Shown here piece by piece: positions 1 to 64,000 of a stretch of 64,000 nt of DNA. Below the pieces are notes generated by a model that was not told the origin of the DNA, did no database searches, and saw nothing but the letters and a program-made list of their open reading frames with translations. Position 1 is the first letter of the stretch; the number at the start of each line of letters is the position of its first letter. The position numbers and the translations under genes were made by a program. The stretch lies in IMG/VR virus record IMGVR_UViG_3300035208_003016, one strand, 5' to 3'. The DNA comes from an uncultured virus (IMG/VR IMGVR_UViG_3300035208_003016) (Duplodnaviria > Heunggongvirae > Uroviricota > Caudoviricetes).

Positions 1-110
1 CATTTTCAAATGATAATTAAACTGAAGATAATTTTAAAAAAGAACTTAAAAAACAATTTAGTGCTGGTGGTATTTCTGATTCATTTAATAAAACTTTATC
101 ATTACCCAAT

Positions 111-2987
111 TTGCGTAATATACAAAACTATTTATTTAATAAAATAGGTTATTATATAAGATTAAATTCTTTTATTGTTGAATATGGAAAAAGCAATTCT
201 ATAGGAAAAATTGATTTAACTAATCTTCCAGAACTTAGTTACTTAGATTTTTGGAATTTTCGATCAATTGAAGAAAATGATAGAAAAATTAAAATAATAA
301 AAGAGTTTTCAGAAAACCAAGATAATAAAAAAGATACAACAATTAAAATGTATCCAACATTTAAATTATTTTTTGTTGAAGAAGATAAAAATTTTATAAC
401 ACATAATTTTGATGATTATTATACACAGAATGCTATTCAATCTATTGAAATTGTAAGTAATAAAAATTCTGCAAGTAAAACCGCAAGAATTATTTTAAGT
501 AATGTTACTAATTCACTTACTGATAAAATGAGTCTTCTTAGAGAATCTGAAGATTTATTTGGTAATAGTATTGGTACTGATGTTAAAGCTAAAAACTTAT
601 TTCTAGGAACTCTAGATGTTAAACCTGGAACTCAAATAATTATTAAAATGGGATATGCTCCTTATGATAATCTATTAACTACTGTATTTCATGGAAGAAT
701 TATAGAGATGAATCCTGGAAGCATGGTGGAAATGATTTGTCAGGATTTTGCATCACAACTAAATCATAAAGTAGTATCAGAAAAATTTGGTGTTGCTTCT
801 ACTGTTAAAGATTATGGTGATATTGCTTCAGCTACTCTAGATATGATTCCTGGACTTGAAAAACTTGGTAAAGAATCTAAATTTAATATTATAAATACAG
901 ATAATTTTACTGGAAGAAATTTAAGAAATATTGGAAGTAATTTTGCTAATAGATATCTTATGAGTAATCTTTTTGGATCACTTTCAGCACTTAATGCTGC
1001 TAAAGATAATCCTAGAGATGAAAACATATATTTAAACTATAGTGCTGTAAATACTGTATATCATAAACCAACGTTTGACTGGATTATATATGATCAGACA
1101 GTCTGGAGTGTATTACAAGAATTATGTTTATATAATAGAGACAAAATTGCGACAATTAGGACATATAATGAAGATCCAATGTCTAGTAATAATAATCTAC
1201 GAGAAACAATAGTAGTTGGTGATAAAGCTGGTTATTATAAATGTACAGATTCTTTTGCATTATCTTCTTTAAATATTAAAGAACTTGATGCATTTGCTTC
1301 TGAATGGGATACTATTAAAAATTTAATTTTAAATAATAAATATAATTCTGCATATTGGGAAGTTACTAGAGAAGTAGCAAGTCTTAATGAAGGTGAAGTG
1401 TTTATATATAGACGTCTTAATAAATCTGGTGTTCAGTTATATTCTTTTCTACAGAATAAATTAAATTCTCTTGTACTTATTGCTCATCTTTTAGATACTT
1501 ATAAATTAAATAGTAGTCAGTATGTATTTGATCAACTTCTTACATCTCTTACTGAAAATAAGTTTTTTAAAGATGATTTTAAAGAAATGATATATAATAT
1601 TTATAATTTTAATAAAAATTATTTTATTAATACTGATCAATTAAATTCTACTATATTTGAGAGTTCTACAAAACAAGTTATTAACTTTGAAAAGATTATT
1701 ACTGATCTTAGAAAATATATTAAAGATGTACAATTTGTAAAAGAATCATATTATAATGTAAAAGATACATCTTCCAATATTGATCAAAAATATCTTAATG
1801 ATCCTCAGTATAAAAAGATTCAAAAACATCATCTTATAACAGATAGTTCAGATATTATATCAAATAACATTTCTCTTAATTCTTCATTTTCTAATGTTGT
1901 TAATGTTTATTATACCAATGAACCAAATATAAATACTGCATCGTTAGATAGTATTAGTCCTGATAAAATAAAAACAAGTGTTAATATGTGGAGTGTTAAA
2001 GCTTTTGGTGATCAGAAAGATGAGTTCTCTAGAATATTAAATAGTTATCAAAAGAATATAGATACAAATTGGTTTGATGTTTCTAATACTCTTGCTAGTT
2101 TTTATGGTAAATTTCAAAGAATTAAAGGACAAGAATCTTTAAAAAAATATAAAAATTTACAAAATTTTGAATTACCAAGATGGGATTTATTTCCATCATT
2201 TGTTCTTGTAGGTGTAAGATTACTTCAAAAAGAAGTTGAAAGGATGTATCAAGGTACAATTGAAATTGTTGGTAATCCTAAAATACAACCTTATGATATT
2301 ATACATTTACAAGATTACACAAATGATATGCATGGTGTTGTAGAAGTTGAAGAAGTCATTCATTCTTTTACTCCTGAACGAGGATATAGAACTATAATTA
2401 CTCCTAATCTTATAACTTATGATAGAGATCCTATACAACTTCAAGATATTCAAATTATTAATCAAATATATGATTTTTCTAATGTGAGAAGAAATGTTGC
2501 TCATGTTGCTAATATTGCTACTGCTGGTATGTTTAGTATTGTTTCAATGCTAGGACTTGCTGCAGGTGGTATTGGTGGGACAGTCACAGCAATTGGTGCA
2601 GGATTACCAGCATTAGGATTTTTATATAATGGAACAGTTGGAGCAGTTGTTAAACAACAGAAGTTTTTGTATGATCAATTAGGACATATTCTTGGAAGAG
2701 ATTGTATTAATTTTACTTCTTTATTATATCATGGAATGCCATTTATGACTGGATTTGATGGTGTTGATTATACTAATTTAAAAACTTTAATGAATCATAA
2801 AGTTGCTGATATTAAAAATCCAATTAATCGATTTTTATCTTTTGGAGATACTTTTGATGCTAATATTATCACTAACTGGAATCCTGAAGAATATGGAATT
2901 CTTCAATCTATATTTGGAAAGTTACCTATTACTAGCGATATTGCTAGTTATCAAAATTCAGGTTTAAAGACGGGATTTACTGAGTAA
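111..2987 (+). CDS. Baseplate hub / late-control-D-like tail protein (probably 5'-incomplete)
   Basis: Hub-type C-terminal motif GTIEIVGNPKIQPYDIIHL...VEVEEVIHSFTPERGYRTIITP and IKMGY...VFHGRIIEM. Lies directly upstream of spike, gp25-like and J-like genes. Start is TTG with no clear RBS. Confidence 0.7.
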   Translation: MRNIQNYLFNKIGYYIRLNSFIVEYGKSNSIGKIDLTNLPELSYLDFWNFRSIEENDRKIKIIKEFSENQDNKKDTTIKMYPTFKLFFVEEDKNFITHNFDDYYTQNAIQSIEIVSNKNSASKTARIILSNVTNSLTDKMSLLRESEDLFGNSIGTDVKAKNLFLGTLDVKPGTQIIIKMGYAPYDNLLTTVFHGRIIEMNPGSMVEMICQDFASQLNHKVVSEKFGVASTVKDYGDIASATLDMIPGLEKLGKESKFNIINTDNFTGRNLRNIGSNFANRYLMSNLFGSLSALNAAKDNPRDENIYLNYSAVNTVYHKPTFDWIIYDQTVWSVLQELCLYNRDKIATIRTYNEDPMSSNNNLRETIVVGDKAGYYKCTDSFALSSLNIKELDAFASEWDTIKNLILNNKYNSAYWEVTREVASLNEGEVFIYRRLNKSGVQLYSFLQNKLNSLVLIAHLLDTYKLNSSQYVFDQLLTSLTENKFFKDDFKEMIYNIYNFNKNYFINTDQLNSTIFESSTKQVINFEKIITDLRKYIKDVQFVKESYYNVKDTSSNIDQKYLNDPQYKKIQKHHLITDSSDIISNNISLNSSFSNVVNVYYTNEPNINTASLDSISPDKIKTSVNMWSVKAFGDQKDEFSRILNSYQKNIDTNWFDVSNTLASFYGKFQRIKGQESLKKYKNLQNFELPRWDLFPSFVLVGVRLLQKEVERMYQGTIEIVGNPKIQPYDIIHLQDYTNDMHGVVEVEEVIHSFTPERGYRTIITPNLITYDRDPIQLQDIQIINQIYDFSNVRRNVAHVANIATAGMFSIVSMLGLAAGGIGGTVTAIGAGLPALGFLYNGTVGAVVKQQKFLYDQLGHILGRDCINFTSLLYHGMPFMTGFDGVDYTNLKTLMNHKVADIKNPINRFLSFGDTFDANIITNWNPEEYGILQSIFGKLPITSDIASYQNSGLKTGFTE

Positions 2988-3760
2988 TGTTTGATCTAGA
3001 AACAAAATATCAACTTAAAGCATTTGTTGGAACTATTGCTGGACTTAATTATTTTAATGATACTCATAAGATTATTAGATTAGAATTTAATAATAAATTT
3101 TATGATTTTAAATTTATAAGTTCAAATGAAGTTCCTAATCCTTCTAAACATTTAGCTATCGTTATAACAAGTGAAGAATTTTTATCTGATAATGCGTCTA
3201 TATCTGAAGAAAGATTAAATTATTTACCAGGAATAGTTGATAAATTTGGAAATATTGGTGATCTTCCATTAGGATTTGTTTATATAATTAATAAAAAACA
3301 AACTGTATCTGTTACTAATCCTAATAGTGGTGGAGCTGGATTTGCTATAAATAATACAAATATGTTTGATTATGATAAGATTGCAGTTTCAATCTCACCC
3401 CCTTTAGACAATGACTATACTAATACTGAAAAAGATGATAATAAACTTAATAAAAATGTTGGTATTTTTATAAATCATGATGGAACTATACTTGTTAAAT
3501 CCAAAGGTGGATCAATAACTCTTGGTGAAGAAGGAATATATTTAGCTGGTAATATAGCTTGGGAATCTTCTGAACATCAAAGAGAATGGATGATGGATAA
3601 TGGATTTCATAGATTTATACCATCAACAATGGTTTCTTTTGCTTTAGCATTACCTGAATTTCCGAATTTAACTACTTTTGCTAATATTGGAAATGCTGCT
3701 CAAAAAGTATTAAGTATTGTTAAAAAAGTTAGTAATATATCAAAAATTGTAGGTAAATAA
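2987..3760 (+). CDS. Putative baseplate spike (gpV/gp5-like)
   Basis: Position between hub and gp25-like gene; beta-strand run VGIFINHDGTILVKSKGGSITLGEEGIYL; TAATG coupling. Confidence 0.5.
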   Translation: MFDLETKYQLKAFVGTIAGLNYFNDTHKIIRLEFNNKFYDFKFISSNEVPNPSKHLAIVITSEEFLSDNASISEERLNYLPGIVDKFGNIGDLPLGFVYIINKKQTVSVTNPNSGGAGFAINNTNMFDYDKIAVSISPPLDNDYTNTEKDDNKLNKNVGIFINHDGTILVKSKGGSITLGEEGIYLAGNIAWESSEHQREWMMDNGFHRFIPSTMVSFALALPEFPNLTTFANIGNAAQKVLSIVKKVSNISKIVGK

Positions 3761-4287
3761 TGGCTGAATTTTTTGAAGGAATGAGAGATATTAGATTAAA
3801 TTATGATCTAGATATTAACTTTAAAAACGGTGACTTATTAACTACTACTGGAATTGATTATATTCAAATTGAGATATATAAATTACTTATTACTGAACCT
3901 GGAGATTGGAAAGCTTCTCCTAAACTTGGGTGTACTCCAAATATTTTTACTGGAGCACAAAATACTAAAGACACTGGTAAAAAAATAGAAAATTATCTTA
4001 AAGAAGGTTTAAAAGATACTGTTTTTCCAAGTCAAGTTAATGTAAGAGTTGTACCTACTAATTATACAAATATAATGATATTTATTGATATACTATTACA
4101 AAATTTTGAAATTGATTCTATTCCTTTCGAATTTGATTTTATTAATGGAATTAAAAAATTTAATAAATTAGATTATGTTGTTAATAAACCAAAATCATCA
4201 ATCGAATATAAAATAAATAATATATCAAATATTAAACGACCAAATAAATATTTACAACGATTACGAGAAGATACTTTAAGTTTGTAA
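3760..4287 (+). CDS. gp25/gpW-like baseplate wedge (sheath initiator)
   Basis: NGDLLTTTGIDYIQIEIYKLLITEPGDWKASPKLG matches the gp25-like pattern; sits upstream of baseplate J. Confidence 0.75.
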   Translation: MAEFFEGMRDIRLNYDLDINFKNGDLLTTTGIDYIQIEIYKLLITEPGDWKASPKLGCTPNIFTGAQNTKDTGKKIENYLKEGLKDTVFPSQVNVRVVPTNYTNIMIFIDILLQNFEIDSIPFEFDFINGIKKFNKLDYVVNKPKSSIEYKINNISNIKRPNKYLQRLREDTLSL

Positions 4288-4297
4288 TGGAGAAATA

Positions 4298-5551
4298 ATG
4301 GCTACACGACGATCATATATAAATATTGTTGAAGATGGAAGAACTCGATTAGAACAAAATAGTCCTGTTAATAATTTTAATCAACAAGGAATTTCAAAAG
4401 CATTTCTAGATATTCTTGGTGTTGAAGTTGAAAAACAATATGATAATCTAGAGTATGTTTATAGGGCAATTGATCCAACAAAAGCTACTGGAAGTGATCT
4501 AGAAAAAATAGGATATCTTGTTGGAGAATATAGGACTGAAGCAGTTACACCATCTGATTATTCTACTACAAACTTTTATTTTTATATCGATCCTAAAATT
4601 AATATGAGTTTATCTTCAATGATAAAACGAAGTTATACATATGAAGAAAGAAATACTCTTGTTTCTAATGGTTTTTTAACTAATGACATATATGGAGAAC
4701 CACAAAATTTAATTATACCAATTGATACAGTTGTTCAAAATTTTGATGGAACAATATCTTATACAACTATTAATTCTGTTATTTTAAATAATACTGATAG
4801 TTATGTTGGAATAATTGCTACAAATACTGGACCAAGTTATAATGTAGAAACTAATACACTTATTGCTCATACACTTCATCAAATTCCAGAACTTAGAAAA
4901 ATTTCACAATATATTAAATGTTCAAATAGATTTCCAATTCAAAATGGAAAATATTCAATAAATGATGATGAATTAAGATATAAAATTTCTACTTCTAGAA
5001 GTTCAATTAGATCAAATGAATTATCAATACGTAGATCAGCATTAAGTGTTCCTGGTGTTAGAGATATTCTTTTTGAAAAAAATAAATATGGTGCTGGTAC
5101 TGTTAATATAATTATTGATGGAGTATCACCACTAATTTCTCAAGGGCTTATAGATGCTGTTAAAGAAAAAGTTCAACAAGAACAATCATATGGTGATACA
5201 ATATATGTTAATAGACCAGAATATATTGGAATAGAATTAGATATTGGTATTGTAATTACTTTAGGTACTATAGATGAATTAAGTGTTAAACAACTTGTTA
5301 AAAGTTCAATTATTCAATATATTAATGATCTTCCTATTGGTGGAGAAATTATTTGGAATAGAATAATAGATGTTGTAATGGATGTTTCTGGAGTTGAAGA
5401 TATTGTACCAAGAACATTTAAATTAGGTGAGTACGATATTTTCCATAAACTTATTAAAAATCAAATAATACTACAATTTCAAAATCAAAAAGCCAGTCTA
5501 ACACAAAAGTTTTTTTGTGATTATGGACTTTGTAATATATGTATAGTATAA
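4298..5551 (+). CDS. Baseplate J-like protein
   Basis: DPTKATGSDLEKIG, ATNTGPSYNV, DDELRYKI, ALSVPGVRD, GAGTVNIII and IIQYINDLPIGG are typical baseplate-J motifs; GGAG RBS. Confidence 0.9.
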   Translation: MATRRSYINIVEDGRTRLEQNSPVNNFNQQGISKAFLDILGVEVEKQYDNLEYVYRAIDPTKATGSDLEKIGYLVGEYRTEAVTPSDYSTTNFYFYIDPKINMSLSSMIKRSYTYEERNTLVSNGFLTNDIYGEPQNLIIPIDTVVQNFDGTISYTTINSVILNNTDSYVGIIATNTGPSYNVETNTLIAHTLHQIPELRKISQYIKCSNRFPIQNGKYSINDDELRYKISTSRSSIRSNELSIRRSALSVPGVRDILFEKNKYGAGTVNIIIDGVSPLISQGLIDAVKEKVQQEQSYGDTIYVNRPEYIGIELDIGIVITLGTIDELSVKQLVKSSIIQYINDLPIGGEIIWNRIIDVVMDVSGVEDIVPRTFKLGEYDIFHKLIKNQIILQFQNQKASLTQKFFCDYGLCNICIV

Positions 5552-5552
5552 T

Positions 5553-7826
5553 ATGAATACAAAATTACCATCTCAAGCTAAATCAACTGAACGATTACTT
5601 AGATCTGTTTTACCAGAACATTTTAAAATGGTATCTGATAAAAATTCTAATGGATATAAGTATGTTAATCTTTTATATGGTATTGAATGTGATAATATTT
5701 TAGATTCTATACGGGAAGTTTATAATGAATCTTTTATTACTTCTTTTGATTTAAGTAAAGATTATGAATTATATGAAGCTAATTTATCTGGAGTTCCAAC
5801 TACTTCTTATTTAAATTCAAGTGGATTATTTCCAATTAAAATTACAAATGAATATGAATTTTATAATGGTGATCCAACTAGAATCATTCCTAATGGAACT
5901 TTAGAACTTCCAATGTATTATTTATCTTATACTGGAGTTCTTCAAGCAAGTGGTGAATTTAAAAATGGTTTTGATATAGGATTTAATGAACCATGTTGGT
6001 CTCAAATATCTGGAATAATTGGATTAGAATATATAAGAAAAGATATGAGAGGTTCTGGATATTTAATTATAACTTCAGATATAGATCAAACTTCTGGATT
6101 TTTTAATAATATGTATCCAGTGTTTTCAATTGATGTTGGAAATAATTTAAAAACAAGTGGAGATTTTGTAAATACTTATGGAATATTTAATGGGGTTAAG
6201 GAACAAAACTTTTCTGGAAGTTTAACTAATGAAATATTATATCCAATAGATTCAAAAACACTTTTAGAAAGATATCCATTATATAGAGAAGTTCTAGATG
6301 ATAGTGGAATTTTACGTACTATAGATCATTATGAACCGTATCATGGATGGACTAAAAATGCTAATGGTCAAATTATTGCTGTAGTTGATTATTCTGGTGA
6401 ATATTATTATGATAATTCAGGTGAAAAAATATATTATAAGACATCATATAATAATCCATATGGATATAATAATTATACAAAAGCTTATTTAGATTTAAAA
6501 TATATACCAATAAGTGGAACACTTAAAGTTTATGATATAGATATTTTAGATACAAGTGGTAATGCAACTGAAATACCTTATAGTGGCAAAAACTTATATT
6601 ATTATAAATCTCCTAAAATGTTTTTAGGTAATACTTCTGGTGAATTAGATGCTCAATTTGATCCAATATACCTTGGTTACGAATCAATTGTTCCAAGTGG
6701 AATGGGTTTTAGTTCAAATATGGAAGGTTCTGGATGTTCATTATATAAAGTTACTACTTGGAATTATTTACATGAAAGTGGTAAATTAGATGAAGGTTCA
6801 TTAAGTTATATAGATGGTACTGAAAATATTACAAATAGAATTAGTTTATCTGGATATCATAGTAGATATATGGTTGAGTATAAATATAAAATATATGATA
6901 ATGATAGATATGTATCTTCTTTAAATTCAAATGGTTCTATTTCTTTTCATACACCAAGTCCAATAATTACTAATTATAAAAATAATGATTATGTTTTAAT
7001 TGATTATGACTTTACTAAAAATCCTGATTATAAAAATGAAAATTCTAAAATAATAACTTTTGATGGATTAAAATATAGACCAGGATGTAGAATTAATAAA
7101 ATATCTTTTGATATTCCATTTCTTTTTAATGAAAATGAAATTACTGAAAATTTATATATTAATACAAATAAAGAATATGCAGGATATTCTAATGAATTTA
7201 TTCCACAATTTAATGATTTAAGATATTATGTTTTAAATTGTTTATTTTCATCGGACGTGTCTGGAAATTTAATTGAAACTGATTTAACTAATACTGGAAA
7301 CGATTTGACTTATAGTGGTAATAATAATATATTTAAGATTAATTATAATACATTTTTTGGTAAAAAAATTATAAATACTGGTAATGAGTCTTATTTTTAT
7401 AAAGACAATTATAGTTTTCTTAATATAAATACTTTTTTTAAATTTGATTTTAGATTAAATACAATACAAAATGGAAGATTATTAGAAATCTATGATGTTA
7501 TTACTTCTACATATATATTTTTAGATATAGATCAATCTGGTAGATTAATTATATATTCTAATAATAAAATATTTTATTCAACAAGTAATTTAATATCAAA
7601 TTTTAATTATAAAAGTTTAATATTAAAATATTCTCCAGATGAGTTTTCATCAAGTATACCAACTTTTAAAATATATTTTAAAGATAGTGAGCAACTTGGT
7701 TATTCAATTATAAATTTAAGTGAAAGTTCTGATAGTAATATTAATTTAATTGATCATACATCATTAAAAGTTTTTAAAAATATGAGTATTGATATTGGTG
7801 GTTTTTCTGTATTTTATGAGGATTAA
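5553..7826 (+). CDS. Baseplate wedge/virion protein, possible C-terminal LamG-like domain; SG-rich
   Basis: Follows J; N-terminus LLRSVLPEHF resembles gpI-type starts; 22 SG dipeptides. Confidence 0.5.
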   Translation: MNTKLPSQAKSTERLLRSVLPEHFKMVSDKNSNGYKYVNLLYGIECDNILDSIREVYNESFITSFDLSKDYELYEANLSGVPTTSYLNSSGLFPIKITNEYEFYNGDPTRIIPNGTLELPMYYLSYTGVLQASGEFKNGFDIGFNEPCWSQISGIIGLEYIRKDMRGSGYLIITSDIDQTSGFFNNMYPVFSIDVGNNLKTSGDFVNTYGIFNGVKEQNFSGSLTNEILYPIDSKTLLERYPLYREVLDDSGILRTIDHYEPYHGWTKNANGQIIAVVDYSGEYYYDNSGEKIYYKTSYNNPYGYNNYTKAYLDLKYIPISGTLKVYDIDILDTSGNATEIPYSGKNLYYYKSPKMFLGNTSGELDAQFDPIYLGYESIVPSGMGFSSNMEGSGCSLYKVTTWNYLHESGKLDEGSLSYIDGTENITNRISLSGYHSRYMVEYKYKIYDNDRYVSSLNSNGSISFHTPSPIITNYKNNDYVLIDYDFTKNPDYKNENSKIITFDGLKYRPGCRINKISFDIPFLFNENEITENLYINTNKEYAGYSNEFIPQFNDLRYYVLNCLFSSDVSGNLIETDLTNTGNDLTYSGNNNIFKINYNTFFGKKIINTGNESYFYKDNYSFLNINTFFKFDFRLNTIQNGRLLEIYDVITSTYIFLDIDQSGRLIIYSNNKIFYSTSNLISNFNYKSLILKYSPDEFSSSIPTFKIYFKDSEQLGYSIINLSESSDSNINLIDHTSLKVFKNMSIDIGGFSVFYED

Positions 7827-7828
7827 TA

Positions 7829-9913
7829 ATGTTAATTAAAAATGTTAAATATGATGGTTCTGGAGATTATACAGATATAACAACTGCTTTCAATGATATG
7901 TTAATTAGTGGTGTGGCTGCTACAGGATTAATATCTGATTATTTAATGTTAGTTGATGGTGGTACATATAGTGGTACATTAAGTGGTTTTATACCATATA
8001 GTGGAAAATTCAATATTATTGGTAGTGGGACATTATTTAATTTAACATCATCAATATCTAATATTAGTGGAACTTATCAATCTTATTTTGCATCAAATTT
8101 ATATATTGAAAATTTTATATTTAATTGTTCTGGAATTAATAATTATTCTTTTCAAATTCCATCAGGATTTGGATTAGCATTAAAAAATTCTCAATTTATT
8201 AATACTTTTAGTGGAATATATAATTCTGGTGTTGTAGTATTAGATAACGTATCTAGTTGTGGAATTTCTGGATCAGATATATTTATATATAGTCCTAATG
8301 GATTTGAACAAATTATTAATTCAGATATATCTAGATATCATACGGCTATTAATAGTTATAATATTAATATTAAAAATTCGAATATTCATCATAATAATAG
8401 TGGAATTTATTGTAATAATTTATTTGATATTTATTTATATAAAAGTTTATTATATTCAAATATTTGTGATATTAGAATTGGATCTGGTAATTGTTATATA
8501 GATAATTCGACTATAAGTGGAAATATATATACTTCTGGAACTAGTATTTATGTTAATTCTTCTATTATTAATGGAATAAATAATATTAGTGGAATTGTAA
8601 CTTCTGGATCTACTTTATACAATTCAAATTTATATAATTCAAATTTAAATACTTTATTAACAGTTAGTGGAAATAAATATGGTGATCCTAAATTTAATAA
8701 TATTTCTATTGGAGATTATAGATTAAAATTTAAACAAACTGAAGGTTCTCAAGCTATAGAAATTAAATCAAATTCTAATTATTCTGATTCAATTAATTTT
8801 ATAGTTGATCATAGTAAATTACAAATATATGATAGTAATGGAATATTTACAAATAATGAATTTTTACCATATATATATACTCAAGATTCAAGTATAATAT
8901 TTAGTGATTATAATAGAGAAATTAAATTTTCTGAATTAAAAAATTTGTATAAAAAATTATATTATAAATTATATATTAATCTACAATTTGAAGAATATAA
9001 TATTTTAACAGATTCAACTTTTAATTTAAATCAAAATGAATATGATAAACATCCTTGGGATTGGGATTATAATGAAATTCAAACAACTCAAATAATTGAT
9101 AATAATATGTATATTATTCCAAGATCTTTTATAGATATTGAAAATATAATTTTAAATAAAATACCAATATTACCAACTAATATATCATTTTCAAATATAA
9201 TTAAAGATAATATTAAATGTTATATAGTTCCAGATCTACGTGGAGTTTCTTATGATTATAGTTTATCTTCTCCTGGAAATACAATTGTTTGGATGATAGA
9301 TGGATTAAATCAGTCTTTAATTAAAAAAGATGCATATTCTGATGAGTATCTAGAAAATTATCCATTACTTTGTTATAATCCTACAAAATCTATAATTAGA
9401 CCATCTGGATTAATTTATACTGGAGTTGATGGAGATTATTATACATTTATTAAATATGATAATCCAAATTTTAAACTTAAAGGTTTAAGTGAACTTGGTG
9501 ATTTTCAATGGATTGCTACTGATATTAATCAAAATTTTGATATACGAGGAATTAAAGTTTATAAAAATAATTTGTTTATAACTGCTGGAAAGTATCCTAT
9601 TAATATAACTAATAGATTAATTATTCCAAGTGGTGAGCCAGTTGGACAATTATTATGGTATAATAATAATGATTTGTTTTTTAATTATATTAAATCTATT
9701 GATAATATTAATAATACCACATTAGCTTCTGGAAATTATTATCCGACTGATCTTACTTTTTACGAAGATGGTACTTTAATGATAGCTGATTATTATAATC
9801 AAAGTGGATTATATAAATATAATCTAGCATATGATTATTGCATGATAAATTCTACTTATGATAATGAAACAAAAGTTATTTTAAGAGAATATTATGATAA
9901 CGTTGAAATATAA
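7829..9913 (+). CDS. Virion protein with N-terminal beta-helix-like region and propeller-like C-terminus; SG-rich
   Basis: DGSGDYTDITTA...LVDGGTY start, Asn/Ile beta-helix-like repeats, GDPKF...GDYRLK cap, YPTDLTFYEDGTLMIADY blade-like motif. Confidence 0.55.
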   Translation: MLIKNVKYDGSGDYTDITTAFNDMLISGVAATGLISDYLMLVDGGTYSGTLSGFIPYSGKFNIIGSGTLFNLTSSISNISGTYQSYFASNLYIENFIFNCSGINNYSFQIPSGFGLALKNSQFINTFSGIYNSGVVVLDNVSSCGISGSDIFIYSPNGFEQIINSDISRYHTAINSYNINIKNSNIHHNNSGIYCNNLFDIYLYKSLLYSNICDIRIGSGNCYIDNSTISGNIYTSGTSIYVNSSIINGINNISGIVTSGSTLYNSNLYNSNLNTLLTVSGNKYGDPKFNNISIGDYRLKFKQTEGSQAIEIKSNSNYSDSINFIVDHSKLQIYDSNGIFTNNEFLPYIYTQDSSIIFSDYNREIKFSELKNLYKKLYYKLYINLQFEEYNILTDSTFNLNQNEYDKHPWDWDYNEIQTTQIIDNNMYIIPRSFIDIENIILNKIPILPTNISFSNIIKDNIKCYIVPDLRGVSYDYSLSSPGNTIVWMIDGLNQSLIKKDAYSDEYLENYPLLCYNPTKSIIRPSGLIYTGVDGDYYTFIKYDNPNFKLKGLSELGDFQWIATDINQNFDIRGIKVYKNNLFITAGKYPINITNRLIIPSGEPVGQLLWYNNNDLFFNYIKSIDNINNTTLASGNYYPTDLTFYEDGTLMIADYYNQSGLYKYNLAYDYCMINSTYDNETKVILREYYDNVEI

Positions 9914-9925
9914 AAGGAATTAAAT

Positions 9926-11248
9926 ATGTCTTATCCTTATGATTTACCTAGTTTAAGTATGTCTACAACATGGATCAGTGGTAACTTCAAGCCTACTGAT
10001 GTTACTAAAAAAATAATTAATAATTTTACTCCAGTAAATAAATTATCTATGACTAATTCTGTTGGTAATGAAATATCTCTTATACAAAATTATATTAATT
10101 CTAAATTTTTAGGAAGAGATGAACTTCCTATACAATCAGGATATATAACTCAATTAAAATCTAATAGTGGTTATTATTATATTTATAATAGTGGATCTTA
10201 TGATGTTGATAATAGTATTACTATTAATCCATCTAGTATAATATTATATCATGAAGCTCTAGATCCTTATAATATAACTGAAATAATCAGACCAACTGGA
10301 GTTTATATTAAAGCCATTAATGGATTTTATGAAACTAATCGTAGAATAATAGATTTTAATTTAAACAAATTATATATGCATGGTGTAGATCCATCTACAT
10401 TACCTGAAGGTTCTATTTCATGGGATACTAATTTTATACCATATTCAGGATTAAATATTAATAGAACAGATTTAGATATTGATGCTTGTACAAGAATGTT
10501 AGATGTAAGTATTAGTGGTATTAAATGGGGTTATACAAGTTATGATGGATTAACATCTAATGTTACAAAACTTGATGTAAATTCTAGTGGTAATATTATA
10601 GTATTTCCTAGTGGTCAATTTGTAATTAGTTCAGGTGTTCCTTATGTTGATTGTGGTTTAACAGTAGGTAATATTAATGGTGGTGGTAATGTTTTTATAC
10701 AAACTAAAAGTGGTGGTGGAGTTTTTATTGGTGGATTAAATAATATTGATTCAATAATATCTTATGCAACTAATAGATTATTATTACAATGTGGTTCTTC
10801 AGATATTAAATTATATTCAACTGTTCCTAAAGTAGCAATTACTGGAGATACAATTATTGATAATCATACTTTAGTTGTTAGTTCAGGTCAAGCATATACA
10901 GATTGTGGAATAACTATTGGTAATGATAATTATAGTGGAAATATGTTTATAAGAACAAGTGCTGGTGGTGGTATTCTATTAAAAGGTGATAATGGAATGA
11001 TTGATAGATTACAAACATTTGGTACAAGTACAGTTATAGAAAATCAAGGTGGCGTAGTTAATGGATCAATAACAATAGATACTAGTCCTGAAAATAGTGG
11101 AATTGTATTTGTTACTGGAGATTCAACTATAACTATTCCAGGATCAGGAACTATAACATTACCAGTAAATGCAACAGATCCTACATCTAGTTATGCTTTA
11201 ACAAATGCTATTAAAGATGTTTTAATTAAAATTGGATTTTGTTCATGA
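9926..11248 (+). CDS. Tail fibre-like protein with internal repeat
   Basis: Gly-rich beta repeats; duplicated unit VISSGVPYVDCGLTVGN..GNVFIQTKSGGG / VVSSGQAYTDCGITIGN..GNMFIRTSAGGG; AAGGA RBS. Confidence 0.55.
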   Translation: MSYPYDLPSLSMSTTWISGNFKPTDVTKKIINNFTPVNKLSMTNSVGNEISLIQNYINSKFLGRDELPIQSGYITQLKSNSGYYYIYNSGSYDVDNSITINPSSIILYHEALDPYNITEIIRPTGVYIKAINGFYETNRRIIDFNLNKLYMHGVDPSTLPEGSISWDTNFIPYSGLNINRTDLDIDACTRMLDVSISGIKWGYTSYDGLTSNVTKLDVNSSGNIIVFPSGQFVISSGVPYVDCGLTVGNINGGGNVFIQTKSGGGVFIGGLNNIDSIISYATNRLLLQCGSSDIKLYSTVPKVAITGDTIIDNHTLVVSSGQAYTDCGITIGNDNYSGNMFIRTSAGGGILLKGDNGMIDRLQTFGTSTVIENQGGVVNGSITIDTSPENSGIVFVTGDSTITIPGSGTITLPVNATDPTSSYALTNAIKDVLIKIGFCS

Positions 11249-11337
11249 AAAAATTATGTAAAAAATGTAATATCGAAAAAGATCTAATCGATTTTTATAC
11301 TGATAAATATACAAAATCTGATATTCGTTATGAATAA
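11245..11337 (+). pseudogene. 30-aa remnant resembling the N-terminal zinc finger of HNH/endonuclease VII-type homing endonucleases
   Basis: Manual translation MKKLCKKCNIEKDLIDFYTDKYTKSDIRYE*; ATGA-coupled to the upstream gene; second Cys pair and nuclease domain are absent. Confidence 0.45.
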
Positions 11338-11368
11338 TATTAAACTTAAAATTAAGAAAATTAAATAA

Positions 11369-12919
11369 ATGAAACCTATTAAGAAACAAGTATGGGATAA
11401 TATGAGCGTTTTTGCTCTTCTAAATGGTATATCTATTTGGAATGAAAATTATCAATCTTTAAAATATGTTAGAAAACCGTATGAAACTAATCTTGATGTT
11501 CGTGATAATGTTTTAAAATCTCATGACTATAAAACAGATATTACACAACAAGGTTTAATTAATTCTATTTATAATGAATTAGATCTTATTCCATATAATG
11601 TATTAAAAAAATCAATATTTTATTTATCTTATAATCCAGTCCCATCAGGAAATATTGAAGTTCAAGATATATCTGGATTTTATAAAACTTCAAGTGGTAC
11701 TTGGAATTCTATTGGTCCTCAAATTTGGAGTGATAATTATTTTATAGCAAAACAAAATAAAATAGGATTTATAGTTTGGGAAGATATTAAATTTAATAAT
11801 ATATCAAATATTAAAAATTATACATATTCTAATGTTGTTGAAGTTTTTCGTGAATTTAATGATAAAACTGAATTAAAATTTGAATATTACATTCAAGTTA
11901 AAGATAGTTATGATAATATTAATTTAATAAGATATACTGACATGAATTGTCAAACCGATAGTAATGATATTAGATATACTTATAGATTTCCTACAGTGTC
12001 TGGATTAAATCTAGATGGTGATATATTTTGTTATACATTAGGTGATATTCCATCTCAAATAAAACATTTGTATATGGATGATAATAATTATCCTACTCAA
12101 TTATATTATGATCTTAAAAACTATTTAGATAATAAATATAAACATAGATGGGATAAAATAACTAATAATTCTTGTATATGGGATATTAATAAAAATTATG
12201 GTAGTGGTCAAATTAATAGTTTTTATGATGCTTTAGCTCCAGAGAATCATTTTAGTAGTTCTATTACACATACTGGATATTATGGAGGAATAGAATCTTT
12301 ATCTTATAGTCTCCATCAATCAGACTTTTTAGAAATTTCTGGAAATCAAAGTTGGTATCTAAAACTTTATCCAGGTAAATTTTATATAGATGGTATTCCT
12401 TTTTATTATTTTGAAAATCCTCAAGTTTCACAATTAGATCTAATTTTAAGTGGTAATCTATATTATTCATCTATACCTAGTGGATTATCTCGTGGAATGT
12501 ATACAATAGCTTCAAAAAGTGGATATTATGATACATATTATTGTAATAACTCTAGAGATGAATTTTTAAGTGGAGTTTATGAAGATTATTCTTATAGAAC
12601 TGGTTTTGATGGAAATAAAAGTTGGGGAGATATATATAGAAAACGTCCAAATATAAATAATAATATAGGGTTTCAAATAGATCTAGATTATGGTCAATAT
12701 AAAATAGATTTTGATAATAATTTAATATATTTTAATTTACCTAATATTACTGATTATAATAAGGTTACTTTTGTTTGGGATAATCTTTTAGTTCCTAGTG
12801 GATCTATACTATATTATGATTTAAATCCTCTTAATGAACAAAATTTAAGTTTAGAGAAATTTTTTATGTACTTATCTCTAGTTCCAAATAAATATTATAA
12901 TAGTTATTTAAGACCATGA
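11369..12919 (+). CDS. Virion structural protein; SG-rich
   Basis: Long ORF in the structural operon; RKPYETNLDVRD motif; 11 SG. Confidence 0.5.
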   Translation: MKPIKKQVWDNMSVFALLNGISIWNENYQSLKYVRKPYETNLDVRDNVLKSHDYKTDITQQGLINSIYNELDLIPYNVLKKSIFYLSYNPVPSGNIEVQDISGFYKTSSGTWNSIGPQIWSDNYFIAKQNKIGFIVWEDIKFNNISNIKNYTYSNVVEVFREFNDKTELKFEYYIQVKDSYDNINLIRYTDMNCQTDSNDIRYTYRFPTVSGLNLDGDIFCYTLGDIPSQIKHLYMDDNNYPTQLYYDLKNYLDNKYKHRWDKITNNSCIWDINKNYGSGQINSFYDALAPENHFSSSITHTGYYGGIESLSYSLHQSDFLEISGNQSWYLKLYPGKFYIDGIPFYYFENPQVSQLDLILSGNLYYSSIPSGLSRGMYTIASKSGYYDTYYCNNSRDEFLSGVYEDYSYRTGFDGNKSWGDIYRKRPNINNNIGFQIDLDYGQYKIDFDNNLIYFNLPNITDYNKVTFVWDNLLVPSGSILYYDLNPLNEQNLSLEKFFMYLSLVPNKYYNSYLRP

Positions 12920-13308
12920 TTTCAAATATAATTAGTAATCAAAGAAGAACTCCATATAGACTTGAATCTAATGATATTATTAATATTAGATTAAATTTAT
13001 ATAATAATAATAAACAATTTTATAATCAAAATATTCAATTAGAATTTTATTTAAATTATCCAAGTGGATGGAATAAAGTAGCTGATTCAATAAGTACAAA
13101 AAATGGTAGTCAAAATTTAAATTGTTCTTGTTTATATATAAGTAATATATCAAATTGTCTTGGGTATGTAAAAGCTACCATTAATAATAACTCTTATAAT
13201 TCTAATATAATAAGATTTAATTTTATTTCAAAATATACATATAATAATTATATATATAATTTTGAAAATATATTAACAACATATGAAAATAATATTTTTA
13301 CTTTTTAG
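12916..13308 (+). CDS. Small Ig-like virion protein, paralog of the C-terminus of 30978..31886
   Basis: Shares LNYP.GW and SNCLGYV.ATINN.SY.SNIIRFNFI. Confidence 0.55.
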   Translation: MISNIISNQRRTPYRLESNDIINIRLNLYNNNKQFYNQNIQLEFYLNYPSGWNKVADSISTKNGSQNLNCSCLYISNISNCLGYVKATINNNSYNSNIIRFNFISKYTYNNYIYNFENILTTYENNIFTF

Positions 13309-13316
13309 GAAATATA

Positions 13317-14717
13317 ATGGCAATTACTACTTATAATTGGGTTAAAGAAAGTGGTCATTTATATGATAACTTTAATACGTGGGTTACTAATCAAGAAGAT
13401 AATGAAGTTTCTGTTGCAATAGGTCAAAATATCGTATTAACTGGTGATCTTACTATTCCATCTGGAATAAATATTATTGAATTTTATAATGGTGCTGGAT
13501 TTTATGGTCCATATAATTTAACTATTAGTAGAATGACTGCTAAACCAAGACATCAAATTTTTAATAGTGGATGTACATGTACTTTTCAAATAGGCGCAAT
13601 AGATTATCTTTTACCAGAATGGTTTGGAAGTGGAAATGGTAATTTATATTTTGGATTAACTAATACTATACCTTCGATTAAAATTCCACTATCTAGAATA
13701 TATATAGATGGTGGACTTGCTATAGGTGATAATATAAATACTGGTAATGGTAATTTATATGTTAATGGTAGTGGAACTTTTGGTGGAAATATACATTTAA
13801 ATGAATTAAGTACCGTTGATGGTGTTGATATTTCTACATTACCAACTTATATAAGTAATACTTCTGGACAACTAGATTCTAGGATAACTTCTAATACTAA
13901 TAATCTTTCAAATACATCAGGACAATTAAGTACACGAATAGATGCTACTGGTTTATATAATTATAATCTAATAAATAATCATAGTAATTTAACAATAACC
14001 GCTCATGGTGGTTTAGCATCTGGAAATCATAATCATGGTCTTGGAACTTCAGGAAAACTTTTAAAATTTGTATCATCATCTGGATATTCAGATAGTATGA
14101 TTAATGATTCAGGAAATCAAATATATATTGGTTCAACTAATAACTATGTTAAATTTAATGAAAATGGATATTTATTAAATGTTGGAAGTGGAAAAGCTTG
14201 GAGAGATGAAATTGGATCTGCTATGTCATTACAATCAACTGGTCCAGGAATTTCTTTAAATATTTCTGGTGGAACAATTGATTATATAAATACATCTAAT
14301 TATAGTGATTTTGCAACAACTAATGTTCAATTAAATCATGATATAGATAGTAATTGTTATATTAGTCCTCATTTGCATTATATTCAATCATCGTCTGGAT
14401 ATCCTAACTGGGTATGTCAATATAGATGGCAAACTAATGGACAAGTTAATACTGTTAATTGGTCTGGAATACCTGGAACTGGTATATATTTATATACAAC
14501 TGGAACTTTAAATCAAATATTTGAATTTAGAGATATATATCCACCTACTCAATCTGGAATGAGTGATATTGTTCAATTTAGATTAATACGTGATGCAAAT
14601 AATGCAAGTGGATATTATGGTGGAAGTGATAGTTCTCTTGGAACTGTAAGTTTTACAAGTTTTGATGTCCATGTTTGTATAGATTCTTTTGGAAGTAGAC
14701 AAGAATGGATAAAATAG
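13317..14717 (+). CDS. Tail fibre/receptor-binding protein; SG-rich
   Basis: PEWFG motif, TVDGVDISTL, coiled NTSGQL repeats, C-terminal head-like QLNHD...PHLHY...FRLIRD...FDVH; 17 SG. Confidence 0.6.
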   Translation: MAITTYNWVKESGHLYDNFNTWVTNQEDNEVSVAIGQNIVLTGDLTIPSGINIIEFYNGAGFYGPYNLTISRMTAKPRHQIFNSGCTCTFQIGAIDYLLPEWFGSGNGNLYFGLTNTIPSIKIPLSRIYIDGGLAIGDNINTGNGNLYVNGSGTFGGNIHLNELSTVDGVDISTLPTYISNTSGQLDSRITSNTNNLSNTSGQLSTRIDATGLYNYNLINNHSNLTITAHGGLASGNHNHGLGTSGKLLKFVSSSGYSDSMINDSGNQIYIGSTNNYVKFNENGYLLNVGSGKAWRDEIGSAMSLQSTGPGISLNISGGTIDYINTSNYSDFATTNVQLNHDIDSNCYISPHLHYIQSSSGYPNWVCQYRWQTNGQVNTVNWSGIPGTGIYLYTTGTLNQIFEFRDIYPPTQSGMSDIVQFRLIRDANNASGYYGGSDSSLGTVSFTSFDVHVCIDSFGSRQEWIK

Positions 14718-14727
14718 GAGAAAATAT

Positions 14728-15507
14728 ATGAATCAAATTACTTTAAAATCATCATTCTTTTCATTTTTATCTTATGATGAAAAAAATGTACAAGATAAGA
14801 TACATAAAACTTTTAAAGATCATAAAACTCATTTTATAAAAAATGAAGATGGAAGTCACTTTTTTGGTCTTATTATTGATAATATTAATAAAATAGCATA
14901 TCTTGTTAATCGTGGAACTGATGGTGATAATAATCTTGGAAATTTACATTCATGGTTATATGATGCTAATCTTTTTACTGGTAGTGATGGAATGCATAAT
15001 GGTTTTCAAAAATTAGCTAATAAAGTATTTGATCAATTTAAAGATATACTTGTTAATTATAAAACAATTGTTTGTTGTGGTCATTCTCAAGGATCTGGTG
15101 TTGCTCAAATACTTGCTAAATTATGTTGTGAAAATCTTTCTAAAGATAAGAAAATTAAATTAATAGTATTTGCTGCGCCACCATCTGGAAATTATACTTT
15201 TAAAGAAATTGTTCAAAAATTTATAGATAATGGACAACTTGAAGTAGAACGATATATTATGCCAGGTGATCCAATAGCATCTAAAAAACTTAGAAATAAA
15301 AAAAGTATATTACTTAATGGAGAAGATGTTGGCCCAGATAGTTGGCTTCCAGATATCATACAGACTAAACTTGGTCCATTTGAAGCAATAAATCATTCAT
15401 GTAAAGTCTATGTTGTTGGACTTATATTAGAACTTCTTAAAAGTGATATTGAAACTTTAGAAGACTTAAATTTTCTAGGATGTTTGTTTAGAAATTGTGT
15501 TAATTAA
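14728..15507 (+). CDS. Class-3 lipase / alpha-beta hydrolase
   Basis: RGT oxyanion motif, MHNGF, GHSQGSGVA nucleophile elbow, FAAP, GDPI, C-terminal His (NHS). Confidence 0.9.
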   Translation: MNQITLKSSFFSFLSYDEKNVQDKIHKTFKDHKTHFIKNEDGSHFFGLIIDNINKIAYLVNRGTDGDNNLGNLHSWLYDANLFTGSDGMHNGFQKLANKVFDQFKDILVNYKTIVCCGHSQGSGVAQILAKLCCENLSKDKKIKLIVFAAPPSGNYTFKEIVQKFIDNGQLEVERYIMPGDPIASKKLRNKKSILLNGEDVGPDSWLPDIIQTKLGPFEAINHSCKVYVVGLILELLKSDIETLEDLNFLGCLFRNCVN

Positions 15508-15534
15508 CTATACTAAAACTGATTGGAGAATTAT

Positions 15535-15819
15535 ATGAACGTATTAAATAATATTTTATCACATCAAGAAATTATAATTGCAATTATTGGGGTTTTGACA
15601 CCAATAATATATCGGGCATTACAAAAATTAGTACAATATCTTCCTTCTGAATATAAAAAAATAGGAAATAAAATTAAACCTACAACTATTACAATAATAC
15701 TTCGATTTTTATTTGGTAAAACTGCTACTTTTTATAAATGTTTTGTTAAAAAAGATCCAAAAGCTACTGAAGAATTATTAAAAATAGCTAATCAATATAT
15801 AAATAATAAACTTAAATAA
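15535..15819 (+). CDS. Small membrane protein, possible holin
   Basis: Hydrophobic EIIIAIIGVLTPIIY and ITIILRFLFG segments with a basic tail. ATG at 15535 follows a GGAGA RBS and is preferred over the TTG at 15523. Confidence 0.4.
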   Translation: MNVLNNILSHQEIIIAIIGVLTPIIYRALQKLVQYLPSEYKKIGNKIKPTTITIILRFLFGKTATFYKCFVKKDPKATEELLKIANQYINNKLK

Positions 15820-15832
15820 TTGGAAAATTTAA

Positions 15833-16744
15833 ATGTCAGAATTATCAATTTTAATTCCAGCAAGAAATGAAATGTGGTTACAAAATACTATTGATGATAT
15901 TCTTAAAAATATAGAATTAGATACAGAAATTATAGTTTGTTTAGATGGATATTGGCCTTATATTCCAATAAAAGATGATAAACGAGTAAAAATAATACAT
16001 TATACAGAATCAGTTGGTCAAAGAGCAGCTACAAATGATGCAGCTAAATTATCTAGATCTAAATATATAATGAAATGTGATGCTCATTGTGCTTTTGATA
16101 AAGGATTTGATAAAAAACTATTAAGTACAATAGAAGATAATTGGACAGTTATTCCAAGAATGTATAATCTTCATGTGTTTAATTGGTTATGTAAAAAATG
16201 TAATAATGAAACTTATCAAGGACCTACTCCAACAAAATGTGATAAATGTGAAGGTGCTGAGTTTGAACGTAAATTAATTTGGAAACCAAGATTAAATCGC
16301 AAAACTGATTTTACAAGATTCGACAGTGATCTTCATTTTCAATATTGGTCTGATTATGAAAAACGTCCTGAAGCTAAAGGTGATATTGTTGATGTGATGT
16401 CAAATCTCGGGGCTTGTTGGTTGATGTCTCGTAAACGATACTGGTCATTAGATGGTCTTGATGAAGAACATGGTTCCTGGGGTCAGATGGGTACTGAGAT
16501 AAGTTGTAAGAGTTGGTTATCTGGAGGAAGACAAGTAGTTAACAAAACAACATGGTTTTCTCATCTATTTAGAACCCAAGGTGGAGATTTTGGATTTCCT
16601 TACCAAATATCAGATAAACAAGTCCAGAATGCCAGAAAAAGATCAAGAGAATTGTGGTTAGAAAATAAGTGGCCTAAAGCTATTAAAAAATTAGATTGGC
16701 TGATTAATAAATTTTCACCAGTACCAACATGGGAAATAAAATGA
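15833..16744 (+). CDS. GT2-family glycosyltransferase with zinc-ribbon insertion
   Basis: LSILIPARNE, EIIVCLDG, GQRAATN, KCDAH (DxH), GLDEEHGSWG; insert CKKC...CDKC. Confidence 0.9.
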   Translation: MSELSILIPARNEMWLQNTIDDILKNIELDTEIIVCLDGYWPYIPIKDDKRVKIIHYTESVGQRAATNDAAKLSRSKYIMKCDAHCAFDKGFDKKLLSTIEDNWTVIPRMYNLHVFNWLCKKCNNETYQGPTPTKCDKCEGAEFERKLIWKPRLNRKTDFTRFDSDLHFQYWSDYEKRPEAKGDIVDVMSNLGACWLMSRKRYWSLDGLDEEHGSWGQMGTEISCKSWLSGGRQVVNKTTWFSHLFRTQGGDFGFPYQISDKQVQNARKRSRELWLENKWPKAIKKLDWLINKFSPVPTWEIK

Positions 16745-16908
16745 AAATAAAGTATAAAATAATAGAAGATCGCTATGTAGACAAAGAGTGCAAAGATTTT
16801 GATATTATATCCATTCATTATGCAGGTCCAGAAGGTCTTGTATGTGTGTGGTATAAAGATTATACTGATGAATTATCTTTATTAAGTAAAATAGATGAAA
16901 TAACTTGA
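16741..16908 (+). CDS. 55-aa hypothetical protein
   Basis: Manual translation MKIKYKIIEDRYVDKECKDF...; ATGA-coupled to the upstream GT2; below the ORF-track length cut-off. Confidence 0.5.
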   Translation: MKIKYKIIEDRYVDKECKDFDIISIHYAGPEGLVCVWYKDYTDELSLLSKIDEIT

Positions 16909-16936
16909 TAACTAATAAATTTTTACCTGTGCCTAC

Positions 16937-17644
16937 ATGGGAAACTTAATGAAATATCCAGATAATTTAACCATAATATATCTTACGAACAACTTGATGC
17001 CTGAAGGTTGGATGAAATTTCAATTAGATGCTTTTGCTAAAGCATCTGAAGGATATAAAGTTATTTCTGTGTCTAGAGTTCCAATGAATTTAGGTTATAA
17101 TATTATTCAAACAGAACCATCTTCTTATTGGAATATTTATTACCAATTAATGAAAGCAGCTAAATTAGCAGATACAGATTTTATAGCAACTGCTGAAGAT
17201 GACACGTTATATACACATCAACATTATCATGAATTTAGACCAAATGTTGATGAAATAGCTTATGATCGATCAAGATGGTCTTTATTTACATGGGATAAAG
17301 ACCCAATATATTGTTTAAGAAATAGAGTATGTAATTGTTCAATGATTTCACCAAAAAAGTTATTTATCGATGCAATTGAAGAACGCATAGAAAAATATCC
17401 TAATGGACTTCCAAACAGTGAAGTGGGAGAAGTAGGTAGAGAAAGAATAGAGTTACGTCTTAAAGTTAAACGTAATAAATTAGTAGAATTTTATTGTACT
17501 AATTCAATTGTACAACTTAATCATACTAATGGTGAAGATATAAGACAAAAAGAAAAATGGAAATCACATGGTCAAATTAAAGCATATGATATTCCTACTT
17601 GGGGTAAAGCAAAAAATATAGTGGAGATTTATAATGGACGTTAG
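16937..17644 (+). CDS. GT-A fold glycosyltransferase-like protein
   Basis: TIIYLT N-terminal strand; TDFIATAEDDTLY (EDD) motif; GT cluster context. Confidence 0.6.
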   Translation: MGNLMKYPDNLTIIYLTNNLMPEGWMKFQLDAFAKASEGYKVISVSRVPMNLGYNIIQTEPSSYWNIYYQLMKAAKLADTDFIATAEDDTLYTHQHYHEFRPNVDEIAYDRSRWSLFTWDKDPIYCLRNRVCNCSMISPKKLFIDAIEERIEKYPNGLPNSEVGEVGRERIELRLKVKRNKLVEFYCTNSIVQLNHTNGEDIRQKEKWKSHGQIKAYDIPTWGKAKNIVEIYNGR

Positions 17645-18218
17645 AAAAGCAATTTTAGAAAAGTTTAGATTTAGAGGAACTAGAGATAATATGCCAATGT
17701 CCTCACCTAAAGGAACAAGAGAAACATTAGCAGAATTACTTGAGGAACTTGATTTTAATAAAGGAATCGAGGTAGGATCTAGAAAAGGTCACTATGCAAT
17801 GGTATTATGTCAGAAAAATCCTAAGTTAGAATTAACTTGTATTGATCCTTGGAAAGCTTATAGTCATTTAACACAAGAAAAACAAGATGAAATATTTGAA
17901 GAATGGAAAAAGAATATGCAACCATTTAATGCTAAATTTATAAGAAAATATAGTATGGATGCATTGATTGATTTTGAAGATAGATCTCTTGATTTTGCTT
18001 TTATAGATGGTAATCATGAATTTGATTATGCTGCACCTGATATTATTTTTTGGGCAAAAAAAGTAAAAGTTGGTGGAATTTTTGCAGTACATGATTATTA
18101 TAATTTTTATAGATCTGGTGTTATTAAAGCAGTAGATGCATATACACATTGTAATAGAATTAAAGAATGGTATTGTACTCAAGAAAAAACACCAATAGCA
18201 TTTTGGATTAATATATGA
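17634..18218 (+). CDS. Class I SAM methyltransferase (Methyltransf_24-like)
   Basis: GIEVGSRKG, CIDPW, LDFAFIDGNH, KVGGIFAVHDY. Confidence 0.9.
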   Translation: MDVRKAILEKFRFRGTRDNMPMSSPKGTRETLAELLEELDFNKGIEVGSRKGHYAMVLCQKNPKLELTCIDPWKAYSHLTQEKQDEIFEEWKKNMQPFNAKFIRKYSMDALIDFEDRSLDFAFIDGNHEFDYAAPDIIFWAKKVKVGGIFAVHDYYNFYRSGVIKAVDAYTHCNRIKEWYCTQEKTPIAFWINI

Positions 18219-18724
18219 GAAATGAAGATATAAGATTGCGTAATAGTTTAAATGTTGGAAGTCATCTTCCAGTTTTAATGAAATTATTTTCTATTACTGA
18301 TGGACCAATAGTTGAATATGGTGGAGGAATAAATTCTACTATATTTTTTCATTGGGCGTGTTTTTCAACAGAAAGAAAATTGCTGACTCTAGAGAGTGAT
18401 TGGATAAATCATAAACTATTAAGAAAATTTAGAACCGATTGGCATCAATGTCAATTTGTTAGACATTGGAATGATGCAATTGTTGAAGATAATTATTCAC
18501 TAGTTTTTATAGATCATAACCCAGCTGCTCAAAGGCATGTGGATGTTAAAAAACATATAAATGCTGAATATGTTGTACTTCATGATTCTGAACCAGATAA
18601 AAATAATATTTATTTTTATGATCGAATTTATCCTTTATTTAAATATAAACTTGATTATACAAAATCTTGGCCTAATACAACAATATTAAGCAATGTTCAT
18701 AGATTAAATAAATTGAAAATATGA
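18215..18724 (+). CDS. SAM methyltransferase-like protein
   Basis: IVEYGGGINST, LTLESD, LVFIDH, VVLHDSE. Confidence 0.7.
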   Translation: MRNEDIRLRNSLNVGSHLPVLMKLFSITDGPIVEYGGGINSTIFFHWACFSTERKLLTLESDWINHKLLRKFRTDWHQCQFVRHWNDAIVEDNYSLVFIDHNPAAQRHVDVKKHINAEYVVLHDSEPDKNNIYFYDRIYPLFKYKLDYTKSWPNTTILSNVHRLNKLKI

Positions 18725-19308
18725 TTCCGAAAGTTATCAATCAAGTTTGGCTTTATCCACCTATAGATAATAAATATCTTAATTGGTCTAAAACGTTTGA
18801 TATATCTGGATTTAAACATAAAATTTGGGAATTACAAGATTGTTTAAATTTATTAAGTCCTGAAACAGTAAGTATTATAGAAGATCCAAATGTGCATTGG
18901 ATATATAAGGCTACTTTTGCAAGATATGATATTTTAAGACTATTTGGAGGTTTTTATGCTGATATGGATATGGAATGTATAAAGTCTTTCGAAGATTTAT
19001 GCAATCAAGATTTTATATGCGTAAAACAAAATGATAGAGAAATATCAGATGCTTTTATAGGATGTTCTAAAAATAATAGTATTATAGATAGAGTTTATCA
19101 AAAAGCTTTATATAATTTTAATAATCTTAAAAATAAAAGTTCCAAACGTTGGATTCTAGAAACTGCAAGCGTATTTATGATAACAAAAGAATTAACAGAT
19201 CAAATTCCATTAGAACAAGAATATTTTTGTCCTATCTGGAAAGGTCGAGGAAAAGTTACAGATAAAACATATTGTATTCACCATTATACAAGGTCATGGA
19301 AAAGATGA
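18721..19308 (+). CDS. GT32 (OCH1-like, DxD) glycosyltransferase
   Basis: MIPKVINQVW, RYDILRLFGGFYADMDMEC, YCIHHYTRSW. Confidence 0.9.
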   Translation: MIPKVINQVWLYPPIDNKYLNWSKTFDISGFKHKIWELQDCLNLLSPETVSIIEDPNVHWIYKATFARYDILRLFGGFYADMDMECIKSFEDLCNQDFICVKQNDREISDAFIGCSKNNSIIDRVYQKALYNFNNLKNKSSKRWILETASVFMITKELTDQIPLEQEYFCPIWKGRGKVTDKTYCIHHYTRSWKR

Positions 19309-20006
19309 TAAAACTATCAATAATTCATCCTGTACTTAATAGTCACGAAGTTGTAAGACGACAATTGCTTCATTATGAAAAACAAAATTTACCTGATGAA
19401 GTAGAGATTATTATAGTAGATGATGATAGCGATCCTCCATTAATTAATAATGGATTAAAAAACTTATCCATTTATTATACCCATGACCCAAGACCTTGGA
19501 CTTGGCCTATTGCAAGAAATCTTGGAGCGAAGATGGCTAAAGGTGAATTACTATTCTTTGCTGACATTGATTATATAATCCCAAGAGAAGCAGTTTTAAT
19601 GGGATTAGGACTTAAAGAAGATAGAATGAATGTGCGTAGAGAATTTGGAGTTCTCGATGAAAATGGTAATTTAACACAAGACTTAGATGTATTAAGACAA
19701 TATGGATTACTCGAAGGCCGCATACAAAGTAAAGGTGTGAATGTATCTGCCCATACAAATACATTTATAATGAAAAAAGACGTATTTTTTAAAATGAATG
19801 GTTATAGAACAGATCGAATAGGTAAACCTTACCCACAAAGAGAAGATGGTGATTTTGATCGAGATTGGTTGAAACGATATGAAAAAGGTGAAGTAAACAG
19901 AACTCATGATAGGCCAACTGTTTATATGTTTCCAAACGGTAAGTTCTGTGGAGATTTAGATTATAATCCTTTTGGACTTTTTCATACAACGAGTAGGAAG
20001 AATTAA
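19305..20006 (+). CDS. GT2/GT7-C-like glycosyltransferase
   Basis: LSIIHPVLNS, IIIVDDDS, ARNLGAKMAKGELLFFADID, MNGY...EDGDF. Likely start is the ATG at 19305 (ATGA overlap). Confidence 0.85.
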   Translation: MIKLSIIHPVLNSHEVVRRQLLHYEKQNLPDEVEIIIVDDDSDPPLINNGLKNLSIYYTHDPRPWTWPIARNLGAKMAKGELLFFADIDYIIPREAVLMGLGLKEDRMNVRREFGVLDENGNLTQDLDVLRQYGLLEGRIQSKGVNVSAHTNTFIMKKDVFFKMNGYRTDRIGKPYPQREDGDFDRDWLKRYEKGEVNRTHDRPTVYMFPNGKFCGDLDYNPFGLFHTTSRKN

Positions 20007-21938
20007 ATGTTTAAAAATTTAATTAGAATAATTATATTAATAACTTTAAGTAGTTTTAATATTAATGCCACCAGATACTATGTGGACAATGCTGCCGCTA
20101 ATGATGCAGGAACTGGTGCAGTAGGCAGTCCTAAAAAATATATTCCATCTGGCATTGCTTTATTATCGGCTTCTGGTGGAGATACTGTTGTTGTTAAAGA
20201 TGGGACGTATTCAGGTACAAGTAATCTAATTAATACATTCGTAAATGGTGTATCTGGAGCGTATAATACTTTAATGGCCGAAAATAGTGGAGGAGTTATA
20301 TCTACTGCGGGACTTCAATTTGTTAGGTCTACTTCTCCATATAGTTTTCAACAGTATATAATAATAAAAGGAATTAAATTTAGTAATTCTGCACCTAAAC
20401 AAGTACAAGGTCAACGTATAAAATTCTTTGAATGTGCTTTTCAAGGTGGTGCAGCAACTGACAATACCTCTACTGTAGAAGTTGGCACCGATAACTACAA
20501 TGATACTAGGTATATTTTGTTTGAAGATTGTTGGGCTTATGGTAGTGGAGGAAGATATAATTTTGAAATTTTCAATTCGGATACAATAGTAATGCGAAGA
20601 GTTGTAATTCGACATGATGGTGGCTGGACTGATTCGAAAGGTGATCCTGAAGCTGGGATTGCAAACTATAATAGTAGTTGTTGTGAGTATCAAAACTGTA
20701 TAGTTATAGACTGCGATCAGACATATCACACTTGGGGCAGGGCAGTATATACTATTTTTAATACATATTCAGAAGGAGCTGGTGGTATTCCACATCCAAC
20801 TAATAATGTAAATTATAGAGGTTGTATAATTTTGAATGTGGATGGTTCTGGATTTGAAAGCGATGGTGATGGAGCATCTCCACATCCAGCTACTGATATT
20901 ATATCAAATTACTATGATGTAGTATGTTGGAATTCGTTTGCAGGAGGTTTTTCTGGAGGTTCTACTGGTGGAACTACAATACTTACATTAAATCGATGTA
21001 CTTTCGGTGGGTCAGATAATTCAGGGGGTTGGACATCAGGTTTTGATAAGTGGGATAATGGATCTTTTACAATCACTAATACAATCTGTACAGGATATGA
21101 TGGTATAGACTTCTCTTCTGAATGTGCAGCAAGTTATTGTAACACATATAATAACTCTGATAATGGGACATGTTCTAATTGTCAAACATATAGTCCTTTC
21201 ACTAACGGTTTACTATATCCTATTAGAATTGAAGCAGGTAGTAATTTATTATCAGCTGGTCAATCTGGAGGACAAATTGGTGCTACTATAGTTAAAAGAA
21301 TGGGAACATCTGGAACCTTATGGGGAGAGAGTGGATATAATACTTTATCTGATGTAGATTTATGGCCGTGGCCCAATGAAGCAAGAATAAAAGCAGATAT
21401 GGCTGCGGTAAGTGCAAGAGGGTTTTGTACAGGTAATTCAATGAATGGACAAGCACAATCACTGACTAAATACATTTGGGAATATGCTGGAAATGAAGCT
21501 CCTTCATTCGGTTCTACTCCTGTAAAAGTAACTTGGGTAGGGGGTACTTCCACCAATGCTGCTTTAGCTGCTAATTACTCTCCAGCTCAAGCGCCTACCT
21601 CCATCGATACCATCTTACTTAATACTGGATCTGTTGATTTTGTAGTAGGGTCTGTTATTAATGTTGCGTATGTAAGTCAAGTCACCGGCTATACTGGAAC
21701 TTTTACCGTAAATGATACATTGAAAACTAATTATTTAGGGCTTGGCACATGTGCGGCAAGTTTTAATGCGCCTTGTGTTATAAAAGATTCTGTTGTTTAT
21801 GCAACTGCTTCTACCCCCACTGGAAATGCGGGAAGCAAGATAATATCTGTTGCTGGTAGTACGTTGAGAGTTAGGTTGAATGGTAATGTAGGAACACCGA
21901 GAGTAGTGATGACTTCAGGTAGTAAAATTAAATGGTAG
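20007..21938 (+). CDS. Signal-peptide-bearing right-handed beta-helix (pectin-lyase-like) protein A with shared C-terminal module
   Basis: Sec-like leader MFKNLIRIIILITLSSFNINA; YYVD..GND..G...SP..GDTVVVKDGTY; Cys/Asn ladder repeats. Confidence 0.75.
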   Translation: MFKNLIRIIILITLSSFNINATRYYVDNAAANDAGTGAVGSPKKYIPSGIALLSASGGDTVVVKDGTYSGTSNLINTFVNGVSGAYNTLMAENSGGVISTAGLQFVRSTSPYSFQQYIIIKGIKFSNSAPKQVQGQRIKFFECAFQGGAATDNTSTVEVGTDNYNDTRYILFEDCWAYGSGGRYNFEIFNSDTIVMRRVVIRHDGGWTDSKGDPEAGIANYNSSCCEYQNCIVIDCDQTYHTWGRAVYTIFNTYSEGAGGIPHPTNNVNYRGCIILNVDGSGFESDGDGASPHPATDIISNYYDVVCWNSFAGGFSGGSTGGTTILTLNRCTFGGSDNSGGWTSGFDKWDNGSFTITNTICTGYDGIDFSSECAASYCNTYNNSDNGTCSNCQTYSPFTNGLLYPIRIEAGSNLLSAGQSGGQIGATIVKRMGTSGTLWGESGYNTLSDVDLWPWPNEARIKADMAAVSARGFCTGNSMNGQAQSLTKYIWEYAGNEAPSFGSTPVKVTWVGGTSTNAALAANYSPAQAPTSIDTILLNTGSVDFVVGSVINVAYVSQVTGYTGTFTVNDTLKTNYLGLGTCAASFNAPCVIKDSVVYATASTPTGNAGSKIISVAGSTLRVRLNGNVGTPRVVMTSGSKIKW

Positions 21939-21952
21939 TTAAGGAATAATAT
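21492..21952 (+). repeat. Copy 1 of ~460-bp direct repeat (C-terminal module, stop and next RBS)
   Basis: Aligns at offset 2590 with 24082..24542, e.g. aatgctgctttagctgctaattactctccagctcaagcgcctac in both; most differences synonymous. Confidence 0.95.
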
Positions 21953-22636
21953 ATGGCACATGAAATAGCAGTATCAATTGAAACTTTACCTTCAACTATC
22001 TCAATCGATAAAAAAGGTAAACGGCATATTACGCACAGAAGAAGTGGGGACATTGTTGCTCCAATATCAGACTTTAAAAAGGTAGAAAAATGGCTTGAGA
22101 TAGTTTGTTCTTTCGGAAATCCAAAACACCCAAATCATGAGTTAATTTTTGATGGTTTAGTTAATAACTGCGATTGGAAGAAGAATAAACATGTAGATGG
22201 TGCAAAGGGTATCTGGAGTAAAGAGCTACAAGATAAATGGTTTGAAGCTGATTGTAAATCTTCTACAGAATATGATCGAATAGCTAACTTGACACGTCTA
22301 TGGAATAGCGAAATCAAACAGACTATCGGTTGGATAGATCATATGGGTAAGGAACCTAACGGTGTTGAAGATTTAGTTAATACTTGGCAATGGAGTAAAC
22401 ACGAAAAGTCAAACTTTTATGTAGTTGTTAATAGTGATGCAAATGAACAAGAGATGAAGGAATTATCAAATCGAGATATTAGTGACAGTACAGACGTAAG
22501 AGAAATTAGAAGGAAAAATATCGATTGGGAATCAGATTTGTTATTATCGAATAGTAAAAAAAATAATATTAAAAATAGAAATACTGTTGTACACCCCGAC
22601 TTTTCTAACCCTATGTCTAAGGTTAAAATATCATGA
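21953..22636 (+). CDS. Hypothetical protein, possible fibre assembly chaperone
   Basis: Charged 227-aa ORF between fibre-like genes; TAAGGA RBS. Confidence 0.4.
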   Translation: MAHEIAVSIETLPSTISIDKKGKRHITHRRSGDIVAPISDFKKVEKWLEIVCSFGNPKHPNHELIFDGLVNNCDWKKNKHVDGAKGIWSKELQDKWFEADCKSSTEYDRIANLTRLWNSEIKQTIGWIDHMGKEPNGVEDLVNTWQWSKHEKSNFYVVVNSDANEQEMKELSNRDISDSTDVREIRRKNIDWESDLLLSNSKKNNIKNRNTVVHPDFSNPMSKVKIS

Positions 22637-24528
22637 AAATTTTACAAACTTTTTTCCTGTTGCTGTTCTTTCTGGTGTCGATTGCGGATGCTGCGATACG
22701 GTACATCTCCCCCACCGGAAGCAACGCTGCTGCCGGAACAACTGGTGCTCCATGGAGGACGTTTGAATACGCATTCGGTGAGATTTCTGGTGGAGACACC
22801 TTGTATTTAAAGCCCGGCACATACTCAGAGGCTGCGGGGACCGGATACATATCGTGGGAAGGTACCGGATCTGGTCAACCACCATCCGGGGTATCGCGCA
22901 CGCACATGACGCTCGTTGCGGCCACGGTAGAGGATTCAACCTTTGTTACCGGAGTATTGTTTTTAGGGAGATCCGACAGAAAAGACACCTGTATTTACGT
23001 AAGGGGAATAACGTTTAACGGGGGCGTGCATCTTTACAATAACCGGCATTGTGTGGTTAAAAATTGCGGTGGTTATAATACATTGGAGAACGGTGGGGTA
23101 GTTTTTGAGATATCTCCTGACGGAGATCACCAAATGGGATGTACCAACAATTTGATCGAAGACTGTTGGGCGTGGGGGCAAAATAGGGGAATTGCATTAG
23201 ATTACATAGCGGATAGTAATACGTGGCGCAGGGTTGTAATACGCGGCGATGGATGCAACAGTGCCGCGTGTGTAGGGTCTGGAAACCCTAACGTTGGTAT
23301 ATCGTGTTACGCATCAAAGAGAGTTACTTTTCAAAATTTAATAATTGTCGATAGAGTGCTTGGCGGTGGTGAGCCGTATGCAAATTTTGCAACAGCGGAG
23401 CACGCACAGGGTAATCTTGGACCGCTAAAAGTCCAGGGGTGCATATCTTTAAACGGCCCGGATGAGGGGTACTATTTCGAGGCTGAAAACGCAAACGACA
23501 GTACATTTATAATAGAGAATTCCATTGCGTGGGACATGGCCGACGACGGATTTAGTTTACAAAATCATGCGTTCCCGCATACGATAATCAGGCGATGCAC
23601 CTCCGGTTATATAGGTGGCGACAACGCTTTTCGAACCGTTGAGGTTACAAGTGCGCTACTGGATAATTTACTTTCAATAAACGCGACAACGTACTCGTTT
23701 AGCTGTAATATCCAACCTCAGTACGTGTGTGCTTATAATGGCGGGACATACAATCAAACCACTCCGGCGCATCCGATAACGACAGACCCTGGGATGCGAT
23801 ACATTTGCAGGATAGAATCTAATAGCACTTGTCACGGAACCGGGTCGAATGGATCTGATATCGGGGCAAATATTTTATACCGATACGGTCTGGACGGTAC
23901 ATTTTTTGGGGAACCTGGGTATGACAGCCTAACCACGATATCGTTGTGGCCGTACCCAAATGAGGCCAGAATACGAAGGGATTTTCTACGGTACAATAAC
24001 GAATCTGACGAATCGCGAGGATTCTGTGATGATGCTGTTGCGGCGTCATTGACGGAGTACGTTTGGGAATACCAATATAGGAATGAGGCTCCTTCTTTTG
24101 GTGGATCTCCTGTTAAAATAACCTGGGTAGGTGGATCTTCGACCAATGCTGCTTTAGCTGCTAATTACTCTCCAGCTCAAGCGCCTACTTCAATTGATAC
24201 AATATTACTTAATACTGGATCTGTTGATTTTGTAGTAGGGTCTGTTCTTAATGTAGCGTATGTAAGTCAAGTCACTGGATATACTGGAATCGTTACCATT
24301 AATGATACATTGAAAACTAATTATTTAGGACTTGGAACATGTGTAGCGAGTTTTAATGCTCCTTGTGTCATTCGAGATTCTGTTGTTTATGCTTCAGAAT
24401 CTACACCCACTGGAAATGCAGGAAGTAAGATAATTTCTGTTTCAGGAAGTACGCTAAGAGTAAGGTTGAATGGTAATGTAGGGACACCAAGAGTAGTGAT
24501 GACTTCAGGTAGTAAAATTAAATGGTAA
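22633..24528 (+). CDS. Signal-peptide-bearing beta-helix protein B, paralog of 20007..21938, GC-rich N-terminal part
   Basis: Leader MKILQTFFLLLFFLVSIADA; YISPTGSN...PWRT...GGDTLYLKPGTY; shares EDCWAxG, RRVVIR.DG and LWP.PNEARI with protein A. Confidence 0.75.
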   Translation: MKILQTFFLLLFFLVSIADAAIRYISPTGSNAAAGTTGAPWRTFEYAFGEISGGDTLYLKPGTYSEAAGTGYISWEGTGSGQPPSGVSRTHMTLVAATVEDSTFVTGVLFLGRSDRKDTCIYVRGITFNGGVHLYNNRHCVVKNCGGYNTLENGGVVFEISPDGDHQMGCTNNLIEDCWAWGQNRGIALDYIADSNTWRRVVIRGDGCNSAACVGSGNPNVGISCYASKRVTFQNLIIVDRVLGGGEPYANFATAEHAQGNLGPLKVQGCISLNGPDEGYYFEAENANDSTFIIENSIAWDMADDGFSLQNHAFPHTIIRRCTSGYIGGDNAFRTVEVTSALLDNLLSINATTYSFSCNIQPQYVCAYNGGTYNQTTPAHPITTDPGMRYICRIESNSTCHGTGSNGSDIGANILYRYGLDGTFFGEPGYDSLTTISLWPYPNEARIRRDFLRYNNESDESRGFCDDAVAASLTEYVWEYQYRNEAPSFGGSPVKITWVGGSSTNAALAANYSPAQAPTSIDTILLNTGSVDFVVGSVLNVAYVSQVTGYTGIVTINDTLKTNYLGLGTCVASFNAPCVIRDSVVYASESTPTGNAGSKIISVSGSTLRVRLNGNVGTPRVVMTSGSKIKW

Positions 24529-24542
24529 CTAAGGAATAATAT
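24082..24542 (+). repeat. Copy 2 of ~460-bp direct repeat
   Basis: See 21492..21952; both end ...agtaaaattaaatggta...taaggaataatat. Confidence 0.95.
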
Positions 24543-24543
24543 A

Positions 24544-27500
24544 ATGCCAACATATGATATAGGTACTGGACAGACCTACACTACGATATCTGCGTGGGAA
24601 ACCGCCAGAGATATATCCCGGACAGAAGATGAGGTCGGCGAATGCCTTGCCGAACTCTTTAATGAAAACGTCAACTTTACCGGAGGGACGCCAAACGGAT
24701 ACTGGATGAAGCTGCGTGGCAAGGCTGGAGCGAGGCACGATGGCCGTGCTTACGAGGTCAGTAGTGTAGCCTGCGCCCGCATTTACCGCTCTGCAAATGC
24801 CACAACAGTAAACGTTGACGTCGGTGGCATAGAAATAGCATGGCTTGACATTAAAGGTCCGGGAAACTACACCCAGGACACCATCAGCCGTGCGGGTGAC
24901 TTAACTGCCGATGGCGATTTCAGGCTACATCATTGTATCATACATAACAACTTTGCAAATAATAACGGCTCTCAGGTAGCCATCACGATGTCGGATGATT
25001 CGGAAACGACGAATTACCGAATATATCGAAACCTCGTCTATGGCTTCGGTGGTGCTGGCATATTACCGTATCAGATTGGTGGTACTACAAAATACGTCTA
25101 TGCGTACCATAATACTTGTGCTTTATGTGGGCAAGTATTAGGTGAAACTGATGCTGGTGGTATTCAGAACAGTATGACAGAAAGTACCGCCTATTTTGAA
25201 AATAATGTCTCAGTTGGTCAACTAAATGTAGATTATTATGGAACAAATTACGGTAGCTGGGACAACAATGCTTCTGAGGATACTACAGGAGATTCTACTG
25301 GTGGTCCTGCTCATAATGTAGACCTTAGAAGTCTTAATCCAAGTGGTTTATTTCAGAACTATACAAGCACTTATGCGTCTATTGATCTACGCACAAAAGT
25401 AGATTCTGATTTAATTGGAATGGGTGATACAACTTATTCTACTACCGATTTTCCTGAAATAGACATACCAATTACTGGTGGTGATGCTATTACAGGAACA
25501 TGGGATATAGGAGCAGATCAATATGCAGAGGCTGTAAATACCGCAAGTAATTCTCCTTCTACTTCACCATCAAGTAGCGCAAGTAATAGCCCTTCTACTT
25601 CACCAAGCCCAAGTAATTCACCAAGTAATTCTTTATCTACAAGTGCTTCAAATAGTCCTTCTAGTTCAGTTTCAAATTCACTAAGTAACTCACCAAGTAC
25701 ATCTATATCAATTAGTCCTTCTACAAGTGAGTCAAGTTCACCATCTCCATCAAATAGTCCATCTACTTCTCCCAGTCCTGGAATTAGTGCTTCTAATTCA
25801 CCAAGCACATCTTTAAGTAATTCTTTATCAGATAGCCCTTCTTCTTCGTTATCAAGTTCTATTAGTAGTAGTCCGTCTCCTTCTAATAGTGCAAGTGAAT
25901 CACCTAGTACATCTTTAAGTGAAAGCCCATCAACAAGTTTATCAAGTAGTATTAGTAATTCTTTGTCTAGTAGTCCATCTACTTCTCCAAGTAGTAGTCC
26001 ACCTGAATTTAGCCTAATATCTTATTCTGATGATTATGATAATAATGCTATTCTTTATACACAAGAATTGTTCACTGTTCAAGAAAATGATTTATTAGTT
26101 GGTGTATGTATGTGGGAAGAGAGTAGTAGGACACCAATCTTACAAGAAAATACTTTAGCTTATAATTTTACAATGTTAGATGTTATTACAAATGCTAACA
26201 GTACAAATGTAAGATTTGGTTATCATGTTGTAACTTCTGCGGAGGCTGGAACTGGGATTAGATATAGAGCAGATTATGGTTCTATTACATCATTAGCCAC
26301 AATTTCTGTTTATTTATTTAGACCAACTTCAGGTATCCCAGAAATAGAAGTGTTTGGTTCTGGAATTGGAACTGGAACATCTCCACAAACCAATAGTATA
26401 TCTACAGCAGGGCCTTCTGTAATTGTAGCTGCATTAGATTGTTATGGCGGAGGAGTTAGTAATCAACAAATTAATTTAACTACTCCTGATACAATTTATA
26501 CTTTAAGTTCAGATGAATCTACTTTTTATACAACTGAAACTTCTCTTTTATCCAATATTTATGCATCTGCTACATGCTCTAATGATGCGTGGGCAATGGG
26601 AATTATTGCTTTTAAAGTTTCTTCGGGAGGAAGTAGCGCCTCAAGTTCACCATCTACTAGTGAATCAAGTTCACCGAGTCCTAGTACATCCGTATCAAAC
26701 AGTGTATCAAGTAGTTTATCAAATAGTGCCAGTGAATCTCCATCAAGTTCATTAAGTAATTCATTATCAGATAGCCCGAGTAGTAGCGAATCCTCTTCTA
26801 TTTCAAATAGTCCATCACCAAGTTTATCACCTTCTAATAGTGCATCTGATTCTCCAAGTAATAGCGAATCAAGTTCTCCTTCTTCGAGTATAAGTTCAAG
26901 TATATCAAGCAGTGTTAGTAATTCACCATCAACATCTCCTAGTCCTTCAAATTCACCAAGTTCATCTATAAGTAGTTCTATTTCTAACAGTGCTAGTACA
27001 AGTCCTAGTTATAGTTTATCTAATAGTCCAAGTACCTCTATTTCTAATTCAAGTAGTAATAGTCCATCACCTAGTAATTCATTATCAAGTTCAGTATCAT
27101 CAAGTCTTTCAACAAGTCCTTCTACTTCATTAAGCAATAGTATTTCTAATTCACTTTCTTCGAGTATATCTTCGTCTCCAAGTAATAGTCCTAGTCCAAG
27201 CAATAGTCCATCTATTTCAGAATCGAATAGTCCTTCTACGTCTATTAGTAATAGTGCTTCAAGTTCCCCTTCGAGTTCACCTAGTCCAAGCAATTCTTTA
27301 AGCAATAGTCCATCTTTAAGTCCAAGTATTTCGTTGAGTAATTCACCATCTACTTCGCCTTCTCCATCAAGTTCTGTTTCTAATTCACCAAGTCCAGGAA
27401 ATAGTGCTAGTAACAGTCCATCTAGTTCAGAATCTAATTCACCAAGTAATTCTTTAAGTACATCTATATCAAATAGTGCTTCAAATTCACCATCGCCAAG

Positions 27501-29526
27501 TAACAGTCCTTCTACCTCGTTGAGTAGTTCTATTTCTAATAGTATGTCTAGTTCACCTTCAAATTCATTAAGTAATAGTCTAAGTAATAGTGCGAGTAGT
27601 AGTGCAAGTAATAGTCCTTCACCAAGTAACTCTGTTAGTAATTCATTAAGTAGTTCACCTTCTACTTCAATAAGTAATAGTACTTCAAATAGTCCTTCAA
27701 GTAGTGCAAGCTCGTCACCAAGTCCTTCATACAGTTTAAGTAATAGTCCAAGTATAAGTACGTCTAATTCACCTAGTACTTCACCTTCTCCTTCGCATTC
27801 ACCAAGTACAAGTCCAAGTAGTTCTATTTCTAATTCTATAAGTACTAGTATCTCAACTAGTGTTTCTAATAGTGTAAGTAGTAGTATTAGTACGTCGCCT
27901 TCTACATCACCAAGTGGTGGTACTGAACATATTACTCAAATGACATATTATCCTGGTCCTGGTGATGCGGAGTTTGATGTAGATACTACTTATATAATTG
28001 ATACATATGTTTCAGGTGAATGGAATGGTACGTCTGGAAATTTAGTTAATTTTTATAGTAGTGCAAGTGGAGTTCAATCGACATTAGATTTACAAACTAT
28101 TGGTAACGTTAATGTATCTTATATGACTTTTAGAGATATAGAAATTATTAATGGTACTATAACTGCAGATTATACGTGTGATGGTAGTTCTTGGAATAAT
28201 TCAGGAATAATTTTTTCAAATAATTCTCCTTCAACATCTATAAGTAGTTCAATTTCTAATAGTTATTCTTCAAGTCCAAGTAATTCACTTTCTAATAGTA
28301 TTTCTAATTCATTATCAACTAGTAGTTCTAATAGTCCAAGTACAAGTATATCTAGTTCTCCAAGTCCTAGTAATTCACCATCACCATCATTGTCTCCTAG
28401 TAATAGTGTTAGTTCTAGTTTAAGTAATTCATTGAGTAGTTCAGAATCAAATAGTCCTTCAACATCACCAAGTCCAAGCAATAGCCCTTCTAGTTCTATT
28501 AGTTCAAGTTTAAGTAATAGTTTGAGTAGTAGTCTGTCAAATAGTCCAAGTACTTCTGTTTCTAATTCACTTAGTGAATCTGTATCAAATAGTTTATCAA
28601 ATTCACCTAGTTCTTCACCAAGTCCAAGTAGTAGTGTAAGTAATAGTCCAAGTGAAGGAAATAGTGCATCTCAATCACCTTCGACTAGTCCTAGTCCTTC
28701 AAGTAGTATTAGTAATAGTATTTCTTCAAGTATTAGTAATAGTGCTAGTAATAGTCCTAGTCCTTCTATTTCACCTAGTAATAGTGAAAGTTCTAGTGTA
28801 AGTAATAGTCCATCAATAAGTGTTTCTAGTTCTATTAGTAGTAGTCCTTCTCCAAGTAATTCAATTAGTAATAGTCTAAGTAGTAGTGCTAGTACAAGTC
28901 TATCATCTAGTGTAAGTTCAAGTTTAAGTAATAGTATATCTACTAGTTTATCATCAAGTGTTTCTAGTTCACCAAGTCCTAGTAATAGTCCATCTAGTTC
29001 AATTTCTAGTAGTCTAAGTAATAGTGCTAGTTCTAGTATTTCTAGTTCTCCATCATCTAGTCCAAGTATTAGTTCTAGTCCAAGTTCTAGTAGAAGTAGT
29101 TCAGTTTCAAATAGTCTTAGTCAAAGTCCTTCAAGTAGTATTTCACATAGTCTTAGTAGTTCAGTTAGTCATAGTCCTTCATCAAGTCCAAGCTTAGGAG
29201 ATCTAGATTATATATTAATTTTTCCAGAAACTGCATTAATTCCAGTTAGAGCACAACTTTTATTTATTGCAAAAGGCTATACTGAATATGATGTAGAAAT
29301 ACATGGACTTACTTTTGTTTGGTCAACAACACTTGGACAAGTTATTAATAGTTCAACTGGATTATTTACTGCTGGAAGTTTTGCTGGTGGACCTTATGAA
29401 GTAACTGCTACAATTGGATCAATAAGTACTACTGCATATGTTACAGTATTTGAATTAAATAACACTCATAGGCGAAGAAGATTACTTCCAATTTTTCTTC
29501 AGTTTTGTGAACGTAAACGTAGATAA
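24544..29526 (+). CDS. 1660-aa serine-rich-repeat (mucin/SRRP-like) virion protein: beta-helix head, three S-x-S-x tracts, two spacer domains, C-terminal Ig-like domain and basic tail
   Basis: Head IGTGQTYTTISAWE...WDIGADQY; Ser at alternating positions over about 900 aa; Big_2-like C-terminus (FVWST...TGLFTA...VTATIGSISTTAYVTV); tail HRRRRLLPIFLQFCERKRR. Confidence 0.75.
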   Translation: MPTYDIGTGQTYTTISAWETARDISRTEDEVGECLAELFNENVNFTGGTPNGYWMKLRGKAGARHDGRAYEVSSVACARIYRSANATTVNVDVGGIEIAWLDIKGPGNYTQDTISRAGDLTADGDFRLHHCIIHNNFANNNGSQVAITMSDDSETTNYRIYRNLVYGFGGAGILPYQIGGTTKYVYAYHNTCALCGQVLGETDAGGIQNSMTESTAYFENNVSVGQLNVDYYGTNYGSWDNNASEDTTGDSTGGPAHNVDLRSLNPSGLFQNYTSTYASIDLRTKVDSDLIGMGDTTYSTTDFPEIDIPITGGDAITGTWDIGADQYAEAVNTASNSPSTSPSSSASNSPSTSPSPSNSPSNSLSTSASNSPSSSVSNSLSNSPSTSISISPSTSESSSPSPSNSPSTSPSPGISASNSPSTSLSNSLSDSPSSSLSSSISSSPSPSNSASESPSTSLSESPSTSLSSSISNSLSSSPSTSPSSSPPEFSLISYSDDYDNNAILYTQELFTVQENDLLVGVCMWEESSRTPILQENTLAYNFTMLDVITNANSTNVRFGYHVVTSAEAGTGIRYRADYGSITSLATISVYLFRPTSGIPEIEVFGSGIGTGTSPQTNSISTAGPSVIVAALDCYGGGVSNQQINLTTPDTIYTLSSDESTFYTTETSLLSNIYASATCSNDAWAMGIIAFKVSSGGSSASSSPSTSESSSPSPSTSVSNSVSSSLSNSASESPSSSLSNSLSDSPSSSESSSISNSPSPSLSPSNSASDSPSNSESSSPSSSISSSISSSVSNSPSTSPSPSNSPSSSISSSISNSASTSPSYSLSNSPSTSISNSSSNSPSPSNSLSSSVSSSLSTSPSTSLSNSISNSLSSSISSSPSNSPSPSNSPSISESNSPSTSISNSASSSPSSSPSPSNSLSNSPSLSPSISLSNSPSTSPSPSSSVSNSPSPGNSASNSPSSSESNSPSNSLSTSISNSASNSPSPSNSPSTSLSSSISNSMSSSPSNSLSNSLSNSASSSASNSPSPSNSVSNSLSSSPSTSISNSTSNSPSSSASSSPSPSYSLSNSPSISTSNSPSTSPSPSHSPSTSPSSSISNSISTSISTSVSNSVSSSISTSPSTSPSGGTEHITQMTYYPGPGDAEFDVDTTYIIDTYVSGEWNGTSGNLVNFYSSASGVQSTLDLQTIGNVNVSYMTFRDIEIINGTITADYTCDGSSWNNSGIIFSNNSPSTSISSSISNSYSSSPSNSLSNSISNSLSTSSSNSPSTSISSSPSPSNSPSPSLSPSNSVSSSLSNSLSSSESNSPSTSPSPSNSPSSSISSSLSNSLSSSLSNSPSTSVSNSLSESVSNSLSNSPSSSPSPSSSVSNSPSEGNSASQSPSTSPSPSSSISNSISSSISNSASNSPSPSISPSNSESSSVSNSPSISVSSSISSSPSPSNSISNSLSSSASTSLSSSVSSSLSNSISTSLSSSVSSSPSPSNSPSSSISSSLSNSASSSISSSPSSSPSISSSPSSSRSSSVSNSLSQSPSSSISHSLSSSVSHSPSSSPSLGDLDYILIFPETALIPVRAQLLFIAKGYTEYDVEIHGLTFVWSTTLGQVINSSTGLFTAGSFAGGPYEVTATIGSISTTAYVTVFELNNTHRRRRLLPIFLQFCERKRR
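25541..26001 (+). repeat. Serine-rich repeat tract 1 (S-[PLIVAE]-S-[NST])n
   Basis: Translation SNSPSTSPSSSASNSPS...; codons mixed AGT/TCT/TCA. Confidence 0.9.
26632..27915 (+). repeat. Serine-rich repeat tract 2
   Basis: About 430 aa of the same degenerate repeat. Confidence 0.9.
28219..29193 (+). repeat. Serine-rich repeat tract 3
   Basis: About 325 aa of the same degenerate repeat. Confidence 0.9.
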
Positions 29527-29543
29527 TTTTTTAGGAGATAATA

Positions 29544-30977
29544 ATGGCTGTTTTACAAATAACTAATGGCGCTTGTACTGGTAGAGGTTTTGCTGATACG
29601 TCAGTTAGTGGATATATGTCAAAATTTTATGATTGGATTACTAAAATACCAGCAAGTGGCGGTCCTGGATGGAATATACTTTTAGATAAGTCTATATATC
29701 CTACAACTAAAACTATGACTTCTATGATAAGTGGAGTTATAATATCAAGTGGACATGGATTTTATTCAAATGAAATAATTCGATATTATACTTCTGGTAC
29801 AATTATAAATGGTCTTACTAATAATACTGATTATTATGTTACGAAAGTAAATGATAATAGTTTTAAATTAAGTACAAATCATTTTAATGTTGGTATTGGA
29901 ACATATATTAATATAACAAATTCTGGTGTTGGATCTCAAACTTTCACTTTAAGTGGTCCATATATTATAATTTCTGATGAACCATCTCCTCAAATTAATC
30001 AAGTTTGTAAATTTATGAAAGTTGGATATGGAATTCCACAAGGAAGTTATATTCAAGTTCAATATTTTATAGGATGGAATAATACAAGTAAAATACTTGG
30101 AAGTATTTATGGTGGTTATATTATAGAAACTGTAGATGATGGTAATTTTGCATATGATTTTCGTGGTGGTGATGAATGTATGATTTTACAATCACGTATT
30201 GGTACTACTTGGGATTCTACTGGAATGGATACTTGGACTGGAGATAGTACTTTTCTAGAAGGTCTTGATCATTCAGGAACTTTAAGGAGTGTTGGTGTGC
30301 CTGGTACTAATTCAGTAGCATACTTAAGATCTGGAGAATCTAGTAATATAACTAGTGGTGAATATTATTATTTATATGATTATTCTCAACTTCCTTATGT
30401 TCGTTTAGAATATTCTAAATGTACTTATGTTGATGCTGGAGCTGATAGTGTTACTTTTTCTGGATTAGTTCATACATTTCCATCAGGATCTGTTATTGGA
30501 TCATATCCTCATAGATATATGTGTTTTGGTAATAATATTTATGATAATAATTCATTTTGTTATTCGACATATATACCATATACAATACCTTATACATCTC
30601 ATCCTAATTGGTATTATTGTAGTAATTTAGGATATGGATCTATTAGTTCAAGTTGTAGATCATCTTATGAAGATGGTATTTTAAATTCTTCATCTCCTGA
30701 TGAAAAAGGTAGACATCTTATGGAAAAATGGAATATATTAGAATGGGCATCAAATCAAAGTAATTATTACACTCCTAATTATAATGGTATGAATAGATTT
30801 TATGGATCTGCTAATAATTTATATTTAACTAAAATTAATTCAATGGCACGTAGTCAAGATGGATTAATTTATGGTGGAAAACAGTATCTATATTTTATGT
30901 TATCTAGTGAAATTGGTGGATATGGTGGAAGTGCTAGTTATGCTATTTTATATCCAGATAGTGTATCAAGTGAATAA
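29544..30977 (+). CDS. Virion/tail protein with small beta-barrel insert; SG-rich
   Basis: GHGFYSNEIIRY...GLTNNTDYYVTKVNDNSFKLS module common in phage tail proteins; AGGAG RBS; 12 SG. Confidence 0.55.
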   Translation: MAVLQITNGACTGRGFADTSVSGYMSKFYDWITKIPASGGPGWNILLDKSIYPTTKTMTSMISGVIISSGHGFYSNEIIRYYTSGTIINGLTNNTDYYVTKVNDNSFKLSTNHFNVGIGTYINITNSGVGSQTFTLSGPYIIISDEPSPQINQVCKFMKVGYGIPQGSYIQVQYFIGWNNTSKILGSIYGGYIIETVDDGNFAYDFRGGDECMILQSRIGTTWDSTGMDTWTGDSTFLEGLDHSGTLRSVGVPGTNSVAYLRSGESSNITSGEYYYLYDYSQLPYVRLEYSKCTYVDAGADSVTFSGLVHTFPSGSVIGSYPHRYMCFGNNIYDNNSFCYSTYIPYTIPYTSHPNWYYCSNLGYGSISSSCRSSYEDGILNSSSPDEKGRHLMEKWNILEWASNQSNYYTPNYNGMNRFYGSANNLYLTKINSMARSQDGLIYGGKQYLYFMLSSEIGGYGGSASYAILYPDSVSSE

Positions 30978-31886
30978 ATGTCTATTTATAGTGGAATATT
31001 AGCATCTGGAAATATTGTATTTGGTGATTCTTATACAGTAGTTAATTTAAATATTCCAAAATCGTTCATTGAAAGTCAGATTGTTTCTGGTTCAATATGT
31101 ACTGGTGAATCATATACAGTAATTAATTTAAATATTCCAAAATCTTTTGTTGATGCACAAGTTATTAATCGCCATATATATTCTGGAGAATTTTATACAA
31201 AAGTTAATAATAATCGAGTATATAATAATGGATCTTTAATTGTAACAGTTCCTAGATCTGGATTAGCCAATGATACTGGAATGTTACTTATTCTTGGATA
31301 TTATACTGATTTTTATGCTAATCCTAGACTATCTTATCCATATAATAATATATACTTTTATGATAATACATATGGACCAGATATTTCATCTTATTATTGG
31401 AATTTTGGAGATGGTAATTATAGTACTGAACGCGATCCAATTCATTTTTATACACATACTGGATTATATGATGTTTCATTAGAAACAACTTCTATAAATG
31501 GAGAAACTGCTTATTTAAATAAAACTAATTATATTAACATTCAAAGCAATAATGTTTCAGTTAATCATTCAGATTATAAAATAGTAATTTTAAATAAACG
31601 AATAAGTCCATATAAATCCAATGATCTTTTACAAATTTCAGTTCAATTGTATGAAAATAATAAAAAGAAACTATTCTATATTAAAGATGTTGTTCTTACA
31701 TTAAATTTAAACTATCCTAATGGATGGCAGGCATACTCATCTGGAATAACTAATAAAACTGGGTCTTGTGTCTTATATCAATCTTCTAGTGGTATATTAT
31801 CCAGTAATTGTTTAGGATATGTTTCTGCAACAATAAATAACCAAAGTTATATTTCAAATATAATTAGATTTAACTTCATTAATTAA
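30978..31886 (+). CDS. PKD-domain virion protein with 27-aa N-terminal repeats and C-terminal Ig-like domain
   Basis: YYWNFGDGNYSTERDPIHFYTHTGLYDVSL (PKD); repeats G.SYTV.NLNIPKSF at 81-nt period. Confidence 0.8.
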   Translation: MSIYSGILASGNIVFGDSYTVVNLNIPKSFIESQIVSGSICTGESYTVINLNIPKSFVDAQVINRHIYSGEFYTKVNNNRVYNNGSLIVTVPRSGLANDTGMLLILGYYTDFYANPRLSYPYNNIYFYDNTYGPDISSYYWNFGDGNYSTERDPIHFYTHTGLYDVSLETTSINGETAYLNKTNYINIQSNNVSVNHSDYKIVILNKRISPYKSNDLLQISVQLYENNKKKLFYIKDVVLTLNLNYPNGWQAYSSGITNKTGSCVLYQSSSGILSSNCLGYVSATINNQSYISNIIRFNFIN

Positions 31887-31893
31887 GGTAATT

Positions 31894-32307
31894 ATGAATC
31901 CTATTTTATCTACAAGTGGACAATGTTGGATACTTGATGCTATTAAAACAAAAATTGATACTATAAGTGGAGTATATGTTGGTTTAATGACAAATTATCT
32001 TCCTTCTGAAAGATCATATCAAACTCCATTTTATATTAATGAACTTAGTTATATTACTAATAGTGGATATTCTAGACAAGTTAGTAATACTTGGAGTGTA
32101 ATAAGTGGATCAAATCCATATTTACTTGGAAGTACAGTTACTTTTACTATATCGTCTGGAAGTTGGTCTAATGTTTATGGATATTTTGTATCTAGTACTA
32201 ATTTAAATTATAGTGTATTATGGTCTGAATTATTTCCATATGATAAAGGTTCTGTAGTTGCTAGTGGAAATAATATATTAATTACTCCAAAATTTTATCA
32301 ATATTAA
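31894..32307 (+). CDS. Small tail-fibre-associated protein
   Basis: GYSRQ...VTFT...VYGYFV...LWSELF...ILITP pattern; 6 SG in 137 aa. Confidence 0.55.
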   Translation: MNPILSTSGQCWILDAIKTKIDTISGVYVGLMTNYLPSERSYQTPFYINELSYITNSGYSRQVSNTWSVISGSNPYLLGSTVTFTISSGSWSNVYGYFVSSTNLNYSVLWSELFPYDKGSVVASGNNILITPKFYQY

Positions 32308-32315
32308 GGTAAACG

Positions 32316-34208
32316 ATGTCTATAGAAATTATAGGTGAAATGTCTGGACTTGGTGTTCCAGATTATTATTTAAACTTATCTCGTAGACAAGCATTTAATC
32401 CACAACTTATATGTGATGATCAACCATATCTTCCTGGTGATTGTCCAATTGTTACAATTGAATATGATGGTTTTAGTCCAAATAAAATTATTAATATAAA
32501 ATCTTTAGAAAATTCTGTTTATCAAAATACTTTAGATTATCATAAAATTGAGACTATAACATATGATGGATATACTTATCCATTAAAATATTATGAATAC
32601 GTTAATTATAATGATAAATTATCTTATCTTATAACTGATTATAATTCTGATCCATCCAATAGTAATCCATTATTTTATCAATATGAACTGTTATTTGATG
32701 CTTATGTTGATATATCTGGAGTTTCAATTAAAAATATATATAAAAATAATGAAATTAAATTAGATCAAAAAGAATATAAAATTCAATATAGTGTTAATAC
32801 GTTAGCTTTAGGAAATTTAAGATATAGTAATACATCTTGGCTTACTAATACAATAAATCAAAATAATTATCGTATACGTATTCTATTACCATTTTATATT
32901 TCATCTAAAGATAATTTTTATATAGTTGAATATGAAAAATATATTAATAATATTAAATCATATCAAAAAGAACTTATAGAAATTGAACCTATATATACAA
33001 CAAATGACTATGAAATTACAAATAGTGGCGTTATTTTAAGTGTTTCTAGTAAAATTCAACAATCTAATCAATTATCTATAGTTAAAAATCCTTTTAAAAG
33101 AATAACACCATTAGATATTGTAACTCTTAAAGATAAGAATTCATATCTTACTGATAAAGATACTCAATGGAAATTACGTATAAATACTGGAGCTTTTGCT
33201 ATTCCATCAGGTTTGTATACATCTTCTAGTGGTTATTTATATAATCTTGAAAATTTTTATACAAGTGGAAATATTCCAGTTACAAATATTAAACCTATAA
33301 AAATTAATAAAAATATTGTTCAAATAAAAGAAACTCCAATATATTTGAATTCTGACGATTATATTTATCCATATTACGATGTTAAACGTTATGATAATAA
33401 TTTATATGATTTATATGATGTATCTGGAAAGTTTGATATATCTATAAATGGTAAATCTAGAAGTGATATTAAAATAAAATCTATAGATAGATATAAAGGT
33501 TTTATTGAATTTAATAAAGAAATTAATAATTTAGATGAAGTTGAGTTATCTTTTTATCTTACTAATAGTGATACATTAATACTTGAAAATTTAGAGCTTA
33601 ATCCTAAAGTTTCACAATCTGGAGTTCTTTATCATATTAATAATTATCCAAATGGTTTTGGAATAGCTCTTAAAGCATGGAGTGGTATAATACAATATCC
33701 ATATATATACGATCTAAATACTATTGAATCTGATAGAATAGTTAGTGGAATTATAGACGTTGGTTCTAGTACTTATATAAGTGGGATGTGGGATGATACT
33801 TATTTAAGTTTATGTAAAATAGATTTAAATAATTTATCTTCAGATATTGTTAAAAGAACTGATACCAGGCGAGTTGGTGGAGGTTTAATAGATAATAAAA
33901 CTCTTGATGTTTGGTTTAATAATAACTTTAGTGGTGTATATATAAATGAAAAAAGCTGGTATTCAAATGTTGCTAAATATAATGGTGAACCAATTTCTAA
34001 TAGTAGTATTATTATTATTAATATACCTCAAGAACATCTTGATACTTTAAAACTTAAATGGTTTAATTATTATAAAGAATTTATGACTTATGATGAAGCA
34101 GAAATAACATCTGAACGAGAATTTAATTACTATCTAGATAGTGTAATAAGAAAAAATATATCTGCTGGATCTGATTATATAATTATACCTAATATTTTGG
34201 ATGAATAA
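32316..34208 (+). CDS. Virion structural protein
   Basis: Structural operon context; DTRRVGGGL near C-terminus; 12 SG. Confidence 0.5.
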   Translation: MSIEIIGEMSGLGVPDYYLNLSRRQAFNPQLICDDQPYLPGDCPIVTIEYDGFSPNKIINIKSLENSVYQNTLDYHKIETITYDGYTYPLKYYEYVNYNDKLSYLITDYNSDPSNSNPLFYQYELLFDAYVDISGVSIKNIYKNNEIKLDQKEYKIQYSVNTLALGNLRYSNTSWLTNTINQNNYRIRILLPFYISSKDNFYIVEYEKYINNIKSYQKELIEIEPIYTTNDYEITNSGVILSVSSKIQQSNQLSIVKNPFKRITPLDIVTLKDKNSYLTDKDTQWKLRINTGAFAIPSGLYTSSSGYLYNLENFYTSGNIPVTNIKPIKINKNIVQIKETPIYLNSDDYIYPYYDVKRYDNNLYDLYDVSGKFDISINGKSRSDIKIKSIDRYKGFIEFNKEINNLDEVELSFYLTNSDTLILENLELNPKVSQSGVLYHINNYPNGFGIALKAWSGIIQYPYIYDLNTIESDRIVSGIIDVGSSTYISGMWDDTYLSLCKIDLNNLSSDIVKRTDTRRVGGGLIDNKTLDVWFNNNFSGVYINEKSWYSNVAKYNGEPISNSSIIIINIPQEHLDTLKLKWFNYYKEFMTYDEAEITSEREFNYYLDSVIRKNISAGSDYIIIPNILDE

Positions 34209-36466
34209 TGATTAATTCAACATTTTCTTATAATAGTCAAATAAAAGATATTCAGAATTCACTTATTAGTGAAAATATTCGTTCTGTGTCTAATTTTGAA
34301 TTATTAAATTCAGAAGAAGCTATTAAAAATGTTATTAGTTCTTATATAGATAAATTTAATTCTCTTGGTGGAATGCTTACAGATATAAGTAAATTTATTG
34401 TTAAATCTAAAGATATTATAAATTCTAAACAATTTGATGATTTATTTCAAAGTGTATATATTGATATATATGCTTTGTATAATGATTTAAATATTGTTTC
34501 AAATGTTCTTAATCTTAATCTTAATAGAAATAAAAATTATTTTTTAATAATTAAAAAAAGAATAAGAGATTTATGGAATAAATTAAATCTTACACGATCT
34601 TTTATTTATGATTCTAATCCATCTGATGAATCATATTACGAATCATTTTATAATGATATTAATTCTTTAATTTTAAAAGATGTACTTATAGATAAAAAAT
34701 CTGGTTATCTATATATTAATCCAATATATACAGAAACTCATAACAAATCTTTTCAAATTAAATCTATAAATTCAGTAACATATCCAGAACCTAATGATAA
34801 TGGTGGTGTATATAAAAATACAAATATTTTAAATACATTTGAAGATAATTATAAAAATGGTCCAAGAGATATGTTACAAAATGGTTTATGGAAAGAAGAA
34901 ATTTATACCAATGTTATTCCAGAGTTATCTTTAAATATAGGTTCGGATTCTAGAATTATTCAGCGAAATTATAAAGGAATAGTGTCTATTATAGATATAG
35001 AATATAGTTATTCTATAGAATTTAATAGAATAGATTTTGATATTTTTGGTGATAAATCTTTAACAATAGATGCTATTTTATATAAACAAAATATTGATGA
35101 TGAATGGAATATTTTAAATTATGAAAATATTGATAATTTAGATTCTAATAATTTAACAAATTTATGTCAATATTCAGTTAGAGGATCAGATTTTGATGTT
35201 TTATCTTTTTATAATATTGAGAAAATTAATGTTAAATTTTTAAGAATTGTTGTTAATCAAGAGCATTATATTCAGTTAAATTCAGATTATATTAAAAATA
35301 TATCAATTGAAGATAAAATGTTTAATGATCTTTCTGAACGAAGATATGATATTGTTAAATTTAATAAAAATATAAATTCTTTTCTTTCATCTCCAATAAT
35401 TGATGAAAATAAATCATTATATAATAAAATAATAAATATAATTGAATCAACGTCTAGTATTGAAAAAATATTATATAATATTGAAAATTTACTACTTCCA
35501 AAAACAGATATTGTTGAAATTAATTTTTCTAATGTGTTAAAATATGAAATTGGTTTATGGTCAATTGAACCTAAACTTGAGTTATATTCTTATTTAAATG
35601 GTGTTTTTTCTTCTAATAAATATAAATTAAATGATAAAGTTTTAAATTCTATTTCTTTAAATACTAAACAATCTTTACCTGGATCAACTACGTGTAATTG
35701 GTATATAGAAGCTAATAATAAAGAAATACCTATTGTTGAAAATACAAGTAAATATAGAAAAGAACCTATTAAAGAATTTGATGTATCTAGTTATTCTAAT
35801 TTTAGTGGATGGGTTGATCGTGGAGGAATATTTACACTTCTAGATTTTCCGATTGATTCGGTAAAATATCAAGAAATTGTAATATATAATAATGGTGTTT
35901 TACAAGAAAATATAATTAATAATATTGCTTTTTTGAATTCAAGAATGATATATATTAATGGTATTAAGGATGTTAAAAATAATAATTATGTTATAAGATA
36001 TCCTTTATCATTTTATAAAACAATTAATGTATATGTTCTTTCATCTAAGACTAATAATTCTTATAAATATATATCTTTAGGAATTATTTCAACTAAAAAA
36101 GAAATATTAGAAGCTTTTATTAATGATATAAGATATAGTGTTTTAAATTCAGATGGTTCTAGACAATATTTAAAAGACGATTTTATAGTAACTAATGCTG
36201 TTACAACTTCTGATGAAAGTAAATATTGGTTTGGTCCTTCATATGAAAATTGTTTATTTATAGATCGTTCTATTTATAATCTTATTGATACTTCTTTAAA
36301 TTATGATAAATATTCAAATGCTATATTAATTGATGATTCAAAATTATCAAGTAATTTATCTAATTTAAATGATTATTTTAATTTAAGTTCTTATGGTTTT
36401 TCAGATTTTAGTATTATTGGAAGTGTTTCCAATATTGCTCCTATTTCTAATATTAAGGTTTTATAA
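34208..36466 (+). CDS. Virion structural protein with N-terminal helical/coiled-coil region
   Basis: FDDLFQSVYIDIYALY helix followed by a beta-rich region; TAATG coupling. Confidence 0.5.
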   Translation: MINSTFSYNSQIKDIQNSLISENIRSVSNFELLNSEEAIKNVISSYIDKFNSLGGMLTDISKFIVKSKDIINSKQFDDLFQSVYIDIYALYNDLNIVSNVLNLNLNRNKNYFLIIKKRIRDLWNKLNLTRSFIYDSNPSDESYYESFYNDINSLILKDVLIDKKSGYLYINPIYTETHNKSFQIKSINSVTYPEPNDNGGVYKNTNILNTFEDNYKNGPRDMLQNGLWKEEIYTNVIPELSLNIGSDSRIIQRNYKGIVSIIDIEYSYSIEFNRIDFDIFGDKSLTIDAILYKQNIDDEWNILNYENIDNLDSNNLTNLCQYSVRGSDFDVLSFYNIEKINVKFLRIVVNQEHYIQLNSDYIKNISIEDKMFNDLSERRYDIVKFNKNINSFLSSPIIDENKSLYNKIINIIESTSSIEKILYNIENLLLPKTDIVEINFSNVLKYEIGLWSIEPKLELYSYLNGVFSSNKYKLNDKVLNSISLNTKQSLPGSTTCNWYIEANNKEIPIVENTSKYRKEPIKEFDVSSYSNFSGWVDRGGIFTLLDFPIDSVKYQEIVIYNNGVLQENIINNIAFLNSRMIYINGIKDVKNNNYVIRYPLSFYKTINVYVLSSKTNNSYKYISLGIISTKKEILEAFINDIRYSVLNSDGSRQYLKDDFIVTNAVTTSDESKYWFGPSYENCLFIDRSIYNLIDTSLNYDKYSNAILIDDSKLSSNLSNLNDYFNLSSYGFSDFSIIGSVSNIAPISNIKVL

Positions 36467-37225
36467 ATGGATTATTATATTCCAGATTCTGTATTATTAA
36501 ATACGTTATATTTACCTTTTTATATTTCTCCAGTTAAAAATATTTTTGATTGTAAAAATAATTTTATTCTTGAAAGTGATATAACTGGAGTTAAATCAAT
36601 AATAAATTTAAATAATATAATTCCATATATATCTATTGATATTTTAGATTCTGAATCTAAAGATTGGTTGTGGTACGATAAAGATGGTTTTCCTTTTAGA
36701 ATAGAAAAAAACATAATATTAAATTGTTGGCAATTAAAATCATTATATAATATTGGAGATTATAAAGATAAAATTTTGAAAATAGATCCAACTAAACTTT
36801 TATATAATAAAAATGGTAAAAATCATGGATTTTATTCACTTGTAGAAAATTATATTGAAAATGATGTTTTAATAGCATCTCCAACTGATATAAAAATGTA
36901 TATTTGTCAGCAAATTTTTCTCACAATTGATGGAAATCTTATAACAGATAAAACGGATTATATAAATACTTATACAAATATTAATTTAACTATTTTAAAT
37001 ACTGAAAGTAATAAAGAGTTTTATTATAATCATATGATGAATAAAATTTATACAAATCAAAATTTAGAATTATATGATCAATCTAGTATTAAAATTTATA
37101 TGTATACTATTCTTGATAATATTTCAGTAAAATGCAACATGATGTGTAATTATGGAGTTGATAATTTTTTAACTCCAGTTGTTGATTATTATATTGTTAA
37201 ACTACATGGTAAAAATATTAGATAA
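36467..37225 (+). CDS. Hypothetical virion protein
   Basis: Operon context; C-terminal TPVVDYYIVK. Confidence 0.45.
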   Translation: MDYYIPDSVLLNTLYLPFYISPVKNIFDCKNNFILESDITGVKSIINLNNIIPYISIDILDSESKDWLWYDKDGFPFRIEKNIILNCWQLKSLYNIGDYKDKILKIDPTKLLYNKNGKNHGFYSLVENYIENDVLIASPTDIKMYICQQIFLTIDGNLITDKTDYINTYTNINLTILNTESNKEFYYNHMMNKIYTNQNLELYDQSSIKIYMYTILDNISVKCNMMCNYGVDNFLTPVVDYYIVKLHGKNIR

Positions 37226-37227
37226 CT

Positions 37228-38700
37228 ATGCGTAATTATTTTTATAAATTAAATAAAACTTATATTGAAAATTTTTCTAAAAAAGTAATAACTTCTTTTA
37301 GAAATAATGATATTCATAGTTATGTATCTTTTTTAAAAACATTATTTATAGAAATTAATTATCTTTTTAAGTTTATTGGTGGAATGTTATCATCTAAAGA
37401 TAAACTTCAAAAACGTTTAGGATATCCAGAAACTAATACTTATAATGAAGTTCTTAATAATCTTGATGTTGATATAAAAAAATTATATTCCGCTCAAACT
37501 ATAATTAATTCTGATGTTAATAATTTATTAAGTTTTAATTCAACTCAACGTATCAAAACTTATGAAAATTTAACTTCTACACAACAACAAGTCTATTCTT
37601 TATATATAAAAAATAGAAAAGTTACTGGAAATGAGATTATAATTCCAGTTGAAAATCCTTTTACAAGTTCTGATAATATGAGTTCTGATTCAAAAGATGT
37701 TTGTATTAATCAAGATAGAGGTTCATTAACTTTAAAATATGAAAGTTCTATTGAAAAATCGATAGATCTAGATAATGTTTTTATTTATTTTAGTGACTCG
37801 GTTCCTAAAGATAATATATATCCAAATAACAAAAGTTTACATCTTGGATCTCATTGGAAAACATCTTCTAATGATCAACATTATATCAGTGATAATTTAA
37901 CTGATATTAAAAATTATAAAACAAGATTAATTGATGATGTTAATAGTAATTATGGTGTTGGGTGGTGTGAATTTGAAGCAGTTAGAACAGAAATTAATTC
38001 ATTAAGTTTAGCTATACAAAACTTATCTTTTAAAAAATCATCATATATTAATAATATTTTTACATCTATTTCTAAAAATTATAAAAATCCAGATGAAATA
38101 ACTATTAAAAATTACATCGGTAAAAAATACAATAGAGATGCAGAATCTATATATTTTGATATTAATAATTCATTACAAGGGACATTTATATCATATAATT
38201 TTTCTGTAGATAATTATATTAATCCAAAATATAAATTAGTTATTCCATTTTTAAATAATGTTTCAACTACAAATGAAATTAGATTAGATTTTGAACCAGA
38301 CAAATTAGGATTTTTTCCTAAAATTGTGTGGGATGAATCTAAAGTGTATTCTAATGATAATGGTATTGAAATTGCATATTCTTTGATAAGTCCTTCAGAT
38401 TATAATAATGTTACTTATAATGGTGAATATAGACTTATAATTAAAGATGGATATATTAAACCATCTAGAGTTGAAGTTATTCTAGAATATGGATCTGATA
38501 GTCTTCATTGGGTTCCAATTAATTTTTATATGAGTCATTATTCTTATAATTCTTCAAAAAATTATAATTTAACACAACCATCTGGTGATGAAATTAATTT
38601 AATATTAAATAAAACTTATGATATTTTTGTTGATTCTGAAAATGATGATATTAAAGAAAAAAATCGAGCATTAAATGTTTTATTAGGTAGAAAAAAATAA
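37228..38700 (+). CDS. Virion structural protein with N-terminal helical region
   Basis: YNEVLNNLDVDIKKLY helix resembling those of 34208 and 43233. Confidence 0.5.
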   Translation: MRNYFYKLNKTYIENFSKKVITSFRNNDIHSYVSFLKTLFIEINYLFKFIGGMLSSKDKLQKRLGYPETNTYNEVLNNLDVDIKKLYSAQTIINSDVNNLLSFNSTQRIKTYENLTSTQQQVYSLYIKNRKVTGNEIIIPVENPFTSSDNMSSDSKDVCINQDRGSLTLKYESSIEKSIDLDNVFIYFSDSVPKDNIYPNNKSLHLGSHWKTSSNDQHYISDNLTDIKNYKTRLIDDVNSNYGVGWCEFEAVRTEINSLSLAIQNLSFKKSSYINNIFTSISKNYKNPDEITIKNYIGKKYNRDAESIYFDINNSLQGTFISYNFSVDNYINPKYKLVIPFLNNVSTTNEIRLDFEPDKLGFFPKIVWDESKVYSNDNGIEIAYSLISPSDYNNVTYNGEYRLIIKDGYIKPSRVEVILEYGSDSLHWVPINFYMSHYSYNSSKNYNLTQPSGDEINLILNKTYDIFVDSENDDIKEKNRALNVLLGRKK

Positions 38701-40298
38701 TGTATAAATATCCTGATCAACTTGGTTATATATGTAATAAAAAAGGTGCAGTTTCAAGTACAGTATCTGGTGAAACTGTAATGTATGTTTTATCTACTAA
38801 AACATGTGATAATGGTAAACAACTAATTATTAAAACATCCAAAGGAACTGATAAATTAAAAGAATCAAATACTATTATTCCAATATTACCATATAGATTA
38901 ATTATAAATGATTATTCTTTTTTAAAAAAAATAGAACAAAATTTAATTCAATATGCAGATTCTATTAATTTTTATAATCCTGGTATAACTGTTACTGATA
39001 AAATTAATTTACCATCTATTTTAAGTAATAATACATCAAAATTTATAGAACTTAATATACCAAGAGATGGATTAAAGTATTTTTCTAATAATTATGTTTA
39101 TCAAACTTTTTCTTCTACAAATAATATTGCTGTTACAATTAGGAATATAGATGTTTATGATACTCAAGCTTCTATGGTATTAGAAAATATATCTCCAACA
39201 GAAGATATATTATATATTTCTATAGTCACTAGAGTTGATATAAGTGGTACAACATCTGATACATATTATGCTAATAAAGTTTTATCATATAGTTATTGTA
39301 TTCCAATTGTTATTTCTTTAAAAATTAATAGAACTAATCTAATTACTGATAAAATTATTAATACTGATATTTTACCTTATTCTTGGAGTTATATAATTGA
39401 TTATAATCAATTTAATGATAATACCCCAGTTACAATTGGAAAAATAAATTCTTCAGAAATTGGTTCAATTGATACTAAAATGTGGAATTATAATATTATT
39501 CCAGGAAAATATCTATATTCTTCAACTTATAGAAATCGATATGATCCAATAGCATTTGGTTGTAATGTTGATATTTGTTTAGATTTATCTAATATTATTA
39601 CTGCAATATCTTCATATGGAAATTTTTATTTAGATGTTAATAAATATAATCAAGCACATATTTTTACAAGATGTTCTTTAGGGTTATCTAGTGGATTTGT
39701 TTTATGTAGTTATTATTATTCTAAAAACAGAATGAATACATTATCATCTAAAATTAATATATATAAATATAACACTTATTATATTTCAATATTTAATACT
39801 TATATTAATTCTAATAAAGAATTACATTTTTATATTTTAGACGATTCTTTTAATATATTATCTAGATGTGTTATAACTAATGGTTATGATGGGGATTTAT
39901 TAATTTCACAAGGATATGTATATTTAACTTATTCATCTAATAATAAAAGATATATATTTAAATTATCAACTGATATATCTACTTTAGTTAGTATTATATC
40001 ATATAAAGTTACTACTGGAGAATCATTTAAAAATTTGTTTTTATCATCTAATGCAACATTAATAGCTGAACAAACTATAAATATAAAAGAATCAAATTTA
40101 TTTGATTATAATGTAACTATTGAAAATATTTATAAAATTGATAAAACTTCTCAAGATAAGTCAATAGGTAATTTAAATAATACTTTTATTGGTGATTATT
40201 ATTATTTAAATTCAAATGGATCTAATTATTTAATATTAGATAAAGTTTCACTATCATCTTATGGTGTAACTAATGTTCCTCAATTTATTAATATATGA
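38700..40298 (+). CDS. Hypothetical virion protein, possibly propeller-like C-terminus
   Basis: Long beta-rich ORF in the structural operon. Confidence 0.4.
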   Translation: MYKYPDQLGYICNKKGAVSSTVSGETVMYVLSTKTCDNGKQLIIKTSKGTDKLKESNTIIPILPYRLIINDYSFLKKIEQNLIQYADSINFYNPGITVTDKINLPSILSNNTSKFIELNIPRDGLKYFSNNYVYQTFSSTNNIAVTIRNIDVYDTQASMVLENISPTEDILYISIVTRVDISGTTSDTYYANKVLSYSYCIPIVISLKINRTNLITDKIINTDILPYSWSYIIDYNQFNDNTPVTIGKINSSEIGSIDTKMWNYNIIPGKYLYSSTYRNRYDPIAFGCNVDICLDLSNIITAISSYGNFYLDVNKYNQAHIFTRCSLGLSSGFVLCSYYYSKNRMNTLSSKINIYKYNTYYISIFNTYINSNKELHFYILDDSFNILSRCVITNGYDGDLLISQGYVYLTYSSNNKRYIFKLSTDISTLVSIISYKVTTGESFKNLFLSSNATLIAEQTINIKESNLFDYNVTIENIYKIDKTSQDKSIGNLNNTFIGDYYYLNSNGSNYLILDKVSLSSYGVTNVPQFINI

Positions 40299-41881
40299 CA
40301 AATTTAATATTTTCTCAAAATGATAGTGGATTATTTTCAGATTCTTATACATATCTTAAGTATTCAATTGATATAATTCCTGCTGATCTTAATTTTAATA
40401 TTGTAAAACCAGAGGTTTTATCTTTAAGTGGATCGACCTTAAATATTAATTATTTTAATGATCCAACATTTGGATATAATGAAGATTTTTCTAAACTTCA
40501 TGTTAATGGTACATCATTGATGTTTATAATAAGTAATTGTTCTGGAATATATTCATCTAATTCAATATCTTTATCTTCATGGAATCCAATCATTAATGGA
40601 ATTTCTATAGATACTATTAAAAGATCAGATATGAGTTTTACTTATAATGGTGATTATAAAGTTTTTTCTGAGAATGTTGTTACAAAATCAGGATATTGGG
40701 CTTATGGTAATAATATTGAAGTTTCTTTAAATTATAATGGAATTAATTTATTATATGGATCTTCAAGTCAAATAATTAAACCAATTATATATGATTATGA
40801 TACTACTGGTGTATTTAAAATGAATTTAATTTTAAATCTTGATTTTAATTCAGTATCAAGTCCGTATACTTATACAGATCCTAATTTTAGTTTATCTGGA
40901 TGTATATTAGATATTAAAATGTATGATAAAAATAATATTATAAAAGCAAATAAAAGTTATTCTAATGTTAATATAAATTTTCCAGATATAGATGGTTCTA
41001 TAATAGTTGATAATAATATTACTAAAACTATTGATGATGTTGTGTTTTATGTATCTAGAAACGCTAATATTAGAGATACTAATTATACAGAACTCCATAA
41101 TATTAAAAAACAAACATATAATATCATTAAAAATTCATTTTATGAAGAAAATTACCAAAGTTATTTAAATAATAATGTTTATGCTGATAATATTATAATA
41201 CCTAATTCTTCTTTAAATCGTGGAGATTATTGTTTTATATCTTATGAACCAAAATTATTTGGTATTAGATCTGGAATTAAAAATAATACAGCTATAACTG
41301 ATTATGTAACAAATTGTAAAGGTCATAAATATTTTATATCTGGTGTTGCATTAAATATGAGTATTAGTGGTGTTTATGGAGATGATATATTAGATTTAAT
41401 ATCTGAACAAAATCCTTATATTTTTATAGATTCAGCAAATAATAGTGGTCATCTTCAAGTTAATTTTAGTGCAACTCATGAAAATTGGACAACAAATACA
41501 AATAGAGATAATCTTCAAGAATCTGGTATTTATCCATTTATTTCACAATTATATTTGATTGCTACTCAAAATAATTATATAGAAACTACATTACGAGTTC
41601 GACAAAGTACTTTTAATTCGTATGATGATGAACTGACCTATCCTAATGTTGATATTACGTATACTACATTACTTTCTATTCTTGGAATGGAAAATCTTTA
41701 TTACTCTCAATCTAGTTTATCTGGTACTGATATTTCTTTAACTTCTCAATCAATAAATGTTAATATATTAAAATCTGGAAGTTATAAAGTATATTTAGCT
41801 GTAGTTGATGAATTTGATCAAGTATCATTATGGTGTATTACTAATAAATCTAAAAATTTTAATTTTTCTGCAGGTTATTAA
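40295..41881 (+). CDS. Virion protein; SG-rich
   Basis: Beta-rich, Ig-like C-terminus (GSYKVYLAVVDEFDQ); 12 SG. Confidence 0.45.
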   Translation: MTNLIFSQNDSGLFSDSYTYLKYSIDIIPADLNFNIVKPEVLSLSGSTLNINYFNDPTFGYNEDFSKLHVNGTSLMFIISNCSGIYSSNSISLSSWNPIINGISIDTIKRSDMSFTYNGDYKVFSENVVTKSGYWAYGNNIEVSLNYNGINLLYGSSSQIIKPIIYDYDTTGVFKMNLILNLDFNSVSSPYTYTDPNFSLSGCILDIKMYDKNNIIKANKSYSNVNINFPDIDGSIIVDNNITKTIDDVVFYVSRNANIRDTNYTELHNIKKQTYNIIKNSFYEENYQSYLNNNVYADNIIIPNSSLNRGDYCFISYEPKLFGIRSGIKNNTAITDYVTNCKGHKYFISGVALNMSISGVYGDDILDLISEQNPYIFIDSANNSGHLQVNFSATHENWTTNTNRDNLQESGIYPFISQLYLIATQNNYIETTLRVRQSTFNSYDDELTYPNVDITYTTLLSILGMENLYYSQSSLSGTDISLTSQSINVNILKSGSYKVYLAVVDEFDQVSLWCITNKSKNFNFSAGY

Positions 41882-43236
41882 TGTCTAATAATTTTTATAT
41901 TTCTTTAGGATCTTTAAGTGGAATTAATTTATATTTTGATTCTTTAAATAAAGGAGATTCTAATCTTTATTTTAAAGTTTATTCAAATGAAATTCAGATT
42001 CCTCCTCAAACGAAAATAAAGGCTATTATAGTACCAAGTGGAATTAGTAATCTACCTGATCCAGACACAGCTTTCTCTGTCTCTGAGTTACTTGTACGGC
42101 TTCGTAGTGATAAGATATATAGTGATGATGATTATGGATTATATTCAGTGTATGGTGGATCAAATAATACATCTTCAAACATTAATCCTTCATTTAATGA
42201 TGTTAAAATAGGAACAATGTGGGAGAATTCAGTATTTGATATTCATTGGATAATTCAAAGAAATAATGTTGAAACTTATGGTAGTTATTCTGGAGTATGG
42301 AGTTTACCACATAATATTCAAAATCAAGAAGTTATAATAAGTGGTCAATTAATTTCTGATGATACTATGCATTATACATTAAATTGGAGTGGAATTAGTA
42401 ATGAAGGATCACTTTTATATAATTATCCCACATATGGTCCATATAGAATGTATGTATCTCATGCTTATGATGTAAATGATACTGTATCAGGATTTACAAA
42501 TTACGTATATTATCCATCTGGAACTTTTATATCTGGAGTATCTTTTAATTTACCATATAATGATCCTAGAACAAATACTCCTGCTATATATTTATTTAAT
42601 CTTTTAAATGTTAGTGCATATAGTGGTATTAGGTTTAATTCTTCACCAAAAATTATTACAGTTGATCATGCTCAATTAAATTCTACAAGTTATTTTAAAA
42701 ATCTTGATAATGAAGTATTTTCTAGTCCAGATGTTAATAAATTAAAAAAAGTGGATGAAGTTTTAATAGAGTCTAATGTTATTAATAGGAAAAGATTAAG
42801 TATTGGAATTAATGATATTTGTATTAAAAATAATATATATATGAAACAAGGAGTATATGTATCTAATTATTATCCAGTAGATTTTAATATATATACTTTT
42901 TCATTAAAAGTTGATGAATTTATTCCAGATTATGAAAATATTAATAAATATAATATTGTTAAATATTTTATCGAATTTAATTCAAAATACGAACAAATAT
43001 CTCCAATATCTAGAAGTGATGAATTTTTAGATAATAAACTTATTCCAAAATTACTAATATTTGATAAAGGACAAGATATTAATCATATTAAATATCTTAA
43101 TTATGAGAATGTAAGAAGTTTTAGAATTAAAATTCTATTTGATTTATCTTTTTTAACTGATAATAAATTTATTTCACCTGAAATATTTGATTATAAATGT
43201 ATTTTATACAGTAAAGAACAATTTTTATCTCTATGA
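41881..43236 (+). CDS. Virion protein; SG-rich N-terminal half
   Basis: 9 SG, all in the first ~250 aa; C-terminal SPEIFDY motif. Confidence 0.45.
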   Translation: MSNNFYISLGSLSGINLYFDSLNKGDSNLYFKVYSNEIQIPPQTKIKAIIVPSGISNLPDPDTAFSVSELLVRLRSDKIYSDDDYGLYSVYGGSNNTSSNINPSFNDVKIGTMWENSVFDIHWIIQRNNVETYGSYSGVWSLPHNIQNQEVIISGQLISDDTMHYTLNWSGISNEGSLLYNYPTYGPYRMYVSHAYDVNDTVSGFTNYVYYPSGTFISGVSFNLPYNDPRTNTPAIYLFNLLNVSAYSGIRFNSSPKIITVDHAQLNSTSYFKNLDNEVFSSPDVNKLKKVDEVLIESNVINRKRLSIGINDICIKNNIYMKQGVYVSNYYPVDFNIYTFSLKVDEFIPDYENINKYNIVKYFIEFNSKYEQISPISRSDEFLDNKLIPKLLIFDKGQDINHIKYLNYENVRSFRIKILFDLSFLTDNKFISPEIFDYKCILYSKEQFLSL

Positions 43237-46200
43237 ACTATAAAATAGATAACTTATATAATAAAGTTTATTCTTCGTTTATTCGTGGTGAGTATCCTGA
43301 AGGACCAAAAATACCTACTAAAAATGAGGTATTATCTAAAATTGAAGAAATTACAACTTCAGAATATATTCCTATTACCAAAAATGATAGATTAAATGAA
43401 ATTGATATTGATAAAATTAATGAAAAATTTTCAAATATTATTGATGATATAGATATTTTATATTCTTCAATTGAATCTCAATCTAAAGAAGTATTATCTC
43501 AACTTACAAATTCTTTAAAAGAACATAATGGTGTTAAAAGTGAATTAAAACTTATAAATAATTCAGTTCAAGATATTTCTAATGGAAAACTTGGAGAAGA
43601 GTTTTTAACATATAATTTTACAGAAACGTTTAATGATTCTACAAATATTAATTTAAATAAAAGTGATCCTATTAATTATGATGCTGGATTATTTACTATA
43701 AATAAAGATTTTAGTAATTATGTTAATCTTAAACATTATTATGGAACAAAGTTAGATTTTATAATTTCTGAAAGTTATTCATTAATAATAGATAATGGTT
43801 ATATTGGAGATACTGATGCTTCATTAATATTTGATCAAGTTAATCCAAGACAATTAATATATTATGTTAAAACTAGTAGTCCTACATCTTTAAAATTATC
43901 AACAAGTATACAACTTAATGAACAAGTTAGTGTTATAGATATTAATTCTGTTATTATAGATATAGATTCTGATGTTTCAAAAGGATTAATTAGGTTATAT
44001 TATAAAGATAATTATGAATGGAAAGATGTTAAAACTAATAGTATTCAAGAGATTATTAATGATAAAATTATTTTTAATTTTCCATCAGTTAAAACCTCAC
44101 ATATTAAAATAGAATTTATTAAAAATAGTCCAGATTCGTTTTTAGATAATTCATATTATTTTGCAATAAATAATATTTCGATATCTAAAAGTGTTTCTAA
44201 ACGTACTGCTACTATGCAATCTAATGCTATAATTTTAAATAGTTATAATAACGATGTTCCTTTTATATCAAATATTAGTGTATCTGGAGATTATGACGTT
44301 CCTAATAATTGTGATATGAAAATATATGTTTCTCCAGATATTAAAATAAGTGGAGCTTTTGTAGATAGTTTTAATAGTGTACTTGATTATAGATCTCCAA
44401 ATATTTATAAGTTTGATCCAACTTATTCTGGATCTGTTTATTTATCTGAGATAATGTATGTTAATAATCTTGTATCTGGTATATTTCCATATAAAAGTAT
44501 TAATTTTAATTGGCAAGAACTTAAATTAAATGATAAAAAAGGTGAGTCCATACCAGAACTTATAGATTTTTCTAATACTATTAAAAATATTAAATTAGAT
44601 AATTCTTTATTTAAACCAAATGATCAAATATTATTTGGAGATTCTAATTATATAGAAACTTATAACGTAAGTGGATGGGTAAATGTAGATAATGAAAATT
44701 GGTCTATATTAGAATCAATGGTTATTTCTGGAATGTTAGTATCTGGAGTTGATATAGCAACTTTAGAAGGTGTTTCTTGGAATGATATTGAAGATATTAA
44801 TGGTATAATTCATCCAGATATATTAGCGAATCCTTTATATTCTGGACAGTGGATAGGATATAATAGTGGAGTTGGATATCCTTTTGGATATACATATTCA
44901 GATTATGTTTTAAAATTTGGAGATTATTCACAAAGTTATAATGGGTGGTGGAGACCATATGTAGAATCTGTCACATTATCTGGAATAGATCCAGATTATA
45001 CTGGAATTAATGGGTTTTTAAGTAATAATTATGTTAATTATCTTCCTGATTTTTATTTTAATAATAATCATTTTTATAAAATATATAAATTTGGATATGG
45101 AAATAATGTTATTGATCAATCTATACGATTATATACATATCAAGAAAGACCTATTAATAACATTTTTGATAGATATCCTTGTACTTTTGTATGGAAATAT
45201 AAAACTGAATGGATAGATAAAATAGATTATAAAATTAATGATTTTGATCCAACTTATCCATCATCTTGGGATAATTATATTATTCCTATTTCTTCTGGAT
45301 TATTAAATATTAATGAAGAGTATATTATTGATTCAATAACTGATCTTAAAATACATAATTCTAATTCTATTTTAGATAGATCAGAATATCGAATATTATA
45401 TAATGATAATACTATAAATGGTTTGTTATTAAAAGGATTATCTAATCGTACTGGTCTTATTCCAAGTGGAATTACTTTTGATTATAAATATCAATATAGA
45501 GTTAAAAATGAATATCTTTCTACATGGACTGCATTTGTTATAGTTTCTCCAGGAAGTAGTGATAATTTTATTACTATATCAAATGTTTTTATAAATGAAA
45601 AAAATATTAAATTAATACAAAAAATAGTTGTAGAAAATATTGATAATGGACAAGTTACTGAGTTTCTAGATGATACTGGAGGATCTTTTTATATAGATTT
45701 TATGTCTCAAAATACTCAATCTGAAACACATTATAAAATTACTATATTTTGTGCTAGTGATGAAAATACAGGATTTTGTGCTTATAATTGGATTCCTTAT
45801 CAAAATAATATAAATGGAACAATTAATGTTTCTCCTTATATTAAAATTGTATCTAAATTAGAATCACTTAAAATTGTAAGTTTTGATAATTTATTATATA
45901 ATACTTCTTTTTCTAATGATAATAAAGCTGCAATTTATGAAGAAAATAATGAAAAATATATAGTTGTTAAAAAACCTTTTAAAGATTATGTTCCTGGATA
46001 TTATTTTAATTATATTAATAAAAAGTATTATTATGATCCTGATAAACAAATAGAAAATAAAAGTCATTGGATTAGATCTGGAGATAATATTAATATATAT
46101 TATACTACAGGATCATCTGGTAATTTTGTATATAAAAAAGGTTTTAGTAATGTTGATATAAATTGGAATGGTGGAGTAACTCTTGTCGATTTTCCAAATT

Positions 46201-46628
46201 ATACTGGATATGAAAGTTATCAACATCATAGTACGTATGGATATCCTATAAATATAGATAATATTAATGAACAAAGTATTATTTTATATCCAAATGATAT
46301 TGATCCTAGAGCACCAATATCTAGTGGAATTGTTGGAAGTTCTTTATGGTTAAATTGGTTAAATAATACTAATAGAAGTAGTGAAGCTAATATATATCAG
46401 AGTTCAAATAAATTAACAGTTTCGGATTATAATAGAGGATTTTTATTTTATGATACTGCTGAAAATTTACCATCATATTATTCAATATCATATAGATTAA
46501 TTAAAAGTACTTCTGATATTAATAATAGATTTTTGTATAAAATAGAACTTATAAGTGATGATGATGGTAGTCTTGTACCAAAAGTTCGATCAATAAATTT
46601 TATTATAAATAAGGACATTTATGCGTAA
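43233..46628 (+). CDS. Large virion structural protein (1131 aa)
   Basis: N-terminal helix INEKFSNIIDDIDILY, discoidin-like region, C-terminal PKVRSI; about 15 SG after residue ~345. Confidence 0.55.
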   Translation: MNYKIDNLYNKVYSSFIRGEYPEGPKIPTKNEVLSKIEEITTSEYIPITKNDRLNEIDIDKINEKFSNIIDDIDILYSSIESQSKEVLSQLTNSLKEHNGVKSELKLINNSVQDISNGKLGEEFLTYNFTETFNDSTNINLNKSDPINYDAGLFTINKDFSNYVNLKHYYGTKLDFIISESYSLIIDNGYIGDTDASLIFDQVNPRQLIYYVKTSSPTSLKLSTSIQLNEQVSVIDINSVIIDIDSDVSKGLIRLYYKDNYEWKDVKTNSIQEIINDKIIFNFPSVKTSHIKIEFIKNSPDSFLDNSYYFAINNISISKSVSKRTATMQSNAIILNSYNNDVPFISNISVSGDYDVPNNCDMKIYVSPDIKISGAFVDSFNSVLDYRSPNIYKFDPTYSGSVYLSEIMYVNNLVSGIFPYKSINFNWQELKLNDKKGESIPELIDFSNTIKNIKLDNSLFKPNDQILFGDSNYIETYNVSGWVNVDNENWSILESMVISGMLVSGVDIATLEGVSWNDIEDINGIIHPDILANPLYSGQWIGYNSGVGYPFGYTYSDYVLKFGDYSQSYNGWWRPYVESVTLSGIDPDYTGINGFLSNNYVNYLPDFYFNNNHFYKIYKFGYGNNVIDQSIRLYTYQERPINNIFDRYPCTFVWKYKTEWIDKIDYKINDFDPTYPSSWDNYIIPISSGLLNINEEYIIDSITDLKIHNSNSILDRSEYRILYNDNTINGLLLKGLSNRTGLIPSGITFDYKYQYRVKNEYLSTWTAFVIVSPGSSDNFITISNVFINEKNIKLIQKIVVENIDNGQVTEFLDDTGGSFYIDFMSQNTQSETHYKITIFCASDENTGFCAYNWIPYQNNINGTINVSPYIKIVSKLESLKIVSFDNLLYNTSFSNDNKAAIYEENNEKYIVVKKPFKDYVPGYYFNYINKKYYYDPDKQIENKSHWIRSGDNINIYYTTGSSGNFVYKKGFSNVDINWNGGVTLVDFPNYTGYESYQHHSTYGYPINIDNINEQSIILYPNDIDPRAPISSGIVGSSLWLNWLNNTNRSSEANIYQSSNKLTVSDYNRGFLFYDTAENLPSYYSISYRLIKSTSDINNRFLYKIELISDDDGSLVPKVRSINFIINKDIYA

Positions 46629-46872
46629 TAATTATCCAGTATTGTCTCAAGAATTAAATGATAAATTTATGTCTAATTATGAACATCTTGTTTACTTACT
46701 TGGACAAAAAATTGATGGATATAATAAATATTCTGGAGTATATGATGTTTTAGAACTTGCTTGTTCTGGATATGTTATTAGTTTTAGTGGAATTCCTTCT
46801 GTATATAATGATAAATTTACTGATATTTTAAAATTTGATTATATTTATAGAAAACATTTTAAAGAAATATAG
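46621..46872 (+). CDS. Small hypothetical virion protein
   Basis: AAGGA RBS; 3 SG in 83 aa. Confidence 0.5.
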   Translation: MRNNYPVLSQELNDKFMSNYEHLVYLLGQKIDGYNKYSGVYDVLELACSGYVISFSGIPSVYNDKFTDILKFDYIYRKHFKEI

Positions 46873-46880
46873 GAGTATTT

Positions 46881-48053
46881 ATGATACCTACTGACCAACT
46901 TGTGGCTTATCCAATAACTAAAGAACTTGGATATAGAGAAAATATTAATTCTAATGAACTTAATGAAACTATTAGATCTCTAGAAGAATCGGTTTTAAGA
47001 GCAATAATTAGAAGTACTCAACTCACTGAAAAAATAAATATGTTAAATTTAGCAGTAACTTCAGCATATACTGCTCTTGGTAAATCTAGTCAAATGTATA
47101 CTTCTTATCCGACTACTAGTGATATTATAAGTTCAACATCATTTGTTGGAACAGCTTATGCTACTTCATTTGGAGATGTATCAGGAGTAAGACAAGATAT
47201 TGTTAATGGAATTACTACTTTAGATTGGAATAATAATAAAAAATTATCTAAAATTCCTGTATATAATGGAATTGTTTCTTCTAATACTAAAATATACGTT
47301 GATGGAACTTTACGATCTAATGATGATGTTGTATATAATCTTGTAGATCTAGATGATTCTACATTTTGGATTGAATCAGCAACTGCTGGAGAACATAATG
47401 TTCAAATAGTAATTCCTCCTTCAACATCAAAAACATTTAATTATCTAAAAATTATTCCATTTCCAATATTTGGTATAGAAATAACAAGAATTGAATATAG
47501 TGATTTACAAAATAAAGCACAAGTTATATATCCAACAAAAGAAAATTCTTTTTATTCTAAAGCTGGTCCATTAGTATTTCATTTATCACCAAGAGAATAT
47601 AATAATAGTATTAATATCGTTTTTAATGTTCTAGAAGGTATTAATGTAATGGGGTTTTCAATTATAGATATATGTTCTATTGATTACTTAAATAATATAA
47701 ATACTGTATATCTTAAATTTGAAAATATTCCAGATGTTGATGTATATGGAAATACTGTTAGTGAAATTAATCCAGTATCAATAGATATTGATTTTTACGT
47801 CGATGGAGTTTTAAATGAATCTTATGATAATTGTATTGCTGAATTTTCTTTAGTTCCATCAGTTAATTCTGGAACAAGTGTTGGACTATCTAGAATACGT
47901 GGATTTCAAAATATACCATCAACGAGTATAACTTTAGGTACATTTAATGGTAAAAACACATTATATCTTAAATGTGTAATGAATGGTATTAATAATACAA
48001 CTCCTGTTATAAGAGGAGCTAAATTAAATTATACATATGGAACAATAGTGTAA
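46881..48053 (+). CDS. Virion structural protein
   Basis: AGGAG RBS; INSNELNE helix, NLVDLDDSTFW discoidin-like motif, C-terminal TPVIR. Confidence 0.5.
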   Translation: MIPTDQLVAYPITKELGYRENINSNELNETIRSLEESVLRAIIRSTQLTEKINMLNLAVTSAYTALGKSSQMYTSYPTTSDIISSTSFVGTAYATSFGDVSGVRQDIVNGITTLDWNNNKKLSKIPVYNGIVSSNTKIYVDGTLRSNDDVVYNLVDLDDSTFWIESATAGEHNVQIVIPPSTSKTFNYLKIIPFPIFGIEITRIEYSDLQNKAQVIYPTKENSFYSKAGPLVFHLSPREYNNSINIVFNVLEGINVMGFSIIDICSIDYLNNINTVYLKFENIPDVDVYGNTVSEINPVSIDIDFYVDGVLNESYDNCIAEFSLVPSVNSGTSVGLSRIRGFQNIPSTSITLGTFNGKNTLYLKCVMNGINNTTPVIRGAKLNYTYGTIV

Positions 48054-48062
48054 GAGGTAAAA

Positions 48063-48419
48063 ATGTTAACAACTGAACAAATTGAAGTAAAATTAAATAA
48101 TCTTGATCAGAAAATAAAAGGAGTTGTTGTTTTAATAGAACGATTAAGTTCTGATATTTCTGCTAAGACTAATATTACAGATTTAAATAGGAATGTTAGT
48201 GAATTAAGAGATTTAATTAAAGATAATGCAACATTTATAGGGTCGCTTGAGGAAAAGTTGGCTAAAATAATATTACCAGAAGAAACAAGATATTATCTTA
48301 ACGAGGGTGAGGTAAGTTCTTTTCAATCTAATTTTAATACATTAAAAGCAATGATGAATAAAATGGATACTTTATATAAAAATATTGTAAATTATCAAAG
48401 TAATTTAATGAACGCTTAA
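48063..48419 (+). CDS. Coiled-coil protein, last gene of the + operon
   Basis: GAGG RBS; heptad pattern. Confidence 0.55.
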   Translation: MLTTEQIEVKLNNLDQKIKGVVVLIERLSSDISAKTNITDLNRNVSELRDLIKDNATFIGSLEEKLAKIILPEETRYYLNEGEVSSFQSNFNTLKAMMNKMDTLYKNIVNYQSNLMNA

Positions 48420-48728
48420 TTTAATATTTATATTTTGTATAAGTTCTATGAATTTATCTTCTTTAAGAAGTAATGTATTATGAAGTGTATTGAATGGTAT
48501 ATTTTTAATAGCTGAATCAATAATCATTAATTCAACTCTAGAATAACTTTTAGTTTTTAAATCTATAAAAAAATCTATAGGAGTCTTATATTTATTTATA
48601 GACTCCTTGATTTTATTTTGAAATTTAGTTATTATTTTATTTTTAGTGGTTTGTAGTGTGGACATTGTTCTACTGAAATTAATATGTTTAATTTTGATAT
48701 ATTTATAAATGTTGATATTAATGCACAA
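48405..48728 (-). CDS. Hypothetical protein (true start probably the internal MSTLQ)
   Basis: Last gene of the - operon; 3' end overlaps the convergent gene. Confidence 0.45.
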   Translation of the reverse strand: MCININIYKYIKIKHINFSRTMSTLQTTKNKIITKFQNKIKESINKYKTPIDFFIDLKTKSYSRVELMIIDSAIKNIPFNTLHNTLLLKEDKFIELIQNINIKLSVH

Positions 48729-48838
48729 ATTTGAGAAGTTCTACATATTGAACATCTTTTAGGTATAACTAATTCGTTTGGTAATATATCAAGATCTGAT
48801 TCATCTTTTATAAATAAATCATCAAGTATGCTGTTCAA
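48632..48838 (-). CDS. Small Cys-rich protein
   Basis: CSIC...C...CPHY. Confidence 0.5.
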   Translation of the reverse strand: MNSILDDLFIKDESDLDILPNELVIPKRCSICRTSQICALISTFINISKLNILISVEQCPHYKPLKIK

Positions 48839-49418
48839 TTTTAGAGTCCTTGATTAAATTGTAATCTAGAATTTCTTTATGATTTAACCACTTTCTCTTT
48901 TTTAATAATCGTTTTGCTCTTAAAATAGATAAGTCTAATTGTTCAGCAGTATATTTTATGTAATTATCATATATTTCTTTTTCTTCAGTTTTATCTGCTT
49001 TAAGACGTTCTTCATATGTGCATTCATCACCTATTGTTATATGTGAGTGTACAAATACTCTACAACTTGGAAATATTGTTCTTATATCACCAACTATAAA
49101 TATAAAAAATCCAGCAGAAGCGATCTCACCAAGCGCATATGTTTCTAGAGTAAGTTTATACTTATGTTTTATATATAAAAGAAAATCAATAATAGCAAAA
49201 CAATGTGCAAGATATCCACCTTGAGATGTTATATAAATTTTAACATCTTTAATTTCATCAAGATCCTCTTGTAATAATGTAGATATAGTATCATTTGATA
49301 CTTCTTCATTAATTTCTCCAACAATGTATATACTTATTGAATCGTCGTCTTTTACTACTGTTGTTAATCCAGGAGAATCTACAATAGTTTCCATGATATC
49401 ATTTAGTTGCTTTGTCAT
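48822..49418 (-). CDS. clpP: ClpP-like serine protease
   Basis: IYIVGEINE, IYITSQGG, GEIASAG (catalytic Ser), RVFVHS (His). Confidence 0.85.
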   Translation of the reverse strand: MTKQLNDIMETIVDSPGLTTVVKDDDSISIYIVGEINEEVSNDTISTLLQEDLDEIKDVKIYITSQGGYLAHCFAIIDFLLYIKHKYKLTLETYALGEIASAGFFIFIVGDIRTIFPSCRVFVHSHITIGDECTYEERLKADKTEEKEIYDNYIKYTAEQLDLSILRAKRLLKKRKWLNHKEILDYNLIKDSKIEQHT

Positions 49419-49429
49419 AGATGTCTTTC

Positions 49430-49708
49430 TTATTTAGGATTTTGATATCTTGATATAGATTTATTTATAAAACATCCCACTCTAGAACAAACTGTTTGAT
49501 CTATACCTCTTGGCCAATCCTCTTTATCCATAAATTTAACACATACTGTTGATGAAACACTTGTATTAAGCAAAGGACACTTAATCTTACCTTTAAGTTC
49601 TATCTTGGCTCTAGAACCCTTAATTTCTGGACCTACAAACATCTCGTTATAGTGAATTTCACTTCTTTTTGAATATATACTATCAATTAGTTCTTTGTTG
49701 TATTTCAT
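49430..49708 (-). CDS. Cys-rich hypothetical protein
   Basis: CPLL...C...C...C. Confidence 0.5.
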   Translation of the reverse strand: MKYNKELIDSIYSKRSEIHYNEMFVGPEIKGSRAKIELKGKIKCPLLNTSVSSTVCVKFMDKEDWPRGIDQTVCSRVGCFINKSISRYQNPK

Positions 49709-49709
49709 A

Positions 49710-50858
49710 TTACCTTCTGTATTTATCTATTACAGTTATAAGTTTTTGAGTAGATTTATTCCAACTATAGTTATTAGCCATAAAATCTGCTAAAGCCTCG
49801 CTCTTATTAGTATATTTTGTTTGATCATTAAAAGTTTCTTCAAGTTTAGATACATAATTATCTATATTAATATCTAACCAGTCTCCTTGATCACTTTTAA
49901 ACCAAAAACCATCTTCAGCAGTAACATATCCATTAGATTGAACTATAAGGTCTGTCTGTATATCTGGAGATCCTGGCACATATTCATTATGTCCAGTACA
50001 AAGAGTTGTAATTGTAGGAAGTCCACAACCCATGTTTTGACTAAGACATAAATTCCATCCTTCAGAACGACTTATACTTATACCAACATTAGCTGAATGT
50101 ATTAAAGATGGAACATTACATACTGGTATTGTAGGAGTAGTAAAATAAATATCACAAGATTTATATGTGAAAAGATGAGCTTTACCATTAAATCCTTTAT
50201 ATTCAAATCCATGCATTGTAGGATTAACACCAGTCCAACAATTTAAATTCTTAAAAGGATGATCTTGAACATTATTTATAAAAGGATTAAAAGTATGACA
50301 TATAAGTGCTACTTCTCGTTCTTTCATGAGATTAATAAATGTTCTGATAGTAACGTCAGTATTCTTACGTTCTTCTCTTTTACCAGATGTTATATATGTG
50401 AACTTCTTTGTATCGATGTATTTATCTACTGGTATTGTATTAAATAGTGTATCATCAATACCTTCATTTATGACTTCGATAGGTTTAGAAAAATTATATT
50501 GTTCAAGAAGTTTTTTATGCTCTTCTGTTGTTGTAAGAATAATATCTGTTGGACCATTCTCAAGCATATGTCTAGAAACTTCTTTAAGTTTAGTTGTTTC
50601 AAAGATTGAGAAGGTAAGAAGAGGTGAACCACAAGCTTGGTTCGATAGGTTATCATGGAAGCAAAATATACTTGGAGATTTATAATCAAATTTTGTTGAA
50701 GTTGCATGTTTGAAATACATCTCATAGAAAGGATCAAGTTCAACTTGTCCAATTGGAGTAAGATTAACTTCTTGTCCATTTTCTATAAGAGCTTTTAAAA
50801 TGTTTAGATTATGTAAAGAATATCCAAGATTTCCGACACTGCCATAAAGGTTGATCAT
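49710..50858 (-). CDS. GT4-like (GT-B) glycosyltransferase
   Basis: INEGIDDTLF, GKREERKN, SRSEGWNLCLSQNMGCGLPTITT, NYSWNKS. Confidence 0.9.
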   Translation of the reverse strand: MINLYGSVGNLGYSLHNLNILKALIENGQEVNLTPIGQVELDPFYEMYFKHATSTKFDYKSPSIFCFHDNLSNQACGSPLLTFSIFETTKLKEVSRHMLENGPTDIILTTTEEHKKLLEQYNFSKPIEVINEGIDDTLFNTIPVDKYIDTKKFTYITSGKREERKNTDVTIRTFINLMKEREVALICHTFNPFINNVQDHPFKNLNCWTGVNPTMHGFEYKGFNGKAHLFTYKSCDIYFTTPTIPVCNVPSLIHSANVGISISRSEGWNLCLSQNMGCGLPTITTLCTGHNEYVPGSPDIQTDLIVQSNGYVTAEDGFWFKSDQGDWLDINIDNYVSKLEETFNDQTKYTNKSEALADFMANNYSWNKSTQKLITVIDKYRR

Positions 50859-50866
50859 ATAATTAC

Positions 50867-51070
50867 TTACGTTAAGGTGAGATTATTTCTTAAATATTGT
50901 ATAAAACATTCTAGATCGCAAAACATATTATTATATTCTATATAATGCATATTATTAGGAGTATATATAAATGTTCCTTTAAGATCATCATTTTGAATTG
51001 ATAATCCTTTATTTTCTTCTATTATTTTATTACAGTGAGTACAATTCATATTAGTTTTTATATATTCCAA
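50867..51070 (-). CDS. Small zinc-finger protein (treble-clef-like)
   Basis: CTHC...FCDLEC. Confidence 0.55.
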   Translation of the reverse strand: MEYIKTNMNCTHCNKIIEENKGLSIQNDDLKGTFIYTPNNMHYIEYNNMFCDLECFIQYLRNNLTLT

Positions 51071-51311
51071 TAATGTGGCATTCTCTAATAGTGTAGTATA
51101 ATATATTATCTACTTCAAGAGGTGTCGCGTCACACTTATAAAACAAAACTACTTTTCCTACTTCAGTGATTTTAACATTAGGACCGATTGCTTCTATACG
51201 TCCATATTGCCAAGGATTACTGTCATGACCTGTTAGTATAATTCCACCACTAGCTTTTTTTTCAATAAGTGTAACTATAATTCTATCATTTGCTGCTATT
51301 AAGTTTATCAT
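51051..51311 (-). CDS. groES: GroES/Cpn10 co-chaperonin
   Basis: NDRIIV...ASGGIILT...GRIEAIGP...GKVVLF...IRECHIIG. Confidence 0.85.
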   Translation of the reverse strand: MINLIAANDRIIVTLIEKKASGGIILTGHDSNPWQYGRIEAIGPNVKITEVGKVVLFYKCDATPLEVDNILYYTIRECHIIGIYKN

Positions 51312-52308
51312 CTTTTAATTCCTTTTTAAGTATTTCAACAATTTTAATTGAACTGTCTCCAGATCCAAATGGACATATATAATCATCTAATTTTTTATTT
51401 AACATTCTTCTAAATGATACTGGTAAAAATTCTGGTGTCTTACACAGGCTCGCATTCAGCCACAAGGCTTCTTGTCTCTCTGTGCAACGTCTTGCAACTA
51501 TTATTTTTCTTTTCAAAAAACAAGCTTCTTCTTGAATACCACCACTATCACTTATTATTAATATACTTTTTTTAATTTCAATAATCAAGTCTTCTCTACT
51601 TAAAGGCTTAATTATTTTAACCTTCGGTATAAGATGCTTAAACTTTTGTATCTCTGGATTAGGATGCATTGGAAATATAAACTCATATTGTGGATACCAT
51701 CGTGTAAGCTTGTCTATTTGAATGAACCATTGATCTAAGATTGGCAAGTTCTCTCTACGATGCATTGTAATTAATACTTTATTTTCTTGTGGTATTGGAG
51801 TAGGATCAATAGTATCTAAAACGGTGTTACCGACCATATAAATTGGTTTCCTTATACCCTCAGAACGTATGTTAAAACAATTCTGCTTGGTAGCACAGAA
51901 ATGATATGAAGCAATAGAACTTATCATTCTACGTAATGCTTCTTCTGGATATGGATTTTCAATGTCCCATGATCTCATTCCCGATTCCAGATATAGAATC
52001 GGAATATTTCTTGTAAAAGCAGCTAATGCTGTAGCGTATGCAGTTACTGTATCACCTTGGACTAAAACATGTGTACAACCTTCTAAGATATCATTTTCTT
52101 GATCTAAAATGTTGAGTACTACGTTATTAAGTCTATTAGTAGATATGTCTCCTAAAGTGATTGTAACGTGTTCTGGCAGGTCTGGAATAAGATCTGTGCG
52201 TTTAGTTATATAGATAAGTTTAAATGGTATATTAGCTGCTTTAAGATGAGGTATAAGTGGAAGTATTTTTATAATCTCGGGGCGTGTACCGAATATTAAA
52301 TGAATCAT
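51286..52308 (-). CDS. wecB: UDP-N-acetylglucosamine 2-epimerase
   Basis: GTRPEIIK, VQGDT, PYPEE, VGNTVLD, HRREN, SDSGGIQEEA. Confidence 0.92.
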   Translation of the reverse strand: MIHLIFGTRPEIIKILPLIPHLKAANIPFKLIYITKRTDLIPDLPEHVTITLGDISTNRLNNVVLNILDQENDILEGCTHVLVQGDTVTAYATALAAFTRNIPILYLESGMRSWDIENPYPEEALRRMISSIASYHFCATKQNCFNIRSEGIRKPIYMVGNTVLDTIDPTPIPQENKVLITMHRRENLPILDQWFIQIDKLTRWYPQYEFIFPMHPNPEIQKFKHLIPKVKIIKPLSREDLIIEIKKSILIISDSGGIQEEACFLKRKIIVARRCTERQEALWLNASLCKTPEFLPVSFRRMLNKKLDDYICPFGSGDSSIKIVEILKKELKDDKLNSSK

Positions 52309-52314
52309 TATAAT

Positions 52315-52452
52315 TTATTTTCTTGAAGGAAGTGAAATAATAAATCCAAGTATTGTACCAAATATAGTAGCAGGAAGACCAAGCATACAAAATGCTAATG
52401 CTCCAAGTAACATAGAAGTTATAGTTTTATCAATTTGTTTGAATGTAATCAT
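52315..52452 (-). CDS. Small membrane protein
   Basis: MITFKQIDK... followed by two short hydrophobic segments. Confidence 0.45.
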   Translation of the reverse strand: MITFKQIDKTITSMLLGALAFCMLGLPATIFGTILGFIISLPSRK

Positions 52453-52624
52453 AAACTCTTTTTCCATTTTCAACGTATTGATTATTTCTAGGATCATTTT
52501 CTTTAAAATACTTAAAATCTTCTAGAATTCCTGTAATAGGATTACCATCTAGATCAGTATAAATATTTAAATCATAATCAAAATGATTAATAAATGTCCA
52601 TTCATTATATTTATATATTTTCAT
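52430..52624 (-). CDS. Hypothetical protein (start corrected to MKIYKYNEW, outside the tRNA)
   Basis: The ORF-track start lies inside a tRNA gene; next ATG is at 52624. Confidence 0.5.
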   Translation of the reverse strand: MKIYKYNEWTFINHFDYDLNIYTDLDGNPITGILEDFKYFKENDPRNNQYVENGKRVYDYIQTN

Positions 52625-52642
52625 ATTGTTCTTTACAAATAA

Positions 52643-52730
52643 TAGCGGTGGATGGATTTGAACCATCGAACTCCTTGTGGGAGTTTGGATTTATGAGACC
52701 CATGACCTTGGCCAGCTAGTCGACACCGCA
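52643..52730 (-). tRNA. tRNA with CAU anticodon (Met/Ile2) and long variable arm
   Basis: TGCGGTG-TC-GACTAGCTGGCCAAGGTC-A-TGGGT CTCATAA ATCCA-AACTCC CACAA GGAGTT-C-GATGG TTCAAAT CCATC-CACCGCT-A. Confidence 0.85.
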
Positions 52731-52737
52731 GTAATAT

Positions 52738-52974
52738 TTAGTTATCTTCTTTAAGTTTATCTAATTGTTCAGATAGTATATTATTTACCATTTGATTTAA
52801 TGTAATATCTTCTTCATGAGCTTTTGTAGCTAGAAATATAAAATCTTCATCAGATAGTTCTATTTCAATAGACTTTTTATTTTCATCTTCACATAGTTCT
52901 ATGATAAGATCACATAGATCATCATTTACTTCAAATTCAATACCATCATTAATTTTTATTTTGTTACTAGACAT
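52738..52974 (-). CDS. Hypothetical protein, possible ribbon-helix-helix C-terminus (start corrected to MSSNK)
   Basis: IEIELSDEDFIFLATKAHEEDITLNQMVNNIL; the ORF-track start lies inside a tRNA. Confidence 0.5.
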   Translation of the reverse strand: MSSNKIKINDGIEFEVNDDLCDLIIELCEDENKKSIEIELSDEDFIFLATKAHEEDITLNQMVNNILSEQLDKLKEDN

Positions 52975-52993
52975 ATTGCTTCTTTCTTTTAAA

Positions 52994-53070
52994 TGGTTCC
53001 TGCGGAGGAATTCGAATCCTCGTTTCAAGAGTCACGATCTTGTGTCCTAACCAACTAGACGACAACAGGC
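52994..53070 (-). tRNA. Atypical tRNA-His(GUG) with encoded CCA
   Basis: GCCTGTTG-TC-GTCTAGTTGGTTAGGAC-A-CAAGA TCGTGAC TCTTG-AAAC-GAGGA TTCGAAT TCCTC-CGCAGGA-A-CCA. Confidence 0.8.
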
Positions 53071-53078
53071 TTAATTAT

Positions 53079-53438
53079 TTATTCAGATCTATGATTACCT
53101 TTAACTTCAAGATAACCTTCATTTGTTTCTTGTTGAATTCTATTTTTAATAGATATTCTTATCTTATTTTTATCTCTTATAGCTAAAGCACGTTTCCCTA
53201 CTTCTTCAAGACCAAGTTTATCCTCTAAAAAATTTCTAATATCTGCCTCTAAATCCCATATCTGACCATTAATATCTTTAAGTTCTCTAAACCATTTGTC
53301 TTCATAAGGACATTTAAATTCTTTAAGAGCGTTTACAAGGTCATTATATTCTTTTATGATTCTATTATCTTTTAAACGTTCAATTTTAAGTATTACAATA
53401 CTAAGTCTATCAAGTATTTCTGGAAGTGGATATTGCAT
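53079..53438 (-). CDS. Helical protein, DUF6165-like (often found near glycan genes)
   Basis: EILDRLSIVILK...LKDINGQIWDLEADIR...N..R..IK..I...E.K. Confidence 0.65.
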   Translation of the reverse strand: MQYPLPEILDRLSIVILKIERLKDNRIIKEYNDLVNALKEFKCPYEDKWFRELKDINGQIWDLEADIRNFLEDKLGLEEVGKRALAIRDKNKIRISIKNRIQQETNEGYLEVKGNHRSE

Positions 53439-53447
53439 AAAATCTTT

Positions 53448-54500
53448 CTAGAAGAAGTTATAAAACATTCGGTCTTTAATAATTACATTCTCATATATTT
53501 CGTTTACTGATGAAAATGTGCATCTTGGGCACTGTTTTACATCTATTGAATTATGTATATTTTTATGTTTTTCTGATCCCCATATATTACTTTCAGATAT
53601 ATTTCCAAGTTCAATTGAATTATCACCACGACGATCACAGCATAATCCAATTGTTCCATCAAAACTTATATAACATGTTGTTAAACATGTATAACATTTA
53701 TTAAAGGTTAGTTTAGGAGACCAATTTTCAGAAAATTTATTAACTACTGAAAATATTTTAAAATTATCATCTTCAAAATCTGATCTTGCTCTATTAATTT
53801 GTTCTTCTACAATTTTAATGATATTTTCATTAAATCGTATCATATTTCTATCAAACCAAGGATCACTTCCTGGACGCATATGAAAAAGATCACAACCAAT
53901 ATTTTTAGCTAATTTGATAGCATCATATATTTCATTATAATTTGTTGGTAAAAGTAGATATTTATAACATATTTCAAGACCTTTAGAGGTTATATTAGAT
54001 ATATTTCTTATAACAGTATTAAATATGTCTTCATTAACTCCTTTTACTACTGAAAATGTTTTAGATGTTGCACAATCTACTGATATTCCTAAATAATCGC
54101 ATTTTAATATAGTTTCAATATTTTTATTTAATTTTACACCATTTGTTACAAAAGCTATTTGAATATTATTTTCTTTTAATTGATCAATAAGATAATAAGT
54201 ATTATCATTAGTTAAAGGCTCCCCACCACCCCCAATACAAATCGATGCTGTAAACCATTGATTTTTAAAGACTTGTATTAATTGATCTACTGTTTCTTTG
54301 GACATCATACCTTGTTTAGTTTGTAGTGCTTCTGCGGCATTGCAGTGTTTACAATTGAGTTGACAAATAGCACTAGGATCTACTGAAACAAATAATGGTG
54401 GAGCAATTGTATTGGTATCATATGCTTTTTTCCAATATGGAACATGTACAAGTGCTTTCATACTATTAAACGAATTATATTTATTATGCCACTCTTTCAT
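53448..54500 (-). CDS. Radical SAM protein with C-terminal SPASM/twitch domain
   Basis: CQLNCKHC (CxxxCxxC), GGGEPL, VTNG; C-terminal C...DGTIGLCC...LGNI...CPRC. Confidence 0.9.
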   Translation of the reverse strand: MKEWHNKYNSFNSMKALVHVPYWKKAYDTNTIAPPLFVSVDPSAICQLNCKHCNAAEALQTKQGMMSKETVDQLIQVFKNQWFTASICIGGGGEPLTNDNTYYLIDQLKENNIQIAFVTNGVKLNKNIETILKCDYLGISVDCATSKTFSVVKGVNEDIFNTVIRNISNITSKGLEICYKYLLLPTNYNEIYDAIKLAKNIGCDLFHMRPGSDPWFDRNMIRFNENIIKIVEEQINRARSDFEDDNFKIFSVVNKFSENWSPKLTFNKCYTCLTTCYISFDGTIGLCCDRRGDNSIELGNISESNIWGSEKHKNIHNSIDVKQCPRCTFSSVNEIYENVIIKDRMFYNFF

Positions 54501-55401
54501 CTCTATCCTTTATTTTATTAAAAATTACTTCACTATCGTAATTTAAAACTTTATTATATGCTTTATCTATTATACTTGTATAATTATTATAGTTTAAAGT
54601 TATATCAATTATTAACTTTTTTAATTCTTCTATCGATTTCCAATATATAAATTCATCTTTATTAAACCAATATTCCATTACATTCCAAGTATCGTATTTA
54701 ATTAAATTTAATGTTTTACATGCTGCTGCTTCTATGACTCTACTTTTAAATTGTGGAATATAATAATCTTGAAGATTAGAAAAAGCTATATTATCATTCC
54801 AATTTTTATAAGTTTTTATGTTATTAACGTGATAATCGTTTATTGGACAAGCGTTTATAGTAATATTAATTTTTGATTGTTTAAGTAATTTCCATTTGCT
54901 GATTGTTGGAATATTAAAATGTGTTTGAAGTCTATGAGTTTGTAATGTTGTAAAAATGTATTTAAATTCTGGTAATAAATTAATTATATTTTCTTGTTCT
55001 TGATTAGTTATATTACCTTGGTATATAACATCAAACATTTTATTTTCATCTTTAATTACACTATTAAGATACTTAATATTCATTGGAAAAGCAATAGGAA
55101 AATACTTTTTCTTATCTTTATTTAACCAATCAGCAGTATAAGGACATATTGTATAAATTTTATCAAAGTATTCTTGAGAAGAAATAGCATTGGATGTTGA
55201 TGTAAAAGCACAAGGAGCTTCTAGATTGAGATATATTTTTCGTTTATAGTCTTTATATTTTAATTTAAGATTTTCGTTTATAGATGTATTATAACCCTGA
55301 AATAATATTTCTTCTTGTGAGTTATCATTATATAAGTTATAAAAATAATAATTATTTAATGCATCTGGATATTCACCAGTTTTATCATGAATAACTTTCA
55401 T
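54484..55401 (-). CDS. GT-B glycosyltransferase (CgeB/YkvP-like C-terminus)
   Basis: SKINITIN...KSRVIEAAACKTL...EYWF..DEFIYW. Confidence 0.75.
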   Translation of the reverse strand: MKVIHDKTGEYPDALNNYYFYNLYNDNSQEEILFQGYNTSINENLKLKYKDYKRKIYLNLEAPCAFTSTSNAISSQEYFDKIYTICPYTADWLNKDKKKYFPIAFPMNIKYLNSVIKDENKMFDVIYQGNITNQEQENIINLLPEFKYIFTTLQTHRLQTHFNIPTISKWKLLKQSKINITINACPINDYHVNNIKTYKNWNDNIAFSNLQDYYIPQFKSRVIEAAACKTLNLIKYDTWNVMEYWFNKDEFIYWKSIEELKKLIIDITLNYNNYTSIIDKAYNKVLNYDSEVIFNKIKDRDERVA

Positions 55402-56090
55402 TTTACAAAGATCATTCCATAATTTATACGTCGATATATATCTGAAGTTTTAAGTAATTCAAATGTTATTTCTTCGTAGTTATAATAACTTGTTGGTTCT
55501 TCTAGATATGCATCTCCTCGATCATTAAAAGTTATTTTACTTATATCTTTTATGTTATCTATATAACCTATAATTCCAAATTTAGTATATTTTAAATCAA
55601 ATAGATATCTTATACATTTCAAAGCTTCATCTAATAATTCTTCATGCCATTCAAAGCATATCTTATTTTGTTTAGATGTAAGACCTTGTAAGACTGAATA
55701 TTCATAGCCTTCAACGTCTATTTTAATAATATCAGGAGATCCATATTGTTTAATAAGTGTATCTAGAGTAATTGTATCTATATTTTGAACAGTTGGCCAA
55801 GTTACTACATTTTGAGTAGCTTGTAAGTTCTTACTTCCAAGTACAAATCTAGATTGATTTATAAATTTATCTGAAGCTGTAGAAATACCATCATTACCTT
55901 GGCTACCAATGTAAAATGTTTTAGTTTCATTATCTTTGTTTGAGACTAATTTATTTATATATGTAATATTTTTATGTCTTGAATTTAATGTATTGTTTGC
56001 TTCTATTGCAATAATTTCACAATCTGGATATAATTCTAGACATCGATCTGTAAAATTACCTTTATTATAACCTATATCAAATATTTTCAT
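55398..56090 (-). CDS. FkbM-family methyltransferase
   Basis: FDIGYNKG, IAIEAN, TITLDTL, IKIDVEGYE. Confidence 0.92.
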   Translation of the reverse strand: MKIFDIGYNKGNFTDRCLELYPDCEIIAIEANNTLNSRHKNITYINKLVSNKDNETKTFYIGSQGNDGISTASDKFINQSRFVLGSKNLQATQNVVTWPTVQNIDTITLDTLIKQYGSPDIIKIDVEGYEYSVLQGLTSKQNKICFEWHEELLDEALKCIRYLFDLKYTKFGIIGYIDNIKDISKITFNDRGDAYLEEPTSYYNYEEITFELLKTSDIYRRINYGMIFVK

Positions 56091-56818
56091 ACTGTTCTTG
56101 AATCTAATATTTCTTTTAAATGTTTATATTTTTTATTTATATATTGTTTATCTACAATTTCATTAGATTGAATACCATTCCAACCATGAGTATATGTCTT
56201 GTTTTCTTTTATGCATTCAAAATTATTTGAAACTAATAAATCATTTATTTTGTAATTATCATCATCTTTTTCATAATGATTAAATACCGTTGTTTCTACA
56301 TTAATAAATACTATCTTATGTAGATATTCTGATATACTCTGTAATATATTATAATCTTTTCCTTGAGTATCAATTTTAATATGTTCTATATACTTAAATC
56401 GTTTCCAAGGTATTAAACTTAAAAAATATTCTAAAGATATTACAGGAACTTTAATAACTTCTTTTACTGTATAAGGTAAATATTTAGTTGGTTTATATAA
56501 ACTAGAGCATCCTGGATCAGTATTAGTAACATAAAAATCTGTATAAGTTGGCTCAATTATATTATCTAGAGCAGTATATAATAATTTAAAATTAGGATCA
56601 TTAGTTAAACCTAAATGATTAATACTATTAATATTACTTGGAAGAGGTTCAAATGCAAAGATTATTCTATCTTTAAGAGTTCTTAACCAAAGTTGTGAAT
56701 TTGGAGCACAATATGAAAGACCAATATCTAATTTAATATTAGATATGTTTTTTGGAATTATTAAAATATTGTCTTCAATTAGTTTAGTAAGACCAATTTT
56801 TTCGTATATATTTACCAT
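56087..56818 (-). CDS. FkbM-family methyltransferase
   Basis: LDIG, FAFEP, GCSSLY, IKIDTQGKD. Confidence 0.9.
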   Translation of the reverse strand: MVNIYEKIGLTKLIEDNILIIPKNISNIKLDIGLSYCAPNSQLWLRTLKDRIIFAFEPLPSNINSINHLGLTNDPNFKLLYTALDNIIEPTYTDFYVTNTDPGCSSLYKPTKYLPYTVKEVIKVPVISLEYFLSLIPWKRFKYIEHIKIDTQGKDYNILQSISEYLHKIVFINVETTVFNHYEKDDDNYKINDLLVSNNFECIKENKTYTHGWNGIQSNEIVDKQYINKKYKHLKEILDSRTV

Positions 56819-57543
56819 TCTTGTCTTTCTGCTGGATTGTAAAGTCCACGTTTGTTCATATCTATATTATATTCTTGAGTAAGTATATTTAATTCTTCTG
56901 GATATTCTAAGTAATTCCATTTTCTTCTTATAATTGCTGTTGCTATTATTGGAAATATTAAACTATCATAATGATGTTGACCACGCTTTGGTTGTCCATG
57001 ATATACAAAACTTCCTGTTAATCCTAATTTTCTAGACGCATATGTGTATTGTTGTCGTTCAACAAAATCAAGAACTTTAGCAGTTTTATACATATTTATA
57101 AAATCTAAACGATTCCATATAGAAGCTTGCATACAATAAAATAAAGGATGTCCACATGGAACATCAAATAAATCTTCTTTTATTCGGTTAAATCCAGTAA
57201 GATCGTTTGCTATAAACTTAACAAAACTTTTTTTAGATTCATCTAAAAAATTTAAATAGAAGTTTAATTTATTAAAATTAGGTCTATCTGTAAGTATAAA
57301 ATCTTCTTGCATATAGATAAAATATTTACAATCTAATGTCTCTAAAAAATTTACCCATTGTTTCCAATATGGTTGTTTTTCATCATATAAATTAAATTTA
57401 TGATTTTGATATTTATCAGAAAGTTTATTAGATATAACATAACTATCTACATTAGGAATATATTTATCTAACTGACCAAAATACATTGGCCAAATATCTT
57501 CACAACTTGAATGTGTATAAGTAACTATTGGTATATTTAACAT
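56812..57543 (-). CDS. GT-A-like glycosyltransferase
   Basis: YTHSSCEDIW, YFIYMQEDFIL, QASIW motifs; cluster context. Confidence 0.6.
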   Translation of the reverse strand: MLNIPIVTYTHSSCEDIWPMYFGQLDKYIPNVDSYVISNKLSDKYQNHKFNLYDEKQPYWKQWVNFLETLDCKYFIYMQEDFILTDRPNFNKLNFYLNFLDESKKSFVKFIANDLTGFNRIKEDLFDVPCGHPLFYCMQASIWNRLDFINMYKTAKVLDFVERQQYTYASRKLGLTGSFVYHGQPKRGQHHYDSLIFPIIATAIIRRKWNYLEYPEELNILTQEYNIDMNKRGLYNPAERQEW

Positions 57544-58175
57544 AAGTTTTTAAATACTGTAAAAGTAGTAAGATCTCTATATGGTGGATCTTCAATAAGT
57601 GGCTCTGTATGTCTAGGATAATTTGCTAATAGATTTAAACCATGAGCAGCTTGCTCGGGCGACATATAACAGTTGTACCCAAGTTCAGTAATATCATCAT
57701 CACGATAATTACATTCGCCACGTCCATCATAACGCATACGTTTAAGTTTTTCATATGCTATTTTGTTATCAGTAAGAATTGCACCACCTCTAGATATTGC
57801 TAATTGTTTCTTGCTATGGAAGCTAAGGCATGTTAAACTTGATTGAATATACATATCTGAAGTAAGCCATTTAGCACTATCTATAATAGGAGTAGGATCT
57901 AATTGGTAATAACCATTCCAAGTAATATCTTTAAATTTAATTTTATATCCAGCATGTAAAAATGATTGAGGAACTGAAAGATATGTTCTTTTAGGAACTG
58001 TTACCTCTGGAAGTTCTTTATATACATATCGTTTAAGATATTCAGCACATAGAAATAAAGCAATTGTACAACTATCTACCGTAACACAAAATGGTGCTCC
58101 TGTATATTCACATAGTTCTGCTTCAAACATTTGATTTATCTTAAATGGATTATGAACTATACTTTTTTGAGACAT
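57537..58175 (-). CDS. Compact DegT/DnrJ/EryC1/StrS sugar aminotransferase
   Basis: FEAELCEYTGA, VDSCTIAL, IIDSA, SFHSKKQL (PLP Lys), GGAILTD, GYNCYM; only 212 aa. Confidence 0.85.
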   Translation of the reverse strand: MSQKSIVHNPFKINQMFEAELCEYTGAPFCVTVDSCTIALFLCAEYLKRYVYKELPEVTVPKRTYLSVPQSFLHAGYKIKFKDITWNGYYQLDPTPIIDSAKWLTSDMYIQSSLTCLSFHSKKQLAISRGGAILTDNKIAYEKLKRMRYDGRGECNYRDDDITELGYNCYMSPEQAAHGLNLLANYPRHTEPLIEDPPYRDLTTFTVFKNLC

Positions 58176-58176
58176 T

Positions 58177-58557
58177 TTAATCTACCAATGTATAAGTTAA
58201 TTTATGTTTATCAAAAAACTGTTGTCCAGATATATTAGTTTTTCGCACTTTAATATCTAGAAATGGATATTCTCTAATAATAGAATATAATAATTCTGTA
58301 CCAATACCTTTATTATAATAATCTGGATGTACTGCTATTCTAAGATCATTATTAACTACTCCAATAAATCCTACTGGAATGTTATTTAATAAATAAATAT
58401 AATAACTAGATCCATATTTAGACATGTATTTTTCTTGAGATTCTTGAGATATATAAGTATGATCTACAAATGAATCTGATAATCTAGTGTCATTTCTAAG
58501 AGATCGTATGAATTCCCAATATATTTTGTTATTATTAACTTGTATTATCATATGCAA
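58177..58557 (-). CDS. GNAT N-acetyltransferase (PseH-like)
   Basis: FIRSLRND, VHPDYYNKGIG, N..GQQFF. Confidence 0.85.
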   Translation of the reverse strand: MHMIIQVNNNKIYWEFIRSLRNDTRLSDSFVDHTYISQESQEKYMSKYGSSYYIYLLNNIPVGFIGVVNNDLRIAVHPDYYNKGIGTELLYSIIREYPFLDIKVRKTNISGQQFFDKHKLTYTLVD

Positions 58558-59342
58558 ACCCTATGACTTAATCCATATGGTTGCTTATATTTCCATTTAG
58601 CTAAGAGATAATCTCTGTCTATAGGTAGATTTAAATAATAATTCAATGTAGTTCCTATATTTAAATATGTATTTTTGTTATTAAATTGATGAAGTTGATG
58701 TATTAAAATATTACTTAATGAAGATGCTGAAAATAAATATACTCTATTTTGACTATCTTGTCCAGTAAAATCTTTAAGATCTTCTATTAAATCTATATCA
58801 TTAACTATACAATTTTCTCCAACATGAAAAATTGCTGATGTTTTAAATGGTAATTTATGTATACTTTTTGATTCTACTGGTAATATTAATGAATTTTCAT
58901 TACATATTAAAATTACTTCTTTAGATTTAAATAAAGGAACTATAACATCTATAAAAAAGTCATAGTTATTATTAACCAAGAGATTTGCCCAGGTAAGATT
59001 ACTATGATCTTTTAATTCATTTAACATCCAATTATATCGTTCATTTCCGACGCAACACTTACATATTTTACCTTTATAATAGTTATCTGCTTGGTAATAA
59101 AATGAATCTAGAAGCAAATGTCTTATATGTTGATGTTTGTTTGGATCAAAACATTTATGATCTATACTTGGAAAACCTTTATTAAATATTGTATCTCCAA
59201 ATATAACTTGATTATTATTAATTTCAAGTTTATAATTTTTAAGTATAGCTTCGCACCCATCGCTGAAGCGAGTGAAACTAAAAGGAATATTGTTTTTAAG
59301 TCTATGATAAAATTCTATTATATCACCTCTAAACGTCTTCAT
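58548..59342 (-). CDS. GT-D fold (DUF1792-like) glycosyltransferase
   Basis: FSFTRFSDGCE (compare RFGDGE), LFSASSLSNIL, YLNIGT. Confidence 0.6.
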   Translation of the reverse strand: MKTFRGDIIEFYHRLKNNIPFSFTRFSDGCEAILKNYKLEINNNQVIFGDTIFNKGFPSIDHKCFDPNKHQHIRHLLLDSFYYQADNYYKGKICKCCVGNERYNWMLNELKDHSNLTWANLLVNNNYDFFIDVIVPLFKSKEVILICNENSLILPVESKSIHKLPFKTSAIFHVGENCIVNDIDLIEDLKDFTGQDSQNRVYLFSASSLSNILIHQLHQFNNKNTYLNIGTTLNYYLNLPIDRDYLLAKWKYKQPYGLSHRVCI

Positions 59343-59475
59343 TGTGATCCTTTAAAATTATAATTTTGTCTACGTTCCAATCTCCAGTAAGCTCTGGAAA
59401 GAATTCAAAAAACATACCACTATGTATAAGATTATCATAAAATTCTTTAGTATTAATCGTTTTATATTTGTTCAT
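59329..59475 (-). CDS. 48-aa hypothetical protein
   Basis: Manual translation MNKYKTIN...SGMFFEFFPELTGDW... Confidence 0.45.
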   Translation of the reverse strand: MNKYKTINTKEFYDNLIHSGMFFEFFPELTGDWNVDKIIILKDHNEDV

Positions 59476-59549
59476 TAATCCTCGACGTGTCTAGATATAA
59501 ATTTATAAATTAAATAAAGTATACAAATATATAGAATAAAATATAACAT
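59475..59549 (-). CDS. 24-aa single-TM peptide
   Basis: MLYFILYICILYLIYKFISRHVED*; abuts the upstream stop and is TAATG-coupled downstream. Confidence 0.35.
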   Translation of the reverse strand: MLYFILYICILYLIYKFISRHVED

Positions 59550-59708
59550 TTATTTCTTCTTAAATATAATAATATAAGTAAGTATAATAATTGCTAATAT
59601 AATACCTAAAATTAAACCTAAACCTAAAAAGAATTTAAACAATGGTAAAAAGAATATAAAAGTTGAATATCCTAAACCAATAAGTAAAAGACTGAGTAAA
59701 CTAATCAT
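59550..59708 (-). CDS. 52-aa two-TM membrane protein
   Basis: MISLLSLLLIGLGYSTFIFFLPLFKFFLGLGLILGIILAIIILTYIIIFKKK*. Confidence 0.45.
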   Translation of the reverse strand: MISLLSLLLIGLGYSTFIFFLPLFKFFLGLGLILGIILAIIILTYIIIFKKK

Positions 59709-59889
59709 TAATATTTTCATTTTTAATCCTTATATTTGATTTTTTATGTTCGCATTCAATATTATTTGAAATACAATATGTATAATATGATTCGTTTTTG
59801 AGATATTTAAAATCACATTTTATTTTCCAATTTGCTAAACATATATAATCTTTTTCATATTGTGCTCTATCTCGTAAATTTATAGACAT
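59701..59889 (-). CDS. Small Cys-containing protein
   Basis: Four Cys; operon spacing. Confidence 0.4.
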   Translation of the reverse strand: MSINLRDRAQYEKDYICLANWKIKCDFKYLKNESYYTYCISNNIECEHKKSNIRIKNENIND

Positions 59890-60824
59890 AAAATTTCTCT
59901 TTTAAAGGTGTTTTTTAGATCGTAACAAATTGAACTTGCCTTACATTTATTTCTATTAAAATCTATTTCTAAATCATTCCAAGATGGATTATCTAAATTA
60001 CATACAACTATATCTTCTTTAGCACTAGATGCATATTTTCTAAGTTCTTCTGATCCTAAAGATATCTTATCGTAATACCATTTTACTTTGTCTTCTAGAC
60101 TCCCTATAAGCTCGTTAGAGCCAGAATGAAGACCACCCACACCAACGTGCATAGATCGAGTTTGATCTGGTTTTAAAGCATATAAACCATGTTTTAACAT
60201 ACATCGTTCAGTGAAACCATCTCCGTGAATATGTTCGTTATAAGGTATTCGTATATTATTAAAATGTTTATTATAAAAAGCCACTGGATTATTATATAAT
60301 TCATCTGTAAGATATGGTAATATATAATTTTTAACTACTTTTACACTTATACATGAAGGACTACAACATTGACTATCTCCTATAAGTTGAGATATATCTC
60401 CAGATGTTTCTATCTCAGGTCTTCGTTTATGACTAACGCAAAATAATTTATTATATCTAGATAAAAACTTTTCATAACAAATTCGATTAAATCTAAGATA
60501 ATCTTGGGTTGGGGTCATATCTTCCTCGGCAGGAAGTATATATTCTTCTGATTCTTCTGCTGCTATACGATAGCTATCTAGAATATTATAAAATCCTGGT
60601 AAAGGACATTTATTTTTATCTTCTAAAGTACGTGTAGTAATTTTAATATGTTTATGGTATTTTCTAAACCAATGAATTACTTTATATATATCTGTGTTAA
60701 AGCAGTAATCTAGAAAGAAATGAACTCTAATATTTTCTAGTTCTTTTGGTTCTTTAAGTAACTGTTCCAGATATAGATATACTAGTTCTGGCCTTTGGTA
60801 TATTGCTATCGCAAGTGTGTTCAT
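59880..60824 (-). CDS. GT-A fold glycosyltransferase
   Basis: AIYQRPELV, FFLD, AEEDMTPTQDYL, RSMHVG. Confidence 0.7.
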   Translation of the reverse strand: MNTLAIAIYQRPELVYLYLEQLLKEPKELENIRVHFFLDYCFNTDIYKVIHWFRKYHKHIKITTRTLEDKNKCPLPGFYNILDSYRIAAEESEEYILPAEEDMTPTQDYLRFNRICYEKFLSRYNKLFCVSHKRRPEIETSGDISQLIGDSQCCSPSCISVKVVKNYILPYLTDELYNNPVAFYNKHFNNIRIPYNEHIHGDGFTERCMLKHGLYALKPDQTRSMHVGVGGLHSGSNELIGSLEDKVKWYYDKISLGSEELRKYASSAKEDIVVCNLDNPSWNDLEIDFNRNKCKASSICYDLKNTFKREILCL

Positions 60825-60951
60825 AAGATCCTTTAAATAAAAGACGTTTTTAAATGACCGTAGAAGAACGCCAAAACTTCCCTATAGTTACTCATGCATA
60901 TTTTACTATATACACCATTTGAGCATTGTTAAGAGGCTTGTGTGGTCAATT

Positions 60952-61104
60952 TCATTCCCATGTTTCTTTATATGTAAATTGTACAGTTTTAATACTTTTT
61001 ATTATTTTATCTAATTTTTCTAAGGTATAATTCCATTCAAGAGTATCTTTATTATAACTAAGTATATCATTATATAGATTTTCTAGATCAGTTTTAATAT
61101 TCAA
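60952..61104 (-). CDS. 50-aa hypothetical protein
   Basis: TTG start after AAGGT; manual translation LNIKTDLENLYNDIL... Confidence 0.35.
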   Translation of the reverse strand: MNIKTDLENLYNDILSYNKDTLEWNYTLEKLDKIIKSIKTVQFTYKETWE

Positions 61105-61112
61105 TTATACCT

Positions 61113-61409
61113 TCAATCTTCTAGTATAAAACCACAATCCATACATATTATACTTGATGGTTTATATACGTCATTATGATAATCATAATCTTCAAGTTTT
61201 TCTGTATTTTTATGTTCACATGTTAATTGTTTTATTAAACGTTTTATATTATCTTGTTCGTCTTTAATATTATCATTTAATTCTTCATATATTCCATATT
61301 TAAATTTTTTAAGATCTTTAATATATTGTTTTGTAAGTTCAATAAATTTTAATTTTTTATTTATTTCTTTTTGAGTTTGTTTAATATTTACTTTATTCAT
61401 ATAATCCAT
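61113..61409 (-). CDS. Coiled-coil protein with C-terminal zinc ribbon
   Basis: CEHK...CMDCG. Confidence 0.5.
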   Translation of the reverse strand: MDYMNKVNIKQTQKEINKKLKFIELTKQYIKDLKKFKYGIYEELNDNIKDEQDNIKRLIKQLTCEHKNTEKLEDYDYHNDVYKPSSIICMDCGFILED

Positions 61410-62101
61410 CCTTTATTAACCCAAAATTGATTAATAAGTTTTCTATCTGATAGATGTTTCTCTGGACCAAGTGATGTAGATAAACGCCCAGGCATTGCTC
61501 CCAAGTGCTGCATTTGCGAGCCCCAAGTATCTGGTTCTGATATTAATTGTTTAGGTACATAACATTTAGTACCAAAAGCCAATTGTGTTGATGCGGCTAA
61601 AGTGCTATCTTCACCATTGAATTGATTTAATTCTGGAGTTTTGAATAGTTCGATTATATGTTTTCTTTTTACAAACCATGCATGGCCAACTAGACTCACA
61701 CATCTTATCTGATCATTACCTTTTTCATAAGCTTCAATGTCATATAAAGTATCTGGATGTAATTTAATACCTCGGTAACCAATTATACTTTCATCTCCAA
61801 CTTGGTCTATAGTATTATAACAATTTTCTATCCAACGACATCCAGGTATTGTATCATCATCTAGAACTAGAACTCTATCGTAATTATATAAAAGTCCAGC
61901 ACTGAATCTAGCATATACTCCTAAATTTGGACATTCAATTATATTATATTTATGATAGTTTAATCTATTAAAATTAGAAGATTGATTCCATATTACTATT
62001 TGAGATGGAGGTATAGTTTGGTTTTCTAGAGATTTAACTAGTTTCTCTAACCACGCCGTACCTTTATATAAACCAATTATTGCTAAATATTCTTTATTCA
62101 T
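61397..62101 (-). CDS. GT2-like glycosyltransferase
   Basis: SLENQTIPP, VLVLDDDTIPG, GED. Confidence 0.8.
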   Translation of the reverse strand: MNKEYLAIIGLYKGTAWLEKLVKSLENQTIPPSQIVIWNQSSNFNRLNYHKYNIIECPNLGVYARFSAGLLYNYDRVLVLDDDTIPGCRWIENCYNTIDQVGDESIIGYRGIKLHPDTLYDIEAYEKGNDQIRCVSLVGHAWFVKRKHIIELFKTPELNQFNGEDSTLAASTQLAFGTKCYVPKQLISEPDTWGSQMQHLGAMPGRLSTSLGPEKHLSDRKLINQFWVNKGWII

Positions 62102-62255
62102 CTTTATGTTTTTCTCTAATTATTGTATCTCTACATGTACGACAATATGGTTTTGCTTCATAAAAATAAGCATCTCTATATTTAATAGATATCTTATTTT
62201 CACAAGTTGTACAATATGTAAAATAATCTTTGAATTTAATAACTGTAGTTTTCAC
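62094..62255 (-). CDS. 53-aa zinc-finger protein
   Basis: GTG start; manual translation contains CTTC...YCRTC. Confidence 0.45.
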   Translation of the reverse strand: MKTTVIKFKDYFTYCTTCENKISIKYRDAYFYEAKPYCRTCRDTIIREKHKDE

Positions 62256-62408
62256 TATGTATTTTATACCATTTCATTGAAAGATCATGTATGTTATTTA
62301 ATAAGTTATTTATAATTTCTTCATCTTTAGTTGGATAATTTATATAATCAAAATCTTTAATAGCTTGTAATGTTTCTAGAATATCATTTAATTTATTTTT
62401 ATTATATT

Positions 62409-62741
62409 TCATAAGTTATATATTGATATATTTAGTTTTTCATGCATTAATTTTTTATATTCTTCATAATATTTATCTGATTCAATATTAAGATACTCTA
62501 TTGTAGTATCTTTAGCAAGATGTAATTCTTTTAATGGTTTAACCGTTCCATGTGGAGGTCCTAGATCCCAATGATCCTCATAATCTATAAAATTCGTAGT
62601 AAATTTATGTCTACTTATAATAAACCAGAATTTTTTAGCATCAAAAATTCCTATATGAGCATTTCTAGCTGAGATTATATATAAATATCCATCTTTGCAA
62701 TCTTCTAGTTTAATATAATTTTTAATATTTTTAGTTGCCAT
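62409..62741 (-). CDS. Hypothetical protein
   Basis: Operon context; YEDHWDLGPPHGTVKP. Confidence 0.5.
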   Translation of the reverse strand: MATKNIKNYIKLEDCKDGYLYIISARNAHIGIFDAKKFWFIISRHKFTTNFIDYEDHWDLGPPHGTVKPLKELHLAKDTTIEYLNIESDKYYEEYKKLMHEKLNISIYNL

Positions 62742-62743
62742 AA

Positions 62744-62911
62744 TTATTCTTCTTTCAAATCTAATTTTTCACCACACCAAGGACAATATTTCCACATAGA
62801 TGAATTATATTTTGGTGCTGCTATATGACATGAACAATAAATTATAATATCAGTTATTTGTTTATCACCAATTTTAAATTCTTCACAATCACATTTGTAT
62901 TTATATGCCAT
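62744..62911 (-). CDS. 55-aa zinc-ribbon protein
   Basis: Manual translation MAYKYKCDCEEF...YCPWCGEKL. Confidence 0.55.
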   Translation of the reverse strand: MAYKYKCDCEEFKIGDKQITDIIIYCSCHIAAPKYNSSMWKYCPWCGEKLDLKEE

Positions 62912-62931
62912 AATATTTCTTTCTAAGTATA

Positions 62932-63016
62932 AGCTGGTAGAGAGATTTGAACTCCCGATTGTATTTCTACGATGGATTACAGATCCATTGCACTAGACCA
63001 ACTATGCGATACCAGC
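62932..63016 (-). tRNA. tRNA with UGU anticodon (Thr), long variable arm and C33
   Basis: GCTGGTA-TC-GCATAGTTGGTCTAGTGC-A-ATGGA TCTGTAA TCCAT-C GTA GAAA TAC AATC-GGGAG TTCAAAT CTCTC-TACCAGC-T. Confidence 0.8.
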
Positions 63017-63017
63017 A

Positions 63018-63311
63018 TTATTTACGTGTATCAATAAATTTAAATTCAAAATCTTTATTTCTATCATTAAGAAGTTCTTGTATTAAATTTTCTTCTCTTA
63101 AGAAACTATTTAATATTTTATAACAAGAATTATATTCATGGTTAATATTATAATATCTTATATAAATTCTATTAAATTCTGGTAATTTGTATTTTTTTAA
63201 AAACGATTGAAACATTTTATCATCAAAAATATTAATACTTTGTTTTCTACATATAATAGTTGTACAGTTATTTAATTTAGGTTCACAATAATATATTAAA
63301 TAATCATTCAT
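63018..63311 (-). CDS. Hypothetical protein
   Basis: ORF in the - operon. Confidence 0.4.
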   Translation of the reverse strand: MNDYLIYYCEPKLNNCTTIICRKQSINIFDDKMFQSFLKKYKLPEFNRIYIRYYNINHEYNSCYKILNSFLREENLIQELLNDRNKDFEFKFIDTRK

Positions 63312-63446
63312 ATTTATAATTCATCAATTCATTAATTGTATTAATTGAATTTATCATTCCATTTTCAGGATCAAAATCTAGTATTATTTTATCTAATAAT
63401 ATTTTTGCTTTTTTAAGTTTTTCGAATTCTTCTATTGAAATATCAA

Positions 63447-64000
63447 TCATATATATCCTTTGAATAAATTAATAGCATTTGGTATTATTTCATCTTTAAA
63501 TTTATCTATAAGTTCAATTCCAGATAGTTGAAACCAAGGTTCATGATAAGCGCCACTATTTTGATTAGTAGTAACATTTATATCTAACATTTTGGCTTCT
63601 ATAAGTAATCTACTACATGTCTCAGGTATATCTGGGAAAAATATAAAATGTTTAAATTTAGCTAATGTTTTCCAAAAGTTTTCTTTAACGTTTATTCTAG
63701 GTATTGGAAAATAAGGTAATTTATTATCTAGACAATATCTAAGTGAACCTTGCTTATTTTTTATATTTTGACCCTGTCTTAAAGTCATTCCATTAGATAA
63801 TGTTATAAACTCAGCATCGTTGAAAAATGCATATTTATCTATTTTAAGCGTATTTAATCTTATAGAATTTATAAGTTCAAGATCTTCATGTAAATATAAA
63901 CTTCCATGTATATTAGTAGTATTAGTTATGTTATTTTTATTAAGTTGATCTTCATGCCATTGTGTCTGACATATTACTACTTTAGCATTATTATAAAATG
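63447..64000 (-). CDS. GT-B glycosyltransferase, 5'-truncated by the window edge
   Basis: Frame stays open to 64000; FFPDIPETCSRLLIEAKML (E-x7-E) motif. Confidence 0.7.
   Translation of the reverse strand, partial: FYNNAKVVICQTQWHEDQLNKNNITNTTNIHGSLYLHEDLELINSIRLNTLKIDKYAFFNDAEFITLSNGMTLRQGQNIKNKQGSLRYCLDNKLPYFPIPRINVKENFWKTLAKFKHFIFFPDIPETCSRLLIEAKMLDINVTTNQNSGAYHEPWFQLSGIELIDKFKDEIIPNAINLFKGYI

Follow-up and report, generated by a model that had tools for sequence, protein, structure and literature searches.

The window, a stretch of 64,000 nucleotides from the genome of an uncultured tailed phage (IMG/VR record IMGVR_UViG_3300035208_003016), carries on its plus strand an open reading frame (24544..29526) that starts with ATG, is preceded by an AGGA 9 nt upstream and encodes a modular protein of 1,660 aa. 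A first-pass annotation had described about 900 of these residues as serine repeats in three tracts separating four globular domains, and this observation is confirmed: 901 aa fall into (S-x)n tracts, namely tract 1 (aa 335-485, 25546..25998), tract 2 (aa 698-1124, 26635..27915) and tract 3 (aa 1228-1550, 28225..29193), which leave globular parts at aa 1-334, 486-697, 1125-1227 and 1551-1660. The tracts are 56-60% serine, with another serine at i+2 for 83-89% of the serines, and hold only 17 charged residues; the frame is the only one of its kind on the contig. The same annotation proposed that the repeat is maintained at the level of the protein and not of the DNA. Indeed, the serine codons are mixed (AGT 258, TCA 119, TCT 106, AGC 19, TCG 14, and TCC 3), in 222 of the S-x-S pairs both serines come from one codon box and in 221 from different boxes, and Tandem Repeats Finder (TRF) recovers only short arrays of 12-24 nt. 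Assemblers can be misled by repeats, but it is scarcely credible that the frame is an artefact of mis-assembly or a non-coding low-complexity stretch: the direct DNA repeats in the tracts are merely 60-82% identical, the frame stays open over 4,983 nt of AT-rich DNA (22-27% GC), and identical single contigs from two runs belonging to two studies (X1 and X2, either or both of which are possibly the source of this DNA) cover the gene with no gaps. In a related phage, present in contigs of two further runs, the tracts differ by in-frame deletions of 42 nt (tract 1) and 162 nt (tract 2). Among the sequencing runs listed for this DNA, none was of RNA.

The gene is phage encoded, as the annotation had held. 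Its contig represents a phage whose genome measures 135.7 kb or more: genes for baseplate J and the baseplate wedge lie at 3760-5551, and a head protease and replication genes are found elsewhere on it. The (S-x)n gene sits in the tail and baseplate module, within one co-directional array running from 16937 to 34208 in which no gap exceeds 17 nt, and its downstream neighbor (29544-30977), for which viral contigs yielded no relatives, matches tail-fibre and baseplate PHROGs. Two adjoining beta-helix genes encode signal-peptide-like N-termini. A search of GenBank phages with 20000-44000 returned no DNA match, and the baseplate J protein found only distant matches there, in jumbo phages.

The N-terminal head (aa 1-334, 24544..25545) is predicted to adopt a three-sheet right-handed parallel beta-helix, in agreement with the first-pass annotation. 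The AF2 model was computed with a 64-sequence alignment (pLDDT 92.3 and pTM 0.93), since the single sequence gave a pLDDT of only 33.7. By VIA-align it superimposes with Z scores of 20.8-14 over 200-255 residues on glycoside hydrolases, polysaccharide lyases and phage tailspikes (BT_1002, 20.8; rhamnogalacturonan lyase, 20.4; cyanophage Pam1 tailspike, 18.2; Fri1 depolymerase, 17.3), and Foldseek assigns a probability of 1.0 to several right-handed beta-helix members. At the sequence level the head stands apart: it has no match in Pfam, NCBIfam or PHROGs even at an E value of 10 (Beta_helix, Pectate_lyase_3, DUF1565 and similar families being absent), nothing in the PDB by sequence, only weak profile matches to 9rx2 and 1ru4, and no match in a protein search of GenBank phages. 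The family to which it belongs has no name and counts 145 representatives, most of them stand-alone proteins ~330 aa long; a search among proteins of 913-2905 aa found no homolog of the head. The family plan is an N-terminal head followed by varied repetitive stalks, such as TDG, PAVVP and ESS repeats. With phage tailspikes and depolymerases (Pam1 tailspike, 7eea; Fri1 gp49, 6c72; CBA120 TSPs) the head shares the fold class (Z 15-18) and the location among tail genes. Tailspikes are usually anchored via their N-terminus. Unlike them, the beta-helix here lies at the extreme N-terminus, beginning at residue 1-5, as it does in relatives, with no anchor or particle-binding domain ahead of it, and its sequence resembles no Pfam or PHROG family. 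In the related phage, which lacks 4.5 kb between the gene and the glycosyltransferase cassette described below (joins 20006>21951 and 21942>24541), the head is ~85% identical to ours, whereas the cassette and the C-terminus reach ~95-96%. This divergence and the mosaic GC3 of our gene (0.45-0.52 across the first 180 codons of the head versus 0.0-0.18 past codon 300) are consistent with a distal head that can be swapped while the anchor is conserved.

The two inner globular parts lie outside known families. Domain 2 (aa 486-697, 25999..26634) has no match in Pfam, NCBIfam or the PDB, and searches of proteins 116-371 aa long, of a further 233 genomes from the order and of GenBank phage proteins found no homolog; domain 3 (aa 1125-1227, 27916..28224) was likewise searched without a match. 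More generally, none of the four globular parts matches Pfam, NCBIfam or PHROGs, and domains 2-4 have no homolog among all the collected proteins and loci. The C-terminal domain of the relative in locus L013, considered as a look-alike of domain 2, was ruled out (E 1.3). The fourth part is a bacterial Ig-like domain (aa 1551-1638, 29194..29457), recognized by homology at 37-38% identity to the tandem Ig repeats of two proteins, P0146 (E 3.5e-20), which carries Big_1/invasin Pfam matches, and P0147 (E 4.5e-17), which carries I-set, Ig_2 and PKD; a direct Pfam scan of aa 1551-1638 gave no match. Atlas leads for this domain point to Big_2 (0.85-0.89). The protein ends in an Arg-rich tail of 22 aa, NNTHRRRRLLPIFLQFCERKRR (29458..29523), so that the annotated C-terminus of an Ig-like domain plus a basic tail stands. 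A tail of the RRRR type terminates 8 of 76 short-tailed stand-alone members of the head family, RRR occurring in the body of none of the 76, and an Arg-rich tail also terminates the members in loci L006 and L007.

The first-pass annotation likened this architecture to the streptococcal serine-rich repeat proteins (SRRPs). In the SRRPs of Gram-positive bacteria (GspB, Fap1, PsrP, and SraP), (S-x)n tracts flank the binding region and nearby glycosyltransferase genes accompany an O-glycosylated stalk. GspB, Fap1 and PsrP further have an accessory Sec leader, an LPxTG anchor and a GtfA/GtfB initiating pair. The long (S-x)n tracts, the nearby glycosyltransferases and a presumed glycosylated stalk displaying a binding module are indeed shared. 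Yet the N-terminus here, MPTYDIGTGQTYTT, shows no hydrophobic leader by inspection, the beta-helix starting within the first residues, and LP.[TSA]G is found nowhere in the protein, both absences having been annotated correctly. No Sec components are among the Pfam and PHROG matches on the contig, and no GtfA/GtfB pair was found on it above the cut-off: only the GT4 enzyme of C121 (65140-66651) gives any score, 24-26 bits, against GtfA, SdgA and SdgB, whose cut-offs are 575-800, and similarly against MshA and BshA. The head and the enzymes are unrelated to those of SRRPs, the candidate initiating enzyme being GT27-like (GT-A) and not GT4, and the protein is phage encoded and alternates three tracts with four globular parts. 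The likeness is analogy only, and kinship with the SRRPs is not supported.

That candidate enzyme is encoded upstream, on the same strand, at 15833..16744 (303 aa, with a Pfam Glycos_transf_2 match only). All seven PDB matches to the single sequence are polypeptide GalNAc-transferases (ppGalNAc-Ts), as are the top 15 of 19 matches to a profile of 21 homologs, the best with an E value of 7.8e-14. The alignment with animal enzymes (GT27; PDB 1xhb, 2ffu, and 2d7i, among others) extends across both halves of the catalytic domain: in a GT-A domain with a DxH metal motif and a downstream histidine, D83, H85 and H244 are invariant among the 21 homologs, "ldAHC" aligns to LDAHC of GalNAc-T1, "yahlFR" aligns to "GHVFR," and WGQMGTEISCKSWLSGGR aligns to WGGEQYEISFKVWMCGGR of GalNAc-T10 in the WGGE..E.S.R.W.CGG region, which we take to be the Gal/GalNAc-T motif. 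From these alignments we judge 15833-16744 to be a relative of the polypeptide GalNAc-transferases. The animal enzymes start mucin glycosylation by transferring GalNAc from UDP-GalNAc to Ser/Thr, and the candidate substrate here is, like mucins, a Ser-rich, Pro-containing repeat. There are also differences: identity is low (profile E 8e-14), the phage enzyme would work in the cytoplasm, and the C-terminal ricin-type lectin domain is absent, its place being taken in fused forms from many phages by a different domain of ~230 aa. A stand-alone version of the latter follows here as a 235-aa protein (16937..17644) without a match in Pfam or, as a single sequence or a profile, in the PDB. The plus-strand cassette continues with a Methyltransf_24 methyltransferase (17634..18218), a 169-aa protein (18215..18724), a DXD-motif glycosyltransferase identified by Pfam (Gly_transf_sug; 18721..19308) and a second GT2 glycosyltransferase (19272..20006) whose N-terminal half is TarP/TarS-like. 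Radical SAM, methyltransferase, sulfotransferase-like and pyruvyl-transferase genes also occur alongside the cassette, here and in other phages, and the phage encodes a second large sugar-biosynthesis gene set.

The annotation had suggested surveying phage genomes for linkage between serine-rich repeats and glycosyltransferases, and such linkage was found for the GT27-like enzyme. Homologs (49-75% identity) occur in 22 viral loci with a GC content of 0.35-0.56, and 17 of these hold, within 10 kb and on the same strand, a frame with a Ser-rich tract of at least 150 residues in which S stands at i+2 for 67-100% of the serines; in 11 of the 17 it lies no more than 100 nt from the GT27-like frame. 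Two of five further loci from MAGs with a GT27-like gene also hold an (S-x)n frame. By comparison, a tract of 150 residues was reached in none of 78 ribonucleotide reductase (RNR) loci (1.09 Mb) and in none of 11 beta-helix-family loci. As the RNR loci are closely related (76-100% identity to the query) and the GT27-like loci collapse into ~13 clusters at 70% identity, a Fisher's p of 4e-15 overstates the coupling. Among the other controls, a WecB search gave three loci, one with a 366-aa Ser-rich tract of collagen-like (G-S-S)n type, a GT4 search returned only the L006 and L007 contigs, and a ligase search found no loci. The (S-x)n partners in other loci have none of the domains of the 1,660-aa protein; their heads include a CE2/GDSL esterase (PHROG "neck passage structure"), beta-helix, LamG lectin, DUF2341 and DUF4082, and others match "virion structural protein" PHROGs weakly. 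Five of the 22 loci are without a long tract, two of them with <1.7 kb downstream and one in which the contig stops within the tract; L032 and L034 have tracts of 51-76 residues only. Homologs of the methyltransferase are present in 21 of the 22 loci (all but L018), of the 169-aa protein in 7 and of the second GT2 enzyme in 5 and in L012, a locus in which four cassette genes (45-55% identity) lie beside a head-family member with no (S-x)n protein in 17 kb.

The GT27-like relationship and the 17/22 coupling together make it probable that a phage O-glycosylation cassette uses the tracts as its substrate. The annotated idea of a glycosylated repeat hence gains comparative support, for a reason other than the mere adjacency of glycosyltransferases. 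It is quite unlikely that the tracts are instead plain, unmodified flexible linkers beside a cassette that acts elsewhere, whether on glycans of the host envelope, on DNA or on a different virion protein; the cassette genes of L012, a second sugar-biosynthesis set that would suit envelope remodeling and the similarity of the second GT2 enzyme to the teichoic acid enzymes TarP and TarS could be read in this way, but the pairing of enzyme and (S-x)n protein persists, often with the two genes abutting, while the other domains vary, and the nearest relatives of the enzyme with solved structures are all active on polypeptide Ser/Thr. We accord little probability to a different serine modification (phosphorylation, acylation, or one dependent on radical SAM chemistry) or to sugars added by the host, with the GT27-like enzyme as a mere accessory. 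The radical SAM, methyltransferase, sulfotransferase-like and pyruvyl-transferase genes near the cassette would accord with it; against it, no kinase or acyltransferase recurs across the 22 loci, and the GT27-like transferase is the only gene in all of them (by construction), being duplicated in most.

Returning to glycosylation by the cassette, the architecture of the protein beside relatives of mucin-initiating enzymes suggests that this is probably a virion fibre coated with sugars, of a type that no publication found so far describes. The fuller model, an elongated and flexible appendage carried by a large tailed phage, with a head, a stalk glycosylated by the cassette and a C-terminal anchor, we regard as evenly poised between right and wrong. 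In this model, the N-terminal beta-helix would be a distal, exchangeable module that recognizes or cuts glycans, and the protein may act as an adhesin. The three tracts would serve as spacers, O-glycosylated in the host cytoplasm by the phage cassette: the GT27-like transferase might place the first sugar onto serine, and the remaining transferases and the methyltransferase might extend and trim it, giving stiff, protease-resistant bottle-brush segments. Attachment to the particle could then fall to the C-terminus, with its Ig-like domain and conserved Arg-rich tail. Counted against this model are the cassette of L012 without an (S-x)n protein, the five loci without a long tract, the weak controls, the tract in the WecB control, the missing ricin lectin domain, the position of the beta-helix at the end by which tailspikes anchor and the Ser-rich linkers of bacterial carbohydrases, which are not known to be glycosylated (PMC2386152).

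Those linkers, the polyserine spacers of multi-module carbohydrases from Saccharophagus degradans and Cellvibrio, likewise separate carbohydrate-active and binding modules but are shorter, consist of nearly homopolymeric serine, belong to secreted bacterial enzymes and have no transferase cassette (PMC2386152). Their beads-on-a-string plan bears on another reading, unlikely but deserving weight, in which the protein is cassette glycosylated and degrades or binds polysaccharide off the particle, as a soluble or cell-associated product released at lysis, its tracts being glycosylated linkers; it could clear capsule or biofilm for the progeny. The head is as similar to carbohydrate-active enzymes as to tailspikes, no recognizable N-terminal virion-binding domain is present, and the signal-peptide-like N-termini of the two neighboring beta-helix genes imply that the region is not purely structural. 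However, the 1,660-aa protein itself has no signal peptide, its gene lies inside the tail and baseplate array, its Ig-like C-terminus and conserved basic tail resemble attachment parts, and the PHROG matches of the (S-x)n partners elsewhere include "neck passage structure" for one and, weakly, "virion structural protein" for others.

A virion fibre glycosylated by the phage's own enzymes has a partial parallel in mycobacteriophages, where, according to PMC12619734 (citing Freeman et al. 2023), phage glycosyltransferases encoded beside structural genes are described as modifying virion proteins, the capsid and tail-tube subunits bearing glycans at their C-termini. Phage-encoded glycosyltransferases near structural genes are common to both; our case differs from those described there in its dedicated repeat protein, a candidate acceptor tract of ~900 residues and another enzyme family (PMC12619734). 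A search of the literature outside subscription journals and supplements turned up no paper on (S-x)n proteins of phages or on GT27-like enzymes that phages encode. To our knowledge, protein glycosylation of phage particles has been shown so far mainly in a few mycobacteriophages.

More broadly, many unrelated tailed phages might carry out a cytoplasmic, mucin-type O-glycosylation in which GT27 relatives initiate on (S-x)n stalks with interchangeable glycan-binding heads and a small virion anchor, so that phages wear mucin-like fibres; we see a somewhat less than even prospect of this. If so, relatives of the animal mucin-initiating enzymes would be present in viruses of prokaryotes, and GT27-type enzymes would have a deep viral or prokaryotic branch, with a bearing on the origin of mucin glycosylation. 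A widespread serine-repeat-fibre cassette would also add a new layer to phage surface biology and could influence adsorption, how far receptor-binding modules reach and how stiff they are, resistance to proteases and visibility to the immune system. The tract and the GT27-like enzyme offer a simple two-gene test system, and the combination of swappable head, tunable stalk and small anchor is of interest for the engineering of phage host range.

Two minor observations concern the locus itself. A promoter and terminator scan returned 91 promoter-like sites versus 82.7 expected. As a lead only, a language model places domain 2 near hypothetical proteins of viruses that are 175-192 aa long (score 0.95).

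The (S-x)n gene (24544-29526, plus strand; AGGA 9 nt ahead of the ATG) encodes a 1,660-aa protein in which three (S-x)n tracts (aa 335-485, 698-1124, and 1228-1550; 901 aa in total) lie between four globular parts (aa 1-334, 486-697, 1125-1227, and 1551-1660), in agreement with the first-pass annotation, which had described about 900 of 1660 aa as S-x-S-x tracts separating four globular domains. Serine constitutes 56-60% of the tract residues, and 83-89% of serines are followed by another at i+2; the alternate position is mainly P, N, T, L, or I, with 17 charged residues in all. The tract serines are encoded by AGT (258), TCA (119), TCT (106), AGC (19), TCG (14), and TCC (3); consecutive ones share a codon box in 222 cases and differ in 221, Tandem Repeats Finder recovers only short arrays with a 12-24-nt period, and identity between direct DNA repeats is just 60-82%. 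Hence, the repeat is maintained at the protein level, as had been proposed from its scrambled synonymous codons. The gene is the only one on C121, the contig holding the window, with (S-x)n frames. Neither an LPxTG motif nor a hydrophobic leader was found in the 1,660-aa protein, as had also been noted. These features, along with GtfA/B, are expected of the serine-rich repeat glycoproteins of Gram-positive bacteria, and none of the three was found here, GtfA/B matches staying below cut-off; the parallel to the streptococcal versions drawn earlier thus stands only as a similar way of working. The tracts also differ from the polyserine linkers of carbohydrases (PMC2386152). A further comparator is the glycosylation of mycobacteriophage capsids and tail tubes (as cited in PMC12619734). 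Our literature search turned up no account of (S-x)n proteins or GT27-like enzymes in phages.

C121 (135,678 bp; GC 0.27), whose first 64 kb make up the window, is a phage replicon with baseplate J and wedge genes, a head maturation protease, a primase-helicase, a DNA polymerase, a sigma factor, a UvsX-like recombinase, a DNA ligase, and two tRNAs. No close relative was found among GenBank phages. The large ORFs from 111 to 48419 form one co-directional array that contains the (S-x)n gene, with intergenic gaps of at most 17 nt across 16937-34208. Directly 3' of the gene, ORF 29544-30977 matches tail-fibre and baseplate-wedge families in PHROG, and the next ORF carries a PKD domain. A class-3 lipase (14728-15507; Lipase_3, E = 3e-13) lies within the structural array just upstream of the glycosyltransferase cassette. 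The bin holding C121 is bimodal in GC (0.27-0.30 for one set of contigs, 0.41-0.44 for the other) and includes at least one phage contig; another of its low-GC contigs encodes a 1,289-aa protein (C36:3414-7280) of "LSSSYLxTS"-type repeats, which is Ser-rich but not (S-x)n.

The head (aa 1-334) has no match in Pfam, NCBIfam, PHROG, or PDB sequences; nevertheless, a search of 1.84 billion representatives recovered 145 relatives at E <=0.001, 71 at <=1e-10, and 29 at <=1e-30. Most of these are stand-alone proteins of 320-350 aa with the domain at the start, while the longer ones continue into other repetitive stalks (e.g., TDG-, PAVVP-, and PGAVT-type repeats); none of the 145 exceeds 15% Ser. 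An AF2 model from a 64-sequence alignment (pLDDT 92.3; pTM 0.93) predicts a right-handed parallel beta-helix, supporting the beta-helix head assigned at first pass. Its structural matches, which span 200-255 aligned residues and with which Foldseek agrees, include glycoside hydrolase BT_1002 (Z = 20.8), rhamnogalacturonan lyase (20.4), PL6 alginate lyase (19.7), the cyanophage Pam1 tailspike (18.2), and the Fri1 capsule depolymerase (17.3). H65, N242, D246, and D281 are near-invariant in the alignment, a conservation that would suit an enzymatic head. Across 11 viral contigs with a head-family gene, it adjoins an SU10-type adaptor gene in L007 and L012 and lies a few genes downstream of the major head protein in L010 and L013. 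The podophage-like contigs L012 (1-6021) and L007 (12896-15346) also have glycan-tailoring genes beside the head-family gene, namely those for a pyruvyl transferase, a cupin, a B12-radical SAM enzyme, a GT4, an FkbM methyltransferase, and a sulfotransferase-like protein.

At the other end, aa 1551-1638 show homology (37-38% identity) with the Ig-like domains repeated in tandem in P0146 (E = 3.5e-20) and P0147 (E = 4.5e-17), two long proteins whose precomputed Pfam matches are Big_1, invasin D3, I-set, Ig_2, and PKD; language-model neighbours of the domain (Big_2, 0.85-0.89) offer a lead only. The final 22 residues are NNTHRRRRLLPIFLQFCERKRR, and the earlier description of the C terminus as an Ig-like domain plus an Arg-rich tail is upheld. 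An "h-L-RRRR" terminus (e.g., ...ARRRRLLCA) recurs in 8 of the 76 family members with a short tail after the beta-helix, none of which has RRR within its body, and the members in L006 and L007 have the same Arg-rich ending. Given this shared ending, the 1,300-residue tract-and-domain module looks inserted between the head and its native tail, and the tail is a candidate docking peptide.

Upstream of the (S-x)n gene, the plus-strand cassette comprises a GT2-type, GT27-like transferase (15833-16744), a 235-aa protein without a known fold (16937-17644), a Methyltransf_24 methyltransferase (17634-18218), a 169-aa protein with no assigned function (18215-18724), a DXD-motif transferase (18721-19308), and a second GT2 (19272-20006) whose N-terminal half resembles TarP and TarS. 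All seven matches of the GT27-like enzyme among PDB sequences are polypeptide GalNAc-transferases (E = 1.7e-4 to 9.6e-3), as are the top 15 of 19 matches of a profile built from 21 phage homologues (best E = 7.8e-14). The alignment covers both halves of the catalytic domain; D83, H85, and H244 are invariant among the homologues, and the Gal/GalNAc-T motif region aligns with the WG..E.S.K.W.SGG stretch of the phage enzyme. Unlike the animal enzymes, the phage version lacks a ricin lectin domain. In many phages (e.g., L020 4377-6050 and L031 5901-7604), the 235-aa protein, which has no match in Pfam or PDB, is instead a C-terminal fusion on the GT27-like enzyme, occupying the place of that lectin domain. 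No GT27-like gene was found in the rest of the bin. A second set of sugar genes lies on the minus strand (window 49710-62101 and C121 65140-66651), with two GT4s, a radical SAM/SPASM protein, a GT1-like protein, two FkbM methyltransferases, a PseC-like aminotransferase, and a WecB-like UDP-GlcNAc 2-epimerase that scores 207.5 bits, below the cut-off of 210.15.

Scanning viral contigs with the GT27-like protein yielded 22 loci (49-75% identity; GC 0.35-0.56), for which we counted residues within windows of >=40% Ser in stop-to-stop frames in all six frames. A single frame reaches at least 150 tract residues in 17 of the 22 loci and at least 40 in 20. The long frames lie on the enzyme's strand, have tracts of 162 to 1,372 residues with Ser at i+2 after 67-100% of serines, and, by coordinates, are within 100 nt of a GT27-like frame in 11 of the 17. 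Among the loci with no long tract, L027 and L038 have <1.7 kb downstream, L031 has a tract truncated at the contig end, and L032 and L034 have 51-76 residues. By comparison, 150 residues are reached in none of 78 ribonucleotide reductase loci (1.09 Mb) and none of 11 beta-helix-family loci (100 in two); one of three WecB-homologue loci has 366 residues, but these are collagen-like (G-S-S)n, and a GT4 control scan returned only the L006 and L007 contigs again. That collagen-like tract, of ~366 aa, is on a fibre-like protein (L124 3-2690). Fisher's test gives 4e-15, an overstatement since the reductase loci are close kin and clustering at 70% identity reduces the GT sequences to ~13 groups. Across 185,579 species genomes, the enzyme matches only five loci, all in MAGs, two with tracts (801 and 381 residues). 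A majority of the 22 loci also have a GT27-like paralogue, the methyltransferase, and the 235-aa protein, frequently as the enzyme's C-terminal fusion. The (S-x)n proteins of these loci share no domain with the 24544-29526 protein; their heads are a CE2/GDSL esterase (L018; PHROG "neck passage structure protein," E = 1.4e-21), a right-handed beta-helix (L019), Laminin_G_3 lectin-like domains (L026 and L037), DUF2341 plus a ConA-like domain (L033), and DUF4082 (L035). The enzyme set and the tract are the conserved elements, the pattern expected for an enzyme and its substrate.

Taking these findings together, we propose as the most likely reading, at about even odds, a virion fibre whose head recognises or cuts glycans, whose (S-x)n stalks are O-glycosylated by the GT27-like cassette, and whose C-terminal Ig-like domain and basic tail serve as anchor. 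That the same glycoprotein might be released instead of particle-bound appears unlikely; the candidate docking tail and the neighbouring tail-fibre-like ORF speak against it. Three observations speak against coupling. In L012, a phage with GC 0.54, four cassette genes (45-55% identity) adjoin a family member, yet the 17 kb there contain no (S-x)n protein. In L011, three structural ORFs bear acidic (ESS)n tracts, and no GT27-like gene occurs in its 16-kb locus. On C121 itself, cassette and gene are non-adjacent, 4.5 kb apart. The alternative that the tracts are plain linkers and the cassette targets something else we regard as unlikely in view of the 17 of 22 loci. It is more improbable still that the tract serines bear another modification. 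The three (E-S-S)n ORFs of L011 (938-9371 of an 89-kb viral contig) are neighbours, and one is a head-family member.

Contigs from two runs of two studies (landfill and groundwater), either of which is possibly the source of this DNA, cover 24498-31000 with three differing letters and no gaps; an artefact is exceedingly improbable. A third study contributes two groundwater runs with a related phage, whose contigs connect 20006 directly to 21951 and 21942 directly to 24541. Both beta-helix genes, and the small ORF separating them, are therefore dispensable insertions; if they were removed, the cassette would adjoin the (S-x)n gene. These beta-helix ORFs (20007-21938 and 22633-24528) are paralogous (136 of the last 165 aa identical), with signal-peptide-like N termini, weak Pel9A/DUF1565/PelN-like matches, and no homologue in the rest of the bin. 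The related phage differs from the window at 116 of 788 positions in the head piece (~85% identity), at 29 of 691 in the C-terminal piece, and at 30-48 of 715-1,024 in three cassette pieces (~95-96% identity). The first 180 codons of the (S-x)n gene (24544-25083) have a GC3 of 0.45-0.52, against 0.0-0.18 past codon 300; GC3 is likewise high, 0.37-0.53, at 22633-24072, against 0.04-0.09 for genes of the genome. Both high-GC3 patches are the N-terminal parts of beta-helix genes, which suggests recent recombination with a higher-GC phage. Given this contrast and its lower identity, the head looks recently exchanged and faster-evolving, as would be expected for a distal specificity module. The length of the stalk is also variable: in the related phage, in-frame deletions remove 42 nt from tract 1 and 162 nt from tract 2.
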